The notes under the pieces were generated by a model. The model was given only the letters and a program-made list of their open reading frames with translations, was not told where the DNA came from and did no database searches. A stretch of DNA of 64,000 nucleotides from the NCBI GenBank assembly GCA_973895155.1, contig OZ316897.1:2619416-2683415 (forward strand). Reading direction: 5' to 3'. Source of the stretch: Marsupella aquatica. Its lineage: Eukaryota > Plantae > Marchantiophyta. Position numbers and translations under genes: made by a program. This document shows, piece by piece, positions 1 to 64,000 of the stretch. How positions within the stretch are numbered: the first letter of the stretch is position 1; each line of letters starts with the position of its first letter.

Positions 1-78
1 AAGAGCCTCCAGCAGAGTTCTTCACGAGGAAACCTGCCCCTCCGTTTCTCGTCGTCCATCTCGCAGGCAGCCCCTCCC

Positions 79-116
79 ATTCAATTCAATTCAATTCAAT
101 TCAGTTCAATTCAATT
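79..116. repeat. (ATTCA)n pentanucleotide microsatellite upstream of glutathione reductase
   Basis: attcaattcaattcaattcaattcagttcaattcaatt, about 7 units. Confidence 0.85.
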
Positions 117-685
117 GAGGGAGTGGGTTGTGAGAGAGCGAGCGTCATTTCCCGGAAGCCGTCGAGGATTGCATTCATTTGTAGAACATTGGACGGGCCC
201 AGCGATTGAGCAGTGGCGGAAAAGTGGAAAAGTGGGAAAGTGGGAAAGAGGATTACGTGGGAGGGCTGATTCTCGTAAGGTGGACCCTGTTGAGACTGCT
301 TGATGAATGTCGGCTTCAGTGGGTAGCGGGGGGATTGATCCGGCAACAGAGGTGGTGTGAGGAGTAGCTCGTCGGTCGACTGTCAGCCTGCAGCGTTTCT
401 GAACAGGGTGGTGGAGGGATCGGGAGAGAAACAGAGACGGGTTGAGGAAGGAAAGGGCAGCGTGGGCATCAGGCGTTCTTACTGCTGTCGTGATCTGCCG
501 AGAGAACAGCGGAGCGGTCTCTGCCATTTTTGTTGCGGGGAAGGGAGGCGACAAGCTCGGAGAGACAGGCAGCACTCGTCGTGGATAGGGCGCTTTGTTT
601 CGGGTGGGTAGAGGCGCGAAGTAGATAACATTTGTATTGAATTGAAGTTAATTGTGGGGAGGGGGAGGGGAGGGAGAGAGATAAC

Positions 686-2167
686 ATGGCTGAGGGGACG
701 AAGAATGGAGGAGAGGCGGCACCCAGCTCGAGCCACGGGTATGAGTACGATCTATTCGTGATCGGAGGGGGCAGTGGAGGCGTGCGGGCGTCGCGGATGT
801 CGGCTAGCTATGGGGCAAAGGTGGCGCTGGTTGAGCTCCCGTTCAACCCGGTGAGCTCAGACACACAGGGGGGCCTGGGAGGCACCTGTGTGCTGCGGGG
901 CTGCGTGCCGAAGAAAATCCTCGTGTATGGGTCCGAATTCAGCCACATGTTCGAGGACTCCAAGGGCTACGGATGGGAAGTTTCCGGCGATATCAAATTC
1001 AATTGGAAGAAGCTCCTCGAGAACAAGACAAGGGAGATCACGAGGCTGAATGGAGTTTACAAAAAAATGCTCCTGGCTGCCAAGGTGGACCTGTTCGAGG
1101 GCCGGGGGAGCCTTGTCAACCGCCATACTGTGGAGGTTGAGCAACCAGATGGCACGAAGAGGACGTTCACGACGAAGCATGTGCTCATCGCCACTGGAGG
1201 GAGGGCAGTGCCATTGAACATTCCAGGGAAGGAGTTGGCGATAACGTCAGACGAGGCTCTGAGCTTGGATGAGTTTCCCAAGAGGGTGGTGATCGTTGGT
1301 GGGGGTTACATTGCAGTGGAGTTTGCAGGCATATACCATGGCATGGGAGCTGAGGTGCACTTGTTCTACCGGAAGGATTTGCCACTCACTGGGTTTGACA
1401 GGGAGTTGCAACAGATTGTGGCAAGGAACCTGGAGGGAAGGGGGATCAAGCTCCACTCCAATGCTAACATAACGAAGCTTGAAAAGCACTATTTGGGTAT
1501 TAGAGCAGAGTCTGACAAAAATGAGGAATTTTTTGTGGATGCTGTGTTGATGGCCACAGGCCGGAAGTGTAACACCAAGGGGCTTAATCTTGAGGCTGCT
1601 GGTGTGGAGCTCAATCCCAAGGGGGCTGTGGTAGTGAATGAATACTCCCAAACTACAGTAGCCAACATCTGGGCTGTGGGTGATGTGACCGACAGGATCA
1701 ATCTCACTCCAGTGGCTTTGATGGAGGGCACTGCATTTGCAAAGACAGTATTCGCTGAGAAACCCACCAAGCCTGATTACATCAACGTGGCTTCTGCGGT
1801 GTTTTGTCAACCTACCCTTTCTGTTGTTGGATTGTCAGAGGAGGAGGCAATCAACAGCGCTAAGAATGATATTCTGGTGTTCACTTCGTCTTTCAACCCT
1901 ATGAAGAACACGGTATCAGGGCGGCAGGAGAAGACTTTCATTAAGCTTATTGTAGACGCAGTGTCAGACAAGGTTTTGGGAGCGGGAATGTGTGGTCCAG
2001 ATGCTGCAGAGATAATCCAAGGCGTGGCCATCGCTTTGAAATGTGGGGCAACGAAAGCACAGTTTGATGCAACCGTGGGTATCCATCCAACAACGGCTGA
2101 AGAGCTCGTTACAATGCGCAGTGCCACTAGGCGTGTGACATCACAGGGTGAAGTGAAAGAACCCTGA
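686..2167 (+). CDS. GR1: Glutathione reductase, cytosolic type, single-exon CDS (493 aa)
   Basis: [18 protein letters not shown]-binding motif, redox-active [18 protein letters not shown]-binding GGGYIAVE, C-terminal GIHPTTAEE; no transit peptide. Confidence 0.95.
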
Positions 2168-5100
2168 ACATGCTGCTTGTTATCAGTCTTGACGTTGGAG
2201 GCTCTAGAAGTGCAATTTTGCACCAACTTGTAGAGGTAGTAGTTGCTGCAACCTTGAAAGTCCGTCGAGTGCTGTGGATTTTCGAGTTTTAATTCTTGTG
2301 TCGATGGGGACAAACTCTGGAAAACATTGATCTAGTCAAAAAGTAGTTCTGGAGTGGAACGTGAGGCAAGGTCGAGGGCTCCTTCAGTAACCTAGTGTGC
2401 GCAGGAGTGGTTTTATCTAAGAACCATGTCAAAATTGATTTCATTTCGGAAGATATATTGTTGATGAGTACCATTTGTGACTCCTGTAAATTTTACAAGC
2501 AATTTGACATATCTTCCAACTCAGTCTATTCGCTTAGGGCATAGATAGGCTGCTTCATTTGAAAGTTCGTGCACCGCAGAACGGGATACTAAATGCTGCA
2601 GATGAAAAGCTTTTCCACTTCTATATCAAAATAGTACGTGGAACAACACTATATCCCAGTTATTGTTTAAGAATTTTTTCCGGAATGGGGTATCCTTGAA
2701 CCTATTCTACATTCGTTGGTAAAGGCCTCATAAGCCGATGTTCCGTCCTGGTGTGCGATTTCTGTCAGTGTCTGTGCGAGATTTTAAAGATAGTGTCACG
2801 GCCAACAACAAATTTCAAAGTAGTGTCTTATGCACCTGGTCGATCACTGAAGGTGCAGTGTATAATCCGAATGGAAGCGTAGACAAAAAAGTTCTGGAAG
2901 GAAGATGTGATCAAGGGGCTTCAAGACGACTAGGAGTACCATCCAACGATACTACTGTAGGTGACTTGCCAAGACCCTCGACAGGGCTGGGTAAAATTGA
3001 AGAACCCAATGCTTCGCTTGGAGCTAGGTTTTTGACAACACAATTTGCAGGAGCATGACAAGTGTCTGGTGCTTCTAGCTGCTTTCTAATTTCTTAAGAT
3101 GCAAGCAAGAGCTCCGCGTCTATCAGATAACCCGGCCGTTGTCGTGTGTGAGCCTTTTAGGGTGGAATGGGTGCTTTCATAAGGTGCTGACCTTTGTTAC
3201 AACTTGATAGGGTTTGATTGGTTTTGTCCTCATTAGAATGTTATCCATTTGTCTTAACATTTGAATTACTGCATAGCAACTGAGTCTTCATTGAGTGAGT
3301 TCAGAAGGTATGCCGGGACCAGTGTGTGGGGTTCGACAGTCGTTCTGGGCTATGGATCATTTAAAACCCCAACCAGAGTGCACACTCGTTTCTTCCATCT
3401 TTATTGCTCCACCGTATTCTTGTCTTTCTTGTGTTGCTCTGTTTCTCTTTGACTTCGACCATCCAAATGGGAACTGACTATTTTCTTTCCGTCCATAGGT
3501 CGTTGTGGGAATTGGAGGCCAAGTACTCTATAGGCGTTTTACATGTTGCCGCATATGAGACGATGTTGTTGTGGCTGTTGGAGGTGAGGGTTTCTCCTGT
3601 TAGGCGTTCCCCGCTGACTGTTTTCATTAGCAATCGATTTATGGAGAGGACAAATTCGATGTACATCCTTCGAATTTGGATAGAGTACGTACATGGATGG
3701 AACTCTTCATGACATACTGGTTGCTCTTACCAAAGTGTTCGTGAACTGAATTATCTGTAGATCTTTCTGGTACCAACGATGACATGTTTTCGTTAGGTAG
3801 ATCTTGTCAAGAAAGCCAGTATGAAATTTTTCTAAGCGAATCGTACTGAAAGGATCGTTTCATTCTTCACAGAGCCCTACAGTAGTTATCTTTTCTCTGT
3901 CAAAATTAGACATGTCAAGTTTATGGCTTTTTGGACCATTTCCCACAAAGGCCACTCTATGCAGGTCGTGTTGTTGTGTGCACCTGCTTGGGGAAATGGC
4001 CAGTACACTGGTGGTAGATTGTTGATAGATGAGTGGCTTTCAGGATGCTAAAATTGTGGTGTGGGACAGGTTTCACACTGACATGATCATGAGAATCCAC
4101 AGTGCCTCCACGACCCTGTTATAAATTGTTCGTTGACGTATTACCCTGCTAATGTACTTCCTGGGAGCCAGGGATTGAATTAGAACTCGCATCGCATTTT
4201 AGATGCAACTCATTGATTGATGGTAGAATATATGGCCCCAGGCTATCAACCATGTATTGGAGGATCAAGAAAGAAAGTCATGTGTTGAGGTGTAATGAAT
4301 TAGGATTCCCCTTTAGATTAGTCCCAGATCAACAATATGTCTGAGATATGACCCTTTGCCGAAATTTAGATGAAAAGCAGTCCATCTAAGTGCTACTCAT
4401 GAAGAGAGGTTACATTTCAGTAATTCACAAGTGGGCCAGAGCCCCTTGTTAGATTTTCTGTAACTTAAGACGATGAATCACAAGTAAAACTTACAAGATG
4501 AATCTACTTGTGTCCTACCAGTGCAGTATTTTGCTCCTATCCATCTAGGGCGGGGCTAATGTATTTATGTGTCACAGACACTCGTAGTAGTTGTAGAACT
4601 TATTTGAAGAAAACAATGATATAAACCTGAGGTTTTTCTCGTGGGCTTGTATTATGTGTCACATACGCTTGTATTAGAAGTAAAATTTATGAAAAGTTCT
4701 ATGACCAATGCTGTGTGATCACAATAAACAGAACAATACTATTTGTGACAACACTCTCCATACTAATGTTTGGGCCATTGTTTGGGACCCATCACAATAC
4801 AATACCAACTGAAGTGCAAAATGCACAATGACTTCTTCCATGCAAAAGTACCCTACTCCCATGTGTCAGTACATTGCACAAAGACTGTTTTCCATGAAAT
4901 AGTAATCCGATGCGTCAGTACATTGCATGAAGACTACTTCCATGAAAAAGTACAGTACTCACATCTGTCAATACTTTGCACACAACTCTTCCATTCAATA
5001 CAAAGACTTCTTCGATGAAACTATACTACCATGTGTCAGTATTTTGATTTTACCCATGTACTCTATTGGCAAAGACTTCTTCCATGAAACAATACTACCA

Positions 5101-5222
5101 TGTGTCAGTATTTTGATTGTACCCCATGTAGGCCATTGACAATATGGATGCACATTAATGCATAACTGTTACAATCCAATATATAACCAATAAGGACTTT
5201 ACAAGACGTCGGGGGCGCTTGG

Positions 5223-5566
5223 TGTTGAGTATAGACGACATTCGTAACAGCAAGCCCATGAACCATCCAATGCACAATAGTCGACACAGAAAGATACATG
5301 GTTCACCTCCACATGAGGCTACGTCCACGGGAACACACAAGAGCTTTACTGCACTCTAGACCGACCGGCCATACCAAACATCCACAGCACAAGCTCTCCC
5401 TATCTCTCAACTAGCTCCGTAACAATGAGCCTAAGTTCCACCAGGGTCTGGCATTAGCCCTGGCTATATGCACACCAGCACTACCGCTAACATTAGCTAA
5501 GTCCTAACCCGAGTTAGACTAACTGTGGTTAGCTCATGAGTCACAAGACTAGAGCAATATCTAACA
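5223..5566 (-). repeat. 3' LTR of copia copy 1 (344 bp)
   Basis: Reverse complement of the LTR at 24514-24857; polypurine tract AAGGGGGA at about 5570-5577 on the minus strand. Confidence 0.93.
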
Positions 5567-5779
5567 AACTCCCCCTTGACTCTTGTCTTGGGGATTGGAC
5601 TAATTGCTACCATATGGAATCCTCAGTGGGAAGTTCTAGACAATCACCAAACCAGGTCTCCCCCTAAAAACCACAAGGGTTAACTAAGGGTTAACTAGAA
5701 CTAAGCCGTAGCCAAACAGGAATGAGTAATCCATATACAAATAATCACACATTGCTAAATGACTCTACTTGCACTACAA

Positions 5780-8480
5780 CTGCAAAACTTGCAAAGTAAC
5801 ACGGTGTCTTGAGAAACTCTCCAAAAGAATCACTTTGGTAAAGGCATTAGCGGATTGAGCTTTCCATCAATCTTGACTAGCTCAAAAGTTTTATTAGACA
5901 CTGCTTGTCTGATAAAATGATACCTGATATCAATGTGCTTCACCCTGCTATCCATCACCTGGAGCAGCCAAGTGAAGATCACTCTGACTATCATAGTTTA
6001 GAGTCATTTTGCCATGCTCTAAACCCATCTCTGCGATCAACTTATCCAACCAAATTGCTTCCTTTGTTGTTGCTGCTGCTGCAACATACTCTGCTTCTGT
6101 AGTAGACTGAGATATACACTTTTGCAAGGTAGATTTCCAACTGATACATCCTTTTCCAAGAGTTAAAAAAAACCCAATTTTAGACCTCCTTGTATCCAGA
6201 CATCCTCCATAGTCAGAATCTACATAGCCAACTAACGTTCTATCTGAACTGTTATCAAATAGTAATCCATAGTCTTGTGTACCCTTGAGATACCTGATAA
6301 TCCATTTCACAGCTTCCCAATGTACCTTCCTTGGATTTGACATGAATCTGCTAACCTTGCCCATCGCTAGGGCCAAGTCAGGCCTAATACAAGTCATCAA
6401 ATACATCAGACTGCCTACTGCCTTCTCATAAAGAATCTTAGCCATCAAACTTTTCTCCATAGCATCCGTAGGAGAGAAAGCCGATGATAACTTGAAATGT
6501 GAAGCTAAAGGAATACTCACTGGCTTACAGTTCTCCATGTTGAATCGTGCAAGTACTTTCCTCGCATAGTGGCCTTGACTCAAGCACAACTGTCCAGTCT
6601 TAGAGTTCCTAAAAATCTCCATCCCTAAGATCCTCTTGGCCTTACCAAGATCCTTCATCCTAAATTCGGCACTCAATTTCGCCTTGAGACTGTCAACCTC
6701 AGATTGATCTTTAGCCATAATTAGCATGTCATCCACATAGATCACCAGAATGATGAAACCAAATACATCATTCTTGACTGATTTCGTATACACACAAGGA
6801 TCATACACCATCCTTGTAAAACCTTGAGCAAGCATAAAATCATCAAATCGCTTGTTCCACTATCTGGGAGACTGCTTCAATCCATACAAGGATTTGAGCA
6901 ATCTGCAAACTAAGTTATCTTGGCCCTTCTTCATAAAGCCTAGTGGCTGCCTCATGAAGATCAACTCTTCCAAGTTGCCATAGAGAAAAACAGTAACAAC
7001 ATCCATCTGATCTATCACCAGACCAAAAAACATAACAAGCTGACACAAGATCCGAATTGTGGAATACTTAGCCATCGGTGAAAAGACCTCATTGTAATCC
7101 ACTCCTTTCTCTTGAGTGAATCCTTTGGCAACAAGCCTTGCCTTGTACATCTTATCTCCACCCTCTGAAGGATTGTCCTTCAACTTGTAAGTCCACTTGT
7201 TGTCCACCATTTGCTGACCTCTTGGAAGCTCCACCAGCTCCCATGTCTTATTATCACTCAAAGATTGCAACTCCCTCTGCATTGCTGCATTCCACTCATG
7301 CTTCTGCTCTGAAGCACAAGCCTCATTGTATGAAGAAGGTTCTTCTTCTTCCAAGATCAAAGCCATGTCATCATCATCAGGTGCAATGTCAATATCATCT
7401 AGCTGAGATGAGTCTGCCCATTGACCATACCTGGTAGGAGCTCTAGTAGAACGATTGGAAGTTCTTCTAGTAGATGACTTAGGCTGATCTGCTGCTGCTG
7501 CTGGTTGAATTTGAGGTACCCCAGCAACAATCTGCTCCTCTTGTTCCATCACAGGAACCAGCTCCAAGCTCGAAGCTTCTCTATCTCTCTTGTCATGAAC
7601 ACCATCATGACTAATCTCCCCCTCAACCCGGTCCGAGATGGGAGATTTCCCCTTGTCAATATGGGAGTCCTGAGAACTCTCCCCCTCCTTTGATGATCTG
7701 GATTAATTAAAGGACACATCTCTACTAACAATTAGCTTACAGGTTACTGGATCCCATAACCTATAACCCTTCACACCTTTTTGATAGCCAAGGAAAATGC
7801 ACTTCTTCGACTTGGACTCCAGCTTGGATCGAAGTTGGGAAGATGTAAGCACATAAGCATCACATCCAAAAATCCTCAGATGTGAGTAATCTGTTGGACG
7901 CCCGTACCTCATTTCAAATGGCATCTTGAATCCAATAGAACTGGATGGAGAAAAATTTACCAAATAAGGTGCAGTGTTGATAGCTTCAGCCCAAAACTCA
8001 TGTGGTAAGCATGATTGACTCAACATAATCCTCGAGCGGTCCAATAGTGTTCGGTTGAGTCTCTCAGAAACACCATTCTGCTGAGGAGTATAACTTGTTG
8101 TGAGATGGCGGGTAATCCCCTGCTCCTTACAATATGTTCCAAATTCCTTGGAACTGTATTCACCGCCGTTATCCGATCGAAGATATCCCACCTTGTTACC
8201 AGTCTGATTCTCAACTTGGGCTTTCCATTCCTTAAAAGTGGCAAAAACATCAGACTTACTGTGTAGAAAGTAGATCCACACATACCTTGAGTAATCGTCT
8301 TGTGACATAGTAAAACCATCCAGAATGTGAGGGAGTAGGGGCTGGACCCCACACATCACTATGTACATACTCAAGTACCTCCTTGCTGGTGAGTTCCAAC
8401 TCCGAAAGGTTTCCTGTGCTGCTTCCCAAGCACACAGTGCTCACAAAATTTCAACTTACAAGACTGCAAATTAGAAAGTA
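5780..8480 (-). pseudogene. Copia pol remnant (GAG-pre-integrase end, integrase, RT, RNase H) with stops and frameshifts
   Basis: VHSDVWGP, LRSDNGGEY, TPQQNGVSER, YKARLVAKGF, LYGLKQSPR, YVDDML, DSDYGG, STTEAEY motifs in fragmented ORFs; lower boundary approximate. Confidence 0.92.
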
Positions 8481-8491
8481 CACAGGAACAC

Positions 8492-8736
8492 ACGTCCACG
8501 GGAACACACAAGAGCTTTACTGTACTCTAGACCGACCGGCCATACCAAGCATCCACAGCACAAGCTCTCCCTATCTCTCAACTAGCTCCGTAACAATGAG
8601 CCTAAGTTCCACTAGGGTCTGGCATCAGCCCTGGCTATATGCACACCAGCACTACGCTAACATTAGCTAAATCCTAACCCGAGTTAGACTAACTATGGTT
8701 AGCTCATGAGTCACAAGACTAGAGCAATATCTAACA
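8492..8736 (-). repeat. Truncated 5' LTR of copia copy 1
   Basis: Matches 5322-5566 and is joined directly to pol sequence. Confidence 0.9.
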
Positions 8737-10016
8737 CTTGGGAGTTTTATTTACCAAAGCAAACTGGAGGGCCATTGCACACACTAAATATAGTGTCCCG
8801 GGTCTAAAAGCATTTTTTGAATCCTTTTATTGCCCCCAAGGTCTTGTAAAGCCAAGTGCAGCCAATGGTGCCAGATTAATTGACTAAAAGACATATTGAG
8901 GACCCACTCCACCTAAATGTCACATAATCTTTGCCTAAAGTTTTTGTAAATGTGAGAAGAGCATATCTTATGAAGGACTTGTGGGTCCCTTTTTAATGCA
9001 AATGACTTAAAATAGAAATGGACCAAGCGGCCAGAAGAAGAGACCACCAAGAGAGGTGGTCTAAATCTAGGATAAAAGAGTGCTCCATATAAGCAAAAAT
9101 TGGGCCCCACTGCATTCCATATAGGATTGGTATCAGGTTCGGTTGAAAGTGCCCCCAACGTTTTGTAAAGTTAACAGCAGCAGTTTCTCTCAAATGGATG
9201 GCTCTGATCAGATCTTGGAAACAAAAACAATGTGGAAACTGCCCCCAACCTCTTGTAAAGCCACCCTAAGACCAGGGAGGCTGCTGTCAGTGGCCATTGC
9301 CTGACCCTGATGTTGGTATAAATACAAGCTGCAAATATTGACAATATAGATGCACATGAATGCAAAGACTATTATACCACACATAATCCAGTATGACTAG
9401 GGAGGCCGCCTTGGCCATTGCCCTGACTCTGATGTGGATATAAGTGCAAGGTGCAAATAGGGCAATGTAAAGCAAATGCTGGGTCACTGGTAGAATAGTA
9501 GAGTGTGGTCAGGCAAGTGTGATGTCCAAATCTGGTAAACCCAAACCTTATTCTGACACAAACCCCACTAGGTGTGATGTTCAAATCTGTAAACCCAAAT
9601 TTTATATTGACACAAACTTCACCCAAAAATGGGGTTCATTAAGTGACACTTGGAAGAATTCAACGTTGCTCACTTGTTGAGGGTTCTTCTAAGGTTGCTC
9701 ACTTGTAGAGGGAGGCAGGCAGTGAAGTGAGTGTGCAAGTCTCATTAACAAGCCTCACCAATATTATCCTTTGGGTGTGAATGTACTTTACATATATTAA
9801 TGCGCCTCACCAATATTATCCTTTGGGCGTGAATGTACTTTGCACAAAGACTTCATCAACATATGACATCTATGGTGTGCTCATAGCTCCATACCATGAT
9901 AAAAGTAGTTATTTTCTTTAGATCAGTGAGTGCACACTTCCATACTCCATACCATGATAAATGTCGTTATTTTCTTTAAATCAGTGAGTGCACACTTCCA
10001 TACCATGATAAACATA

Positions 10017-10397
10017 CACTGTTCACCGTAATGAATGTTATGCAAGAATTAGTGTTAGTACAAAATTAGTAAAAATGATTTTGAGTCCAAGCAACACTAA
10101 TTTTTGTCGGTTTTCAAAACAATTTTTTTCCACTTTAGCTTAAATTGCTTGTAAAAAATGAAAGATCCTGAAAGTAACACTAATTGTTGTGTATTTTTAG
10201 AAATAGTTTTTTTTTCTCTTTTTTCCACTCGTAAGACCACAGTAATACTAATTCATGTGCGCAAAAGTAGACCCTGAAAATGGACGCTTTTGAATTAGTG
10301 TTAGTATTTCAAATTAGTGTTAATCACACTAATAGTGATGAGAATTAGTGTTAGTATTTCAAATTAGTGTTAATCACACTAATAGTGATGAAGAGTG
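10017..10397. mobile_element. Putative MITE-like insertion with short TIRs (CACTGTTCA...TGAAGAGTG) flanked by TA
   Basis: Interrupts the third unit of a local ccatgataa...ttattttcttta repeat; internal AATTAGTGTT/AACACTAATT repeats and a 50-bp tandem duplication. Confidence 0.4.
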
Positions 10398-10627
10398 TAA
10401 TTATTTTCTTTAAATGAGGGCAGACCAAATATTATAGCATTTTTACATTCTTTCCATGAACAATATAGTACTCCCATTTGGCCGTCAGTACAATAGTTTG
10501 CAAGGGGAGAGTTTCGTAACATTGTAATGGTTAATTGGATATCCCTCCTATCGAAACGTGTTTTCTATTGCAGTAACTTAGGGTCCTATCGAGTGTAAAT
10601 AAAAATTAGCTTGTCCCAAGACAATAC

Positions 10628-10708
10628 TGTCAACAGTGGGATTCGAACCCACGCCCTTTCGGACCAGTACCTGAAACTGGCGCCTTAGACCAACTCGGCC
10701 ATATTGAC
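10628..10708 (-). tRNA. tRNA-Leu, anticodon CAG
   Basis: GTCAATATGGCCGAGTTGGTCTAAGGCG-CCAGT TTCAGGT ACTGG-variable arm-GGTTCGAATCCC; 7-bp acceptor stem; T-run about 20 nt downstream. Confidence 0.96.
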
Positions 10709-11417
10709 TAGTTGACAGGTTTCACTTTGTAGCAGAATTTATTACGAATGTCAGAGGAAACAGAAAACTTAATAAAGCCGAACATAAGTGCTCTTTTCAA
10801 AGAGAAATGGATGAACAACGTCTTGGAGCTCTTTAGGCGGCACAGTCTTGTAGCTGAATAGTCAAAGCTTGGCCTAATTATATGTACCCCACCAACAGTG
10901 TTATCTCTGGTGATTCATATGGATTGGAGTTATAATAGGGAATTCCATTCAATGAGAGCACAGTCCGGTCAGCTTCTATGACCTTGATTTCAAATAAGCA
11001 AATACTGAACAAAGGAACCAAGGAAGTGGACATGGAGGCATTTGGCTGCATGACCTCACTGTCATGTACTCTCCTGTTGGTATCCCTGCCGACTGGAATA
11101 TGCTGAAGGGCCTATTTCCAAATTGACTACTTCTTTATTCTTCCACTGGAGGGAGCAAGGTGGGACCTCTCATCCATCCACTTTAGTTGTAAGAGTTGTG
11201 GCCTGCTGAGGCCAGCCGGATCCTTGGACCTTAGTTTATGGGTACCTCACATGTTGTGAAAGTAAAGTCCGCCCGCTTTTAACCAGCCTTCAGCTTGTGC
11301 AAGGCTTGCCTGAAATGATGTTCTGTCCTGGCCATGCTATCAAGCCTCGTCTAAGGATGAGCATGTGTTGTGACACCTATGTGAAGAGGACTCTCCATTT
11401 CCTTGCCAGCTTTATCG

Positions 11418-13417
11418 TTATCGAGGCCGAAGGGTTCTCTGCAAAATTAATTTGTGAACCAAAACATAAATTTTTGTCAGGCATTCAGTTTACCCAACTA
11501 TGGTGAAGGTAAGACGTTAATGAGCTTCCTGTGAATTTAGCGAAGGTTTTACCACGGGCAGCTGTGTTTTTGACCTTGACAGCTGATGCAGGAGCAACAA
11601 ATGGGGTTGGTCTACTGCTTACATTCCAAATGATACATAGTTGAACCACAAATGGAAGAGAATGGACATATACCCGTGGTCGATCACTTGCACCAAGTTG
11701 CGACTCTTCTTGTGTTTGACTTGGTGCCACCATTTCTTCACTATCGTGCTTATAGAAGCTCTGTAGAGCTTTCACAAAGAATGAGCGGATCAAGTTGACC
11801 TCCATTGCAGACAAGTTTTTCAGCTGCAAGAACGTAACCGTGATGAGAATAGTGCTCAGCAGAGAGAGAGGGTATGAGTTGAACATGATATTTCAAATTT
11901 GAAGAAACGAAGCTTACTTTGACGGCATGTTGTCTCCCTTTGAGAGTCTGTAATCCGGCCTGAACTTTATGGAATCTCACATTCTTGACGTCCTCTATGA
12001 GAGATTGTACCTGCACTCCAACTTCCAATCTCAGAGCTGCAGGCATTGACTGTTCAATTTAAAAGGCAAGAGGAGCTAAAATTTAAAAGGCGAGAGGAGC
12101 TAAAAACTAAACAAAGTTATGGATAAGCATACTAAGGGTGCATCCTTGTAACAATTCAATGGTATACAAAACACAAATGGAAGAGAAGACATTCACATAT
12201 TGCCGTCCAAAGTGCACATCTTCCAGAACCCATAGATGAAAAAAGAGATCAGATACTAAAGATTGGGGCCTACTGACCAGATAGACATCGGTTATATCGT
12301 CCCTCGCACTGATGGGATGGTTTAAAGAAGTACAGAATCAACCGCAAAATTGTCAGGCTCTGAGAATATTCCACTTGGATTCCAAGAAGAAATCAAATCG
12401 ACCATTTCACTGCAAACAATAACCGAAGTCCATGACAATCTCAAATCTAAGACACAGAAACGGGCAGGAGATCAAATGACCTCAAATAAATAGTAAACAG
12501 CCTAACTTCGTAGTCAAAGAATGAGTACGCATACTTGTCCAAAAGAAGCCTGGAGATTTCCACGTAGTGAAAAGGTAATGGTGAGAATTCCACTGGTGAC
12601 TCTCTCTCTGCTTCCAAGACCTGAGTTAATTTCTCTGCACGGTTCACACAGACAAATGGGTCCCGAATGAAGCTAGAAAGCACGGGACTCCAAAACTTGA
12701 ATGGTTCATTGTGTTGGGAATGGGTGTAAGTGATGGGGTGTGCGGCCAGCTTACCAACGCTCATCCAGTCAGGAGGTCGCAATGTACATTTGCTGCGCTT
12801 CTTCATTGCAATGGCGAGCCATAGAGGAACCTCAGTCGGTACTTGGGGGCGGAATGGGCCAAAATCTCCCTGCTTCCACAAGAAGAACCACCATCAGAGG
12901 AATCCAGAACAAACCAGGAGACTGCAAAAGGGCTCAGGGAGTAATTTGGGTGTCCCGATGCCATGACCTTAAATTCCAAATTGGATGGTTCTCAAAGAGA
13001 CTTACGCATATCATATGCAACGAATCCATCCGAACATTCGGAATAATCTCCACCATATCATCCTCAGCCAAAAATTCGACCTGGCACATAACGAATCCAT
13101 CCCCGGAATGAAACCACATCAAAGAAAAACCCAATAGTCCACCCAATTCTTCTCAAATAAAATCCCTCAATGACATGATTGCTACATGAAGTAGAGCGAC
13201 TGACAATTGAGTGCATCCACACAAAGACGGACTGTCGTCGGCCCGGTGACCTTGAATTTAGATGGGAGGAAATCTTAGAGCAGCAAAGCCATCCAGACTC
13301 TCGGCCCAAGTGAGTAAATAACTCAATCGGCTCCGGCAACCCCATATACAGTCACAGGTATTTACTCACCTCTCCTGCAGAGAAGACAGACGCATTCGAA
13401 GCAGTTTGTCCGGCCAT
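11418..13417 (-). CDS. PSF2: GINS complex subunit PSF2; 8 exons (13417-13370, 13080-13006, 12869-12755, 12634-12535, 12308-12278, 12010-11918, 11823-11674, 11438-11418)
   Basis: [77 protein letters not shown]; GT-AG introns at each junction. Confidence 0.9.
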
Positions 13418-13452
13418 TCTCAAACCCAACCCACTCGCAGGAAATCAGACCA

Positions 13453-13870
13453 ATGCTCTACAACAATGTACTCGTCGGACTCAAGAACGTGGCGAGCTTG
13501 ACCATGACGAATGTGGCCTTCAAAGGCTGTATTCCTACTTCTTGCAGCACGCTGAACACCTTCCAGGTCCTGAACCTCGAGTCATGCAACATTGCTAGAC
13601 CTCTGCCTCAAGAGCAACTCCGCAGGTTTCACGGATCATTACTCACCCTTCAGCTTCCAGACCAGCTGTTCAGTGAACTCTGGAAGCCTGATATTCTACT
13701 CCTTCAACCAGTTTTCCAATTGTTAAGTTGGAGCATCACCTAAAACTGTTCCAACTAAAGTGTGTCCACAATGTCACGAGACGCATCTTGATCTTCAAAT
13801 CTTGACATCAATTAGCTGTCCTCCTGGCAGAGCAACACATTCAACGAGACAAAGAAGTCTTCCATTGCAC
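13453..13870 (+). pseudogene. Degenerate plant-type leucine-rich-repeat fragment
   Basis: LKNVASLTMTNVAFKGCIPTSCSTLNTFQVLNLESCNIARPLP resembles LxxLxLxxNxFxGxIP repeats; frame broken downstream. Confidence 0.5.
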
Positions 13871-16800
13871 GCCTAGCATCCCAAGGAGATCAAGCTACTC
13901 TTCACTAACTCCGTGGCAAACTTACAGAATAGAGGGGTTTGAAGCCAGATGTGCGAATGATGACCTTTGTCACTGATGATACTGATAATCTGCAGAGGAG
14001 TGGGAGTTGGAGTTGGGTGATGGATTCCAGTGACGAGTTTCGGTAAACTGGGATTTTTGACGACGAACCTGTCCGTGGGGGAACGAACCCGTCCCCAAGG
14101 CAAATGTGCAGAATTTTGGCGGGAGTGTAGAATGGAGTTTGGATTGGAACCTTGGAAAGGAATCCTGGAATCGGACGGAGTACATGCTAAGATAGACCAC
14201 ACCGTTTGACCTCAAAGCCCTTTAGACTTATTTATTTATTACAGTTCTTTAACCTATCCCCCAAACTCAGGAGCGTTTTTTAAAGAGGGAGTGCGTTGGG
14301 AAGGAACAGATGCGAGATGGGAAGGGGTGGCCATGTAGTTTGTAGGGGCCAGGAGGAAGCCGGGGTTGTGGCTGCCTTATTGCAATGCAAGGGAGCCGGC
14401 CCGGTACTCCCGTACTCGTCACGATGGGAAGGAGTCGGTCCGGGTTAAGGTAGAACCCAGTGTAGAATAAACTGGGGTATGGTGCAGCCAATAGCGCCTT
14501 GCCATGTGCCATGTGACCAATAGGGATGACCTCAGGTAAAGTACATGAGTTAAGTTAACCCATTTACGGAAAGAGGTTCAACTTAGGAACTAAAATAGTT
14601 TGGAGGACATGTTGGTAATTATGGTCAGTTTGGGGAATAGGTTAGTAAAAAATGGTTATTTATCATTTCACCCTAACAGGGCCACTCTTGCCTGTGTGAT
14701 ATAGTGGGGTGAATATTTATACCGAGGGAAAATGCTATCTGGATAAAAAGTAACATTTGAGAGAGGTCTGTGCCGGTTTGTGACCATAGATCTGAGCATC
14801 TTGTCAAACCTTGTGATCCATGGGACCATGGATTTTGATTTCATTTTCTGACTTTAAATTCTATCACCAAAGCAAATAATTAGGGGAAATTAATTTAGGA
14901 CGCCCCAATTGCTTGTCGTGCATGATTGAACTGGGTCATTGGCACATTTAAGCTTTACATCTTACTGCAATAGAAAATGTATAACATCCATAATACACTG
15001 ATATTCATTTTAAGTGCAAGTGCAAAACATGGACAAGAGCAAGGCATGGGCTTTTCTCACCTAGAGTTTCCTGTGGGAACTGCCATTTTTGCCCTTCTAA
15101 GAGCATACGCACCTTCATTCTAGCTTGAGGCTTTTTTTCGCTTGCACCAGTGGTAGGTATCACCAATTGTTTTCCAAGCTGCTATGTCCAAACTTTTCCC
15201 GGCCAGAATACTTGGCCTTTTTTCAAGTCTGTATTCTCTTTTTGCCAGTGCTGTGCTCCAAACCACCTACGTGGCTGCTGGTTCCACAAGTTTACATCTC
15301 AGGCCTCACTAGATCATTTTCTAGTTTGTATGAAACAGCCACGAATTGCTCCTGCATTCTGGAGTGCATTTGAGTAGGTTTTGCACGAATTGCTCCTGCA
15401 TTCTGGATGCCGTTTGTCCATCCCAATCAGATCATGATGCAGGCGTTTTAGTAACAGCTATGACTTTCCCTCTAGTAACATTGGGCCGCAAAACCGGTGC
15501 ACATGCTCTAAGCAATGCAGGGAATCTTACTGAACAATAATGTGTAACTGCAAACCCTCTAGGACTGCAATCTACAAGACCCAAAATGTTGTCAAGCGTA
15601 ATAAACTTTTACCACCAGAAGTGCAGCATGAATATGCACCAATAAAGGCAATGGAAGATTACATGGAGTAAATATTGCAGGTACCAGATAAATCCAGGGT
15701 CATGGAATCTCAGGGGTCTCACTATGTGCAGCCCCCCATCACGTGCAAACGTTTTGAAGGCCTGAACACCCTAATAATGAATCATTTTCCCCATATCCTT
15801 TCTTTTCCTTTTTCCCTTCCCCGTGCCCTCCCTTTCTCTCCTTCTGGTCTTGCTCCCTCACCCCTTCCCTCCTTCCCCCGCCCTACTGATGCCTCCAACA
15901 TGATTTAGGAGGAAAAAAAATGGAGGAAGAAGCAAAACTAACCCACAGTAAAAAAGAGAATTCTATTTCAAAAAAGCGAAAAGCCAAAACTGCTCTTATA
16001 CCAATGCTCTGCTTATCTATGGGCTTTCGTGCCAAAAAGTATTCTATGTAAAGTACTCTATACTAACATTAAATATTGTCAGCATGTTGTACCTACTTAT
16101 TAGGTACGATTTGAGTCAATCCAAGGGTATGGAAAACTCTCGATTACATATTTTTAAAAGTTTATAAACAGACTGTACGGAAACATGTAGATAGGATATG
16201 GTATTGTAGTGTTGGATAAAATGCTCTGGAAAACTTATTTTCCGTCCTCTGCCCAATAAGAGTTTTAGTGTTCTAGGCCACTTAGTGGGGTCTTTGGTTT
16301 TTTGTTCCTATTTGGTTGTGGGCTTGTTGGACTTCTTTGGTCATCTTGGGGCATTTTTCCTCGCCCTTTGCCCTCTCTTGATTGGGTTGCTTCCTTTGGG
16401 ACCCTGTCTCCCAGTTTGGAGTTTTTGCCCTATTGCACTATGATATATTACATTTTTGGTTGAAACAGTGGCAAACATGTGTTTTGACTTTCTGGCAGCA
16501 AAATACCAGAAAACAATTTGGGTCGGAAAAATCCTTTGTCTGAGAGTGGCAGCTCGGAAGTACATTTTATTACCTTTTTGTGGCCCAAGACCTCGAACCA
16601 AGTTCCTACTACGGTACTTTGCCTTTTATGTGCAATCAACGTATCTCGGTTTGAGAATATTTAAGCTGGTGCATAGAAAAAGGAGTGTGACTAATGTCGG
16701 AGATTTAAAGCTTTAGTGCCGTCGGTGTTGATCTGATTGCTGCGGAAGCGTCAGAAGATACACTTTCCGTACACTGCCAAAGTCTCTCCACATCGGGCCG

Positions 16801-19800
16801 GCCGCCGGTTGCTGCTTTCCACTTTCAATTCAATGCAGAAAGAGCTAAATACCACAGCCATTGACTGGTAGGCAGATTAAGTCGATGCGGTTCTTCTCCT
16901 ACCACCGACATAGCAGATGAGGTCAGGATGTTGGCTGTGTTTTTTGGGGGGAAAGACGAGAAAAAGAGGTTTGATGATAATCTCATGAAACATACCATCC
17001 GTGACTATGTGTTGCAGGACGATATAGATTCCAAGCTGGATGATAAGAGGGCACAAAATCAACCCCTACGTGCTCTTTTCAAAAATTATAGATGCACCTG
17101 ACCCTACTGCTGGAGATGCTCTGAGAGGGCACAAGAGACTGAGAATCGACGGACGATCTCTAAGAAAATAATGCATGCGTAAATTGGCTGAAACCAGGCA
17201 ATCAACCAGCACTTGTGTTTAGGCCTCTCCAATATGTTTTCCTATAAGCCTCGCCTCCCAAAGATGCTTTCCCCTAAACCTCCCCAAGATGCTTCACTCT
17301 AAGTCACCTACAATAGATTTCAGAAGAGATCAAACTTAGCTACGGAAGAGTAGAAGAGACTAGATTGGAATGAAACTCAGGGCAAAGTCAGGAGAAGGAC
17401 GCAAATCAGCTCCTATTTTTTGGGATAAGCAATTTCTGGGCAGATTGAGGAACGGAGAAAATAACTAAGGGCAAACTCAGAGAGAGATAAATAATTCACC
17501 TGGTACTTTCGGATTCAACGACTTCTGGGCAAATTTAGCCTGGTTGAACTCTTGGGGAGATTTGATTGTCACCATTTTTAGTTTGTGCGTGAAATGCCTA
17601 TCATCCTGTGCATCAATTTATACACAACTCTAATACTCCGCGGATTCGGAGTGTCTGTCCTCTGCATCCATTTATAAACAACTCTAAAATTCTGTGCAGC
17701 TCTTGTGGGATGTTCGTATAGAGCATTGGTACAAAAAAGGAGTGCAAACACTCCGAAGATTTGGAGTGTCTATCATCCTCTGCATCCATTTATATACAAC
17801 TCTAAAATACTCTACAGCTCTTGTGGGATGTTTGTACAAAGTATTGGTAAACAAAGGCGATCAGTTGGGTTTTTTTGTTTCCCCATATCAGCTAAGCTTC
17901 GGTCTGCCTGCTTTGCTACCACGAACGTGTTTCAAGACTGAGCCCCATAAAGTTCAGTGCTTTAAGACGTTGTATGAACACGGCCCACCTACTCCTGTTT
18001 CATCGCGAATGACCAGGGGTGGTGTACAATGGCACGAAACAATATTAAAAAACGATCAATTGCGAAATCTGAGAATTTGCAAGCAAACTCAAATATCTGC
18101 TTCGTATCGAGACTACCACATTTGAGCAAGGAACAGTAGATTGTGCACTAAGATCACGACGACCAGAAAGGAAGCGTTCGAGCAACTTTTTAAGCCGCAG
18201 AATGGGAAATGACGGCCACACAATAACGCATCACTCCTCCACTCAATTAACTGCAATCAGGAGGGGCACCTTTACAGCAACATTGACGAAAGGATTACAA
18301 CAAGGATCTCATTTTCAGACAGGTTCCAGGCATTGGTATACTCTAAAATCTCCGAGCACAGAAACATAGATAAGGTTGAGAGTGACTGCATCAATTTTCG
18401 TGGACAAAGCAGAGCAGTATTGACCTCAAAGATTTCTTTCACACACCTATAACACAGCTGCCTTACTAGTCCTCCATTTGCGACCATTGTTCTGGGATGG
18501 CATGCCAAGGAATGTTGAGCTTGATTACCCAGCCCTTCAGCCACTAACGGTGGGAAACATCGGTTACCAACAGATACACGTCCTTCATCTACCTAAAGAG
18601 CCAAATTCTCATCGATTAATACTAATCAATTGATTTTCCCACTAGCAACAATAATAGAAGAAACGGGACACCTGGACTAATGTGCTGCTGTAGACTTTAC
18701 CTATATACGAAGCACTAACAAGCATCAATAGAGCAAACCTGGCCTAATCATACCCACACAACCCCTCCATTCACGGGTGGAACACAACGTGCGCAATTTT
18801 GAGTGTAACGATCGAGATTGGCATCAAATTGACCAACCCTACGTCAGCAAGAAAAACATCGGAGGCAAATGCGGATTAAACCGTCTCGTCGTGATTTTCC
18901 CTGATTGAGCACCGATGAGGGGAACACAACTCAAACTGCCAACGTCGCCGAGGCGACATCCATCCAACTACGCAGCGCCCTCAAGAATTAGTATACCAAA
19001 TGCTACTGTTTGGCTCTTTGCATGAAGACGTCTCACCTCCGATTCTTTTACCACGAATGACTAGAATTCGCCTAACATGGCCCGAAACAAAATTGATAAA
19101 ACCATAATTACGGAATCTCCGCATATACAAACAAACTCGAGCAATCTCCTTCGTCTCTAAATACAGCATTTGCCAAAGTAGACTACCAGTGCGCTATGAT
19201 CACGAGGAAGCAAAGAGGGAGCTGGAGAGCAACTTTTTATAGTAAATGACGGCCAAACAATAATTCATCATATTCCACTGAAAATGACTGGACTCACGAG
19301 GGACACCTATACAGCAACGTAAACAAAAGGATTACAAAACAGGTATATAATCCAGTTGGAATGATCTGAAATACGGGGGATCACCACCGAGCAAATAGTA
19401 CGATCTTCTTCAGAAAGACAAACTCTTCGTCATTACATGATCCAAAACGGACTCCCCACCGCTAAAAATTTCCTCTTAAACAGATCAAGACGTAGGAACA
19501 AAGAAGAAGCGCAAAAGTCTTCTTCTGAGGGCATAAATGCGCCAGAGCTACTGTTGTCCCTGTGATTTCTCCGGCATTGCCTTGCCGAAATTGGGGAGAG
19601 GGATAAAAGGACATTCAGTTGGCGTAGAGTTGTCAGCTGCACAGTAAGTCCGCCACCCCTCCTGGTAACATCCAACATGCGATACATTCGGTGGGTGCAT
19701 GATGGACCTTGATCCCTTCCCTGCGCATACCCCTTTCCTAGAATCTAATTGATGGGCTGATTGAATCCCTGCCCGACCCTCGCCTACAAGCAGAAGCATG

Positions 19801-20036
19801 TACAATGGGAGATAGTAAAACCACACCACAAAACGATTTGGACAGTGGATGACTACAAAGTTGTGAATCTTACAGATCATAATTGGGGTATGAACCCACA
19901 AGAAGCTGCGTTCTGTTCAAAGACTCGATTGATTGGTCACGCAATCTGACCAACCCGAGCCATAATGTTTCACGATACGAAAAACAGAACACTGCAGACC
20001 ATCTCCTCCACAGCATGAGAAACAGAGCTATCCCTT

Positions 20037-21395
20037 TCACTTGTCCGCCTTCTTAGATCGCTTGGGCTTGGTCCCTGGAGTGACAGGCGACGCAGAGGAC
20101 CCGGGTGGGGAGAGCCGCTTGCGATGTCGAGGCAACTTCTTCTTCCCACCAAAAGCAGACGAAAAAAAGAGGAATGCGACTAGCACCGGCAAAGCCAATA
20201 AGGCAGAGGCGACAAACCACACCAGCTCTTTAGTGATGATAGAGGCTGCAAATTCATTCTTAGAAAGATGTTTCTTCACCGCCACCTGCAGATTTTCGTG
20301 GTGCCTCTGTGCAGCTGAAATCGCACCCCTGAAGTAGGGTGATGACTTCTCAAGGTAGGGATTCACAAACTTCCGAGCCCGCTCCAAATGTGGCTTCGAA
20401 GCAGTGGAAATTTGATCCACATATTTCCTCGTACGCTCCTGCACTAGGGTTACGTATGGCCGGCTCGTTTCTAACACCGTCTTAAAATGAGGCTCCAAAA
20501 ACTCCTCAGCTTTGCCGACATACTCTGTCCTCACATACTCGTACGCTTTCGAGGTCTTGGATCGTGCCAGCTCAAGGTGGGGGGAGACAGAGTCAGTGAC
20601 AGCCTGCCAGTACTTCCGGACTGGAGGACCAACCTTGCTTGCGACCCTGTCCAAGTGAGGCCTGACAAAGCGGTGGGCTTGTGATGCCTTCAACGAGGCC
20701 TGTTTGTAGAGAGCGTCGACCCGGGGTTTGGCGTGGGACGACCACTTGGAACGTACCCTGGATTGGAGAAGGGCAAGATGAGATGCGGCCCAGGGAGGCA
20801 GCCATTGGTTGTGGACCCTGGAAAGTTCCTCACCGTGGGTCTTGAGCCTCATCTCTGCTTCCGAGATGTCCATCTCGGCATTCTTGAGCACCTTCTCGAC
20901 TTCCGCCGCGTGCTTCTTCGAAGCCGCTAATGAGGCTTGAGATTTTTCGTACTTCGAGGTGAGATCACGGACCGTTTCCTCGGCAGATTCAGCTCGCTTC
21001 TTCAGTGCTTCAGCGTACTTGTGAGCCTGTTCGGATTCCTTTGTGGCCGCGGCTGCCTGCCCCTCCAGCTCCTTGACCTTGATCGCCATGGAATCAAGCT
21101 CCTTCTCGAGTTTCAATAGGGTTTTCTTCTCGGCGCCACCATCCTTCTGTTCCTTGAATGTCGCAAGCTCATTTTCGATCACGCCGACGTGCGCCTCTTT
21201 CTTCTCGAGGCTGGAATCCAGAGTTTCCACCTTCGTCTTCAACCTCTCAATCTCCCTAATTAGAGGTGCCACCTTGTCACCACTCCCCACGCTCTCCTTG
21301 TCTTCCACCACCAATCCCGCATTTCCAAGCACCAATCCAACAGACAGGAGCCCTACTAGGAACGCCAACAGCCATCTCCGCTCGATTGTCCCCAT
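20037..21395 (-). CDS. Secretory-pathway coiled-coil membrane protein of a plant 'myosin heavy chain-related' family, single-exon CDS
   Basis: Signal peptide MGTIERRWLLAFLVGLL, long coiled coil, family motif WLPPWAA, C-terminal TM segment ELVWFVASALLALPV and basic tail ending ADK; first likely ATG at 21395. Confidence 0.8.
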   Translation of the reverse strand: MGTIERRWLLAFLVGLLSVGLVLGNAGLVVEDKESVGSGDKVAPLIREIERLKTKVETLDSSLEKKEAHVGVIENELATFKEQKDGGAEKKTLLKLEKELDSMAIKVKELEGQAAAATKESEQAHKYAEALKKRAESAEETVRDLTSKYEKSQASLAASKKHAAEVEKVLKNAEMDISEAEMRLKTHGEELSRVHNQWLPPWAASHLALLQSRVRSKWSSHAKPRVDALYKQASLKASQAHRFVRPHLDRVASKVGPPVRKYWQAVTDSVSPHLELARSKTSKAYEYVRTEYVGKAEEFLEPHFKTVLETSRPYVTLVQERTRKYVDQISTASKPHLERARKFVNPYLEKSSPYFRGAISAAQRHHENLQVAVKKHLSKNEFAASIITKELVWFVASALLALPVLVAFLFFSSAFGGKKKLPRHRKRLSPPGSSASPVTPGTKPKRSKKADK

Positions 21396-22740
21396 CTCTC
21401 TCCCCTCCCTCTCGCCTACAATCATCCACTCAAACCCCACCCCTCCCCTGCTATCGTCTCTTTCAAAAACCTTTCTACGAAACCAAGGCAAGAGAGAGGA
21501 AATTTCAATCCCACGAAGCACTTGAACGGCAATCCACCATCCCACGAGAGAAAGGCGTTGAGGAAGACGGTCCTTCTAGCACATCAGACCTCCTGTCCAG
21601 CAAATAGACGTCGTAGCAGTCACGAGGAACACATATCCATGGAGTGTCGGCCCTTATTTCAAATGCCGGATCACACAAAAACCAATCCACAACTCCTCCG
21701 CCTCGCCTCGCCTCGCCTCGGAGCCTCTCTGATCAGTAACACACGAGACTCGCTCCGTGCGTTTCGTCGAAGAACGTTGCCATCGCTGTGGGAAGGAGAG
21801 CAATTGAAGGCCGGGGCAGGGGCTGCGACAGAAGGTAAACAACGACGAGTAAATAATTAGGTTTCCGCAAGGGAATTTTAGGGGACGGCCCTGCTGAATC
21901 TGGGTGGCCTCGCTGGCCCCTCGGCACTGGCCCAACAGCAGTTTCGCTGGCCCTTTTCCTTAGCCCGCGGGGGAGAAAGTGGGTGCCCAGGGTACAAAGA
22001 GAAATGTACATTAACCTGCTCAGAGATAGCCTAGTTCATCGGGCGATTGACTGACACGTGTCCGTAGAGGGGAACGGGGAGGCACGTGGCTGACATCCGA
22101 GTGTGGTGTACCGGGGCCCAGTCCGATACGGATGCGGCCATGCTGGAGCATGCAGGGTGGAATCCTAGCAACACATAAATAACTTTACAATTTGGATGCG
22201 ACGAACAGAATCTTTTTGTAAAAATCTGGGTTAGCAAAGCTACGATAGACCGCCAAATTGTGTGTCCAGGCCCAATGGACCGACAAAGCTCCAGTAGCAC
22301 TTTTGACTTGTGCAAGTTTGCAGGCTCTTTCAATTAGTTTGCCCCATGTTCTGTACGATAGAGGCTGGAACGTAAATTATGTCAGGAACATTTTAGGAGG
22401 CCCTTGTTATTCACATAATCTGTTTTAGGAGGCTCTTGTTATTCACATCATCTGTTGTGTGAAAAGTGTTGGCCCTTGCTATTCCCATAATTTATATATT
22501 GTCTGAAAATAACACTTTTTGGGACAGAAGTTCTGCACTGTAATGCTTTTCTGGGCAGGGGTTCTAGCAAGAACACTGCTCCAAAAAAACTCATTGAATC
22601 TTTCCTGCTGGGTGCCAGTAAAGTATTCTTCACTTTTTGGTCACAGGATAATATATAACTCCAAACCAGACCTGCATTATCCTATTCCTGTGTGACCAGA
22701 GCAGCTGGTCTGCTTAGCCATTACAAGAGCCAAAACTTGG

Positions 22741-23050
22741 AATGTGGCTCAAAATATATATATCTGTTGAGCTCTCCAGAAAAGTCATCTAAATAGCTCA
22801 GCAATGTTGTGTGGAGAAGGGATGGAGCGTCTTTGCCTTCAAGCTACTACCTCAACCCCATTGGAATTGAGCCAAATGGGTGGGTGATCGAACTGCAATG
22901 TGGCTCAAAATACATATCTGTTGAGCTCTCCAGAAAAGTCATTTAAATAGCTCAGCAATGTTGCGTGGAGAAGGGATGGAGCATCTTTGCCTTCATGCTA
23001 CTACCTCAACCCCATTGGAATTGAGCCAAATGGGTGGGTGATCGAACTGG
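22741..23050. repeat. Direct tandem duplication, unit about 156 bp
   Basis: aatgtggctcaaaata...gggtgatcgaactg occurs twice, near-identical. Confidence 0.85.
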
Positions 23051-24513
23051 AAGGTGTGATAAAAATTATCCACTTCAGTCCATCACTCCCATGTGGCGGT
23101 TGCAAGCCAGCCATGTAAGAGACCCATCAAGCCATCACCAATCATGTTTCTAGTACTAGAGGCATTTCAGAAACATGACCTAATGATGACTTGCTCCAGA
23201 GGGTCCGATCCTTAGGTAGTCAACTGCTTTGTGACAAAAATCTCACATTTGAATCCAACCAAAACTCAAGTACCCCTTTTCTTTTCAATGTAAAGTCACT
23301 ACTTACTTTATGCAGTCCATAGGGATGGACAGGAACAACATTTGGGTCCATCCAAGATTGCTTTCATATATTAGAAAGCTTGTGATACCTCTGAAGAATG
23401 CTGGGATGAAAATTTTAAGAACACTCTTAGTTAGTATTTTATTAGATGTCAATACTGACACTTTTTTGTATACATTACCTTTCAATGTAAAAAACAAAAG
23501 CAGGAGAATGACATTCTGGCTTTATGGTATTTCCTGGACTGAAACAATAATTACCATTTTGCACAGGTCCTTGGCCAACTAGTATGGCACCTGCCCACTA
23601 TACTAACTGTAATTGTAATGACTATTGGAAGTGTCGTGGTGTCACCGCATTGAGGGCTCAGAATGCCCACATGAGAATTTTCATGTAGATAGCTCGATAA
23701 TTGAAATCACTGCAAAACCCTGGTTCCGTCATCTAAGTTTACTGGATGATACTGGATATGGTATTGAGCGTGTCCCCCGGCGTGTCCTCATTATTTCTAT
23801 GATTTAAGGTCCCTCACACATCTGAATTACATTATGGGCCTTACAAAATCCCTTAATGTTTGGTTGTGTCACAATTAGCATCTGTCATGCGGCTTATGGA
23901 ATGTGGTGATTTAGGGTCCTGGCACAACTGGGCCACATAGCTTACTTAGGGTTCTGCATACAGTCAGGCCCATCCACACATGACTGTTTTTTAGAGGTGA
24001 CATTAATATGAATGGGCCTGACTGGGTCTATTAAAGCAATTAGAAAAACTGCAGTTCAAAAAGCCGCAGAGCTTGCCAAGTACTTAATAGGAAAATTCAC
24101 ATTGATGTGCATTTGCACCACACCTTAACATCTGCAATGTAGTTGCACCACATTGCCACAATGCTCACACCGCAACACAGTGCCTAACAAAACCTAAAGT
24201 TGAAATGGCAAATGCCATTGCGCATTTAATGTTTACGTACCCGGGGTTGTGTTGATTCATCCATTGCTTCTGATTGGTCTCACCAGGAGTGGCCAGTAAC
24301 TCATACTGGAGACCTAAATTACGCATACAAACTCAAATCTAGGAGTCTTTTACTGCCCCATATCGGGTCACCTCATTACAAGCCACTAAGGGTTGCCTAG
24401 ACCTGAGTTATCCTATAAAGTAATGAGTAGGGTAATCCATCACCTTGAAGGTAGTGGGTTGAGACTTGCAAGGGAGGTGGAGTTTGGGAGGGCCACAACT
24501 CATTTACCTCTAA

Positions 24514-24857
24514 TGTTAGATATTGCTCTAGTCTTGTGACTCATGAGCTAACCACAGTTAGTCTAACTCGGGTTAGGACTTAGCTAATGTTAGCGGTAGT
24601 GCTGTTGTGTATATAGCCAGGGCTGATGCCAGACCCTGGTGGAACTTAGGCTCATTGTTACGGAGCTAGTTGAGAGATAGGGAGAGCTTGTGCTGTGGAT
24701 GCTTGGTATGACCGGTCGGCCTAGAGTGCAGTAAAGCTCTTGTGTGTTCCCGTGGACGTAGCCTCATGTGGAGGTGAACCACGTATCTCTCTGTGTCGAC
24801 TATTGTGCATTGGATGGTTCATGGGCTTGCCGTTACGAATGTCGTCTATGCTCAACA
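24514..24857 (+). repeat. 5' LTR of copia copy 2 (344 bp)
   Basis: TGTTAGA...CTCAACA, followed by the PBS. Confidence 0.95.
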
Positions 24858-24859
24858 AG

Positions 24860-24871
24860 TGGTATCAGAGC
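24860..24871 (+). other. Primer-binding site for tRNA-iMet
   Basis: TGGTATCAGAGC two nt after the LTR end. Confidence 0.93.
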
Positions 24872-26736
24872 ATGCCTGGGAGGTGACGAGGTTTTTTCGT
24901 GATGGGTTTTCCAGCGTTCAGTGTCGGTGACACATTTGGAGTTTCATCGCATGAAACTTGAATGTGTGTGGCTGAGTGGATAGGTTAGTGAGAGGGCTTT
25001 CTAACGGTGGTTAGAACTCGCTGATCGGTATCCGTGGTGCGGAGGAATTGAAATTTGCATCATTCAGGTTTTATTTGTGTTCGACGGCTTTTCGAGGGAG
25101 AGACCAGAGTTTGCGTTTTTCAACGGTGTGAGCTGTGCGGTGCGGGAGGGATTGCGCATTATAGCTCAAGTTGAAGGTTGAGGCGAGCTGGTCGTTTCGG
25201 TAGCTGGATTGCTACTGAGTTATTACCGAGTGAGACGTGACGAGTGACGGAGGTGTTCAGGTTTTTTCACAAGCTATGGAGCTTGTTCTCATCTGAACCG
25301 GGTTTCTCTTCGTGACGTCCGACTCGATGGAAGAGACGCGAAGTGCTACGGCTCAACGGTTTGATCGCGGCGAGGCGGTCGTTTTGAGCCCGGGATTGGC
25401 ACTTGACGCGGAGTGAAGACGATGGGGCGGATTTTTGTTTTGTTTTGTGCTGGAGCTGCAGACTGTGCCGGTGCAATTAGGCAACTTTTCCCATCGCAGC
25501 AATTTTTTTACTCATGAGAAACGATGGCAATTAGGTGAGTAACTCATTCACTTAATTTTGGGGGAGTTTTTGGCATTTTAAAGGGGTTAAGTTGGGGCCC
25601 CTTTTGTGTATACACAAGGTGTATACACACACCTTGTTCCCGGCCCCCCCGTAACCCTGTTTGTATCCCCCCCTCCCTGCCGCACCCCATTTTTAGGCGG
25701 GGTCCGCAGCGCCAGCTGGCACTCGCCCCGCCACCTCCTTTCCCTCGCTCGACGAGGGGGGGGACTCCCACCGCCAGACCTGCCATCAGGCCCCGCGCCC
25801 CGGACCTTTATCGCGCCCGTTTACGGCCCCGCCAACTCGCGGTAGTGCCCTGCCGACGGTAGCCGGTCGCCTGCCCTCGCACTCGCCGGCCCGCTCCCCC
25901 GCGCCTGTACACGGCAGTACGCCACCGTGCGTATTCGGCCCGGGCCTGGCCCTTTTACGTGTATTCGTCCCCTTGTATCCCTGTACCCTATCTGGCCCGC
26001 GTTTTTTAACGCGTATTTATGTTGAAGGGGCTTAAACCCCCCTTCTAAGGGCCCATTTTTTGTTTTTTCCCCGATTTGATGCTATTGCCTGTCCCGGGAC
26101 TGGTCACCCTCCATTTTAACCGCTCTGACAGGGGTAACGGCTCCCTGTGAGACCTGCTGTACTGTGCAGGAATATTCCCAAAAAACAGAGAGCTATTTTT
26201 TGGCCGTTCGACAAAGATTCTGTCGCCAAACGGTAACTTTTTTGGTTCTTTTTTGGCGAGGACGTAGCCATTGAAGTTGGCAACGCGGCGCACCGATCAC
26301 ATCGCGATTCTGACGACGGGTTGTACTTGGTAATTTGGTTATTCCCCGAGGTGGTCAAAACGGGGGAGTTTTCCAAGGTTTTATCCACCCTGACCAAAAT
26401 TTGAATAACTTTTCCGTTGAATTTTGATTTTGATTTTGGCTTTCAGTATTGGACTCCTAGTTTTGTGGGCTACGCGGCGGTGTTGAGTTTTGAGTTTTAT
26501 AAGAAGTTTCAAAAAAAGACATTTTTTCGTGATTGTTTCATATGAGTGACTCGGAGGATACTGGAAGAATTGGCGTCGGTGGAGCTTCAGGATCGCGATG
26601 ATCAGACGGAGAGTCTGAGGAGGAGCTCCTACCATTTGAGGAAGAACTAGTATCACCGGTATGATCACCGGTGCGGCGTGCAGTGGAGGAAGTTGTGTTA
26701 CTACCAGAGCTGTTGGTAGTGGGGAAGAAGAGGGAG

Positions 26737-27591
26737 ATGGCTAGATTTGGAGGAGTGAAGTTTGAGGTGGAGAAGTACGATGGTCATACTGATTACTTGC
26801 TCTGGGAGAAGCAAGTGAAGAGTGTTCTTCGGGCCATGGGCTTAGCTCATCTGCTCTCTTCGCGAGAGCAATATGATGGAGAAGAGGAGATCTTAGAGAA
26901 GCAGTGGAGACAGGAGCAGGTGATTGCTGTGAATGCAGTGATGCTTTATCTGAAGCCGCACATCATCAAGCAGCTGGATGATTATACGGATTGCGCGTCA
27001 CTATTCAAGGTTCTAAGAGAGAAGTACTACCGGGAAGATGCTTCAAACCGGCTGTACAAGAAGTCTCTCTTGATGAGCCTCAGGCTCAAGGAAGAGAGCA
27101 AGATGCAAGATCATCTGGATGAGTTTGACAGTCTAGCGGTGGATCTGTCAAACCTGGGAAAAAGAGTTGAAGATGAGGATAAGGCCTTGCTTCTGCTAAG
27201 CTCCTTACCGCCGTCTTATCAGGGCTTGAAACAGGTGCTCTTGTATAGAGATCTGAAGTCCATTTTGTATAATGAGATGGTGAGCTCTTTATTGTCTGAT
27301 GATGCTCAGAAGAAGCTGGGTCAATCACAGACAGCATCTTCTTCTGGCACTGCGTTGAACGTGAACCGTGGAAGAGCAACGCAGCGCACGAATGGGCAGA
27401 ACAAGTCTACATCACAGGGGAGATCAAAATCCAAAGGGAAATCGCAAGAGAGAAAGCCTCTTGCATGTTGGAATTGTGGCAAGCGTGGTGACATGAAAAG
27501 GGATTGTCGAGTAAAGGTTCCTATTGCATCTGCTAACACGGCATCGAGCTCGCATGAGGTAGATTTACTCGATGATGATGACATATTGTGA
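26737..27591 (+). CDS. gag: Copia Gag
   Basis: KFEVEKYDGHTDYLLWE N-terminus, LLLSSLPPSY, degenerate zinc knuckle CWNCGKRGDMKRDC (H replaced by D). Confidence 0.88.
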   Translation: MARFGGVKFEVEKYDGHTDYLLWEKQVKSVLRAMGLAHLLSSREQYDGEEEILEKQWRQEQVIAVNAVMLYLKPHIIKQLDDYTDCASLFKVLREKYYREDASNRLYKKSLLMSLRLKEESKMQDHLDEFDSLAVDLSNLGKRVEDEDKALLLLSSLPPSYQGLKQVLLYRDLKSILYNEMVSSLLSDDAQKKLGQSQTASSSGTALNVNRGRATQRTNGQNKSTSQGRSKSKGKSQERKPLACWNCGKRGDMKRDCRVKVPIASANTASSSHEVDLLDDDDIL

Positions 27592-30443
27592 TGCCAAGGT
27601 TATGCTCTCAACATAGTGTCAAATCCAGGTAGTGATGACTGGATTCTAGATAGTGCATGTACTTTTCACATTTGCTCTAGGAGAGATTTTTCAGTTCTTA
27701 CACGGTTTCCAACGGGTCAGTGTTGATGGGAAATGGAATCCCATGTCAAGTTGTTGGACTTGGATCTGTAGGATTTCAGATGTTTGATGGTGCTGTAAGG
27801 ACATTGAAGAATGTGAGATATATTCCCAGCATGATGAAAAATCTCATTTTACTTGGAGTTTTAGAAGCAAATGGCCATTAGTGAAGTTCTGCTAATGGTG
27901 TCCTTCAGGTTTCAACTGGTACTAAAATTATATTGAAGGGAAAGAGACATAGCAATCTATACGTTTTGGGGGGCAGTGTTGTTTGTGATGAAGCCAATGT
28001 AACCTTATCTCATGAGGAGACGACCCGGTTGTGGCACTTTCGTTTGGGCCACATGAGTGAAAAAGGTTTGGCTATTCTTCAAAAGAAAGGATTACTTTCT
28101 AATTTGCAGTCTTGTAAGTTAGAATTTTGTGAGCACTGTGTGCTAGAAAAGTAACACAGGAAACCCTTCGGAGTTGGAACTCACACCAGCAAGGAGGTAC
28201 TTGAGTATGTACATAGTGATGTGTGGGGTCCAGCCCCTACTCCCTCACATTCTGGACGGTTATACTATGTCACGGTCATTAGACGATTACTCAAGGTATG
28301 TGTGGATATACTTTCTACACAATAAGTCTGATGTTTTTGCCACTTTTAAGGAGTGGAAAGTCCAAGTTGAGAATCAGACTGGTAATAAGGTGAGATATCT
28401 TCGATCGGATAACGACGGTGAATACAATTCTGGGGAATTTGGAACGTATTGTAAGGAGCAGGAGATCATCCGCCCTCTCACAACAAGTTATACTCCTCAG
28501 CAAAATGGTGTTTCTGAGATACTCAACCGAACACTATTGGACCACTCGAGGAGTATGTTGAGTCAGTCATGCTTACCACATGAGTTTTGGGCTGAAGCTG
28601 TCAACACTACAACTTATTTGGTAAATTTTTCTCCATCCAGTTCTATTGGATTCAAAACGCCATTTGAAATGAGGTACGGGCGTTCAGCAGATTATTCACA
28701 TATGAGGATTTTTGGATGTGATGCTTATCTGCTTACACCTTCCCAGCTTCGATCCAAGCTGGAGTCCAAGTCAAAGAAGTGCATTTTCCTTGGCTATCAG
28801 AAAGGTGTGAAGGGTTATAGGTTATGGGATCCAGTAACCTGTAAACTAATTATAGAGATTTGTCCTTTAATGAATCCAGATCATCAAAGGAGGGGGAGAG
28901 TTCTCAGGACTCCCATACTGACAAGGGGAAATCCCCCATCCCGGACCGGGTTGAGGGGGAGATTAGTCATGATGGTGTTCATGACAGGAGAGATGGAGAA
29001 GCTTCGGGCTTGGAGCTGGTTCCTGTGATGAAACAAGAGGAGCAGATTGTTGTTGGGGTACCTCAAATTCAGCCAATAGCAGCAATAGATCAGCCTGAGT
29101 CATCTACTAGAAGAACTTCCATTCGTTCTACTAGAGCTCCTACCAGGTATGGTCAATGGGCAGACTCATCTAAGCTAGATGATATTGACATTGCACCTGA
29201 TGAAGATGATATGACTTTGATCTTGGAAGAAGGAGAGCCTTCTTTGTACAGTGAGGCTTGTGCTTCAGAGCAGAAGCATGAGTGGAATGCATCAATGCAG
29301 AGGGAGTTGCAATCTTTGAGTGACAACAACACTTGGGAACTAGTGGAGCTTCCAAGAGGTCAACAAGTGGTGGACAACAAGTGGATTTACAAGTTGAAGG
29401 ATAGTCCTTCAGAGGGTGGAGACAAGATCTACAAGGCAAGGCTTGTTGCCAAGGGGTTCACTCAAGAGAAAGGAGTGGATTACAATGAGGTCTTTTCACC
29501 GGTGGCTAAGTATTCCACAATTCGGATCTTGTGTCAGCTTGTTGTGTTTTTTAATCTGGTGATGGATTAGATGGATGTTGTTACAGCTTTTCTCTATGGC
29601 AACTTGGAAGAGTTGATCTTCATGAGACAACCACTAGGCTTTATGAAGAAGGGCCAGATGGATGTTGTTACAGCTTTTCTCTATGGCAACTTGGAAGAGT
29701 TGATCTTCATGAGACAGCCACTAGGCTTTATGAAGAAGGGCCAAGAGAACTTAGTTTGCAGATTTCTCAAGTCCTTGTATGGATTGAAGCAGTCTCCCAG
29801 ATAGTGGAACAAGCGGTTTGATGATTTCATGCTTGCTCAGTGTTTTACAAGGATGGTTTATGATCCTTGTGTGTATACAAAATCAGTCAAAAATGATGTA
29901 TTTGGTTTCATCATTCTGGTGATCTATGTGGATGACATGCTGATTGTGGCTAAAGATCAATCTGAGGTTGACAGTCTCAAGGCAAAATTGAGTGTTGAAT
30001 TCAGGATGAAGGATCTTGGTAAGGCCAAGAGGATCTTAGGGATGGAGATTTTTAGGAACTCTGAGACTGGACAGTTGTGCTTGAGTCAAGGCCAGTATGC
30101 GAGGAAAGTACTTGCACGATTCAACATGGAGAATTGTAAGCCAGTGAGTATTCTTTTAGCTTCACATTTCAAGTTATCATCGGCCTTCTCTCCTACGGAT
30201 GCTGTGAAGAAAGGTCTGATGACTAAGATTCTTTATGAGAAGGCAGTAGGTAGTCTGATGTATTTGATGACTTGTACTATGTCTAACTTAGCCCCAGCGA
30301 TGGGCAAGGTTAGCAGATTCATGTCAAATCCAAGGAAGGTACATTGGGAAGTTGTGAAGTGGATTCTCAGGTATCTGAAGGGAACACAGGACTATGGATT
30401 ACTATTTGATAATAGATCAAATAAAACGTTAGTTGGCTATGTA
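27592..30443 (+). pseudogene. Copia pol (protease, integrase, RT), disrupted, up to the CACTA insertion
   Basis: WILDSAC protease motif, LWHFRLGHMSE, integrase core, KARLVAKGF, YVDDML; stops, frameshifts and an 87-bp internal duplication. Confidence 0.92.
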
Positions 30444-31228
30444 CACTACAACACTATCGGTCGGTTTTGCGAAGACAATCTCATCGCAACTAACAAGCCC
30501 CTGATTTTCATAATTCTGGCTATTGCGAACATACGCGCATCGCACCCCCTTCGCACTTTGCGAACCTAATAACTTCGCACGCGGACCATCACAACGGCAT
30601 CGCAAAATCATGGCAAACTGAGAAGCTGAGAGGTTCGCAATATTCAATACTTCTGCGATCCATTATACGTCGCATAAGGTTCGCAAACATACACGCACAC
30701 GTCCCGCGCGGGCGTCAATATTTGAGACGGATTTACCATCGCATCATATTTGCGATTGATACTGGTTCAATTGTTTTAATGGGGATTGTATGACAAAGAG
30801 CGATACCGGTGATTTCAGAAGTTTGTGAACGGTTGCGATTAGGAAAGTGCGATCCTAGAAGTATCACAAAAACCCGACATATTTGGATCTGAAGTTCTGA
30901 AGTTAATTGACTCAAAAAGTGCGACGCCTTGGGGTTAATATTGTGCGATGGGAATGAGTTCTTAAAGGGTTCGCAAAATTATGATCACACAGGATTCAAT
31001 ACATTATTTGCGAGGGGTTTTCCTTGGAACCCAATGTGGAAGGCAAAATTGTTGTTTTATAAAATGGAAAAGCATGAACAAAATGATAGGGCTTCAAAGA
31101 ACCCTATACATGGACAAGAGGGGGGAAATATCTGATGCTAGGTCCGCCCTTCTAAACCTATGCTGCCTCTTCCTACCCTAAGCTCCGGCATGACAAGTCA
31201 CTCTCATGCATGTATCTCTACAAAATAA

Positions 31229-33283
31229 CTAGAATGGGCTCTTGCGGCTCCTCTTGGTTGGCTTCTTGGCTGGCTTCTTGCCCTTATCCTTCCGGGGATC
31301 CTGTTGGTGACGGGTGCGTGATGGCCGTCGACGCTCCTGCTCCTGCTCCTGCTGCTCCTCTGGCTCCTCCTGCCCCTCCTGCTCCTCCTCCTCATCCTCA
31401 GGGTCCTCCTCCTCCCCCTGGTCATCAACGTGTGCTGATGACACACGACTACCACCACTACCACGGTGGGAAGAACCTACCTCACGACTACTCCCCCCCC
31501 CCGAGCACCACTAGTACCAGGAGTAGCCCCCTCATCGTCATCACTACTGGTCACATCAGCACCCGACCCCTCAGGCTCATCCGAATCCTGCATCCATTAC
31601 ATATCATTAGTTTTCGCAAGACATAAAGGGTCACTCACAATGTTCGCATGCTAATCATATGGTTCACACTTAGACACTTACAGTAGCCAACTCGGCATCT
31701 ACCATCGCAAAGAGGTACTTTCGTCCATGCTCTATCGCCACCTCAATATGCTTTTTTGATATCTTCCTTTTGTACCTCCGATACTGCCATGCATAAAACC
31801 AATTAAAATTGGTTAAATTTGCCCTTAAGCATACCCTATAGCCACAAGTGATGCTTAAATCCTCAACTACTAAACATGACCCAAAAAAATTTTTTAATTC
31901 AAATTTGCGAACCTATAAGCATAGCAACTTGCGAACCACCTTTTTTTGCGAAGGCGTTGCGATGGAGTTTGCGATGCGCATTTGTTCGCAAAGGCATCGG
32001 AAAATTGAAATGGAAAAAGTCTATGATAGACTTTGCGAGGGGTTTGCGAAAAAATACGCATCGCAACACCTTCACAAACTGTGTTCCCGAGAGTTTTTAA
32101 AAATTTGCCAGAAATTCTAAGTGTCAGAGTTGCCCTAAACTAGTAACCAAGCAAGCATGCACAACAGCAAGAACCTTCGGGGATGTCATTCACTTGCATT
32201 GCATAACTCTGAAAGGAATAGAGAGGTTAGGGAGGAGCAAGAGGCACTCACAAAGTGTGACTTGAGGCCGGGGAGCCCGCCTTGACCCAACTTGTGGACT
32301 GGATTGGGGGTGGATTTCACTCGTTTGGCTGCATCTGTGAAACGCTTGGGTGGCTTTCCCTCCTGGTCGGCCACCTTCTGCATCTCAGCTACCTTCTGCT
32401 CAAGTGGCTTCAGGTCGTGGTCAGGGGGGAGCTTCCCGGCCTCCTTTGCTTTCAAGGCTCGATCTAGATTGCCCTTCCACTCTTCCAACTCGTGAGCTGC
32501 CTTAATTTGCACCTCAATCTTGTAAAACGAATTCCAGATGTCCTCGGTGAAGTGGAGGGGTCTGCGCAAGTTCCTGTATGATCTCAAGTCTTTCAGGTGG
32601 GCTCTAATCTTCATCCTGTCATGGTATCGCATTTGAGACATAGAATTTGAAATCTTATTTGCCAACCATTGCTCATCTATGTCAGGCCCATTGCGAAATG
32701 CATCCTTGATTTGGTTGATGACCCTCTTTCGCTCTGCCTTCTCAATCTTCCCCCACTGCATGCCTCGTGAGAAATTGCTTGTGATAATCTGCTTGATTGT
32801 GCTCTTAGCCCCTGCATACGCTAGCTCAGTTGGAGTCCCACTCGTCTCCAAGGCAATGAATGGAAGTTTTTTTCTTGCTTCCTCTTTCTGACGTTGCTCC
32901 TCCCTCTGTTTTCGAATTGAATCTCTCTCCTCTCTTCTCTTCTGCTTCTCTAGGGCTTGAGGAGAGGCAACTCCCGACTTAGTTCTTTCCTCTCTCTTCC
33001 TTTTTTTCTCTCTAGCCTTCTCTTCAGCTGCGGCCCTCTCCTCCCCCTCTCTAGTAGCTTGTCCTGCTACAATCCCAGTTTGCAAAACCTGTCCAAGAAT
33101 GGCACTCAAAGAGGCAAGCCCTGCTGGAGAATTGAGATTCACTTCTCCCAATTGTGCAGCACTGAGATGTTGGGCCACTAAGTCTGCCCAGGCATTCTTC
33201 TCTTTCTCTGGATTTCCTCCATTGCCACTACCACTACCACTACCACTACCACCTTGCCCTCCACTCCCCTCACCGGTAGCCAT
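31229..33283 (-). pseudogene. CACTA accessory (TnpA-like) spliced gene, divergently transcribed
   Basis: Long first exon (33283-32252) ending KLGQGGLPGLKSHF at a GT donor; exon from 31783 (YRRYKRKISKKHIEVAI); acidic last exon with a frameshift. TnpA identity is inferred from position. Confidence 0.55.
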
Positions 33284-33699
33284 AGCTCCCCTCTCTCACA
33301 GTCTCCCTCGTACTGTTGTGCGTGCCCCGGCCCTTCTCGTCTCACTCAAAAACTGAAATGAGCCCGAATGCGAGCTCCCGCCGATGTTTACGCCGTTCAA
33401 AAACGGGTTTGCGATGACATACGCATGGGAAACTGCGAAGCCCGCGCCCTCGCAAATAGTCTCGCAACTTGCGAGGCACTTCCAAATCTATTCCCTTCGC
33501 AAAGCCATCGCAACCCGCAGAAGACCCAAAAAATCGTTCTCGGCCTCTGTTTTTGCGAAGCAAGTGCGAAGGTCGTAGGTTCGCAAAAATATTCTCTAAC
33601 TTGTGAAATAATTTGCGAGGCAGGTCTTATCGGTTTAGGGTTGGAAAACACTTTGGGGTGTCAAACGGCTATTAAGGTTTGTCAAACGACATTTAAGGT

Positions 33700-34575
33700 A
33701 TGTTAAGTGCCCATAAGTTAACATGGAAGGGGTGTCAATGGATGTTTGGGTTGTAAGGATAACTAGAATATAAGTTAAACAAAGGTTTGGGTTTAATTAA
33801 AGGTTAGGTTTATATTTGGTTTTAATCTAGGAGTATTTGGTTTAATTAAGGGGGTTAAAACTTGGGTTAGGTTGGAATAAAAGGGTTGGGTTTAAATTAA
33901 TGGGTTTGGCTTAGGGTTCAAGGTAGAGGTTTGCATTAGGTTGTGAGTAATTACAGGGGTTGGGTTTGGTTTTAGTTGAGGGGTTGAATTGTGGTTGTTT
34001 TTTAAAGGGATTGGGTTTGGTTTTTAGTTGGGGGGTTTAATTGTGGTTTTTTTAAAGGGGTTGGGTTTCTAATGTAAGTGTTTGGGTTGGGGTGTAACAT
34101 GATATAGGGTTGGATTTGGTTCTAATTGAGGGGGTACAATTTTTGCTTAAGTTTTAAAAAAGGGCCTCAATTTAGGGGTTAGGGTGAAGTTTAGAATAAC
34201 TATAGGGGTGGGGGTTGGCCTATATAGGTAAAGTAAGGTGTAGATAGGGTAAGAGTTTTATATGTAATTGGGGGATTTGGGTTGGGTTTAGGGTAAAGGT
34301 TTGAAATTTTAATGAGGGATTTGGGTATTGGTTAGGATAAGGGTAAGGGTTTAGGGTGCTTGAGGGATTTGGGTTAGGTTTTAATGAAGGGTTTCATTTC
34401 ATGGTTTGGGTTTAGGGTAGGGGTTTGGGTTTAGGGTAAAGGTTTGAATTTTTAATGAGGGATTTGGGTATTGGTTAGGATAAGGGTAAGGGTTTAGGGT
34501 GATTGAGGGATTTGGGTTAGGTTTTAATGAAGGGTTTCATTTCATGGTTTGGGTTTAGGGTAGGGTTTGGGTTAC
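33700..34575 (+). repeat. Degenerate telomere-like (TTTAGGG/TTTGGG) GT-rich tract with a ~143-bp tandem duplication
   Basis: Many GGGTTTAGGG and GGGTTTGG units, strong G/T strand skew; unit at 34283 recurs at 34426. Confidence 0.75.
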
Positions 34576-35005
34576 TTACATTTCTTTGTCTATCTCATTA
34601 ACATGGAGAGGAAAACTCTTTGGCGTTGTAGGGCACTTCCCCATGTTTTTTAAAGTTTTGGCTAATGCATGATAATGCCTTGCGAGAGCCCGGGCATCTG
34701 AAAGGTATAACATTTTCTCATGCATTTCTAGTCATTGCTGTAAATATGGAGGGTTACAATCTATCATCCTTTTTTTCTGGTTCACCATAAGGCATGGTTT
34801 AATTCATTGTATATTGGCAGATTTTCCCCTCCTTCCAGATTTGGTTCATGAAATTTGAGCCACAAGATCCGTCAAGGCATTGCTAAGCCCGGGTCTCATA
34901 AAGGTATTTTTTTGTCAATTCTTTTTAATATGTTTAGGTAGGGATTATCAATGATGGTTTTGGTGAAGTTTTTACTAATCGCCTTCCAATTGCTATACTT
35001 GTCAG

Positions 35006-36167
35006 ATGTCTTCATCCTCTACAACTTCCACCACATCAGATTCCTCTTCCGATGAAGAAAGTCATCCTCCTCCTCAACCTGAACCAACCGTACGTCGACC
35101 TAGTGGTCCACCACGCCAACTTTGTGGTTGTAAAAAATGTGTGGGGATGGTTGTCCAAAAGTCATATGTATGTGCGGAGCACATTGCTCGATATGGCCAA
35201 CATCGAGGTCTTACACCGGGAGCTTCTTCATCCCGTATGGTGAGTTGTAAACTTACTGTGATTTCCATTTTATTTTGTAAATCTTGCTAGGTAGCATAAA
35301 ATAAAATTTGGGAGGTTCATCACACTCACTTGGTTCCATTTCTTCCTATAGGTATCCAGTAGGCCTACACCCACTACACCAACACCCTATGTTCCCTCAC
35401 AAGGAGTTCTAGATGCTATAGGCTCGGCACTTTCATAAGCTTTTCGTTTAGTGGCAGCAGGGCAAGGTAGTGTTGGGACAATTAAGGGTGACGGTATTAT
35501 TACAAGAGGGAAAAAAAAGTCAATAAGACAGCCTAGAGGGGAAGTGGATCAGTACACTTGTAGGGTTGATGGTAGATGGGGCCCTTGTACCTTCACAGGG
35601 AAGTGTATTCCTATCATAAAGGATTGGAATCCGGAGTGCCTTGGTTTGCCATGTGATATAACCTATGGTGAGGAGATAGAAGTTTGGGGAAGACGTTGGG
35701 TTGTCAAGAGTTCGACCCTAGGGGAGAGGCATGGGTATGGGATTTTCTCTTGTCAGGACATTATTGTGGATGATATGGGTGGAAAAGGGCGCTCTTCAGA
35801 TGGACCAACGTTGTTCCCGTATGGTGGACCCATTTACAAGAGGAGACATTGGAACATGATTCTTGTTCAACACCCTGAGTGGAAGACTTATGCATTGGAC
35901 ATGGATACTTTTGATGGTTGCACCAGAAAGTATTGTGACCAGCATATAATTGATGGTGATCCCATCCGTAGTGGGAATATTGCCGGTTTCATCAACAGTA
36001 CTGTGGGGACCCGGCCTAAGCGTAGGAAAAACTGTGAATGGGTTTTTGTTGATGGTCCCCCTCCAGCCCCTTATGGGCAGAGATATCATCATGACCATTG
36101 TCTAGTTGTAGCTAATAGGACCATTCTGGCTGGAGAGGAGTTGTTTACACATTATGAATGGGATTAG
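35006..36167 (+). pseudogene. SET-domain gene inside the CACTA element (exons 35006-35239 and 35352-36167; one in-frame TAA at 35436)
   Basis: VKSSTLGERHGYGIFSCQDI (motif I), GNIAGFINS (RFINH-like), LVVANRTILAGEELFTHY (ELxFDY-like). Confidence 0.75.
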
Positions 36168-39100
36168 GATTACTTTAGGGACATGTATTATACGTTCATC
36201 GTATGTGAACGTATGTTTTGTAATGACATGTTTTTTTTATATTGTTAATAATATGTTTCGAGCACTACTATATTTGGCGTTAATTTCATTGTGAATACTT
36301 TATTGTATTGTCTATAGAATGTGCGGCCTAGTCAAGATATGTTGCCAAGGAGGTTGAGAGCTACATATCAAGAAATGGGCTTGCCACAAGACGGGGAAAC
36401 ATCATCAGCAGATTTCTCATCAAGTGACAATGATAATGACAGTCCAGATGAAGGGGCACCTCGGACAGATTATGAGGTCATGCAAGACCAAGAGTCAGCC
36501 ATGGATGACTTCATGACAAATTGGTTTGGTGTAGACATTGATGGTGAAGGAGGTGTCCCACCCAATGAAGGAGACCCTCCACCAAATGTTGCACATGATC
36601 CAAGGCCTCAACGTACACCTGAAGGACAAAAACAATGGGAAGAAGTTGAGGCACATGCTAGAACACCTATTTATGGGGGTGCTCATTTGAATAGACTATC
36701 TGCCATCTTGGCATTGATGAATCTTCAGGCAAAACACAAGGCAAGCAATGCGCTACTATCGGATTTGTTTGCAATTTGCCATGATCTCTTGTTACCTAGT
36801 GAAAATGTGTTGCCAGGAACTTGGAAGGAGGCAAAGAGGGTTCTATCATCCATTGGCATGGAATACCATATCATTCATGCTTGTGTGAATGACTGCATTC
36901 TCTATCATGAGACCAATGCCAGCGCAACTGAGTGTCCAATTTGTCAAGAGCCTCGATATGAAACCAACATGTTGACCTCAAAGGTGTCTAGAAAAGCTGT
37001 TCGTTGGTTTCCTATTATTCCTCGATTGTTGCACATGTACCGATGTTCTGACTTGGCAGAATTGAGGGTATGGCATAAGACACATCGATCAGAGGCCGGT
37101 GTCATGCGGTTGCCAGTTGATTCCCCTGCTCACAAGCATGTGGAGTCACAATGGCTAGAATTTGCACGTGACCCTCATCATGTGAGGTTGGGGTTGGCAT
37201 CAGATGGGGTAAGCCCACACTCCCTTGGAGGGAAAGGGCGCCCTACTTCGGTTTGGCCGGTGGTTGTTATGAATTACAACCTTCCCCCATGGTTGTCCAT
37301 GAAAAAGGGATTCTTATTGCTATCATTGATTATCCCAGGTCCATCTAAGGTAAAAAACATGGACACCTACTTGGCGCTCTTGGTTGGGGAACTCCATAAA
37401 TTATGGGGGGGTGTATGGGCATATGATGGTCGGACAACTACAGGAGGGTTACCACGTGTCTTCCAATTGAAGGGAATCATTATGTGGACCATGCATGACT
37501 ATCCAGGTGAGTGGTATGGATTTGTATTTTTTTCATGTATTGGAGATCAAGTTTGTTTGGAAGGAAGTCCCTCTTTAATTCTATGTACATGAACTTTTCA
37601 ATTCCTTTGACTCTAATTGAGAATGTTATTTTGTGAGCACGGTTTGGGTTTGTTTTTGGGTTCCAAACTCAAGGGTACAAGGCATGCTCCACTTGTGGTC
37701 CAAGCCTTCACGATATGGCCAAGTACTCAAAATGGCTGCACAAGATAATCTACCTTGGTCATACCAAGTTTCTTCCACTTGGGCATCACATGAGGTCTGA
37801 CCCCCTTTTGTTTTCAGACTTTGACATGATCAATGGTGATGAGCGTGAGATACCTGACCGCACAATATTTTCGTATTGGAAATCCATAGCTGATAGGGTG
37901 GCAGACCCTGAAGATGCCATGGGATTTGATGGTAGTGGATTGACAAGGTGGGGTATACTGGCCACTTTGCCCTATTGGCCTGAGTTGAAGATTCATCACT
38001 TGTTAGACCCCATGCATATAGAGGGAAATGTTGGGAAGGCTTTGATCAAGCACTTTTATGGGGAAAAGAACATTAATTTTAGGGAGGCATGCCAGGATCT
38101 AGAACGACATCCAGATGTATGGATAACAGTTGATGAATCCACAGGGATGGAACATCGTCCTTCAGCTCCATGGGTTTTGAGTGTTGGTGAAAGAAGAGAG
38201 TTTCGACAACGCATAGGGTAGATGCGGTTTCCTACAGGCTATGGTGCCAATCTACGTAAGGCTTTTGGGATGGAGGACAGTCATAAATGGCCAATGTATC
38301 TCAAGACACATGACTATCATCGTTTACTACAACATATACTTCCTGTGGCAATCATAGGTTTGGGGAGTGAAGAAGTGCAAGACGCTCTTTGGTCACTGGG
38401 CACTTTGTTGAGATGGATATGCTCAAAGAAAATATATGAAGAAGAGATACCACGGATGGAGGTATTGGCAGCAGAGGTGGTATGCAAGTTGGAGAAGGCC
38501 CTCCCTCCTTCCTTCTTTGATTGTCAGGTGCATCTTCTCGTTCATCTTGTGAGGGAGGTTGCCATTGCCGGTCCGGTGCATTGTAGGTGGATGTATTGGC
38601 TGGAAAGGTATATGGCCGTGTTAAAGGCTTATGTACGGAACCGTGCACAAGTGGAGGGGAGCATGGCAACTGGATACTTGGCAGCTGAGAGTATGTTTTA
38701 TTGTAGTAACATCTTAGCTACCATTGATCCTAGTTTTCCACGCACTTGGATGGAAGAGAGGGAAGTGGAGGAGGACCGTTTAACAGGTGCAAAAAAAACA
38801 CGCTTACTAACCGCAGTGGAGTTGACACAGGTTAGTACTTTCATGTTGAGTAACAGCAATGTGATAGAAGATTGGAGAGAGTTTTATGAGGATGCAAAGA
38901 GGGAGAGTCGTCGCCCAAGGATCTTTCCAAAGTTCCTTGAGTATATGAAGGAGAAAGTACTTCAGTTGGATGCTATGGTGGCCCAAGGTGAGAATGTATC
39001 ACATTTTCCAGATATGACTCCTGAGGTTCGAACAATTGTTCATGGTCCTTTAAGACTTGTTCAAACCAGAACAGCAATGTGGACACAAGGGAGGCATTTC

Positions 39101-39586
39101 AGGATTTCTGACCTTGATGAGAAGAGGGGAAGAACTTTTGATTGTGGAGTTCATGGGCAGTTCATGCAAGATTCACAAAGTAGCCGTCATGACACTAATG
39201 TGATCAGAGATGTGGTGCCTCACTATGGGAAGATTGAGGAGATCTTGATCATATCCTATGATGCCGATTCCAAATTTGAAGAGTATGTCTTCAAGTGTAA
39301 GTGGTTCAAAATTCACCTGGTTGGTGATAATCGCACGGTACTTCTTGATGAGTGTGGGTTTACTCGACTGAAGACATCAGCAACTAGCTTTCAACCATCT
39401 CATTGGCAAACATCTGAACCATTTACATTCCCAAGTCACCTTGAGCAGTGTTTCTATATTCCGTACCCACCAGACCTAGAGTGGTCAGTTGTTATACCGT
39501 ATGTGCCACGGTCCCGTTCCATTATCTCGAAAAAACCTGACGTTATTATTGTGTCAAATGGAGGCGAGGATGAGGACCAGGTTTGA
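35006..39586 (+). pseudogene. CACTA transposase TnpD (exons 35006-35239, 36318-37506, 37641-39586), disrupted
   Basis: CGCKKC...H N-terminal transposase-associated motif, IHACVNDCILY, LGLASDG, NLPPW, MHDYPG, LDPMHIEGN, LKTHDYH, GPVHCRWMY..ER, FKCKW; acceptor CAG mutated to CAC at 37640 and TAG at 38219. Confidence 0.88.
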
Positions 39587-40371
39587 TGCACTAGTAGTAA
39601 AACTTGTTGTGGGCCCAGAATTTGACCCTAAACTAACTATCATGGTTTTATTTATATTAACATATTACTTTTCTTCTTTTGTTTTACAAACACTTAATTG
39701 GACTTTGAAATTTCATCTCACTGTTATATATGCAACCTTAGCCGTTTCCAAAGCTATCCTCATGCATGCCACCTTTTTGAAAACCCTAGCTGTAACCTAA
39801 ACACATGCATTCTCCATCTTGTAAAGAAACTCTCTCAAACATTTCCATTCTACAAAATTTTCAAACAACTCTCTTTGCAAAACATTTTCAAGCTTGTCAA
39901 GAAGCAACTTCTGAACACTTTGTGAATAACACACCATCGGTAATTGTGATGCCAATGTGTTCTCAACTTTGCGAATCAACTGGATTCGGTAACTTGCGAC
40001 TATTTATGCTTCACAATATTGTGCGAAGCTAATAGGTTTACAATATATATTTGAGTACATTATTATCGCTAAATTATGAAACAAAATAGATCCAAATGCA
40101 GTCGCGATGGTCGCGGATCCACAAATACTTTGCGAGACGAATAGTATCTGAAAGAGTTGCGAATTCAATCCGATCTCAAACAAATTGCGAGGTATTTAGC
40201 TTCGCAACACCATGTTGCGAACCTGTGAGCATGGTTTATTGTGATGCGTGTTTGATCACAAAATATCTGAAGTTGATGACATCGCAAGACCATCTCGGCG
40301 TAAAAAAAAAGCTTCGCAAAAGGGGCCAATATGTAGTAGTGGTAGATTCTGATTATGGAGGCTGTCTGGAT

Positions 40372-40574
40372 CCCTGGGCCCTCACTCCGTGTAAAATAAG
40401 TGGACCCCCCTGCGATCGGGCCCTTTTCCTGTTTACCCCTTGTTATTTCCATTTTACTATTAAAAGTTCCCTTATTACCGGTAATAATTATAATTATTAG
40501 TTCAAAATGAATAAAAATTACCCTTTGAGCGTTCGCACGTCCTCCATGTATTAGTTAAGACTGAGGGCCCAGGG
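40372..40574. mobile_element. 203-bp MITE with TIR CCCTGGGCCCTCA and 8-bp TSD GTCTGGAT
   Basis: Perfect 13-bp TIRs; TSD at 40364-40371 and 40575-40582; splits the copia GCLD|TRRS codons. Confidence 0.9.
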
Positions 40575-41384
40575 GTCTGGATACAAGGAGGTCTACAACT
40601 GGGTTTGTATACACTCTTGGAGGAGGATGTATCAGTTGGAAATCTACCTTGCAGAAGTGCATATCTCAGTCTACTACAGAAGCAGAGTATGTTGCAGCAG
40701 CAGAAGCAGCAAAGGAAGCAATTTGGTTGGAACACGATTTCGGACCGAACGAGAACTATTTCCTCTAAACGAGAAGTGTATTTTCATTTTCCGCCGAATC
40801 TCGCAAAATCAAAAGTTTTTTTCATCAAAAATGCATTTTTGGGGAAATAATGTAAAATTTTCGTATCGGAGTTCGGATTGAAACAGCAAATTTAATAATG
40901 ATCAAAACCAATGAAATTCATGCTAACAAACATTCATATTATCAAGGAACAATTAGATCCGAAAAACTTTATCCTCGACCTCATATTCACGCTCTCCAAA
41001 GATATATGAAAGGTCTTATCTATAAATCCATATCCACGTTTCGAGCCAAGTGCGATAACTGTATCGGACTCCGGATTTGAGCCACGAAAACTCCGACCCA
41101 ATCTCAGGTTTCTCAGTTTTTGGATATTTACCAAAAATATTTTACATCACAGTCGATAAGAATAATTACTGCACGGTTCGTCAAACTTACCTTGCAGTTA
41201 CCTCCGCAATTGACCAGTTACCTCCGCAAGTGACCATAGTCAACATGCCATTCTTTCAACAGCAATGCGCAGTCCGATAAAATTATCGCGAAAACTACGG
41301 GCGACAAAAATACTAGTCGACAATACTAAGATCCTTCGGTTCATCGGTTAAATTTCAAAATTCCTATCCATATGAAGAAAACTC

Positions 41385-41570
41385 TTCGCAATACCAACAT
41401 CAGATAAATTTATCGCTTCAATTTCAAAATTGCAACTTCCATATGAAGGAACCACTTTTGCAATACCAACATCAGATAAATTTATCGCTTCAATTTCAAA
41501 TTGCAACTTCCATATGAAGGAACCACTTTTGCAATACCAACATCAGATAAATTTATCGCTTCAATTTCAA
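41385..41570. repeat. Tandem repeat of 71-72 bp, each unit carrying AGATAAATTTATCG
   Basis: gcaataccaacatcagataaatttatcgcttcaatttcaaa three times. Confidence 0.85.
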
Positions 41571-41677
41571 AACTATATAATTTTGCCACGATGCACGTGT
41601 GAGAATGAAATTGGAAATCCAAGAAATATACCCTTTTCTGCTATTTTGTCGTTTAGGGTGACAGCCAATCAAAAGTG

Positions 41678-41713
41678 GACACGTGGGCCAACCCCTCAAC
41701 AGACACTATAAAA
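41678..41713 (+). promoter_or_regulatory. Putative Pol II promoter of the transposase (CACGTG G-box plus TATAAAA)
   Basis: gacacgtggg at about 41678 and TATAAAA at 41707, about 150 bp upstream of ATG 41858. Confidence 0.45.
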
Positions 41714-41857
41714 GGGCCACCGCCGATAAGTTTTTGGCGTCATTATCGAGAGTAGAGTTTTGGGAGTTGTGTTCTTGGAGCAACATTCTGTCCGTTGAGC
41801 CTTTCGTTTTCCCTGATTGTGAGAGGAATGCAAAGCCCCATAGTGTCTCGGATAGCC

Positions 41858-44800
41858 ATGTCTCAATCAGACACAGATTCACCTTCCAGTTCAGTTGAAT
41901 CCTCTCCTAATCTTGTCGCTCGCTGTTTGCCAAGTTGCATACTTAAAGCTCTACCTCTCTCACAGCAAATAGTGCCCAAAATCTCTGACTCAGATTCTGA
42001 TGCAAGTTCTGGTCCTGAGCCCAGTGCTTACTATGTGTCGCCTAGTAAACCTGAGAAACGTTGTCTCTTGAGCGTTCCATCGCCAAGAAATGAGAAACTT
42101 TCAATCCCAGGTTTAGGTCCGAGACGTCGCTTCAGGCCATCCATCCCGGGTTATGGAGAGGGTATCCGGCGACCGATATGCGTATCGCAGTCGGCATTCA
42201 AGTCGCCACATTCAACACAAGTTCAACGACGGATCTTTCAGTCTCTGGGTGAGGATCGGGACACAGAAATACAAAGACCGATACAACGATCGGTCTTTGC
42301 ATTGCCTGGACTGGATGTGCGAGCAAGCGAGGGAATCGGACTGCAAAGTCCAGACTCGGCCCTTTCTCGAATGGTCCGTGGGAATCGTGGTGAACAAGTG
42401 CTCAATTTTCCAGCAGCTCGCGGAGTTGTTGGGACTGCACGTGCGAATCCATAATCTCCAAGTTCTCAAGGGCGGACTATTGGTTCCAGGCTCCAAGTAT
42501 CGAGGAGAGGTCTTAGTGGCGTTCGGGTTATGTATAGAGAGCCACGGAGTCCAATTGTGTTTTCAGATGAGTCGAGTGCATCGGAGGACGAAGATGAGGA
42601 AGGAGATAGAGAATCCGATATAATAGCACAAGTTGTGTCTGAATGTTTAGAAGGAGCTGTCGAAGAGAATAGCTATAGTCGTCTATTCAGTGCCCCTCTA
42701 AATGCGTCAAGGAGATCTATAGAGGATGGTAGCTCAGCAGAGAGTGATGCATCTATTTGCGAGGCACCTGAAGGACCCGAAAATGCCAATGTTATGAACG
42801 GATTTCAGGTTGTAGAGAAGTCAAATGAGCCTAGTAAAAAAGATAGGGACCGAATTACTAGGAAAGACAATGTGATAAATGACAAATTGAATAGAAACAA
42901 AATGAGAGAAATTCATAAGTATTCGTGTTGTGATAATTACTGTCTGCGGAATTTGGGTCTGCTAGCCGTGACGAAACAATGCACTTATTACTATGGGCTA
43001 TCCTACCCAGAGAAGAACGTCCTTCTAAGAGGATGTGTGAAGGGTGGGCATGCTAGTGCAAGTGGTTACTCAGTTAGCGGTAGATCCTTTTGTCGAAGTG
43101 GTTTTAAGAAATTATTTTCACTAGGAAATAATCGTCTCCAAAAAATCTCGCAGAACATGTTTTTTCGGATACAGATTGGTACAGTTTGTCGAGAAAAATC
43201 ACCCGCACATCTTGGTCTCGTCCAATGGCTGGATGATTTTTTTTCCACAAATGTCGAGAGTCTCCCCAACAAGGATATCTTTCATTTACCTGACAATTGG
43301 AAAAAAACAAAAGTTTTTGATGCCTTCCAGTCTGAAACTCTAATGCGCCAAGAACAAGGCATGACATATTCGTGGTTTGTTCACATTTGGAACAAGGAGT
43401 TTCCTCGTGTGCGCATCCCCAAAAGGAGCCATTTCTCCACCTGCGCCCCTTGTACTGAATTCAAAGCTCTCCGTGACAAGGCAACACTCAAAGCAGAAAA
43501 GAGTAAGTTTCTAAACCTGTGTGTTACTCCCGATAATTTTATCGGGTTGAGTATTCATGTGCTTCTTCTTTGGCCATGTGAGTGAATATATCGTTTGAAC
43601 AGTTTGAATACTAAACCTGATAAATTTATCGCTGTCACAGTTTTTCATTATGGTCTTGTGTTTGAATACTGAACCCGATAAATTTATCGTTGTCAGGGTT
43701 TATCATTACGGTCTCGTGTTTGAATACTGAACCCGATAAATTTATCGCTGTCAGGGTTCAACATTGCGGTTATCATGTTTTGTCCTAAACATTTTTATTA
43801 TTGTAGGAAAATTCTCAACATTGCTAAACGAGCATCGGAAGGCACAAGCAATCGAGAGGGAGAAGTTAGCAAAGCATCGGAGCAAATGTTACAAGAATCC
43901 GGAGAAATATTTGGGCATCTGTATTGATGGAATGGATCAAAAGAAGATAGAGTTACCTCATTTCATTCGATGTCCGAAGAATATGGATGAAAAGTATTTC
44001 ATCCCCGTACACGTAGTGGGTTGTTTGATCTTTAACAAACAATTAAGTTCAAATGTTTTTTTGAACTATCCTAATATTCACAATGATAGCAACCTGACCA
44101 TCCACGTTATCCAGCATATTCTGAATACTTGGGAAGGTCTGCTCCCTCCAGTGCTTTACCTCCAGCTTGATAACACAGCTCGGGAAAACAAGAATAAATA
44201 TCTTATGGCATATTTAAATATGTTGGTGGAGATAGGTGTTTTCCAGAAAATAAAGGTTGGTTTCCTATTGGTGGGGCACACCCATGATCAAATTGATCAA
44301 ATGTTTAGCAAGTTTTCTTCAAAATTGAACAAGCGGAAAGCTTTCTGGTTGGACACTCTTTCAGCAATCATAGAGGAATCCTACAATCCTACGGCAAAGA
44401 TATTTTTCATCGACGAGGTTGCCGATTTCAAGAAATTTGTGTCAGACAAGGATCAAGCAAATGACAAGGATATGGATGGTCAGGTTCTACGTACTCTCCA
44501 CGGCATAAGTGCTCAAAAACAATTTCGGATTACTAGAGTACTCGAAGATGGAAGTGCTCGATCCGTATTCCATGCCAAACATCTTTCAACGACAATCGAT
44601 TGGGGGGAGACGGTGGATTTTTTTCGGTACATTCCATCATCTAGAATGTGGGTCGCACCACAAATGGCATTGAAGTCGGCCACGGGAGTGACAGGAGACA
44701 ATGAAGAGCAAGAGAATGATGTTGAGGAACAAGATGAGCGGGCGGCTCAAAGTTATTTGTCAACTCTTCAAAAATATCGAAGAGCAATTGAAGATGGATT

Positions 44801-45416
44801 CAATTACTTTGACGACGCAGATCGTCTATGGTGGGGTCATTTTTTTGACAAACAAAAAGAAGTGATTCAGCATCACCTGAAACCTGGACAATGGAGTTTT
44901 GATTGGAGTTGACCCAAGGTAAACGTACAGAGAGAACTTCAGAGTAATCCTACGGAAGCAGCAATGGAACCTAGCTTGGTTGATAAAGTAGCGGGTGTGA
45001 GGACAGTCATGTATTCCGGAAGTCGAAGAAAAGTCACAGAAATTGGAGACTTCAAGGATCTAGAGGTGAATACTAAATTTGCAATGATATGTGTAGCAGC
45101 CCATCAGGATCCCAAGGGAAGACCATTCTGGATGGCAAAAGTGACTGAGATTCTCACAAGAATTAACGACATCCCGGAGCGGATTAAAATCACTTGGTAT
45201 GCAATGGATTCGGAGGAAGAGTCTGCAATTGAAGGCAGATATTATCCGGAGAAAGAGGCTTCGTCTAGCAAAGTACTGGAGGATGAATTGTCCCTATCAG
45301 AAACTGCCATTTATGCGTATAACTTTGCGTTATTGGCAAATAGTACTCTCCCTATACAAACAAGATGAATCATTCAAAATGCAATGGAGACTGTAGTCGT
45401 TGATAGTCGAAGCTAG
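41858..45416 (+). pseudogene. DDD-type transposase (Sola-like / DUF7869-like); exons 41858-43502 and 43807-45416; in-frame stops at 42452, 44910 and 45366
   Basis: Cys clusters CCDNYC and FSTCAPC, candidate catalytic IDGMDQ, QLDNTARENKN, LVGHTHDQIDQMFS; phase-1 GT-AG intron 43503-43806 joins the frames; the ORF pieces are all co-frame. Confidence 0.8.
43600..43760. repeat. 58-bp tandem repeat in the transposase intron, each unit carrying the CGATAAATTTATCG palindrome
   Basis: tttgaatactgaacccgataaatttatcg...gtca three times. Confidence 0.85.
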
Positions 45417-45931
45417 TTTCAGGTTTAAGTTATAATGGTTATCGTTCCCATGAATATGTACAGTGGTTATCGTTCTGGGACTATGTACTCCGCAACTATA
45501 ATGATATCTTTTTTTTTTAATAATTGCAATGACAAACCAGTTAGAGAATACAATGTTGTCCGATAAGATTATCGACAACACCGCGACAGTCCGATATATG
45601 CAAAGTCCGATAAATTTATCGCATTAATAAATGTGACAAAGGTTCTTCCTCATGGAATATAGAAGTCGATAAATTTATCGACAACTTCATTGGTGATTGA
45701 CATTATCCTAACGAGCACATGCAACTAATCTAATAACATGTCATTGAGATCATCCTCATTTGGTGTTCTGGGAGGCTCTTCCTCAGTTTCTTCTTGTTCC
45801 TCTTCGGTCTCCTTCACGACCTCAACTACGTAAGTTGATGTCCCGAGTACACCCAATTGGCCTGCAATTGGTGGTTGAATCTCATGACCTTAAACGCCGT
45901 GCCCTTCAATCTGGGATTCTTCATATAAATT

Positions 45932-48900
45932 CTAGTTTGACTCCAGAATCATGATCCGGGATTTTACAAAACCAATCTGCGCAGAACTCTTATCAACAGC
46001 ACAACCCTGGCGAGAATTGAGGAGCGTAGCAGCTAATGTCGATCCGGTTCCACAACAAAGATCAATAACCCAATCCTCTTTCTCAGAGAAATGGGAAACA
46101 AACCAAGCCCCTAAACCAACAGGCTTTTGATATGGGTTCACAACAAATCCCAACGGATCAACGGACTTCTTGGTTACACATGGAACCTTGATGATATTGA
46201 CGCGAGACTCATTCGGTTGGAAATTGTACATGTTCATGTTCCGAATGCCTTCCTCACTATAGAAACCTATCGACCAGTTCTCAAAACCCCACGCCAATCG
46301 AGCTCCAGCGGGACGCTCATGAATGTTAGTCTTCTCCCAGATTCCAGCCTCGACCCCACAGTTGCATACACTCTCCAGTGCAGACATCACCATATGCGTT
46401 TGTTGTAGTGAATGGATCACAACAAACCTCCACTGCTTAGCGGTCGTCATCTTTGAGAAACTTGTCAACATGTCTAAAATGTCCTTTTCTATGAAGGCCA
46501 CTTCATCAAACTCCGAACCAGGAGCATTAAAACCATACGGAATATCCGCAACCGTAAGGGTGTAAGCCCTTGGCTGAACAAAAGAATCCAAAATTCGAAC
46601 ATCACCAACATGGAGATAGTAGGGAAAAGAATCCCCGTCTGCATTTTTCCATGTTTGTTCAAACGCTTCTGCTGTGCCCTCGCCTAAGGACCTCAGCTGA
46701 TTGTACTTATCGATTGCAGCAAGCACAAAATTCTTAAACACATAAGGGATTTCAGCTGAGGGAACAATAACCTCCCCCGCAGAATTATAAGTGACAGCCG
46801 GAACCACTTTGCTTTTCCTTTTTGAATTAATCTTCAGCTGTAAGAATGTCAGACACATCTATAGTTAGAATAGCGTGAGATGAATGCTAAAGCCGATAAA
46901 AATCTCGCGATGGAGCACGCTAGCCAATAGATGGAATCGCTTAGAAACCAACAAAGGAATGCTAAAGCCAATAAAAATCTCGCGATGGAGCACGCTAGCC
47001 AATAGATGGAATCGCTTAGAAACCAACAAAGGAATGCTAAAGCCGATAAAAATCTCGCGATGGAGCACGCTAGCTGATAGATGCAATCGCTTAGAAACCA
47101 ACAAAGGAATGCTAAAGCCGATAAAAATCTCGCGATAGAGCATGCTGTGAGAGGAATGCTTACCGCGTCACTCAATTTCTCCGCCCATATGCCAAGGACC
47201 GAGACATCTGTTTCGTTGGGAAACATTTCTCTGCATGTTGCCCAATCTGGCTGACCAGATATCTGCAAAAATAGTTTCTTCACCTTGGCAAGCTTTTTCA
47301 ACTTCTCACCTTCCTTATGCATTTGATCCAAAGTGATCACCTTCCCGATAACCCTATTCAAGAGACGCTTGACATGCTCTTTATTTGACAGTCCTTGGAG
47401 ACCTCGAAATGAATTTAAGTTGAGGTCACCAGCAAGTTTATTCATTTTAATCTCCCTTACCGTCAAAGGTTTTACCTTTCCCTTTGCGTTCGTCGTTGCC
47501 ACAATTTTTTTGGGTTGTCCTAAGACAATACCTTTCTCCCACATCTGGAAAATCTTCTCCTGAAGATCCCAAATTTCACCTGTTTAGAAAGCAATTTGGA
47601 AAGCCGAATCATGTTTGGCCATGGAGTCACGAACTCCCGGCGTGTACTCCATCATGCATTCTTGACAACATGCTTCGCGAACATCTTTAGTCGAGCCCAC
47701 ACCCATTTCAAGGAAAATATTGTGACAAGCGCGAACTTGGTCAATTTTAGTCATGTTCTTCCGATACTCCTGGTCATAGTTATACTGGAAGCCTAACTTT
47801 CGGACCTCGAATCTCGTAAGCCCAGCGTAAACCCAAGCTTCCAGCTCACCATATATTTGCTTCCCGTACATTTTAAACAACTCGGACTTTGCCCGAGCAC
47901 CATGATTCCCTCCAATAATTCTATACTTCCATACCCTTGACTTCAGGATGTCCCAATCTGCGTTTGTGGGACAATCCTTCGGATCCACACACAGCACGAA
48001 CGGGGCACTGAAGTTGGTGGGGTTTTTCATGAGAAGTATCTTGATATTTTCCACATGCAATCTATCCACTGGTCTAATCAAAGTTGACAAATCCCCCTCC
48101 TCATCAAATATGAGATTGTCGACATGCAGAAGCACAGTTGTCCTTTGCACCCTTCGTTGCATCAGAAGACTGAGCTCTGCCTTGATCGCGTCCGTCTCAT
48201 ACATCGAAAGAGCCGTCTCCTCCTCCTGATCAGCCTACAAAAGCGTTGCAAATTCAATTAAGGAAAGAAACTGCAAGATTTTTATCGGAGTTCGCATTTG
48301 TTCAACATAACTCCACAATCCGCAATTCAGGAAATAAACAGCGAGATTTTTATAGGATTTCATGTTTGTTAAACAGTACAACGACATAGTACTTACCAAT
48401 GGCGCCGCAGGAACCGCGACTGGAACTGATGGAATTGACGGAGCTCTATCTACTTCTGCAGCCACCGTCTCAGTCCAGCCAGTCCTCTTCCTCTTTGTGC
48501 TAAGTCCAGAACCAGATGGCCCAGATCCCTCGGATCCTTTACTTTCGCTTGGTTTAACGGATGGTCCTCGACGGTTGCCCCGGCCTCTCCCACTACCGCC
48601 AATTTCCTGGCTCTTCTTCCCACCGTCAGAGGTTCCCGCGGCATCTCCCCTGCCGCTACCTCTCCCTTTCCCTTTTCCACTTCCCGAAACTCGACCAGAA
48701 GTTGTAGGTTCGTCCATGTCAATATGTGTAGAGGATTGCAATGGTTCTTTCCGCCCCGATATTTTATCGGCATTAGAACCACCGCTGCCACTTGAACCTG
48801 GTTTCTTGAAAACAATTTTGTGGACAGGTTTGAACTCTTCACCCACAAGTCTCTTGTACTCTGCGTTCACCCTTGGAAGCATGATGGCATCACAATCTTG

Positions 48901-49365
48901 CACATACTGGCCGATCCAAGCCGAACCCATAACATTCATCTCTCTTGCTGCCCGAACATCGGCAACAAGGGGATCTTCTGGATAACTGTCCATCGATTTC
49001 TCATCAAAGTTATCGAGAGTAACAATGAGAGATGTGAAACCCTTGCGCCCACACATTGTCAAGAAACTAAGGCCCTCTGTCAACACTTTTCCCTCCCCGT
49101 GGCCAACCATGAACTCGATGACGGCAACAGCAATGACAGGGCCATACGAAATATTAACCTTCGCCGATTTTTGCAACTAGACCCAAAGGATTGGGGTAGC
49201 ACAGTCTTCGAAACCCGTGGACTGTAATCTGGCGTCACGGAAGTACCATGACTTCTTGATACACTTGACCTCTTCACAAATGTCTTCACTTGTCCAAATT
49301 GCATTGGTGAGGCTTGTCATGAGACTTTCTGCCTCAGCAGATCCACTCTTTCCACTAGCAACCAT
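45932..49365 (-). pseudogene. ParB-like domain + beta-class N6A/N4C DNA methyltransferase fusion; exons 49365-48397, 48234-47164, 46837-45932 (~980 codons); in-frame stops at 49177 and 47584
   Basis: ParB/Srx-like LIRPVDRLHVENIK...YRIIGGNHGARA; MTase motif IV ADIPYG precedes motif X YQKP and motif I VIDLCCGTGSTLAA; both introns GT-AG, phase 0. Confidence 0.78.
46882..47143. repeat. 75-bp tandem repeat (~3.5 copies) filling intron 2 of the ParB-MTase gene
   Basis: Units start at 46882, 46957, 47032, 47107 and contain the palindrome variant CGATAAAAATCTCG. Confidence 0.9.
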
Positions 49366-49664
49366 GGAAAAGTCTGCAAATAAACAAATTCCAATGCAAA
49401 GAGCGATAAAATTATCGCCGCCAATCTCACAACACATGTGGACATGACATCTCATCACACAAGGACAAAGAGACCGATAAAATTATCGCAAAAGTGAGCC
49501 TTCTTTAAATTGACGGCCGAGTGTACAGGTCGAAGAATCAGCTACGGAACCCTAAATCCAAAACCTTAACCCCTAAACCTAAATCCTAATCATAGTTGAA
49601 CCTCGCCAGAGTGAAGCGTTCGATCCGCTTCTTGGGCCATTGGGGAATATGAGTGACGCGATGA

Positions 49665-50285
49665 TCATAAGCCCACAGCTTCACTAGTCTCAGGATTCAC
49701 TACTGCTACTGAATACCGGCGTGACGGAATGTCACAACAAGCATTTGTGCAGCATGGACAGATCTCACCATTGGCAAGGACATTCGTCCACAGGCAACTT
49801 ACATAGATCAAGTTAAAGAGCCCACAGACCGGCTGGGGGGGGAGTTGACGAATCTTGTATGAATATAGTTTCCCACCAGTGTCAATAAAAAACTCGGTGG
49901 CAAGAGGATTGTCCAGCTCGTCAATCACATCCTGAATCTCATCGAATGCTCTACGTCTGTTGTCGACATAGAATTCTGGCTCATAAGCAGGATTGCCCTT
50001 CACAACATGACAGCAGTGGAGTATAAAACGTCTTACTGCACCGGTTTTCAGAAAGAGTAGGATAACTCTTCTAGAAAATCCAACATATCTATCCCACCGA
50101 ATATAAATTTCTCCCCCTACCTGATCTACGTAGAAGTGAAATGCGTTATGGTAAAACGGTTTTACTACCAGCCTGCATATCTTTAAAATTAGTGACTCAT
50201 CCAGCCTCCTTAGCTGGTCCAACATGGCTCCATTCCCCCATTCTGGAGGATCCAGGTAGGGTACAAAAATGCGTCGCTCGAGCAT
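49665..50285 (-). CDS. Orphan transposon cargo ORF (206 aa, Cys-rich C-terminus)
   Basis: Intact ATG-initiated ORF between palindrome clusters; no family recognised. Confidence 0.5.
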   Translation of the reverse strand: MLERRIFVPYLDPPEWGNGAMLDQLRRLDESLILKICRLVVKPFYHNAFHFYVDQVGGEIYIRWDRYVGFSRRVILLFLKTGAVRRFILHCCHVVKGNPAYEPEFYVDNRRRAFDEIQDVIDELDNPLATEFFIDTGGKLYSYKIRQLPPQPVCGLFNLIYVSCLWTNVLANGEICPCCTNACCDIPSRRYSVAVVNPETSEAVGL

Positions 50286-50577
50286 GGCCTGATCACCGAA
50301 TAGAAATCAGGAATAAATTTTGGAGAACATACTAATTACAATTCTACAAGTTTCATCCAACTTTATAGTACCTTGTATAACGGGCTGTGAAGCCAATGCA
50401 CTTGTCAGCTAATCGTCCAAAGAGGCGCAAAAAAATACACTCTGGACCACACAACCCGAAGTCAGGGGAGGCAGAGTCAATTATATTCAAAGTGTTTCTT
50501 TACAAGCACCCAAAATCGACTAGAGGAATGAGGAGTGCGATAAATTTATCGGATGTTCGCAGCAATGCCTCATCCAC

Positions 50578-51107
50578 TCAGACTCGTCCATGCCATGCAA
50601 GAATTGTCCGCTTCCCGCTTTCTCCAAGATTTATCCAAACTCTACGAAACTGATCTAACTGCTCATACGAAAAGCACCCAAGCATATCTATGGGAGGGAG
50701 GAAATGAGTTTCCTCTCGGAAGACCCTAGCAATATGTAGGTTTGAGAGAAGGTCGGCATTAGGAATGCTTGCAAGCATTTTGTTTATGTCATTGATCTCA
50801 CGAACTGCATATTTCAATAGCGCCCAAAATCATGTACCAACAACAAGATGGTTCCATTTCTTCGAGGTGGCTCCAAGACAAATGATTGTTCTCATTCGAG
50901 TCAGTCGTTCTTCTGGTAGAAGTTTTAGGTCAAGGCCAAGGTGCTCATCTTGTGTGCAAGACAAGGCTAGGAGGGGCCAAATGTGAGAAGTCCATTCAAC
51001 AAACTTCCGCATTCCACACCGGGCACTTTTCCTCGAATATATTTCCTACGCTTGTGGGCTAAAACGGATCCCATCTTTGCAATGATTAGATTCTCCGATG
51101 CAGCCAT
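50578..51107 (-). pseudogene. Disrupted orphan cargo ORF
   Basis: ORFs 51012-50830 and 50817-50578 are co-frame across one TGA; the upstream ATG at 51107 is out of frame. Confidence 0.35.
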
Positions 51108-51301
51108 GAAGCAGAGCTACCAAAACCACCAATAAAAATACCTTCAATCACCAGGTGTAACCGAACACATCCACAGTACCAACCCTGCACGACAGTTTAA
51201 CGATTAGGACTCGTGACGTCTTATATTCGTTGCGCAAGGGTAGGACTTGTTTATTTAAATATGTCCTTCCAAGACGCGCCTCAATGAAAAGGTCGAAACA
51301 G

Positions 51302-51631
51302 TCATCGTGAAAGGTTCACCCAAGGGTCTTCGTTCCAAATCTTACAACAGAAGTGAGCCTGTTTGTGGTACTTGTTGTCAAGACGACGACAACAATAGTT
51401 ACAAGAAAACTCCAAAGAATGTAAACACGCCGTTAACATCAACCTCGAATGAATTGGAACTCCTACATCATTCATTCCGCAAAATTCAATGCGGAGAGGA
51501 TTCTGCCTATCTCTAGGATCAGTACCACCCATCCACAATACTCCTATACCGATGGGGAGAACTTTGAGTCGCATGAGTCTCTTGTACAACCGGCGTGCAC
51601 GTTTGACACAATTTTCAAGGAAGACAGCCAT
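51302..51631 (-). CDS. Orphan cargo ORF (109 aa, Cys/His-rich)
   Basis: ATG-initiated ORF inside the TIR element; no family recognised. Confidence 0.35.
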   Translation of the reverse strand: MAVFLENCVKRARRLYKRLMRLKVLPIGIGVLWMGGTDPRDRQNPLRIEFCGMNDVGVPIHSRLMLTACLHSLEFSCNYCCRRLDNKYHKQAHFCCKIWNEDPWVNLSR

Positions 51632-52627
51632 TTGTCACAATACCTGTTGTCCACGGAGTGCAATCGACCTTCCGTTGTGCCTCCTAAACCCGGCAACACT
51701 GCGACATCAGAGATGAAGATGAGTCTCCAAACAAAACAAAGGAAAATGATTCTCAGAGGAGGATGCGATAAGTTTATCACACTCCGCATTCGAATTGAAA
51801 ATATGACTTCCTCAGACACCTAACCCCTGAATTCAATCTTTCACAAAAATGACAACTCCGATAAATTTATCGGATTCTCAATTACTCCTCTTTCCATGAA
51901 AGGAATGAAGACTCTGATAAATTTATCGGAATGAAGGCAACACCTCTCTAAACACTAGATCAAATGATTGCAACAGAGGAATGCAAAATGCGATAAATTT
52001 ATCGCAGTCCGCTCGGATCTGGACATTTTACACTAAATGACTAGTTAGTCTTACATGGAGAACTTGAACAGGAATGGCTGTTCCGATAAATTTATCGGGA
52101 TTTCGGTAGAAAGAGTCGAATCGCTTGGGAGGAATGTAAGACTTGATGGGAGTTTGGTATTCGCTCTCAGTCAGGAGATATTTGCTCTGGCGAAAGCAAA
52201 CGTTTTATGGGCAACCGCTCCTCTTTATATAGGAGACGCTCTAAACCATGGTTAATTTCCCCTTAACCATGGTTAAGTTTCCCCTTTACCTGGGTTAGTG
52301 CGTGGTCGTTCCTGGATTACGCGGTTCGGACCAAGTTACTCGTAGTTTGGACTTTTTCACTGACGGAATGTAAAACCCGATGCACGTATCGCTCCCTGCA
52401 TTCCCACGGCGATGCAATGGAGGAATGTGGCGTTTCGGAGAGTTTTTTCCAATTTTATCGGTCATTGCATTGCCTTAGAAAAAAAATGGGATCGGGCTAA
52501 ACGAGAACTCCGACACACTTCTCGGTCGGTCCGAAATCGTGTTTTGGACAAGTTGATCGCGGAGATGGATTTAGAGCATGGAAAAATGACTCTAAACTGT
52601 GATAGTCAGAGTGCTCTTCACTCTCAC

Positions 52628-52769
52628 TCGGTCTAGAGTGCAGTAAAGCTCTTGTGTGTTCCCGTGGACGTAGCCTCATGTGGAGGTGAACCACGTATCT
52701 CTCTGTGTCGACTATTGTGCGTTGGATGGTTCATGGGCTTACCGTTACGAATGTCGTCTATGCTCAACA
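52628..52769 (+). repeat. Truncated 3' LTR of copia copy 2
   Basis: Matches the last ~142 bp of the 5' LTR with 3 transitions; followed by TSD TCTAA. Confidence 0.92.
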
Positions 52770-55050
52770 TCTAAGAGGAGCTGCCAAGTTAGAGGGGATG
52801 GTTTACTAGCATATATAAGCCATTGGAAGGATTTTCTTTGATAATGATAGCAATTGCAAAGCATTCATTGTAGACAGAGCACAATTTATCCCCTCACCTC
52901 CTCTTGCATGTTCTCAAGGTGCTTCAAGGCAGGTGCCTTCTCCTGGTACTGATGCACAAATTTCCAAGCTTGTCTTGCTTTGAATTAAGTGGTGAATATT
53001 TGATGCACTCGAGCATGAGTGTTACAATTTCTTTGTGTACGTAGCGGCTGGGTTTTAACTTTGCATTGGTCTCAAGTTACTTTACTAATCAATTAAAGAA
53101 GGTTGGACGGGGCCCTCTGGATCGTCAGGACTAGATGGACACCAAAGAGGATTTAAATACTAACCTGCAGGCCCTTATGACTAAACAGGCAAAAATTCTT
53201 AAGACGTACAACAAGTGCACACTTGGAGATAGTCGAGGTCTTGTCCTTCTTGGCTACAAACGGTGCCACTGCTTGACTCCGGCCAGGCGCTCTGTCATCT
53301 CCTCTTACTAGTGATCATAAGGGTTAATCTACAACTTGAAATGTAGATCTTACAACTACAGAAAATGGCTTAAGTTCTTGGGGGCTTCATTCCAAGGAGC
53401 CATATCACACGCAAAGTTTTGGGACCCTAAAACGTAAGTAAATAATTTTTTGTAAATATTGTTTTACCCCTAAGTAAATTTTTGGAATATTCTATTATTT
53501 GCTTAATAAACACTGTGATTATAATTGTAGTTCTCACAATTAGATTAAAACACCCCTAATGTTTTTCCACAAAAATTCAAGGTCTTTTACTAAACTCAAT
53601 AAGAAACCTTTAGTTATTCTTATTTGCGCATGATGGGTAGAGAAAAAAGAAGTGAGGACCCCGGGCTTAATTCAGTTATGTTTTATGACAACAATTCACA
53701 ATCAAATCCCTGCATTTTCATAGGCTAAAACTGGCCAAACAATGAGTGAGGTGGGGAAATTGGCAAGGTAGAGTGTCAAGATAGACCAGTCTCTACCCCA
53801 AATGTAGACTACTAGGGCTCTGAAGTATGTGCTGTCGACACCTACAGGCTGTTAGCTACAGGGTCAAAAGATGTCCACAAAAATTGTGCAGAATTTGGAC
53901 ACCCTGGTCACACACCTCTAGACTGGGAGTCAGGGTCATTCGGGTTGTAATAAAGTCCTAGCTCACTCCATTGCCTTAGATTAAGAGCATATGTATGTGA
54001 ACATACTCGGGAACATACTAGCCTAATTTATCATTCTTTGCAACTAAATAGAGGTGAGTACATTCAAGCCTGTTGCACCATTTTTAGAGATCATGAAGTT
54101 GCCTCCAATCGCTACCAACCTCCCAATCAGCCTGCATCCCCAACTTCAATAAAACCCCATTCAAAGTCACTGTCCAGAGGCTACTAATTTTGTCCTAACA
54201 CAAATTCTTGCATAACACTAACCCATTCAAAGTCACTGTCCAGAGGCTACTAATTTTGTCCCAACACGTACTAATTCTTGCATAACACTAATTATGGCAA
54301 ACAGTGAATACATGGTCTGCCTGTAGTCTTCATTTAGAGATATTGATGCACATTAATGGCAAATCCATTATGACTAGTGGGATCGCTACCTGCTACCCAC
54401 GGCCATTGTCTGACTATAATACACTCAGATATTAAGTTTAAAAAACAAAAGTGCATTTCTGTGCCACAAATGCTGGGTCAATGGTAGACTGACAGAATTG
54501 GGCCCAACAAGGAATTGGGCCCAACAAGTGTTGGGTTTGAATCTTGCCTTGCACAAATTTTTTGTAACAAACCTCACCCAAAAGTGTGGTTCATTCACCA
54601 ATTAGACACCTAGGAAAAAATTGTGATGAAATCTTTTCATGGGCAGCAGATGGGGATTTTTGCAAGGCTCATTAATAACATTTGAGCAGCATGGGCAGCA
54701 GACAGGGATTCCCATGGATGCTCATTAATGATGAGCCTAGGTATTGTTGTTAGACTTGAATCAGTATTCCACCTTGGATGTGGACACTCTTCACTCTCGT
54801 GACACTTCCATGCGATTTACTTCAGAGCTCGATCTACCAGGCTCTTCAGTTAACTGCGTATATACTAGGGTTTTTAGTTTGTTGCGTGCTTCTTCTTTTT
54901 TGTTTTGTTTATGTGGGATACTCCTTGACTTGTCCTAACTCTTTGGTCTTCTTGAGGTCTTTCCCAGGTCTTTCCCTTTCCCCTTTTGTGTGTTCCTTTG
55001 CCTTGGAACATGTCTCCCCCCTTGACAATCATGTCTTTTTTGCATTGTGG

Positions 55051-55305
55051 TATATATATATATATATATATATATACTCCAGTATATATGCTCTAGTTAG
55101 GTTCCTTGCTAAAATTTAAGTAAAACTTGATTCAAATTCAAAATGGGAAGGCGCGGCTGGCATCACAGGGGTCGATCCTGGTTTGGCACTCTGATATATA
55201 TACTCTAGTAGTCTTGTATATATATATATATATATATATGAGGTTCGTTGATAAAATTTAAGTAAAACTTGATTCAAATTCAAAATGGGAAGGCGCGGCT
55301 GACAT
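55051..55305. repeat. Two (TA)n tracts and a duplicated ~65-bp segment
   Basis: (TA)n at 55051 and 55217; aaaatttaagtaaaacttgattcaaattcaaaatgggaaggcgcggctg twice. Confidence 0.75.
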
Positions 55306-56090
55306 CAGAGAGGTTGAGAAAACTCACGCTCGCGCAGCGAGGTACTACCTTAAGACGTGTCCAGATACTGAAGAGTTGGGGCATTGTTTCCATGTATCTT
55401 CAGCATTCGACGAGGCTCAAAGTTTGCGCATTCTATCGAGCAGAACCCCGCCCATGAGAATGTGGACATCGATTCGTTAGCAGTCGACGAGGCTCAAAAG
55501 TTTGTGCTCTCTCGAGCATAATCCGGCCCATGAGAGGGTGGACATCGATCGATTCGTGCAAGTAATCGGCATTCTAGCTTTCAGAATTCGGATACAGTGT
55601 CTTCAGCTTTCAGAAATCGGATATAGTGTCTTCAGAGGATTTAGTTTTAGTAGGTCTCCGGGTACGTTGGCCTTTGGTGGGAGGCGAATCTGATACCTAC
55701 GAGTCTGTGCATGTGAGTCAAGTATTCAAACAACGTGACTGAATAGTTTGGGTGAACATCTCAGTAACCTATTTTATGATAGCCCTTGATTGGATAATTT
55801 CGCTTGAATAGTGACGTGATTAATATTCCTCATGTGGTTCTTTCCTCTTGATGCTCAGTGGAGTCGATCTGCCCATACGACATCAGTTCTGTGATCTTAG
55901 AGTTCGTACAACATTGATTCTGGGCTCTTCTACTTCGTTCGACATCATTTCTGGGCTCTTCTACTTCGTTCGACATCATTTCTGTGCTCTGTAACTTCGA
56001 CTCCGGTGCAGACGATAAGCGGCTGTCCAACGAACGACAGATTGGAGAAGCTAAGAGCATCTAGCTGCAAGCGAATTCCCCTTGGCTGAG

Positions 56091-57248
56091 ATGGATACCG
56101 AAGCAAATGCAGCTCCTCAGCGAAACTTAGCAAAAGGTGTTGACGAGCATCCTACAATCCCTGCCCGTGGTGTGCGTCGTAAGAAGAGTGGAGCCAACTG
56201 GAAGAGCCCTGGTGACTACGAGCATCCGGCAAGTCTGGGCAGTGTCATGCATGGTGAGAGCAGTGCAGCAACACCAAAGAGGCCCGTAATTCACAAGCCT
56301 GTGCGTCGTGAGGACAGTGGAGCCAGTGGGGAGAGTATTTCACCGAAACCTGCTGCACCTCGATGTAATCCGCCGGGCATGAGAATCCGAGGAGCAAGAC
56401 AGATGCGAGGACAGATGGCACCCTCCTCTTTGAACAAAGGGAAGAAAGTTGACAAGCCCAAGGTCGACCGCAAGAAGGGCCGTCCCAACGGAGGAAAAAT
56501 GATAGACGTCGTCGCTGTAGAGAAGGAACTCCAGAGCGAAGCGGATATCGAGGTGAAGGTGAAGTATATCCTGGAGCAGTTCAGCGTATGCTGGGAAAGG
56601 TACAACGAGGAATGGGCGCGAGCTGGAAACCGGGCCGGACGCAAGGGCGTAAAGCGGGATCCAAACCGGGCCGACCTCAAGGCTATGGCGGAGCTCAACC
56701 AGTTACGCCAGCACGTCAATGGGGAGTGTGGCGTGTACGGGGACGTTCCGGGTGTTGCGGTGGGCGATACTTACCGCTACTTGGCAGAGGCATTCCTAAT
56801 CTCCCTCCATAGGAAGGCCCGAGCAGGCATCGACTTCGTCACAGATAAAGATCCGAGATTCACGGACAGACATGGAAAGTTAATTTCTATAGCCTTGAGC
56901 GTGGTCATTTCTAAACATACCCGGTACAATGACAAGGAGGATGGAGACACGATATGGTACAAGGGTGAGGGTGGCAACTGGAGCGGTGGCCAAGAAGGAG
57001 GATGGAAACACGATCAGAAACTGGAGAATGGGAATTTGGCCCTCGTGAACTGCCATCGGAACAGCCACTCGGTTCGTGTAATACGAGGCTCCAAAGCCCC
57101 CTCCAACCGTAGTCCGGCTGACAAAATCTACGAGTACCTTGGCTTGTACGATGTGAAGGATTACAAATATGAACGTGCAGGGTCGAGCGACGCCAAAGGC
57201 TTTACATTCATGTTAGTTAAAAAGATTTCTGAAGATGTGGCTAGATAA
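56091..57248 (+). CDS. SRA/YDG-domain protein (SUVH-like SRA, no SET domain), intronless
   Basis: GDVPGVAVGDTY, LHRKARAGIDF, SVVIS..Y.DKEDGDTIWYKGEGG, DQKLENGNLAL, VRVIRG, YEYLGLY (YDG changed to YLG). Confidence 0.85.
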   Translation: MDTEANAAPQRNLAKGVDEHPTIPARGVRRKKSGANWKSPGDYEHPASLGSVMHGESSAATPKRPVIHKPVRREDSGASGESISPKPAAPRCNPPGMRIRGARQMRGQMAPSSLNKGKKVDKPKVDRKKGRPNGGKMIDVVAVEKELQSEADIEVKVKYILEQFSVCWERYNEEWARAGNRAGRKGVKRDPNRADLKAMAELNQLRQHVNGECGVYGDVPGVAVGDTYRYLAEAFLISLHRKARAGIDFVTDKDPRFTDRHGKLISIALSVVISKHTRYNDKEDGDTIWYKGEGGNWSGGQEGGWKHDQKLENGNLALVNCHRNSHSVRVIRGSKAPSNRSPADKIYEYLGLYDVKDYKYERAGSSDAKGFTFMLVKKISEDVAR

Positions 57249-60133
57249 TTGCAGAAGTGAGGCGTATGATTGCATCCCTTGACCCAGGAGGCTTTCTTTG
57301 CAGGCAAAAGTCTCACGGAAGATGAAGGATCCGACCGGCAGTACCTTATAGTTCCAGATCTGATAGACAATTTGAGCAGCCTGGTGCCTCCTTTGGTGGG
57401 ACATACAGCGAGATTGCAACGTCGAGCTAAACGTTCAGGATAACCAGGCTCCCGTTCTGAGGCTTGTAACTTGCTTGTCTACAGCGCGCGGAGGGTTGGC
57501 CATTCATGATCCTGATCTTCAGAATTTTTCCTATGTATTATTGGTCCAGCACTGCTTCCAGGCCGCCTTGCTACGCAACCATAATCTTGCTGCCAGTACA
57601 ACGGGATGCCAGCCGGAGTGCTCAATTATGGTAGAAAGGAATGGAGCTCAAAAATGGACACAATGCAGTGTGTGATTTTAAGGTCAAGCCCTCCTACTAG
57701 AATTGTTCTAAAGGATGAAATGAAAACACGGAGAAGTCGGGTTAGTTTGCTTCCCAGGGGTATTTTTCTCGAGAAGAACACAAAGTTGTTGTGTAGCTGA
57801 CTCAGTGAGGATGGTCTGCCCTCTATATATGTATTACTTCATGCGTATCAATTTGTATATATCACAGAACCTTTCTGCTACCTTCATTGCATCATTCTGA
57901 ACAATTGCATGATTTGGTTCAGACAAATTTATGCTTGTGAAATATATTGATGCAACTGCAACTCGTATGATCGATGGAACACCCGGGTTTGCTTAATGCG
58001 CAATAACCGTTCGCGTCCTATTGAATGGCATAGTTGCAGTCGGTTACATCTTTTCCAAACTAAATCTGCAGCTTCCTTATTGCCTTGCTGTTGAATATGA
58101 CACAAATCGGAAAATTATGTGCAAACAAACTTCCTTCAGTTATTGCCTTGGTCGTTGTTGCTAACTCTTGCGACGTCCCCTACATCTCGTTGATACGAGG
58201 TTAACGGAAAGAGACTCAAGATTCGTACACCGACCAGGCACCCATAGGATTGCTCAATCATCGGACATGATAGAACCCTAAATTCTCCATTTTCTCACGT
58301 GGCAGTGCTGCTGAGAAAAGTGACAATTAAGCAAGGTCACCCGAGTAGAAATTTTCGGACTAGGCGAGGCAGTCGAGTGACTCAACAAGGTTAGCTCCAG
58401 TTGGAGCCATCGAGAGAAAAACAATTATGGCCAACTAATATTCGAGTTCTGCTGGACTGATATGGCTGACTGATAAAGTGATGGGATTAACAACCTCAGA
58501 GTGCACGTACTTCGGAAGGAGTTCTCTCTCGGCTCTTTGGCTCGTTCTCTCTTTCTCTCTTCTTAGGGCGTGTTCCGTGATGAAGAGATACAAGCGCGCA
58601 TCAACGTGGATAGTGTCTACAATATCTGTTAGCTAGCCGTGGCTTAGACTCAGTTGCTGAGAAATTCAGATGTATTGAAATAGGTGTCGTCAGCTGCAGT
58701 CTGCGCAGAGAATGGTTTTCTGTCTTAGCAGCTGATCAGAAAACTACAGTAGCAGACGGCGACAGTTGGAATCTAAGTCACGATCGTCTCCTGTAACTGA
58801 TCACGTACCCAGATCAGAATCAACCGACAGCTATATTAATCGAAGAAAATCGATATAAGTGTCGATGTAGATGATAGCAGTTGATCAGAAATCATATTTA
58901 CAAAGTGGATGATACTGATCCTAGGTGATTACTATATCTCGCTGTTAATGTTGATTCTGAGCTGGGTGATGAGATACAGGAGACGATCGTGCCTTAGATT
59001 CCACTTTGATTCCTGTTTGACTTCTCTCGACCGCAGCCACGCCCTTCATTTCTTTCTCCAAGACATCTAGGCAGTTCAGTATGTTCGTTCGTGCATGATC
59101 AAGCTTTGATCTGAGCGCCATCACTCTTCCGAATTTGATACCACAGGCAGAAGTATGGAGACTTGCTCCTAGTCGGTTGGGCAGCAACTCCTAGTGTTTC
59201 AGCCGCCATCGCTGTCCGACAAGGTGATCGAGAGTACTTGATTGGGCTCGTAGAGGCTTTATAAATTTTCCTTGAAATGAGGCTTTATAAATTTTAAGGA
59301 CGCATTGATCGATTTTGGAGATTGGAATGAAAATATGTATCGATCAGCACTTCAGATATTACATCTCTCATGTCCAACTCACGGCTTAAGACTACGCAGA
59401 CATCGAGTTCGTGTGCATCGTAAAAATAGCTATCAGCACCTCAGCAAATTTATTTTACTTTGTTTCTTTCGGTCCAAAATCCATCACGTGTGCCAGACTC
59501 AACAGAGGGCCTGGTTTAAAACGTGTGCACAACAACCCGGATCAACTATAGTGATATAAAGTATATATTCCGGACGAGGTGTAGAGTCGTCATCTTGACA
59601 GAAGTCAGTTTGAAGCACTGTAGTTCTACTTGTACTGGATTCGTTATTTCGGACAGATTTTGATTCTCTCGACCCGTGTCTAGATTGAGTCGTCGTCCTT
59701 GCAATTGTAACAGAAGCACTATATTGTTCGACAGTTTACTGCGAAACTTTGTAGATTTGGGTATGAAATAAGTTACCTCGTATAATGTAATTTACGTGAA
59801 TGATCATAAGGTGTGGAAGAGAATGTATGTTCCTCTCATCCGGCTCTAATTTTAATTATACATGATGTCGAGTTTTCTATGAGCTACTTTGGGCTGGCAA
59901 ACAGTCCATGGTTTGCGCAGCTATATACTTCATTAGCTAAGGCACTATATATATATATAAGTAATTATTTTCAGGAGCGGAATCACAAGAGGAATCTGAT
60001 AAGTTCACAGTTTTAAATTTTATCGAAGAGCAGGAGGGAAGATGGATGATCTTGACTCGTATGCAATGGAAGAATATGGGGAAACGTTGCTAATTGCAAT
60101 CTGACATTGGGTCGTTCCCGTGACAAGATCAAT

Positions 60134-63100
60134 CTAGAACTGCAGTGTCCTGCGAGATACGCGCGGTTCTCCCCAATGCTTAAGCATGCTACGCCAATTG
60201 CAAAAGCTCTCAGTGCAAATGTTCTGCCGCGGATCGGTGATGGTGATATTCCAATGCTCATCCTCGAGGCCCGCCGCCTCAGCCCTCCTCCGATTGTACT
60301 CGATGTTCGCTTTCTGCTTAGCCAGTAGCAGACACTGGTCTTGAAGCTTATCAGGCATAGTGTCATGCACTTCCCACCAGCGGCTGTGTGCAGAGTCGCT
60401 CGCATACTTCCTGTATTCTCCGGAGTCCCAGTTACAGTCGTAGTCCCGGTAGCAGAGCCATGGTTTCCTGCCAAGGTAGTGGATGACATGCAACGAGGGA
60501 GGGTCCACGGCTTGGAAGAGATTGGTCTTCTCGTCTCGTTCCTTCGTCTCGTTCGACCAGAAATGCTTCAGGAAATTCAGGCGCTTGGGGATCCGGTACC
60601 ATGAAGGAAAGATTTCGTTCAGATACCCCTGGTCTCCCCCGTTGTAAGACTCGATGTCGTTCATCTGATCCATGAGCAGATTGAAGGTGCAGTTACAAGG
60701 CTCAATGACCATTACCCCGGAGTTGAACAAGCTTTTATCGTTGCCAGTGGCCGAGAGCTCCGGCATGTCGAAGAGGAAGTCCAGATTTTGTAGCACAAGC
60801 AAATCTGAGTCGATGTAGATGACTTTATCGTATTGGGTAAGCTGCCATAAGCGGAACTTGCTGTAGTTCCAGGCGTTGTACTTCATTGGCTCGGACTTCG
60901 GGTTGCGTATCCTTTCAATTTCATGCAGCTTCCAGCCTGCTAGTTGCAGACCTTCCCTCTGCTCGGGGGTGACCTTCTCATCCACTAGCGCTACAAGATC
61001 CCTTTGCGATCCTGTCAGCCGAATGCTCTGGGCGGCCACTATGGCTCCGCAGACGTAGGCCCCATCTGTATGCAAGATTGTTGCATAAACTTCTCGACTT
61101 CGACGAGCCTTCACCGATTCGAGACGGGATTCCGATAGGTACTTGTCGTCGGACACATTCGAGTCGCTCTCTGAAATACAAGCAGCAAAAACGTAAGTCG
61201 TGCCTCGATTTCGTTAGTTAAACTCTTCCCAGTCGGCTCCCGAACTTGAGATCAATGAAACAGTCAACGCCGACGTCTAGATCTCTCTTACAGTCCCAAA
61301 TAAGCTCTGTTAAATCCAGTCCTCCCTATTTCCGTCTACTACGGACTAGATGCACTTCACGTTTGTCTAGACATATATGGTGTTCCAATTTTGCATCCTG
61401 GATATAAAGTGTACGCAGAATTATCAATGTTCATTTGTGTTCATGATGAATCTAATGTGTAGGAACGCGACAACTCACTGTACGTTCAAAAGTGACTTCA
61501 GTTTTCTAGCCTGAGGATCTCAGAATTTGGCCACGTACGCGTTTCAGTTTGGTTGACTCATCAGCTTTGTCAATGAATCGTAATCAAATTAACTTCGCAG
61601 CAATGGACGAGTTCCAATTGAGGAAAGGCTGTCTATGACGGCACGTTGTTGTAAGACGAGACGATAGGCAGTGAGATTGGACTGAATGAGATTGGACTGA
61701 GCTGGAAGAACGGCAAACCTGAAATCGAGCGTGGTAAACTATTGTCGAGACGGAGAGACAGCTCGCAGGATCCCACAGGCAGGGTAAGTTGTTGTCGCAG
61801 CCTGGCAAGATTGACCTGGAACAGCCAGAGGTCATCCTGCTGCTCAATGAGCTCATTGCAGGGGAAGAGGTTCAACGCAGGTCGACAGTCGCTGATAACG
61901 AGAACGAGCATGCTCTCACCGTCACCGCCGCCAGTCTTGGACGCAACGGTGGCTGCTGCCCGCAGAATCTGAAGACGGCCTACATCTCTTCTGCCGCAGG
62001 GAACTTTGACGATCACTGCCTCTAGGTTGATTGGTGCTTCTATTGCAGGCATAGGGAGATGCGGGCAACTTGAAGGGGCGGCCTCGTCGATCCACTCGGG
62101 GTAAAATTCCGACCACTGCAAGTGCTTGGACGCCCGCTCGAAGGGGAACACATGGTATCTGGCCCACCCAACAGTGAACTGATGCCAGTTCTGCTCTTCC
62201 TCCTCATCGATGTTCACCAGCCCGATCGTCAGACCGTTCCCGTGTTTTTCCAGTTGCAGGAGCCTGAGTAGAGAAGCGCCTTTAGGCAGGTCGCAGTATG
62301 TGACAGTGTTTCCCGACCCCGGGAGCTTCAGTTCCTCTAGTGACGACGCCCCTGCCCTTTTGCAACCTGGGAAAACGTTGTGTAGCGCCCTGCATCCAGA
62401 AGTCCAGAAATTGGGGTAAGATTTACCACCTTGTGATCCAAACGGCAAAGAAACTTTAGTTGAGGCAAGAAATTACAAGTTTTCACCCTGCCCCCTTAAT
62501 AATTTCACAAAAATTGTAATTGACAACAGTCCAAGGATTCAGTAAGAACTGATGGTCGAGCCATACAGAACTGTAATAATCTAGAAAAAGTTAATCGCAC
62601 AGAATCGAGAAAGTTTCAGAGGTCCTAGCTTGCTGGTGATATTAGGTGAGCTTGTCCCGAGATAATATAAAGAGTGACCGACAAGTCGACCTGCGCGCTC
62701 CAGAATTGGAGATTTCAAGATGAATATTTGTTTAAATTTTTAGAGCTCAGACGAAGTGCGTTGAGCAGATCTCCGGAGTCGGCACAAGGATTAGAGAGCT
62801 GAATATTGCTATAAATTGCGACGTCAGTCGACTGGTGATCGAGAATGAAATATATACCTTGATGAGCCACTGACATATGTAGTCTGAAGAGGTCGGTCCC
62901 CGTCTGAGCCCCCGGCGTCGACGGGATGGGATTCTGGGTAAGTGAGAGACAACACTGCAATGGCACACACCAGGCCAAGAAGCACGACTATCTTCTTGGG
63001 GGTCTTCGATTTTTCATACTTGTCCTCGTCACCATCGACCAGCTGGGAGTGTTCATCTGTTTGCCCCTTAGTGTAAAAGTCCTTCGCCACTTTCTTCGGT

Positions 63101-63160
63101 TGCAAACGCTCAAAACTGCTGAGCAGTCCTCGTCCAAGTTCTTCAGCATCTAGCTCATCC
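60134..63160 (-). CDS. GT8 glycosyltransferase of the GUX/PGSIP (xylan glucuronosyltransferase-like) type; at least 3 exons, 5' end not resolved
   Basis: TM anchor KKIVVLLGLVCAIAVL, YPEWIDE..CP, REVYATILH, YVCGAI, WNYSKFRLWQL, IDSD (DxD), FNSGVMVIEP, GGDQGYLNE, HYLGRKPW; exons about 63160-62858, 62430-61719, 61170-60134. Confidence 0.88.
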
Positions 63161-64000
63161 CTGTAAAGTAAACAAAAGGCGTTAAATCGCTATACTCGTT
63201 AGACCACGTCGACAGGATTCGTCCTTCTAGTACTGTCTCGTTTGTTACAAATGAAAACTCCACTAGAATTGCATATTGGTGTTATACGCGACGCGGGACT
63301 TCAGCACTTAGACAAGGCGTAGGACTTGTCCTATAACTGGAATTGAGCTAGGTTTCCTCCAAGGAGACCGTTAGTAACTTGGCATACTCGATTGTGTATT
63401 TTCGTTAGTGTGTTTGCAAGGAATTGCAGAAGTCAGTGAGTAAACTTATTTTTATTGCTTACACGAGAGATGATCCAGGCTGGCGAAATCGACCTCCCTT
63501 GCTAAGCTTCATATCGAATATAATTCCTCTGTATAGAAATCTCTTGAGTCAATCCTCTGGACCAATTTTTTTCGGACACCACGTCCTCTGGCCTACTTCT
63601 GCTATTAACACTGGTGGTAAGGCTCCTTCTCAAGCTCTGTTTCTAGAACTGGGGGTATGCTCAATACTGAGCTTAAACTTCTTCAACATCTGCCACTCGA
63701 GAAGCACTTCCTCGGGGAAAAACACTCCGGAAGATTGATGTAACCCATCTCGAAAACCAATGTGTCGATAGACTTCTCACCTGATTTCCCCAAAACTCTA
63801 ACTGACATGTATGAACTATGTCTTCAACCGCTAGGCCAAACACCATCGCTCTGAACCACAAGAAATGAAGTTCTGCTGACTGTCTCGGATCATTCCAGAA
63901 GTTCCATATCATCAACCGCCTCTGCTATTATTGACATCGCGAGATATGCGTTAAATCCCAAGGCGCATGTAAGGACTGACAACACCCAGAGCTCGACAGC

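Follow-up and report, generated by a model that had tools for sequence, protein, structure and literature searches.

The window, meaning the whole 64,000-nucleotide stretch of a leafy-liverwort genome that was analysed, contains an element of 11,813 bp at positions 40731-52543, bounded by inverted ends and by a TTGG duplication (Table 1). The element carries two convergent genes, a transposase and an accessory gene with ParB-like and methyltransferase parts, and is scattered with copies of a short palindrome.

A Sola1-like transposon and its transposase

The 25-bp inverted ends matched at 24 of 25 positions, and at 88% across 32 nt. When the element and one TTGG were taken out in silico, the reading frame of a copia RNase H was open again. 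The clean 11.8-kb insertion with 25-bp inverted repeats and a TTGG duplication in a split copia gene, as described in the first-pass annotation, was confirmed. A terminus homologous to the left inverted repeat was located in the relative contig L001 (positions 8579-8610). Sola transposons reportedly produce a target-site duplication of 4 bp, and terminal inverted repeats together with a 4-bp duplication (TTGG), the Sola1/DUF7869 pattern, were both observed here.

The transposase was predicted to be encoded by two exons, each aligning in a single frame with the transposase ORF of L001: exon 1 with 48% over 564 aligned positions (tblastn) and exon 2 with 62% identity. Several in-frame GT..AG pairs are possible for the intron between them. 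Exon 2 matched the Pfam model PF25273 (DUF7869) with an E value of 4.3e-50, which bears out the earlier description of a DDD transposase, the candidate acidic residues of the core (within DGMDQ, LQLDN and HTHDQIDQ) being recognized by eye only. Pfam domain searches assigned no domain to the large N-terminal exon, and no mention of the term "DUF7869" was found in the literature searched. The element belongs to the Sola1-like cut-and-paste DNA transposons, being a copy of an autonomous one with a DUF7869 transposase.

The copy itself is dead and encodes no working protein. Seven in-frame stops, three in the transposase and four in the accessory gene, with no frameshift, rule out an intact autonomous copy, and the window copy therefore does nothing itself. 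In DNA runs from two organisms the family was multi-copy, and all the other contigs had a sense codon at two of the positions where the window copy has a stop.

Table 1. Features of the element, in window coordinates.
Position	Strand	Feature	Basis
40727..40730	.	Left target-site duplication, TTGG	copia frame restored on removal
40731..40762	+	Left terminal inverted repeat	Pair I1, 32 nt, 88%; homologous terminus in L001
41053..41737	.	Left subterminal cluster, 7 palindrome sites; holds a 3 x 71-72-bp tandem array (D5)	Site scan
41852..43513	+	Transposase exon 1; in-frame TAA at 42452-42454	tblastn against L001 ORF
43514..43862	+	Predicted transposase intron; 4 palindrome sites; array of 3 x 58 bp (D6)	Possible GT..AG pairs
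43863..45389	+	Transposase exon 2, DUF7869 catalytic core; in-frame TGA at 44910, 45366	Pfam PF25273
45390..45829	.	Gap between the convergent genes; 3 palindrome sites	Site scan
45830..46843	-	Beta-class amino-methyltransferase exon (end at about 45830); in-frame stops 45934-45932 and 45892-45890	Motifs, PF01555
46838..47163	-	Predicted intron, GTAAGC ... TTCTTACAG; 4 x 75-bp array (D3) of the variant site CGAGATTTTTATCG	Splice consensus
47119..48210	-	ParB-like exon: ParB/Srx N-domain, then helical ParB-HTH-like region; in-frame TAA 47586-47584	Predicted structure
48211..48804	-	Gly/Ser-rich linker and predicted intron, approximate boundaries; two degenerate sites	Repeats D7, I13
48805..49347	-	Conserved N-terminal accessory exon; in-frame TAG 49179-49177	Homologous ORFs in relatives
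49665..50285	-	Conserved ORF, upstream exon or third gene	Homologues in other assemblies
51766..52097	.	Right subterminal cluster, 5 sites	Site scan
52512..52543	-	Right terminal inverted repeat	Pair I1
52544..52547	.	Right target-site duplication, TTGG	Direct match to left copy

An accessory gene with ParB-like and methyltransferase parts

The accessory gene had been modelled as a convergent gene of three exons. Its convergent orientation and its ParB-like and methylase content were retained, and the exon model had to be revised, as a stop codon had been read as an intron and the N-terminal exon had been missed. The 40-nt intron at 47584-47544 was rejected since the frame reads straight through the TAA and is open there in the relatives; the ParB-like part is a single exon containing this stop. 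The N-terminal exon is also part of the accessory gene: L001, L004 and L007 have ORFs in the corresponding place that are 32-35% identical to it. It had no match in Pfam or in the ESM Atlas. The ORF further upstream (49665-50285) had homologues 47-66% identical in other assemblies, including L012, and Pfam and ESM Atlas searches with it were also without match. The ParB and methylase exons are probably spliced to one mRNA, as suggested by the splice-site consensus and by distant homologues, among them the Chara braunii protein GBG86584.1, in which the ParB-like and PF01555 parts lie within one annotated protein. Among the RNA runs searched for the stretch, none containing it was found. Searches and structure predictions for the accessory product were made with each exon separately.

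The model of the ParB exon had a pLDDT of 89, and its top 18 Foldseek matches were all ParB, Noc, KorB or PadC (E values down to 2e-5). VIA against CTP-bound ParB, Noc and PadC gave Z 10.5-11 and rmsd 2.1-2.3 A over 96-99 residues; for sulfiredoxins against the exon model Z was 7-8. The ParB-like character noted in the first-pass annotation was thus upheld at the level of predicted structure, with Z about 11, and the modelled exon has the fold of the ParB/Srx N-domain. The model of the intact L001 homologue aligned over the ParB N-domain and the HTH (184-192 residues, rmsd 8-9 A), and its residues 156-311 gave a moderate match to the DNA-binding domain of Spo0J bound to parS (4umk_B; Z 5.5, rmsd 4.5 A). 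In sequence searches Pfam HTH_ParB matched weakly (E 0.038, below cut-off), Pfam ParBc did not match the exon at E up to 0.1, the family ParB profile retrieved zero ParB among PDB sequences, and tblastn of the exon against phages gave no match. The arginine pair of the CTP-binding box GERRxRA is missing: the equivalent stretch reads GGNHGARA, with G98 and H101 almost unchanged across the family alignment. Because this pair is not kept, loading and spreading in the manner of bacterial ParB are unproven. In a comparison of seven sequences only, variability along the protein was highest in the helical part that follows the ParB domain.

In the methylase exon motif IV precedes motif I, with DIPY at 105-108, NPYQKP at 241-246 and DLCCGTGS at 266-273. 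The Pfam model PF01555 scored 23.7 bits on the window exon (cut-off 26.7) and 34.8 bits on the intact L001 ORF, its alignment covering the motif-I half only; it was recorded for most relatives. The score above cut-off in L001 and the order of the motifs agree with the amino-methyltransferase proposed initially, and by its conserved motifs IV and I the accessory methylase is identified as a beta-class amino-methyltransferase. The ADIPYGFN stretch was common to all 19 homologues, which are 53-72% identical to the window exon (Ile replaced by Val in three, giving DVPY), and NPYQKP and the G-x-G of motif I were invariant in them. Compared to the canonical [DNS]-P-P-[YFW], motif IV is D-I/V-P-Y: the first Pro is replaced, and the Asp, the second Pro and the Tyr are kept. 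To our knowledge the Ile/Leu variant of motif IV has a precedent only among the adenine methylases of rRNA, for example Erm and KsgA. The methylase of these lineages still looks competent. A tblastn search of the exon against phages returned one weak match, in a Vibrio phage, at 26% identity, and the rotifer N4CMT (8s9m) was among the weak matches of the family methylase profile in the PDB (E 0.02).

Ten relative contigs were found, and the gene order was the same wherever a contig reached far enough: the N-terminal, ParB and methylase exons in succession, followed by the transposase exons in reverse orientation. The nearest relative, L011, was 69% identical in the methylase and 73% in the transposase. 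For the ParB and methylase parts, dN/dS was 0.05-0.09 in the closest pairs, a strongly purifying regime; in the other pairs synonymous sites were saturated, with pS about 0.8 versus pN of 0.13-0.30. The co-occurrence of transposase, ParB-methylase and palindromes, proposed earlier as a check, was found in the relatives, all three being kept in contigs long enough. These data support the ParB-like/methylase gene as a family-wide component of the transposon lineage, under purifying selection. A chance capture of the methylase gene by this copy alone, or its arrival by nested insertion, was rejected on the conserved order, the homologous terminus and the purifying selection, to which are added lineage-specific sites that are identical in the nearest relative.

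Palindromic sites and their possible reader

The element holds 20 matches to the 14-letter palindrome CGATAAATTTATCG, and the remaining 52 kb of the window holds none, with up to 2 mismatches allowed, versus 0.16 matches expected from shuffled sequences. None of the exons holds a match, and the inverted ends are without a site, a distribution in line with the previous remark that the palindrome recurs in nearly all introns and gaps. A composite site, [GC]AAT[GA]-N7-CGATAAATTTATCG, is kept by the family in some 24 copies, spread over all non-coding parts from the subterminal region at either end to the introns of the two genes and the intergenic gap; the flank motif lies at exactly -12 in 14 of the 24. 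The relatives each carry a CGA-N8-TCG site of their own, in which the frame is conserved and the inner bases differ (AATT, CCGG or the asymmetric CGATC-AAAA-CATCG), so that CGA...TCG is the sole portion kept across all lineages. The site types track the methylase tree. In L011 the site is identical to that of the window and in the same places, including the same intergenic gap and the variant CGAGATTTTTATCG upstream of the methylase exon, in non-coding DNA that is otherwise diverged. Sites for GATA factors were discarded as an explanation, as relatives show GATC or GAGA at the equivalent place. The comparison supports the palindromes as a family trait that changes by lineage, which matches the prediction of a self-recognition module.

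For the family of this dead Sola1-like copy we propose, with a probability of about 0.5, that the ParB-methylase would bind the dispersed sites and mark its own element. In intact copies, the accessory protein would bind the palindromes as a dimer via the ParB-type helical region, and the methylase would then write an amino-methyl mark on the element DNA. N6-methyladenine would be more likely than N4-methylcytosine because motif IV begins with Asp. The element would thus mark itself, probably as a means against silencing by the host or for control of its genes or of transposition. The use of the sites would be closer to the dispersed palindromic operators of KorB on plasmid RK2 than to chromosome partition, and a lineage-private site would stop the system from serving rival families. 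Only tentatively do we extend this to a working self-recognition module in which ParB-derived loading at private 14-bp sites lets an N6-methyladenine or 4mC mark escape or tune 5mC/heterochromatin silencing, site and protein diversifying together; a land plant would then possess a non-5mC epigenetic system encoded by transposons.

The palindromes could instead be binding sites of the transposase that aid the transposition complex, with a ParB-methylase protein that does not read them. In CACTA, hAT and Mutator elements subterminal repeats are transposase binding sites, and in the present element the sites are densest subterminally (seven on the left and five on the right), the divergence of the transposase between lineages parallels that of the sites, and the large N-terminal exon of the transposase is without an assigned domain. 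We nevertheless regard it as unlikely: sites are also present in the introns of both genes and in the gap between them, at a distance from the termini, no site lies in the inverted repeats, and the neighbouring gene encodes a predicted dimer-binding helical region of ParB type, palindromes being the usual target of ParB, KorB and Noc. A different reader would be the methylase, a dimer of which would recognize the palindrome and methylate a base in its CGA/TCG ends, the ParB/Srx domain serving otherwise (nucleotide binding, nicking or bridging). Several beta-class enzymes do work as dimers on palindromes, and CGA...TCG alone is kept in all lineages. ParB/Srx domains fused to phage methylases are, moreover, often annotated as nucleases (PMC4738411). 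This arrangement seems improbable given that the inner bases differ between L006 and L008, the methylase domains of which are 89% identical, and that the protein varies most in the helical part behind its ParB domain, a weak argument with seven sequences.

It is also doubtful that the accessory protein is a pseudo-methylase, a non-catalytic DNA-binding or chromatin adaptor for which the sites would be landing pads, or host transcription-factor sites, with no base mark. The non-canonical motif IV (DIPY) and the restriction of the Pfam match to the motif-I half would fit such a protein, but the invariance in 19 sequences of the Asp, Pro, Tyr, Gly, Phe and Asn of the motif, of NPYQKP and of G-x-G, together with the dN/dS of about 0.05-0.07, exceeds what a scaffold needs.

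Comparison with known systems

The idea of such a system is not new: from brown, red and green algae, ParB-methylase accessory genes carried by Sola1 and further transposons were reported in 2025 and 2016, together with the same self-marking hypothesis. The Ectocarpus element Sola1-1_Ec32 has an opposite-strand accessory gene with ParB and N4C/N6A methylase parts, and its authors propose that the protein attaches to the transposon encoding it and modifies that transposon epigenetically (Dinatale et al. 2025, PMC12477816). As far as that description goes, both are large elements, Sola1 in the one case and Sola1-like in the other, with an accessory gene opposite to the transposase strand; Sola1-1_Ec32 belongs to a brown alga and the window element to a land plant, the two being compared by description. 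The passage of PMC12477816 on this protein does not mention cognate sites, and the word "palindrom" is absent from the whole paper. The algal layout, with ParB-like and methylase parts on the opposite strand, was found as a convergent arrangement in the window and in relatives' contigs long enough, and as a single-protein fusion only in distant homologues. In the red alga Bostrychia, ParB-domain accessory genes of Plavaka transposons (PAG2/PAG3) adjoin tandem inverted-repeat arrays, and the ParB protein has been proposed to bind and modify its own element (Petroll et al. 2025, bioRxiv 10.1101/2025.02.11.637652). There, the ParB domain is fused to a 2OG-dependent oxygenase, the N6A methylase is in a separate protein with a SET domain, and the host transposon is Plavaka/CACTA-like, a different superfamily from the Sola1-like element described here. 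ParB-HTH-methylase fusions were reported from chlorophytes in 2016 (PMC4738411). The first-pass annotation had considered the combination undescribed in a plant transposon; this holds for land plants, for which no report of a ParB-methylase transposon gene was found in the literature searched, and does not hold for algae. What appears to be new, as judged from sequence, is a land-plant member of the kind reported in algae.

If the module works as proposed, early-land-plant transposons would encode an enzyme that writes a DNA mark other than 5mC in a sequence-specific way, with a bearing on the evasion of silencing by transposons and on the origin of eukaryotic 6mA/4mC. The analysis provides matched protein/site pairs from related lineages in one conserved CGA-N8-TCG frame, with which the algal self-marking idea, so far raised only in passing, becomes directly testable.

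Among bacterial proteins, ParB/Spo0J, Noc and KorB share with the modelled exon the same N-domain fold; the helical DNA-binding region that comes next in them has a candidate counterpart in the liverwort protein. The targets of the bacterial ParB family are short palindromes in several copies, and about a dozen KorB operators are scattered across RK2. Unlike bacterial ParB, the liverwort protein has no Pfam ParBc or PDB ParB sequence match and does not keep the GERR arginine pair, and a methylase stands in the place of the C-terminal dimerisation domain. VANC proteins are anti-silencing proteins of Arabidopsis VANDAL transposons, and the parallel is in design only: a transposon-encoded accessory protein and short motifs across the non-coding DNA of the element, which differ between related families. 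VANC itself is unrelated, is without ParB or methylase, and causes loss of 5mC, whereas here a mark would be written.

No close relationship of the window methylase to Marchantia MpDN4MT1a/b or to the bdelloid rotifer N4CMT was detected. In MpDN4MT1a/b the catalytic motif is TSPPY, as is usual in N4C enzymes (Walker et al. 2021, bioRxiv 10.1101/2021.02.12.428880). These proteins and the rotifer enzyme are prokaryote-type beta-class amino-methylases in eukaryotic nuclei, as is proposed for the present family, but they are host genes, whereas the window protein has DIPY, is borne by a transposon and includes a ParB-like part.

Boundaries of the element and its neighbours

The two ends of the element were located by inverted-repeat comparison: 24 of the first 25 bases matched, and identity was 88% over 32 nt. 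TTGG was present on either side, and deleting the element in silico together with one TTGG left the flanks as a single open copia RNase H frame. The insertion with its 4-bp duplication is clean, in agreement with the first-pass annotation, which had described a cleanly bounded transposon with 25-bp terminal inverted repeats splitting a copia RNase H; the finding stands, with well-defined limits. Pfam DUF7869 matched the second exon of the transposase (4e-50), and in-frame stops were present at 42452, 44910 and 45366. The 4-bp duplication and an acidic triad, judged by eye, would fit the Sola superfamily, whose characters (4-bp duplication, acidic triad) were reportedly set out by Bao et al. 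in 2009.

Coordinates of the features in the window and of the methylase motifs
Feature	Position	Strand	Remark
Element, left end	40731
Element, right end	52543
Transposase exon 1	about 41852-43513	+	48% identity, single frame, to a relative's transposase ORF
Transposase exon 2	about 43863-45389	+	62% identity, single frame, to a relative's transposase ORF
Accessory gene, N-terminal block	49347-48805	-	no known-fold match (Pfam, ESM Atlas)
Accessory gene, ParB-like block	48210-47119	-
Accessory gene, methylase block	46843-45830	-
DIPY	methylase exon residues 105-108
NPYQKP	methylase exon residues 241-246
DLCCGTGS	methylase exon residues 266-273
206-residue ORF	49665-50285	-	upstream of accessory gene
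CACTA-type transposase	36321-39586	+	Pfam Transposase_21, DUF4218, DUF4216
ORF with SRA (SAD_SRA) domain	56082-57248	+	3.5 kb downstream of element
Glutathione reductase ORF	686-2167	+	493 residues, intronless

The CACTA-type transposase lay immediately upstream of the copia that received the insertion; CACTA, copia and the element are stacked transposons. SRA, found in an ORF on the other side, is a methyl-cytosine-binding module of SUVH/VIM-type proteins. The glutathione reductase ORF is a host gene. Its product has 90% identity to an equally long protein of Calypogeia fissa and about 73% to those of Marchantia and Riccia, which places the genome in or near the leafy liverworts. This gene usually has many exons in plants, and the single-exon form may be a retrogene. 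The element had a CpG observed/expected ratio of 0.86 and the contigs of related elements L001-L009 had 0.79-0.94, compared to 0.60 for the remaining window; this excess would suit either a young family or a slower loss of CpG than in the surroundings.

Decay of the window copy and conservation among its relatives

The accessory gene consists of three conserved coding blocks on the minus strand. The earlier three-exon model had placed its first intron at 47584-47544, which was rejected: the reading frame is unbroken and runs through an in-frame TAA (47586-47584), where relatives have arginine. Other in-frame stops were found at 49179-49177, 45934-45932 and 45892-45890. The window copy is dead and, as its coding blocks contain no frameshifts, was killed by point mutation. 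Consensus ends (GTAAGC at 47163, TTCTTACAG before 46837) mark a candidate intron that would plausibly join the ParB block in frame to the methylase block; a search for RNA runs covering the stretch gave none. The ORF upstream of the gene had homologues of 47-66% identity in other assemblies and no match in Pfam or the Atlas; it may represent an extra exon or else the element's third gene.

The family was multi-copy in the DNA runs of two organisms. At positions 45933 and 47586, the other contigs assembled from runs X1 and X2 carried the sense base in 4 of 4 cases, and in run X4 the sense base accounted for 9012 of 9135 and 3866 of 4194 depth units, respectively, giving the codons TGG and CAA. 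Among the 40 best-supported differences between window and family, 28 had T/A in the window against C/G in the family and 4 were the reverse, which fits a deamination-type decay private to the window copy.

Metagenome and run assemblies contained proteins with 55-72% identity to the methylase exon, and in all of the longest contigs the methylase gene was convergent on a DUF7869 transposase. Additional contigs were taken from one JGI metagenome (seven) and from run assemblies (four). Absence of the accessory gene from other copies had been named in the first-pass annotation as a result that would refute it; the opposite was found, every contig long enough carrying the N-terminal, ParB and methylase blocks followed by transposase exons 2 and 1 in reverse orientation. 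The terminus of L001 was homologous to that of the window element. The methylase exon was open in 8 of 8 relatives checked, with dN/dS values of 0.07 (L008/L006) and 0.05 (L004/L002), and the ParB block gave 0.09 (L004/L002); every remaining pair was saturated at synonymous sites (pS ~0.8; pN 0.13-0.30). Selection on the methylase and ParB blocks is strongly purifying. Homologues of the ParB block at greater distance, including a 1825-residue Chara braunii protein, contained PF01555 in the same polypeptide.

The ParB-like and methylase parts

The accessory exons were searched and folded singly. For the ParB-like exon, the earlier assignment held for the predicted fold but not for the sequence: Pfam ParBc gave no match and a profile of 39 family members retrieved no ParB from the PDB sequences, whereas each of the 18 best Foldseek matches of the exon model (mean pLDDT 89) was a ParB, Noc, KorB or PadC structure (lowest E 2e-5). 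Against the N-domains of CTP-bound ParB, a second-look aligner gave Z 10.5-11 (96-99 residues, rmsd 2.1-2.3 A), compared to Z 7-8 for sulfiredoxins. The exon is thus ParB-like by its modelled structure. Because the window exon's stop falls inside the following helical region, the intact L001 homologue was also folded (pLDDT 90.5). Its N-domain and DNA-binding domain aligned with ParB/Noc over 184-192 residues (Z 10.2-10.9), the high rmsd probably coming from a differing orientation of the two domains, and residues 156-311 matched the parS-bound Spo0J DNA-binding domain with Z 5.5. Pfam HTH_ParB matched below threshold (E 0.038). The GERRxRA ParB box reads GGNHGARA and lacks the two arginines that ParB uses for CTP, so clamp-like loading and spreading find no support in the sequence. 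In L002, a 93-bp internal duplication (541-686) surrounded an N run in the ParB exon; it may have arisen in assembly or may be a genuine repeat inside the ParB N-domain.

In the methylase exon, motif IV precedes motif I, the beta-class order. Across 19 homologues (53-72% identity to the window exon), the Asp, Pro, Tyr, Gly, Phe and Asn of ADIPYGFN were invariant, Ile being replaced by Val in 3, and NPYQKP and the G-x-G of motif I were likewise invariant. The amino-methyltransferase assignment is borne out by motif order and by PF01555 in the intact L001 ORF (34.8 bits, cut-off 26.7), but the window exon, broken by stops, scored 23.7 bits, under the cut-off. The family profile found only weak matches in the PDB (E 0.02-0.05), all beta-class: rotifer N4CMT, M.RsrI and a Thermus methylase. 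In motif IV another residue stands where the canonical sequence has its first proline, a variant known to us only from rRNA adenine methylases. Methylase activity on DNA is plausible, and the leading Asp of motif IV points to adenine rather than cytosine; Marchantia N4C enzymes have TSPPY, whereas the element has DIPY.

Palindromic sites and the proposed mechanism

One palindrome had been reported to recur in introns and gaps, and the counts confirmed it. CGATAAATTTATCG was present in 8 exact copies and 20 copies at up to two mismatches, all within the element, with 0 at this threshold in the remaining 52 kb of the window and 0.16 expected from shuffles. At up to three mismatches the element contained 24 sites, none of them in exons. 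They were distributed over both subterminal regions, the transposase intron, the intergenic gap, the accessory-gene introns and the region upstream of the accessory gene. Three tandem arrays (units of 71-72, 58 and 75 bp) each multiplied a site. The site is composite: of the 24 sites, 14 had a [GC]AAT[GA] pentamer on the upstream side at a distance of exactly 12 bases, and 4 had it mirrored 8 bases downstream. Decayed sites mostly showed CG to TG or CA changes. In L006 and L007 (JGI metagenome Ga0066793), the site with both flanks formed a nearly perfect ~38-bp palindrome (GAATG-N7, 14-bp core, N7-CATTC), whereas the flank in the window was mostly one-sided.

The non-coding DNA of every relative was filled with a 14-bp site of the frame CGA-N8-TCG, with differing inner bases and often a common GAATG-type flank.

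Sites in the window element and in contigs of related elements
Element	Site
Window, L011	CGATAAATTTATCG
L001	CGATACCGGTATCG
L003, L005, L009	CGAGAC[CG]GGTATCG
L006	CGAGACCGGTCTCG
L008	CGAGACCAGTCTCG
L002, L013	CGATCAAAACATCG
L004	CGATCCAAACATCG

The nearest relative, L011, came from a separate sequencing run (methylase 69% and transposase 73% identical to the window's); its intergenic gap contained exactly the window's site, and the window's intron variant, CGAGATTTTTATCG, was found upstream of its methylase exon.

Two things are demonstrated: the anatomy of the element, and a linkage between transposase, ParB-methylase gene and private sites that spans the family and is under selection. We propose that the sites would be read by the accessory protein through its ParB-type helical region, that this protein would write an amino-methyl mark on the element, and that the mark would serve anti-silencing or self-regulation; the whole chain has a probability of about 0.5. 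In a methylase tree of 11 rows, site types fell into clades without conflict, a description rather than a test, and variability among seven ParB blocks whose sites are known was highest in a stretch of the helical region that follows the ParB fold, which is a lead only. As to the reader of the sites, it is unlikely to be the transposase, and the methylase domain itself is a slightly poorer candidate; equally doubtful is an accessory protein that acts as a non-catalytic adaptor.

Reading and marking by the accessory protein, the mechanism of the first-pass annotation, is reasonable and has already been put forward for algae. PMC12477816 describes, from Ectocarpus, a Sola1 element of 21.5 kb that carries on the opposite strand a gene encoding a 1104-residue ParB and N4C/N6A methylase protein. 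In red-algal Plavaka elements, ParB-domain accessory genes adjoin inverted-repeat arrays (10.1101/2025.02.11.637652), and chlorophyte ParB-HTH-methylase fusions have been traced to phage ParB-terminase loci (PMC4738411). Our literature search linking ParB, transposons and Marchantia or other land plants found no paper. The published algal elements share both design and hypothesis with the liverwort element, which adds a land-plant case to the algal ParB-methylase transposons. New are the composite nature of the site and its variation between lineages, the measured strength of selection, and the conservation of the catalytic motif.

Follow-up and report, generated by a model that had tools for sequence, protein, structure and literature searches.

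The window, i.e., the whole 64-kb stretch of Marsupella aquatica DNA analysed here, contains a DNA transposon copy that is bounded by terminal inverted repeats (TIRs; arms of 32 nt, 88% complementary) and flanked by a target-site duplication of 4 bp, TTGG (40727-40730 and 52544-52547). Two convergent genes lie within it on opposite strands: a transposase gene and an accessory gene for a ParB-like protein with a predicted methyltransferase (MTase) part (Table 1). The TIRs and the duplication enclose the ParB-like-MTase gene, as expected from the original prediction, which had placed it inside a transposon. In the transposase, the piece at 43764-44912 contains DUF7869 (E 4e-50). All four transposase pieces match the transposase side of two related loci (L001 and L002), those at 43764-44912 and 44964-45368 match L008 as well, and those at 42530-43585 and 43764-44912 match L003, L005 and L006, more distantly. 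The label Sola1 is taken from the literature (PMC12477816), DUF7869 being the only such feature identified in this element. A literature search on DUF7869 found no paper, a search combining ParB, N6_N4_Mtase and transposon returned only papers on bacterial ParB, and the Repbase paper gives no target-site duplication length for Sola1.

Table 1. Features of the transposon copy and its two genes (positions in the window).
Feature	Position	Strand	Remarks
DNA transposon copy (whole), 11.8 kb	40731..52543		TIRs 40731-40762 and 52512-52543
Transposase gene	41795..45368	plus	pieces 41795-42454, 42530-43585, 43764-44912, 44964-45368
ParB-like-MTase accessory gene (whole)	45725..49365	minus	about 1,050 codons in three exons; this copy interrupted by four in-frame stops
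Exon 1	48397..49365	minus	lineage-specific N-terminal domain and G/S/K/R-rich linker; in-frame TAG 49179-49177
Intron 1	48235..48396	minus	GT 48396-48395, AG 48236-48235, 162 nt, phase 0
Exon 2	47164..48234	minus	ParB/Srx-like N-domain (predicted), then helical ParB-HTH-like region; in-frame TAA 47586-47584
Intron 2	46838..47163	minus	GT 47163-47162, AG 46839-46838, 326 nt, phase 0
Exon 3	45725..46837	minus	predicted beta-class amino-methyltransferase and acidic C-terminal tail; natural stop 45727-45725
In-frame stops	TAG 49179-49177, TAA 47586-47584, TAG 45934-45932, TAA 45892-45890	minus	seven fragments result
Palindrome CGATAAATTTATCG, 17 copies (<=1 mismatch)	41275..52097		candidate binding site

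The accessory gene had originally been read as five ORF fragments, joined across two phase-0 GT-AG introns into a single frame of ~980 aa that ended at 45932. Both introns are present in the minus-strand sequence and the single frame stands, while the count has to be revised to seven fragments of about 1,050 codons: 45934-45932 is a premature TAG, and the frame runs on through a TAA and ends naturally at 45727-45725. The added stretch supplies an acidic tail (...EDDLNDMLLD) that is common to all homologues. Homology searches with the exon pieces gave matches at E 1e-141 and 1e-115, which places the reading frame far beyond chance. Both intron positions are kept across relatives at 54-84% amino acid identity (in a comparison of homologues, the acceptor of intron 1 in P0046, P0048 and locus L007; donor and acceptor of intron 2 in homologue ORFs, and also in L007 and L008), and these kept positions suggest that both introns are spliced. 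No splice joints at the intron borders were found in the short, very deep contigs of four runs (kind unrecorded, taken as genomic DNA). A few odd joints, each in a single contig and flanked by 22-30 nt, are probably artefacts of repeats. The sequence of intron 1 aligns poorly with that of L007 except for a conserved motif, which this copy carries once in intron 1 (48273-48298) and in intron 2 as a 75-bp x3.5 tandem array (46882-47146). An upstream ORF of 206 aa (49665-50285, minus strand) was considered as a part of the gene and rejected, being without a counterpart in any related locus.

Metagenome gene callers report the exons as separate ORFs, as would be expected if the pieces were separate genes or chance ORFs and not one protein, but we regard this as extremely improbable, because single unbroken chains match exon 2 and exon 3 collinearly (P0074, P0097, P0194, Chara GBG86584 and Ginkgo Gb_37443, from Chara, Ginkgo and metagenome contigs; 670-995 aa) and because the ORFs of relatives break exactly at the kept GT and AG sites. 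The evidence supports one multi-exon gene, whose exon model of about 1,050 codons compares with the single protein of about 1,100 aa expected for an accessory gene of the Sola1 type.

The copy itself is a dead pseudogene. The two in-frame stops noticed originally (TAG 49179-49177 and TAA 47586-47584) are both present, yet the total is four, and besides these the copy carries many private changes, mostly transitions. At three of the four stops, TAG (45934), TAA (45892) and TAA (47586), nearly all other genomic copies read the sense codons TGG, GAA and CGA, respectively. L002 and other homologues read straight past the position of the exon 2 stop; the exon 1 stop, which is absent among the differences listed between copies, is flanked on both sides by sequence that matches L001's N-terminal ORF at 35% identity. 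A full-length protein is presumably not made from this copy. The gene family, on the other hand, is under strong purifying selection: the dN/dS comparison suggested in the original prediction, run against relatives with stop codons masked as X and skipped, gave a ratio of 0.05 when exon 2 was compared with L007, and of 0.12 when exon 3 was compared with L008.

For the domain analysis, exons and sub-pieces were searched and folded separately, and no spliced or read-through joined protein was used. Motifs and model together support the prediction that exon 3 encodes a beta-class (permuted) amino-methyltransferase. DIPY (46546-46535, residues 98-101) precedes NPYQKP (46138-46121, residues 234-239) and DLCCGTGS (46063-46040; DLCCGTG = residues 259-265), so that the motifs called originally are in place, in the permuted order IV, X, I. 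DIPY, NPYQKP and DLCCGTG are invariant in 16 sequences; in these homologues (52-72% identity), the conservation on which the original prediction had been made to depend covers D and Y in motif IV, all of NPYQKP, G-x-G in motif I, and an acidic residue belonging to motif II, each of them invariant. The AF2 model of exon 3 (pTM 0.70) has CcrM, M1.HpyAVI and RsrI as its top Foldseek matches, CcrM being the best; these, BceJIV, TTHA0409 and MboIIA lie at E 7.5e-11 to 1e-8 (prob 1.0), and N4CMT and PvuII are among the further matches. With CcrM, M.RsrI and M1.HpyAVI the predicted enzyme shares the permuted order, an HPxxKP-like motif (NPYQKP) and the Rossmann fold. When exon 3 by itself was compared with PDB sequences, nothing relevant emerged. 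In the HMM comparison, PF01555 (N6_N4_Mtase) scores 23.7 bits on exon 3 of this copy, below the gathering cut-off of 26.7; the Pfam family is carried by homologues at 55-72% identity, and deeper relatives score 27-66 bits.

Motif IV reads D-I-P-Y and not the canonical DPPY, with D, P and Y kept. The wider family has DFPY, DVPY, DAPY, DIPH and DVWY at this place, and deeper relatives have DPPY; since the motif varies in this way, some lineages may be inactive. This departure from DPPY and its drift by lineage (DIPY, DFPY, DIPH, DVWY), together with the loss of the ParB-like CTP box described below, would fit a protein with an inert methylase part that acts only as a DNA-binding or architectural helper for a transposase finding, or assembling on, the palindromes. 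Harbinger elements have a comparable accessory factor in their second, Myb-like protein. We consider such a role unlikely, though not negligibly so, because the 16 homologues show no change at the residues of motifs IV, X, I and II listed above and dN/dS is as low as 0.12 over the MTase exon. Moreover, N-I-P-Y and N-L-P-Y are active motifs in the adenine-N6 methylases Erm and KsgA.

An active enzyme would most likely modify N6 of adenine, given the D-x-P-Y of the family and the DPPY of its deeper relatives. That the enzyme instead acts on N4 of cytosine, as do Marchantia DN4MT1 and bdelloid N4CMT, and would place 4mC in the element or the genome appears quite improbable. The beta class includes N6A and N4C enzymes alike, both N4CMT and M.PvuII came up as structural matches, and the description of a related Ectocarpus element leaves 4mC or 6mA open (PMC12477816); yet N4C enzymes typically have S-P-P-Y (TSPPY in Marchantia DN4MT1; bioRxiv 10.1101/2021.02.12.428880), whereas here a D stands at that position, with DPPY in deeper relatives, and the best structural matches are N6A enzymes. 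MpDN4MT1a/b and bdelloid N4CMT are eukaryotic enzymes that share with exon 3 the beta-class N6_N4 MTase fold, a kinship at class level only; they are host genes with S-P-P-Y and without a reported ParB-like domain.

For exon 2, structure prediction supports a ParB/sulfiredoxin-fold domain followed by a helical region that may be ParB-HTH-like. The model used was the AF2 model of P0045, which is 84% identical; its confidence is middling (pLDDT 62 overall, 73-86 in core blocks). Foldseek matched it to Noc, ParB and PadC (E 4.5e-4, prob 1.0), VIA gave Z 7.7-9.1 with only ParB, Noc, PadC, KorB or Srx chains in the top rows, and each of the best 26 structural matches (26/26) belongs to the ParB/Srx superfamily. 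Individual comparisons gave Z 8.0 and rmsd 3.0 over 100 residues for PadC, Z 7.7 and rmsd 2.5 over 99 residues for Caulobacter ParB, and Z 7.8 with 89/89 residues aligned for Arabidopsis Srx; the alignments reach across model residues 23-310. Pfam ParB_N matched neither this copy nor 14 close homologues or 10 long relatives, and a PDB profile search with the ParB-like N-domain alone returned nothing relevant. The ParB/Srx-like domain with YRIIGGNH (from 47925) and the helical region after it, as originally called, are thus borne out at the level of predicted structure, and of the HMM comparison proposed with them the ParB half gave no ParB_N match; both expected folds, ParB and Rossmann amino-MTase, appear in the models. 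The helical region (about 47436-47320) matches weakly to Spo0J (residues 151-193, E 0.096) and to Pfam HTH_ParB (E 0.038, in 3/14 members). Also in favour of the ParB assignment, Atlas phage ParB_N clusters gave a score of 0.93. In ParB, GERRxRA is the arginine box for CTP binding; an invariant GGNHGARAK (47913-47887) stands in its place here, with only the last Arg-Ala kept. In exon 1, the predicted N-terminal domain and G/S-rich linker are present: the N-terminal part matches an ORF of L001 at 35% identity, a Pfam search of the exon found no match and a weak BRCT-like lead was the only one, and the linker (about 48804-48472) is disordered.

The palindrome CGATAAATTTATCG occurs in 17 copies against 0.02 expected, all within the element and none elsewhere in the window. 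Its copies occupy subterminal regions, transposase introns, the space between the two genes and the accessory gene's 5' region. L001 has a variant, CGATACCGGTATCG, with the same outer arms, and such palindromes (CGATA-N4-TATCG) vary at their centre from one element lineage to another and are found inside both introns. Their binder may be the ParB-like part rather than the transposase.

In every related locus examined, a ParB-like-MTase gene stands beside a DUF7869 transposase, and the pairing persists down to 20-30% identity, with loci that resemble this copy at only about 20-34% identity in the transposase and in the MTase part alike; the gene thus travels with the transposase across deep divergence. 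The original prediction had seen here a prokaryote-type enzyme eukaryotised inside a plant transposon, of which the transposon setting stands and a capture special to a plant transposon does not. The distant paired loci, the Chara and Ginkgo chains and a report from brown algae suggest that the ParB-MTase/transposase association is old and not a plant-specific capture. A scenario in which one plant transposon recently took up a ParB-MTase gene horizontally, from a phage or a bacterium, and gained introns afterwards would agree with the prokaryotic type of both domains and with the frequency of ParB-MTase fusions in phages and plasmids. We hold it to be very unlikely, because the two-gene pairing extends to loci only about 20-34% identical, fused chains occur in Chara and Ginkgo, and the design is known from brown algae (PMC12477816). 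Prokaryotic and phage ParB-N6_N4_Mtase fusions are alike in their N-terminal ParB-fold domain. The Marsupella gene differs from them in having no significant ParB_N sequence match, an extra helical region, a long eukaryotic N-terminal extension, and spliceosomal introns and a transposon setting instead of phage packaging or restriction-modification.

The closest known system, by its published description, is Sola1-1_Ec32 of Ectocarpus, which encodes a 1,104-aa ParB-like and DNA MTase protein on the strand opposite to the transposase, with the idea of self-marking (Genome Biol 2025, PMC12477816). Both are large DNA transposons in which a protein of about 1,050-1,100 aa, ParB-like and then amino-MTase, is encoded opposite to the transposase, and the same self-binding, self-marking role is proposed; the present case differs in its land-plant host, its dead copy and its motif IV, D-I-P-Y. 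Giant Plavaka transposons of red algae carry accessory genes for an N6A-MTase with SET (PAG2) and for ParB with a 2OG oxygenase (PAG3), and their ParB-domain gene adjoins tandem inverted repeats (bioRxiv 10.1101/2025.02.11.637652). A ParB-like domain joined to a DNA-modifying enzyme and arrays of inverted repeats as presumed binding sites are common to both, but those elements belong to the CACTA/Plavaka superfamily, their ParB is fused to the oxygenase and their MTase is a separate protein. Eukaryotic N6A-MTase clades have been described by Iyer et al. 2016, including ParB-HTH-fused Dam-like enzymes of chlorophytes and enzymes of haptophytes that go back to phage ParB-Tls loci (PMC4738411); none of them fits the permuted, transposon-borne ParB-like-MTase family.

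Taken as a whole, the locus is with high probability explained as a decayed accessory-gene copy of a DNA transposon with a DUF7869 transposase (Sola1-type). Its intact protein would comprise, in this order, a lineage-specific N-terminal domain, a linker, a ParB/sulfiredoxin fold with HTH-like helices and a beta-class MTase. The ParB-like module would bind the element's own dispersed palindromes (CGATA-N4-TATCG), as candidate sites, and the methylase would then mark the element's DNA, such a self-binding, self-marking factor serving transposition or shielding the element from host silencing. The dead copy would at most offer binding sites and be moved in trans. More speculatively, and with rather little confidence, the ParB-like-MTase and the lineage-variable palindromes might form a self-recognising epigenetic system in a land plant, by which the transposon is given 6mA (or 4mC) by its own enzyme, with the conserved, oppositely oriented intron motifs that flank the ParB exon acting as a feedback switch on expression or splicing.

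Both the combination of ParB-like domain and MTase and the idea of self-marking have appeared in earlier work on brown, red and green algae. To these, the present analysis adds a case from a land plant, together with an exon-intron structure conserved in relatives, dN/dS evidence for purifying selection, and palindromes that vary between element lineages and sit within both introns. If the family is active, transposons of a land plant would encode a writer that sets a mark other than 5mC on their own DNA, guided there by a ParB-like reader of palindromes specific to the element; the family would then offer a testable route to 6mA/4mC in plant genomes and bear on the way in which giant DNA transposons control their chromatin.

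The minus-strand interval 45.7-49.4 kb holds four long open reading frames and a shorter one (Table), which belong to a single gene. The original prediction was a real observation, mostly well read: direct reading of the sequence and translation of the pieces bore out both exon junctions, and one frame does run through the stops at 49179-49177 and 47586-47584. However, its proposed end at 45932, its length of ~980 aa and its count of only two stops were too small. Homologues of exon 3 extend beyond the window's 'ESN*' into a conserved tail (…EWxxxxEAxExGxGxxGxEVQPPxxGELGT…EDLNxxLLD), and because the same tail is present in the window in frame with exon 3, the gene spans 49365-45725, about 1,050 codons with four in-frame stops. 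Exons were handled separately in all searches and structure predictions.

Table. Coordinates of the ParB-like-MTase gene, its element and neighbouring features in the window
Feature	Position	Strand	Detail
Transposon	40731-52543		11.8 kb; 32-nt TIRs, TTGG duplication
Exon 1	49365-48397	minus	
Intron 1	48396-48235	minus	GT at 48396, AG at 48235; 162 nt, phase 0
Exon 2	48234-47164	minus	
Intron 2	47163-46838	minus	GT at 47163, AG at 46838; 326 nt, phase 0
Exon 3	46837-45725	minus	
In-frame stop	49179-49177	minus	TAG
In-frame stop	47586-47584	minus	TAA; other copies C/G at plus-strand 47585/47586, codon CGA (R)
In-frame stop	45934-45932	minus	TAG, in C-terminal tail; other copies C at plus-strand 45933, codon TGG (W)
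In-frame stop	45892-45890	minus	TAA, in C-terminal tail; other copies C at plus-strand 45892, codon GAA (E)
Natural stop	45727-45725	minus	same frame as exon 3
Long ORFs	48235-49176, 47584-48204, 46849-47544, 45932-46858	minus	
Shorter ORF	49177-49458	minus	
Homologue of P0045 residues 1-205	47587-48204		
GAATGC-N5-6-CCGATAAAAATCTCG	48273-48298		intron 1
GAATGC-N5-6-CCGATAAAAATCTCG	46883-47133		intron 2
Upstream ORF	49665-50285	minus	206 aa
CACTA element ORFs	35451-39586	plus	
SET-domain ORF	35451-36167	plus	E 3e-6
Transposase_21 ORF	36321-37592		CACTA element
DUF4218 ORF	38222-39586		CACTA element
SAD/SRA ORF	56082-57248	plus	methyl-DNA-binding; E 4e-34; ~3.5 kb past transposon's right end
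Copia-type LTR retrotransposon pieces	26671-30569	plus	gag, integrase, RVT_2

Three lines of comparison support the two predicted introns. Relatives at 54-84% amino-acid identity, from metagenome and Logan contigs, have exon 2 ORFs that open immediately past a conserved AG (…Q|DEEEET) and stop a few codons past a conserved GT (…EKLxDQ|V…), and exon 3 ORFs that start at a conserved CAG (…LQ|FKxxSKRKRK). When the DNA was aligned with L007 and L008, related loci at 81-84% amino-acid identity, the exons were well conserved, and in the introns the alignment broke down except for one motif block; a 75-bp x3.5 tandem array takes up most of intron 2 in the window. Finally, homologues of exons 2 and 3 are collinear in single unbroken chains of deeper relatives (P0074, 789 aa; P0097, 981 aa; P0194, 995 aa; P0106; Chara braunii GBG86584, GBG87022 and GBG66685; Ginkgo Gb_37443). 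The annotated protein GBG86584 (P0062, 1,825 aa) has two tandem ParB-like+MTase units, whose MTase parts lie around residues 370-580 and 1490-1680; the annotation has probably fused two neighbouring copies of the element.

Conservation of the exon 1 domain is confined to close relatives, and its weak BRCT-like match is a lead only. The ORF immediately upstream of the gene, inside the element, had no Pfam match and no counterpart among the related loci.

A ParB/Srx domain had been proposed for exon 2, and it stands as a predicted fold but not as a Pfam family, ParB_N having no match in the window, 14 close homologues or 10 long relatives. The AF2 model of P0045, which shares 84% identity with exon 2 (mean pLDDT 62, core blocks 73-86), gave top Foldseek matches (prob 1.0, E from 4.5e-4) that all belong to the ParB/Srx superfamily: Noc, ParB, PadC, KorB, pNOB8 ParB-N and sulfiredoxin. 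VIA superposed it on PadC (Z 8.0, rmsd 3.0 over 100 residues), Caulobacter ParB (Z 7.7, rmsd 2.5 over 99 residues) and Arabidopsis Srx (89/89 residues aligned). The helical region that follows weakly matches Spo0J residues 151-193 (E 0.096) and HTH_ParB (E 0.038). ParB binds CTP through an arginine box, GERRxRA, which is not retained in the invariant GGNHGARAK of the exon 2 family; the model thus describes a predicted ParB/Srx fold in a ParB-like arrangement, short of a proven CTP clamp. By protein-language-model features, the named Atlas clusters nearest P0045 residues 1-205 are fungal DUF3723 (0.95) and then phage ParB_N (0.93), a lead only; ParB-like domains may include DUF3723 as another branch in eukaryotes.

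The beta-class assignment of the methylase was supported by motifs and predicted fold alike. Exon 3 of the window alone matches PF01555 below the Pfam threshold, and its homologues carry this domain. ADIPYGF (motif IV), NPYQKP (HPxxKP-like), DLCCGTGS (motif I) and AVD (motif II) are invariant in 16/16 sequences. In the wider family motif IV varies, mostly at its second position: DIPY, DVPY, DAPY, DFPY, DLPY and DIPH occur in streptophyte lineages, and canonical DPPY in the deeper relatives P0097, P0194, P0110, P0111 and P0153. Judged from D-x-P-Y, the predicted target is adenine-N6 and not cytosine-N4. Beta-class enzymes were the first structural matches of the exon 3 AF2 model (pTM 0.70), led by CcrM (E 7.5e-11) and followed by M1.HpyAVI, RsrI, BceJIV, TTHA0409, MboIIA, bdelloid N4CMT and PvuII.

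The window copy is dead, but the gene family is not. Four sequencing runs containing the stretch, of unrecorded kind and taken as genomic DNA, yielded only short, very deep contigs, which fit a high-copy repeat. Nearly all contigs have sense codons at three of the stops, and their W, E and R are the residues of the homologues; at the fourth (49179-49177), L001, a 9.4-kb ENA metagenome contig, has a sense codon, with homologous sequence on both sides of the stop. Among the differences listed, 27 exon changes are private to the window (10 synonymous, 17 not), mostly C>T or G>A, and several strike otherwise invariant residues, e.g., H>Y in HN(I/Y)DQEYRK; they represent neutral decay following insertion. 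The dN/dS comparison originally proposed, made between subfamilies, put exon 2 at 0.05 (window versus L007) and exon 3 at 0.12 (window versus L008), with dS saturated in both, values indicative of strong purifying selection on the family.

The gene is convergent with a transposase in which DUF7869 is the third ORF (E 4e-50). Wherever a related locus had enough flanking sequence, the two genes occurred together; they converge in L001, L002 and L008 and diverge in L003, L005 and L006. The pairing holds even at loci whose two proteins share only 20-34% identity with their window counterparts. It is therefore ancient, and the first suggestion, a prokaryote-type enzyme eukaryotised inside a plant transposon, is not supported as a recent plant capture. 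In the neighbouring CACTA element, the SET-domain ORF lies directly upstream of Transposase_21 and DUF4218; red-algal Plavaka/CACTA elements have been reported with an N6A-MTase+SET accessory gene (bioRxiv 10.1101/2025.02.11.637652).

The palindrome CGATAAATTTATCG has 17 copies (<=1 mismatch), all within the element, against 0.02 expected. L001 carries instead CGATACCGGTATCG, ten times exactly, at equivalent places including both introns (e.g., 1269, 2549, 2699, 3918, 4090, 4246, 6044 and 7361), and 17 copies of its 12-mer core. The two palindromes share their outer arms and differ in the centre, which suggests co-evolution of site and binding protein between element lineages; either the transposase or the ParB-like part could bind these dispersed palindromes, which are candidate binding sites. 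A longer variant, GAATGC-N5-6-CCGATAAAAATCTCG (~26-30 nt), lies in opposite orientations in the two introns, bracketing the ParB exon, is amplified 3.5-fold in intron 2, and is the only intron block kept in L007 and L008. A protein-binding site and an RNA pairing element are both possible roles for it.

Comparable genes are known from Ectocarpus, where Sola1-1_Ec32 encodes, opposite in strand to its transposase, a ParB-like + DNA-MTase protein of 1,104 aa (PMC12477816), and from Bostrychia, where Plavaka elements are reported to carry ParB-domain accessory genes, N6A-MTase accessory genes and tandem inverted repeats (bioRxiv 10.1101/2025.02.11.637652). Marchantia DN4MT1, a host gene with TSPPY (bioRxiv 10.1101/2021.02.12.428880), is related to the window's MTase at class level only. 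The structure in M. aquatica is a decayed copy that belongs to an already published type of transposon accessory gene, and its interest lies in its occurrence in a land plant, its conserved introns, the strong purifying selection and the palindromes, which differ by lineage and have conserved copies in the introns.
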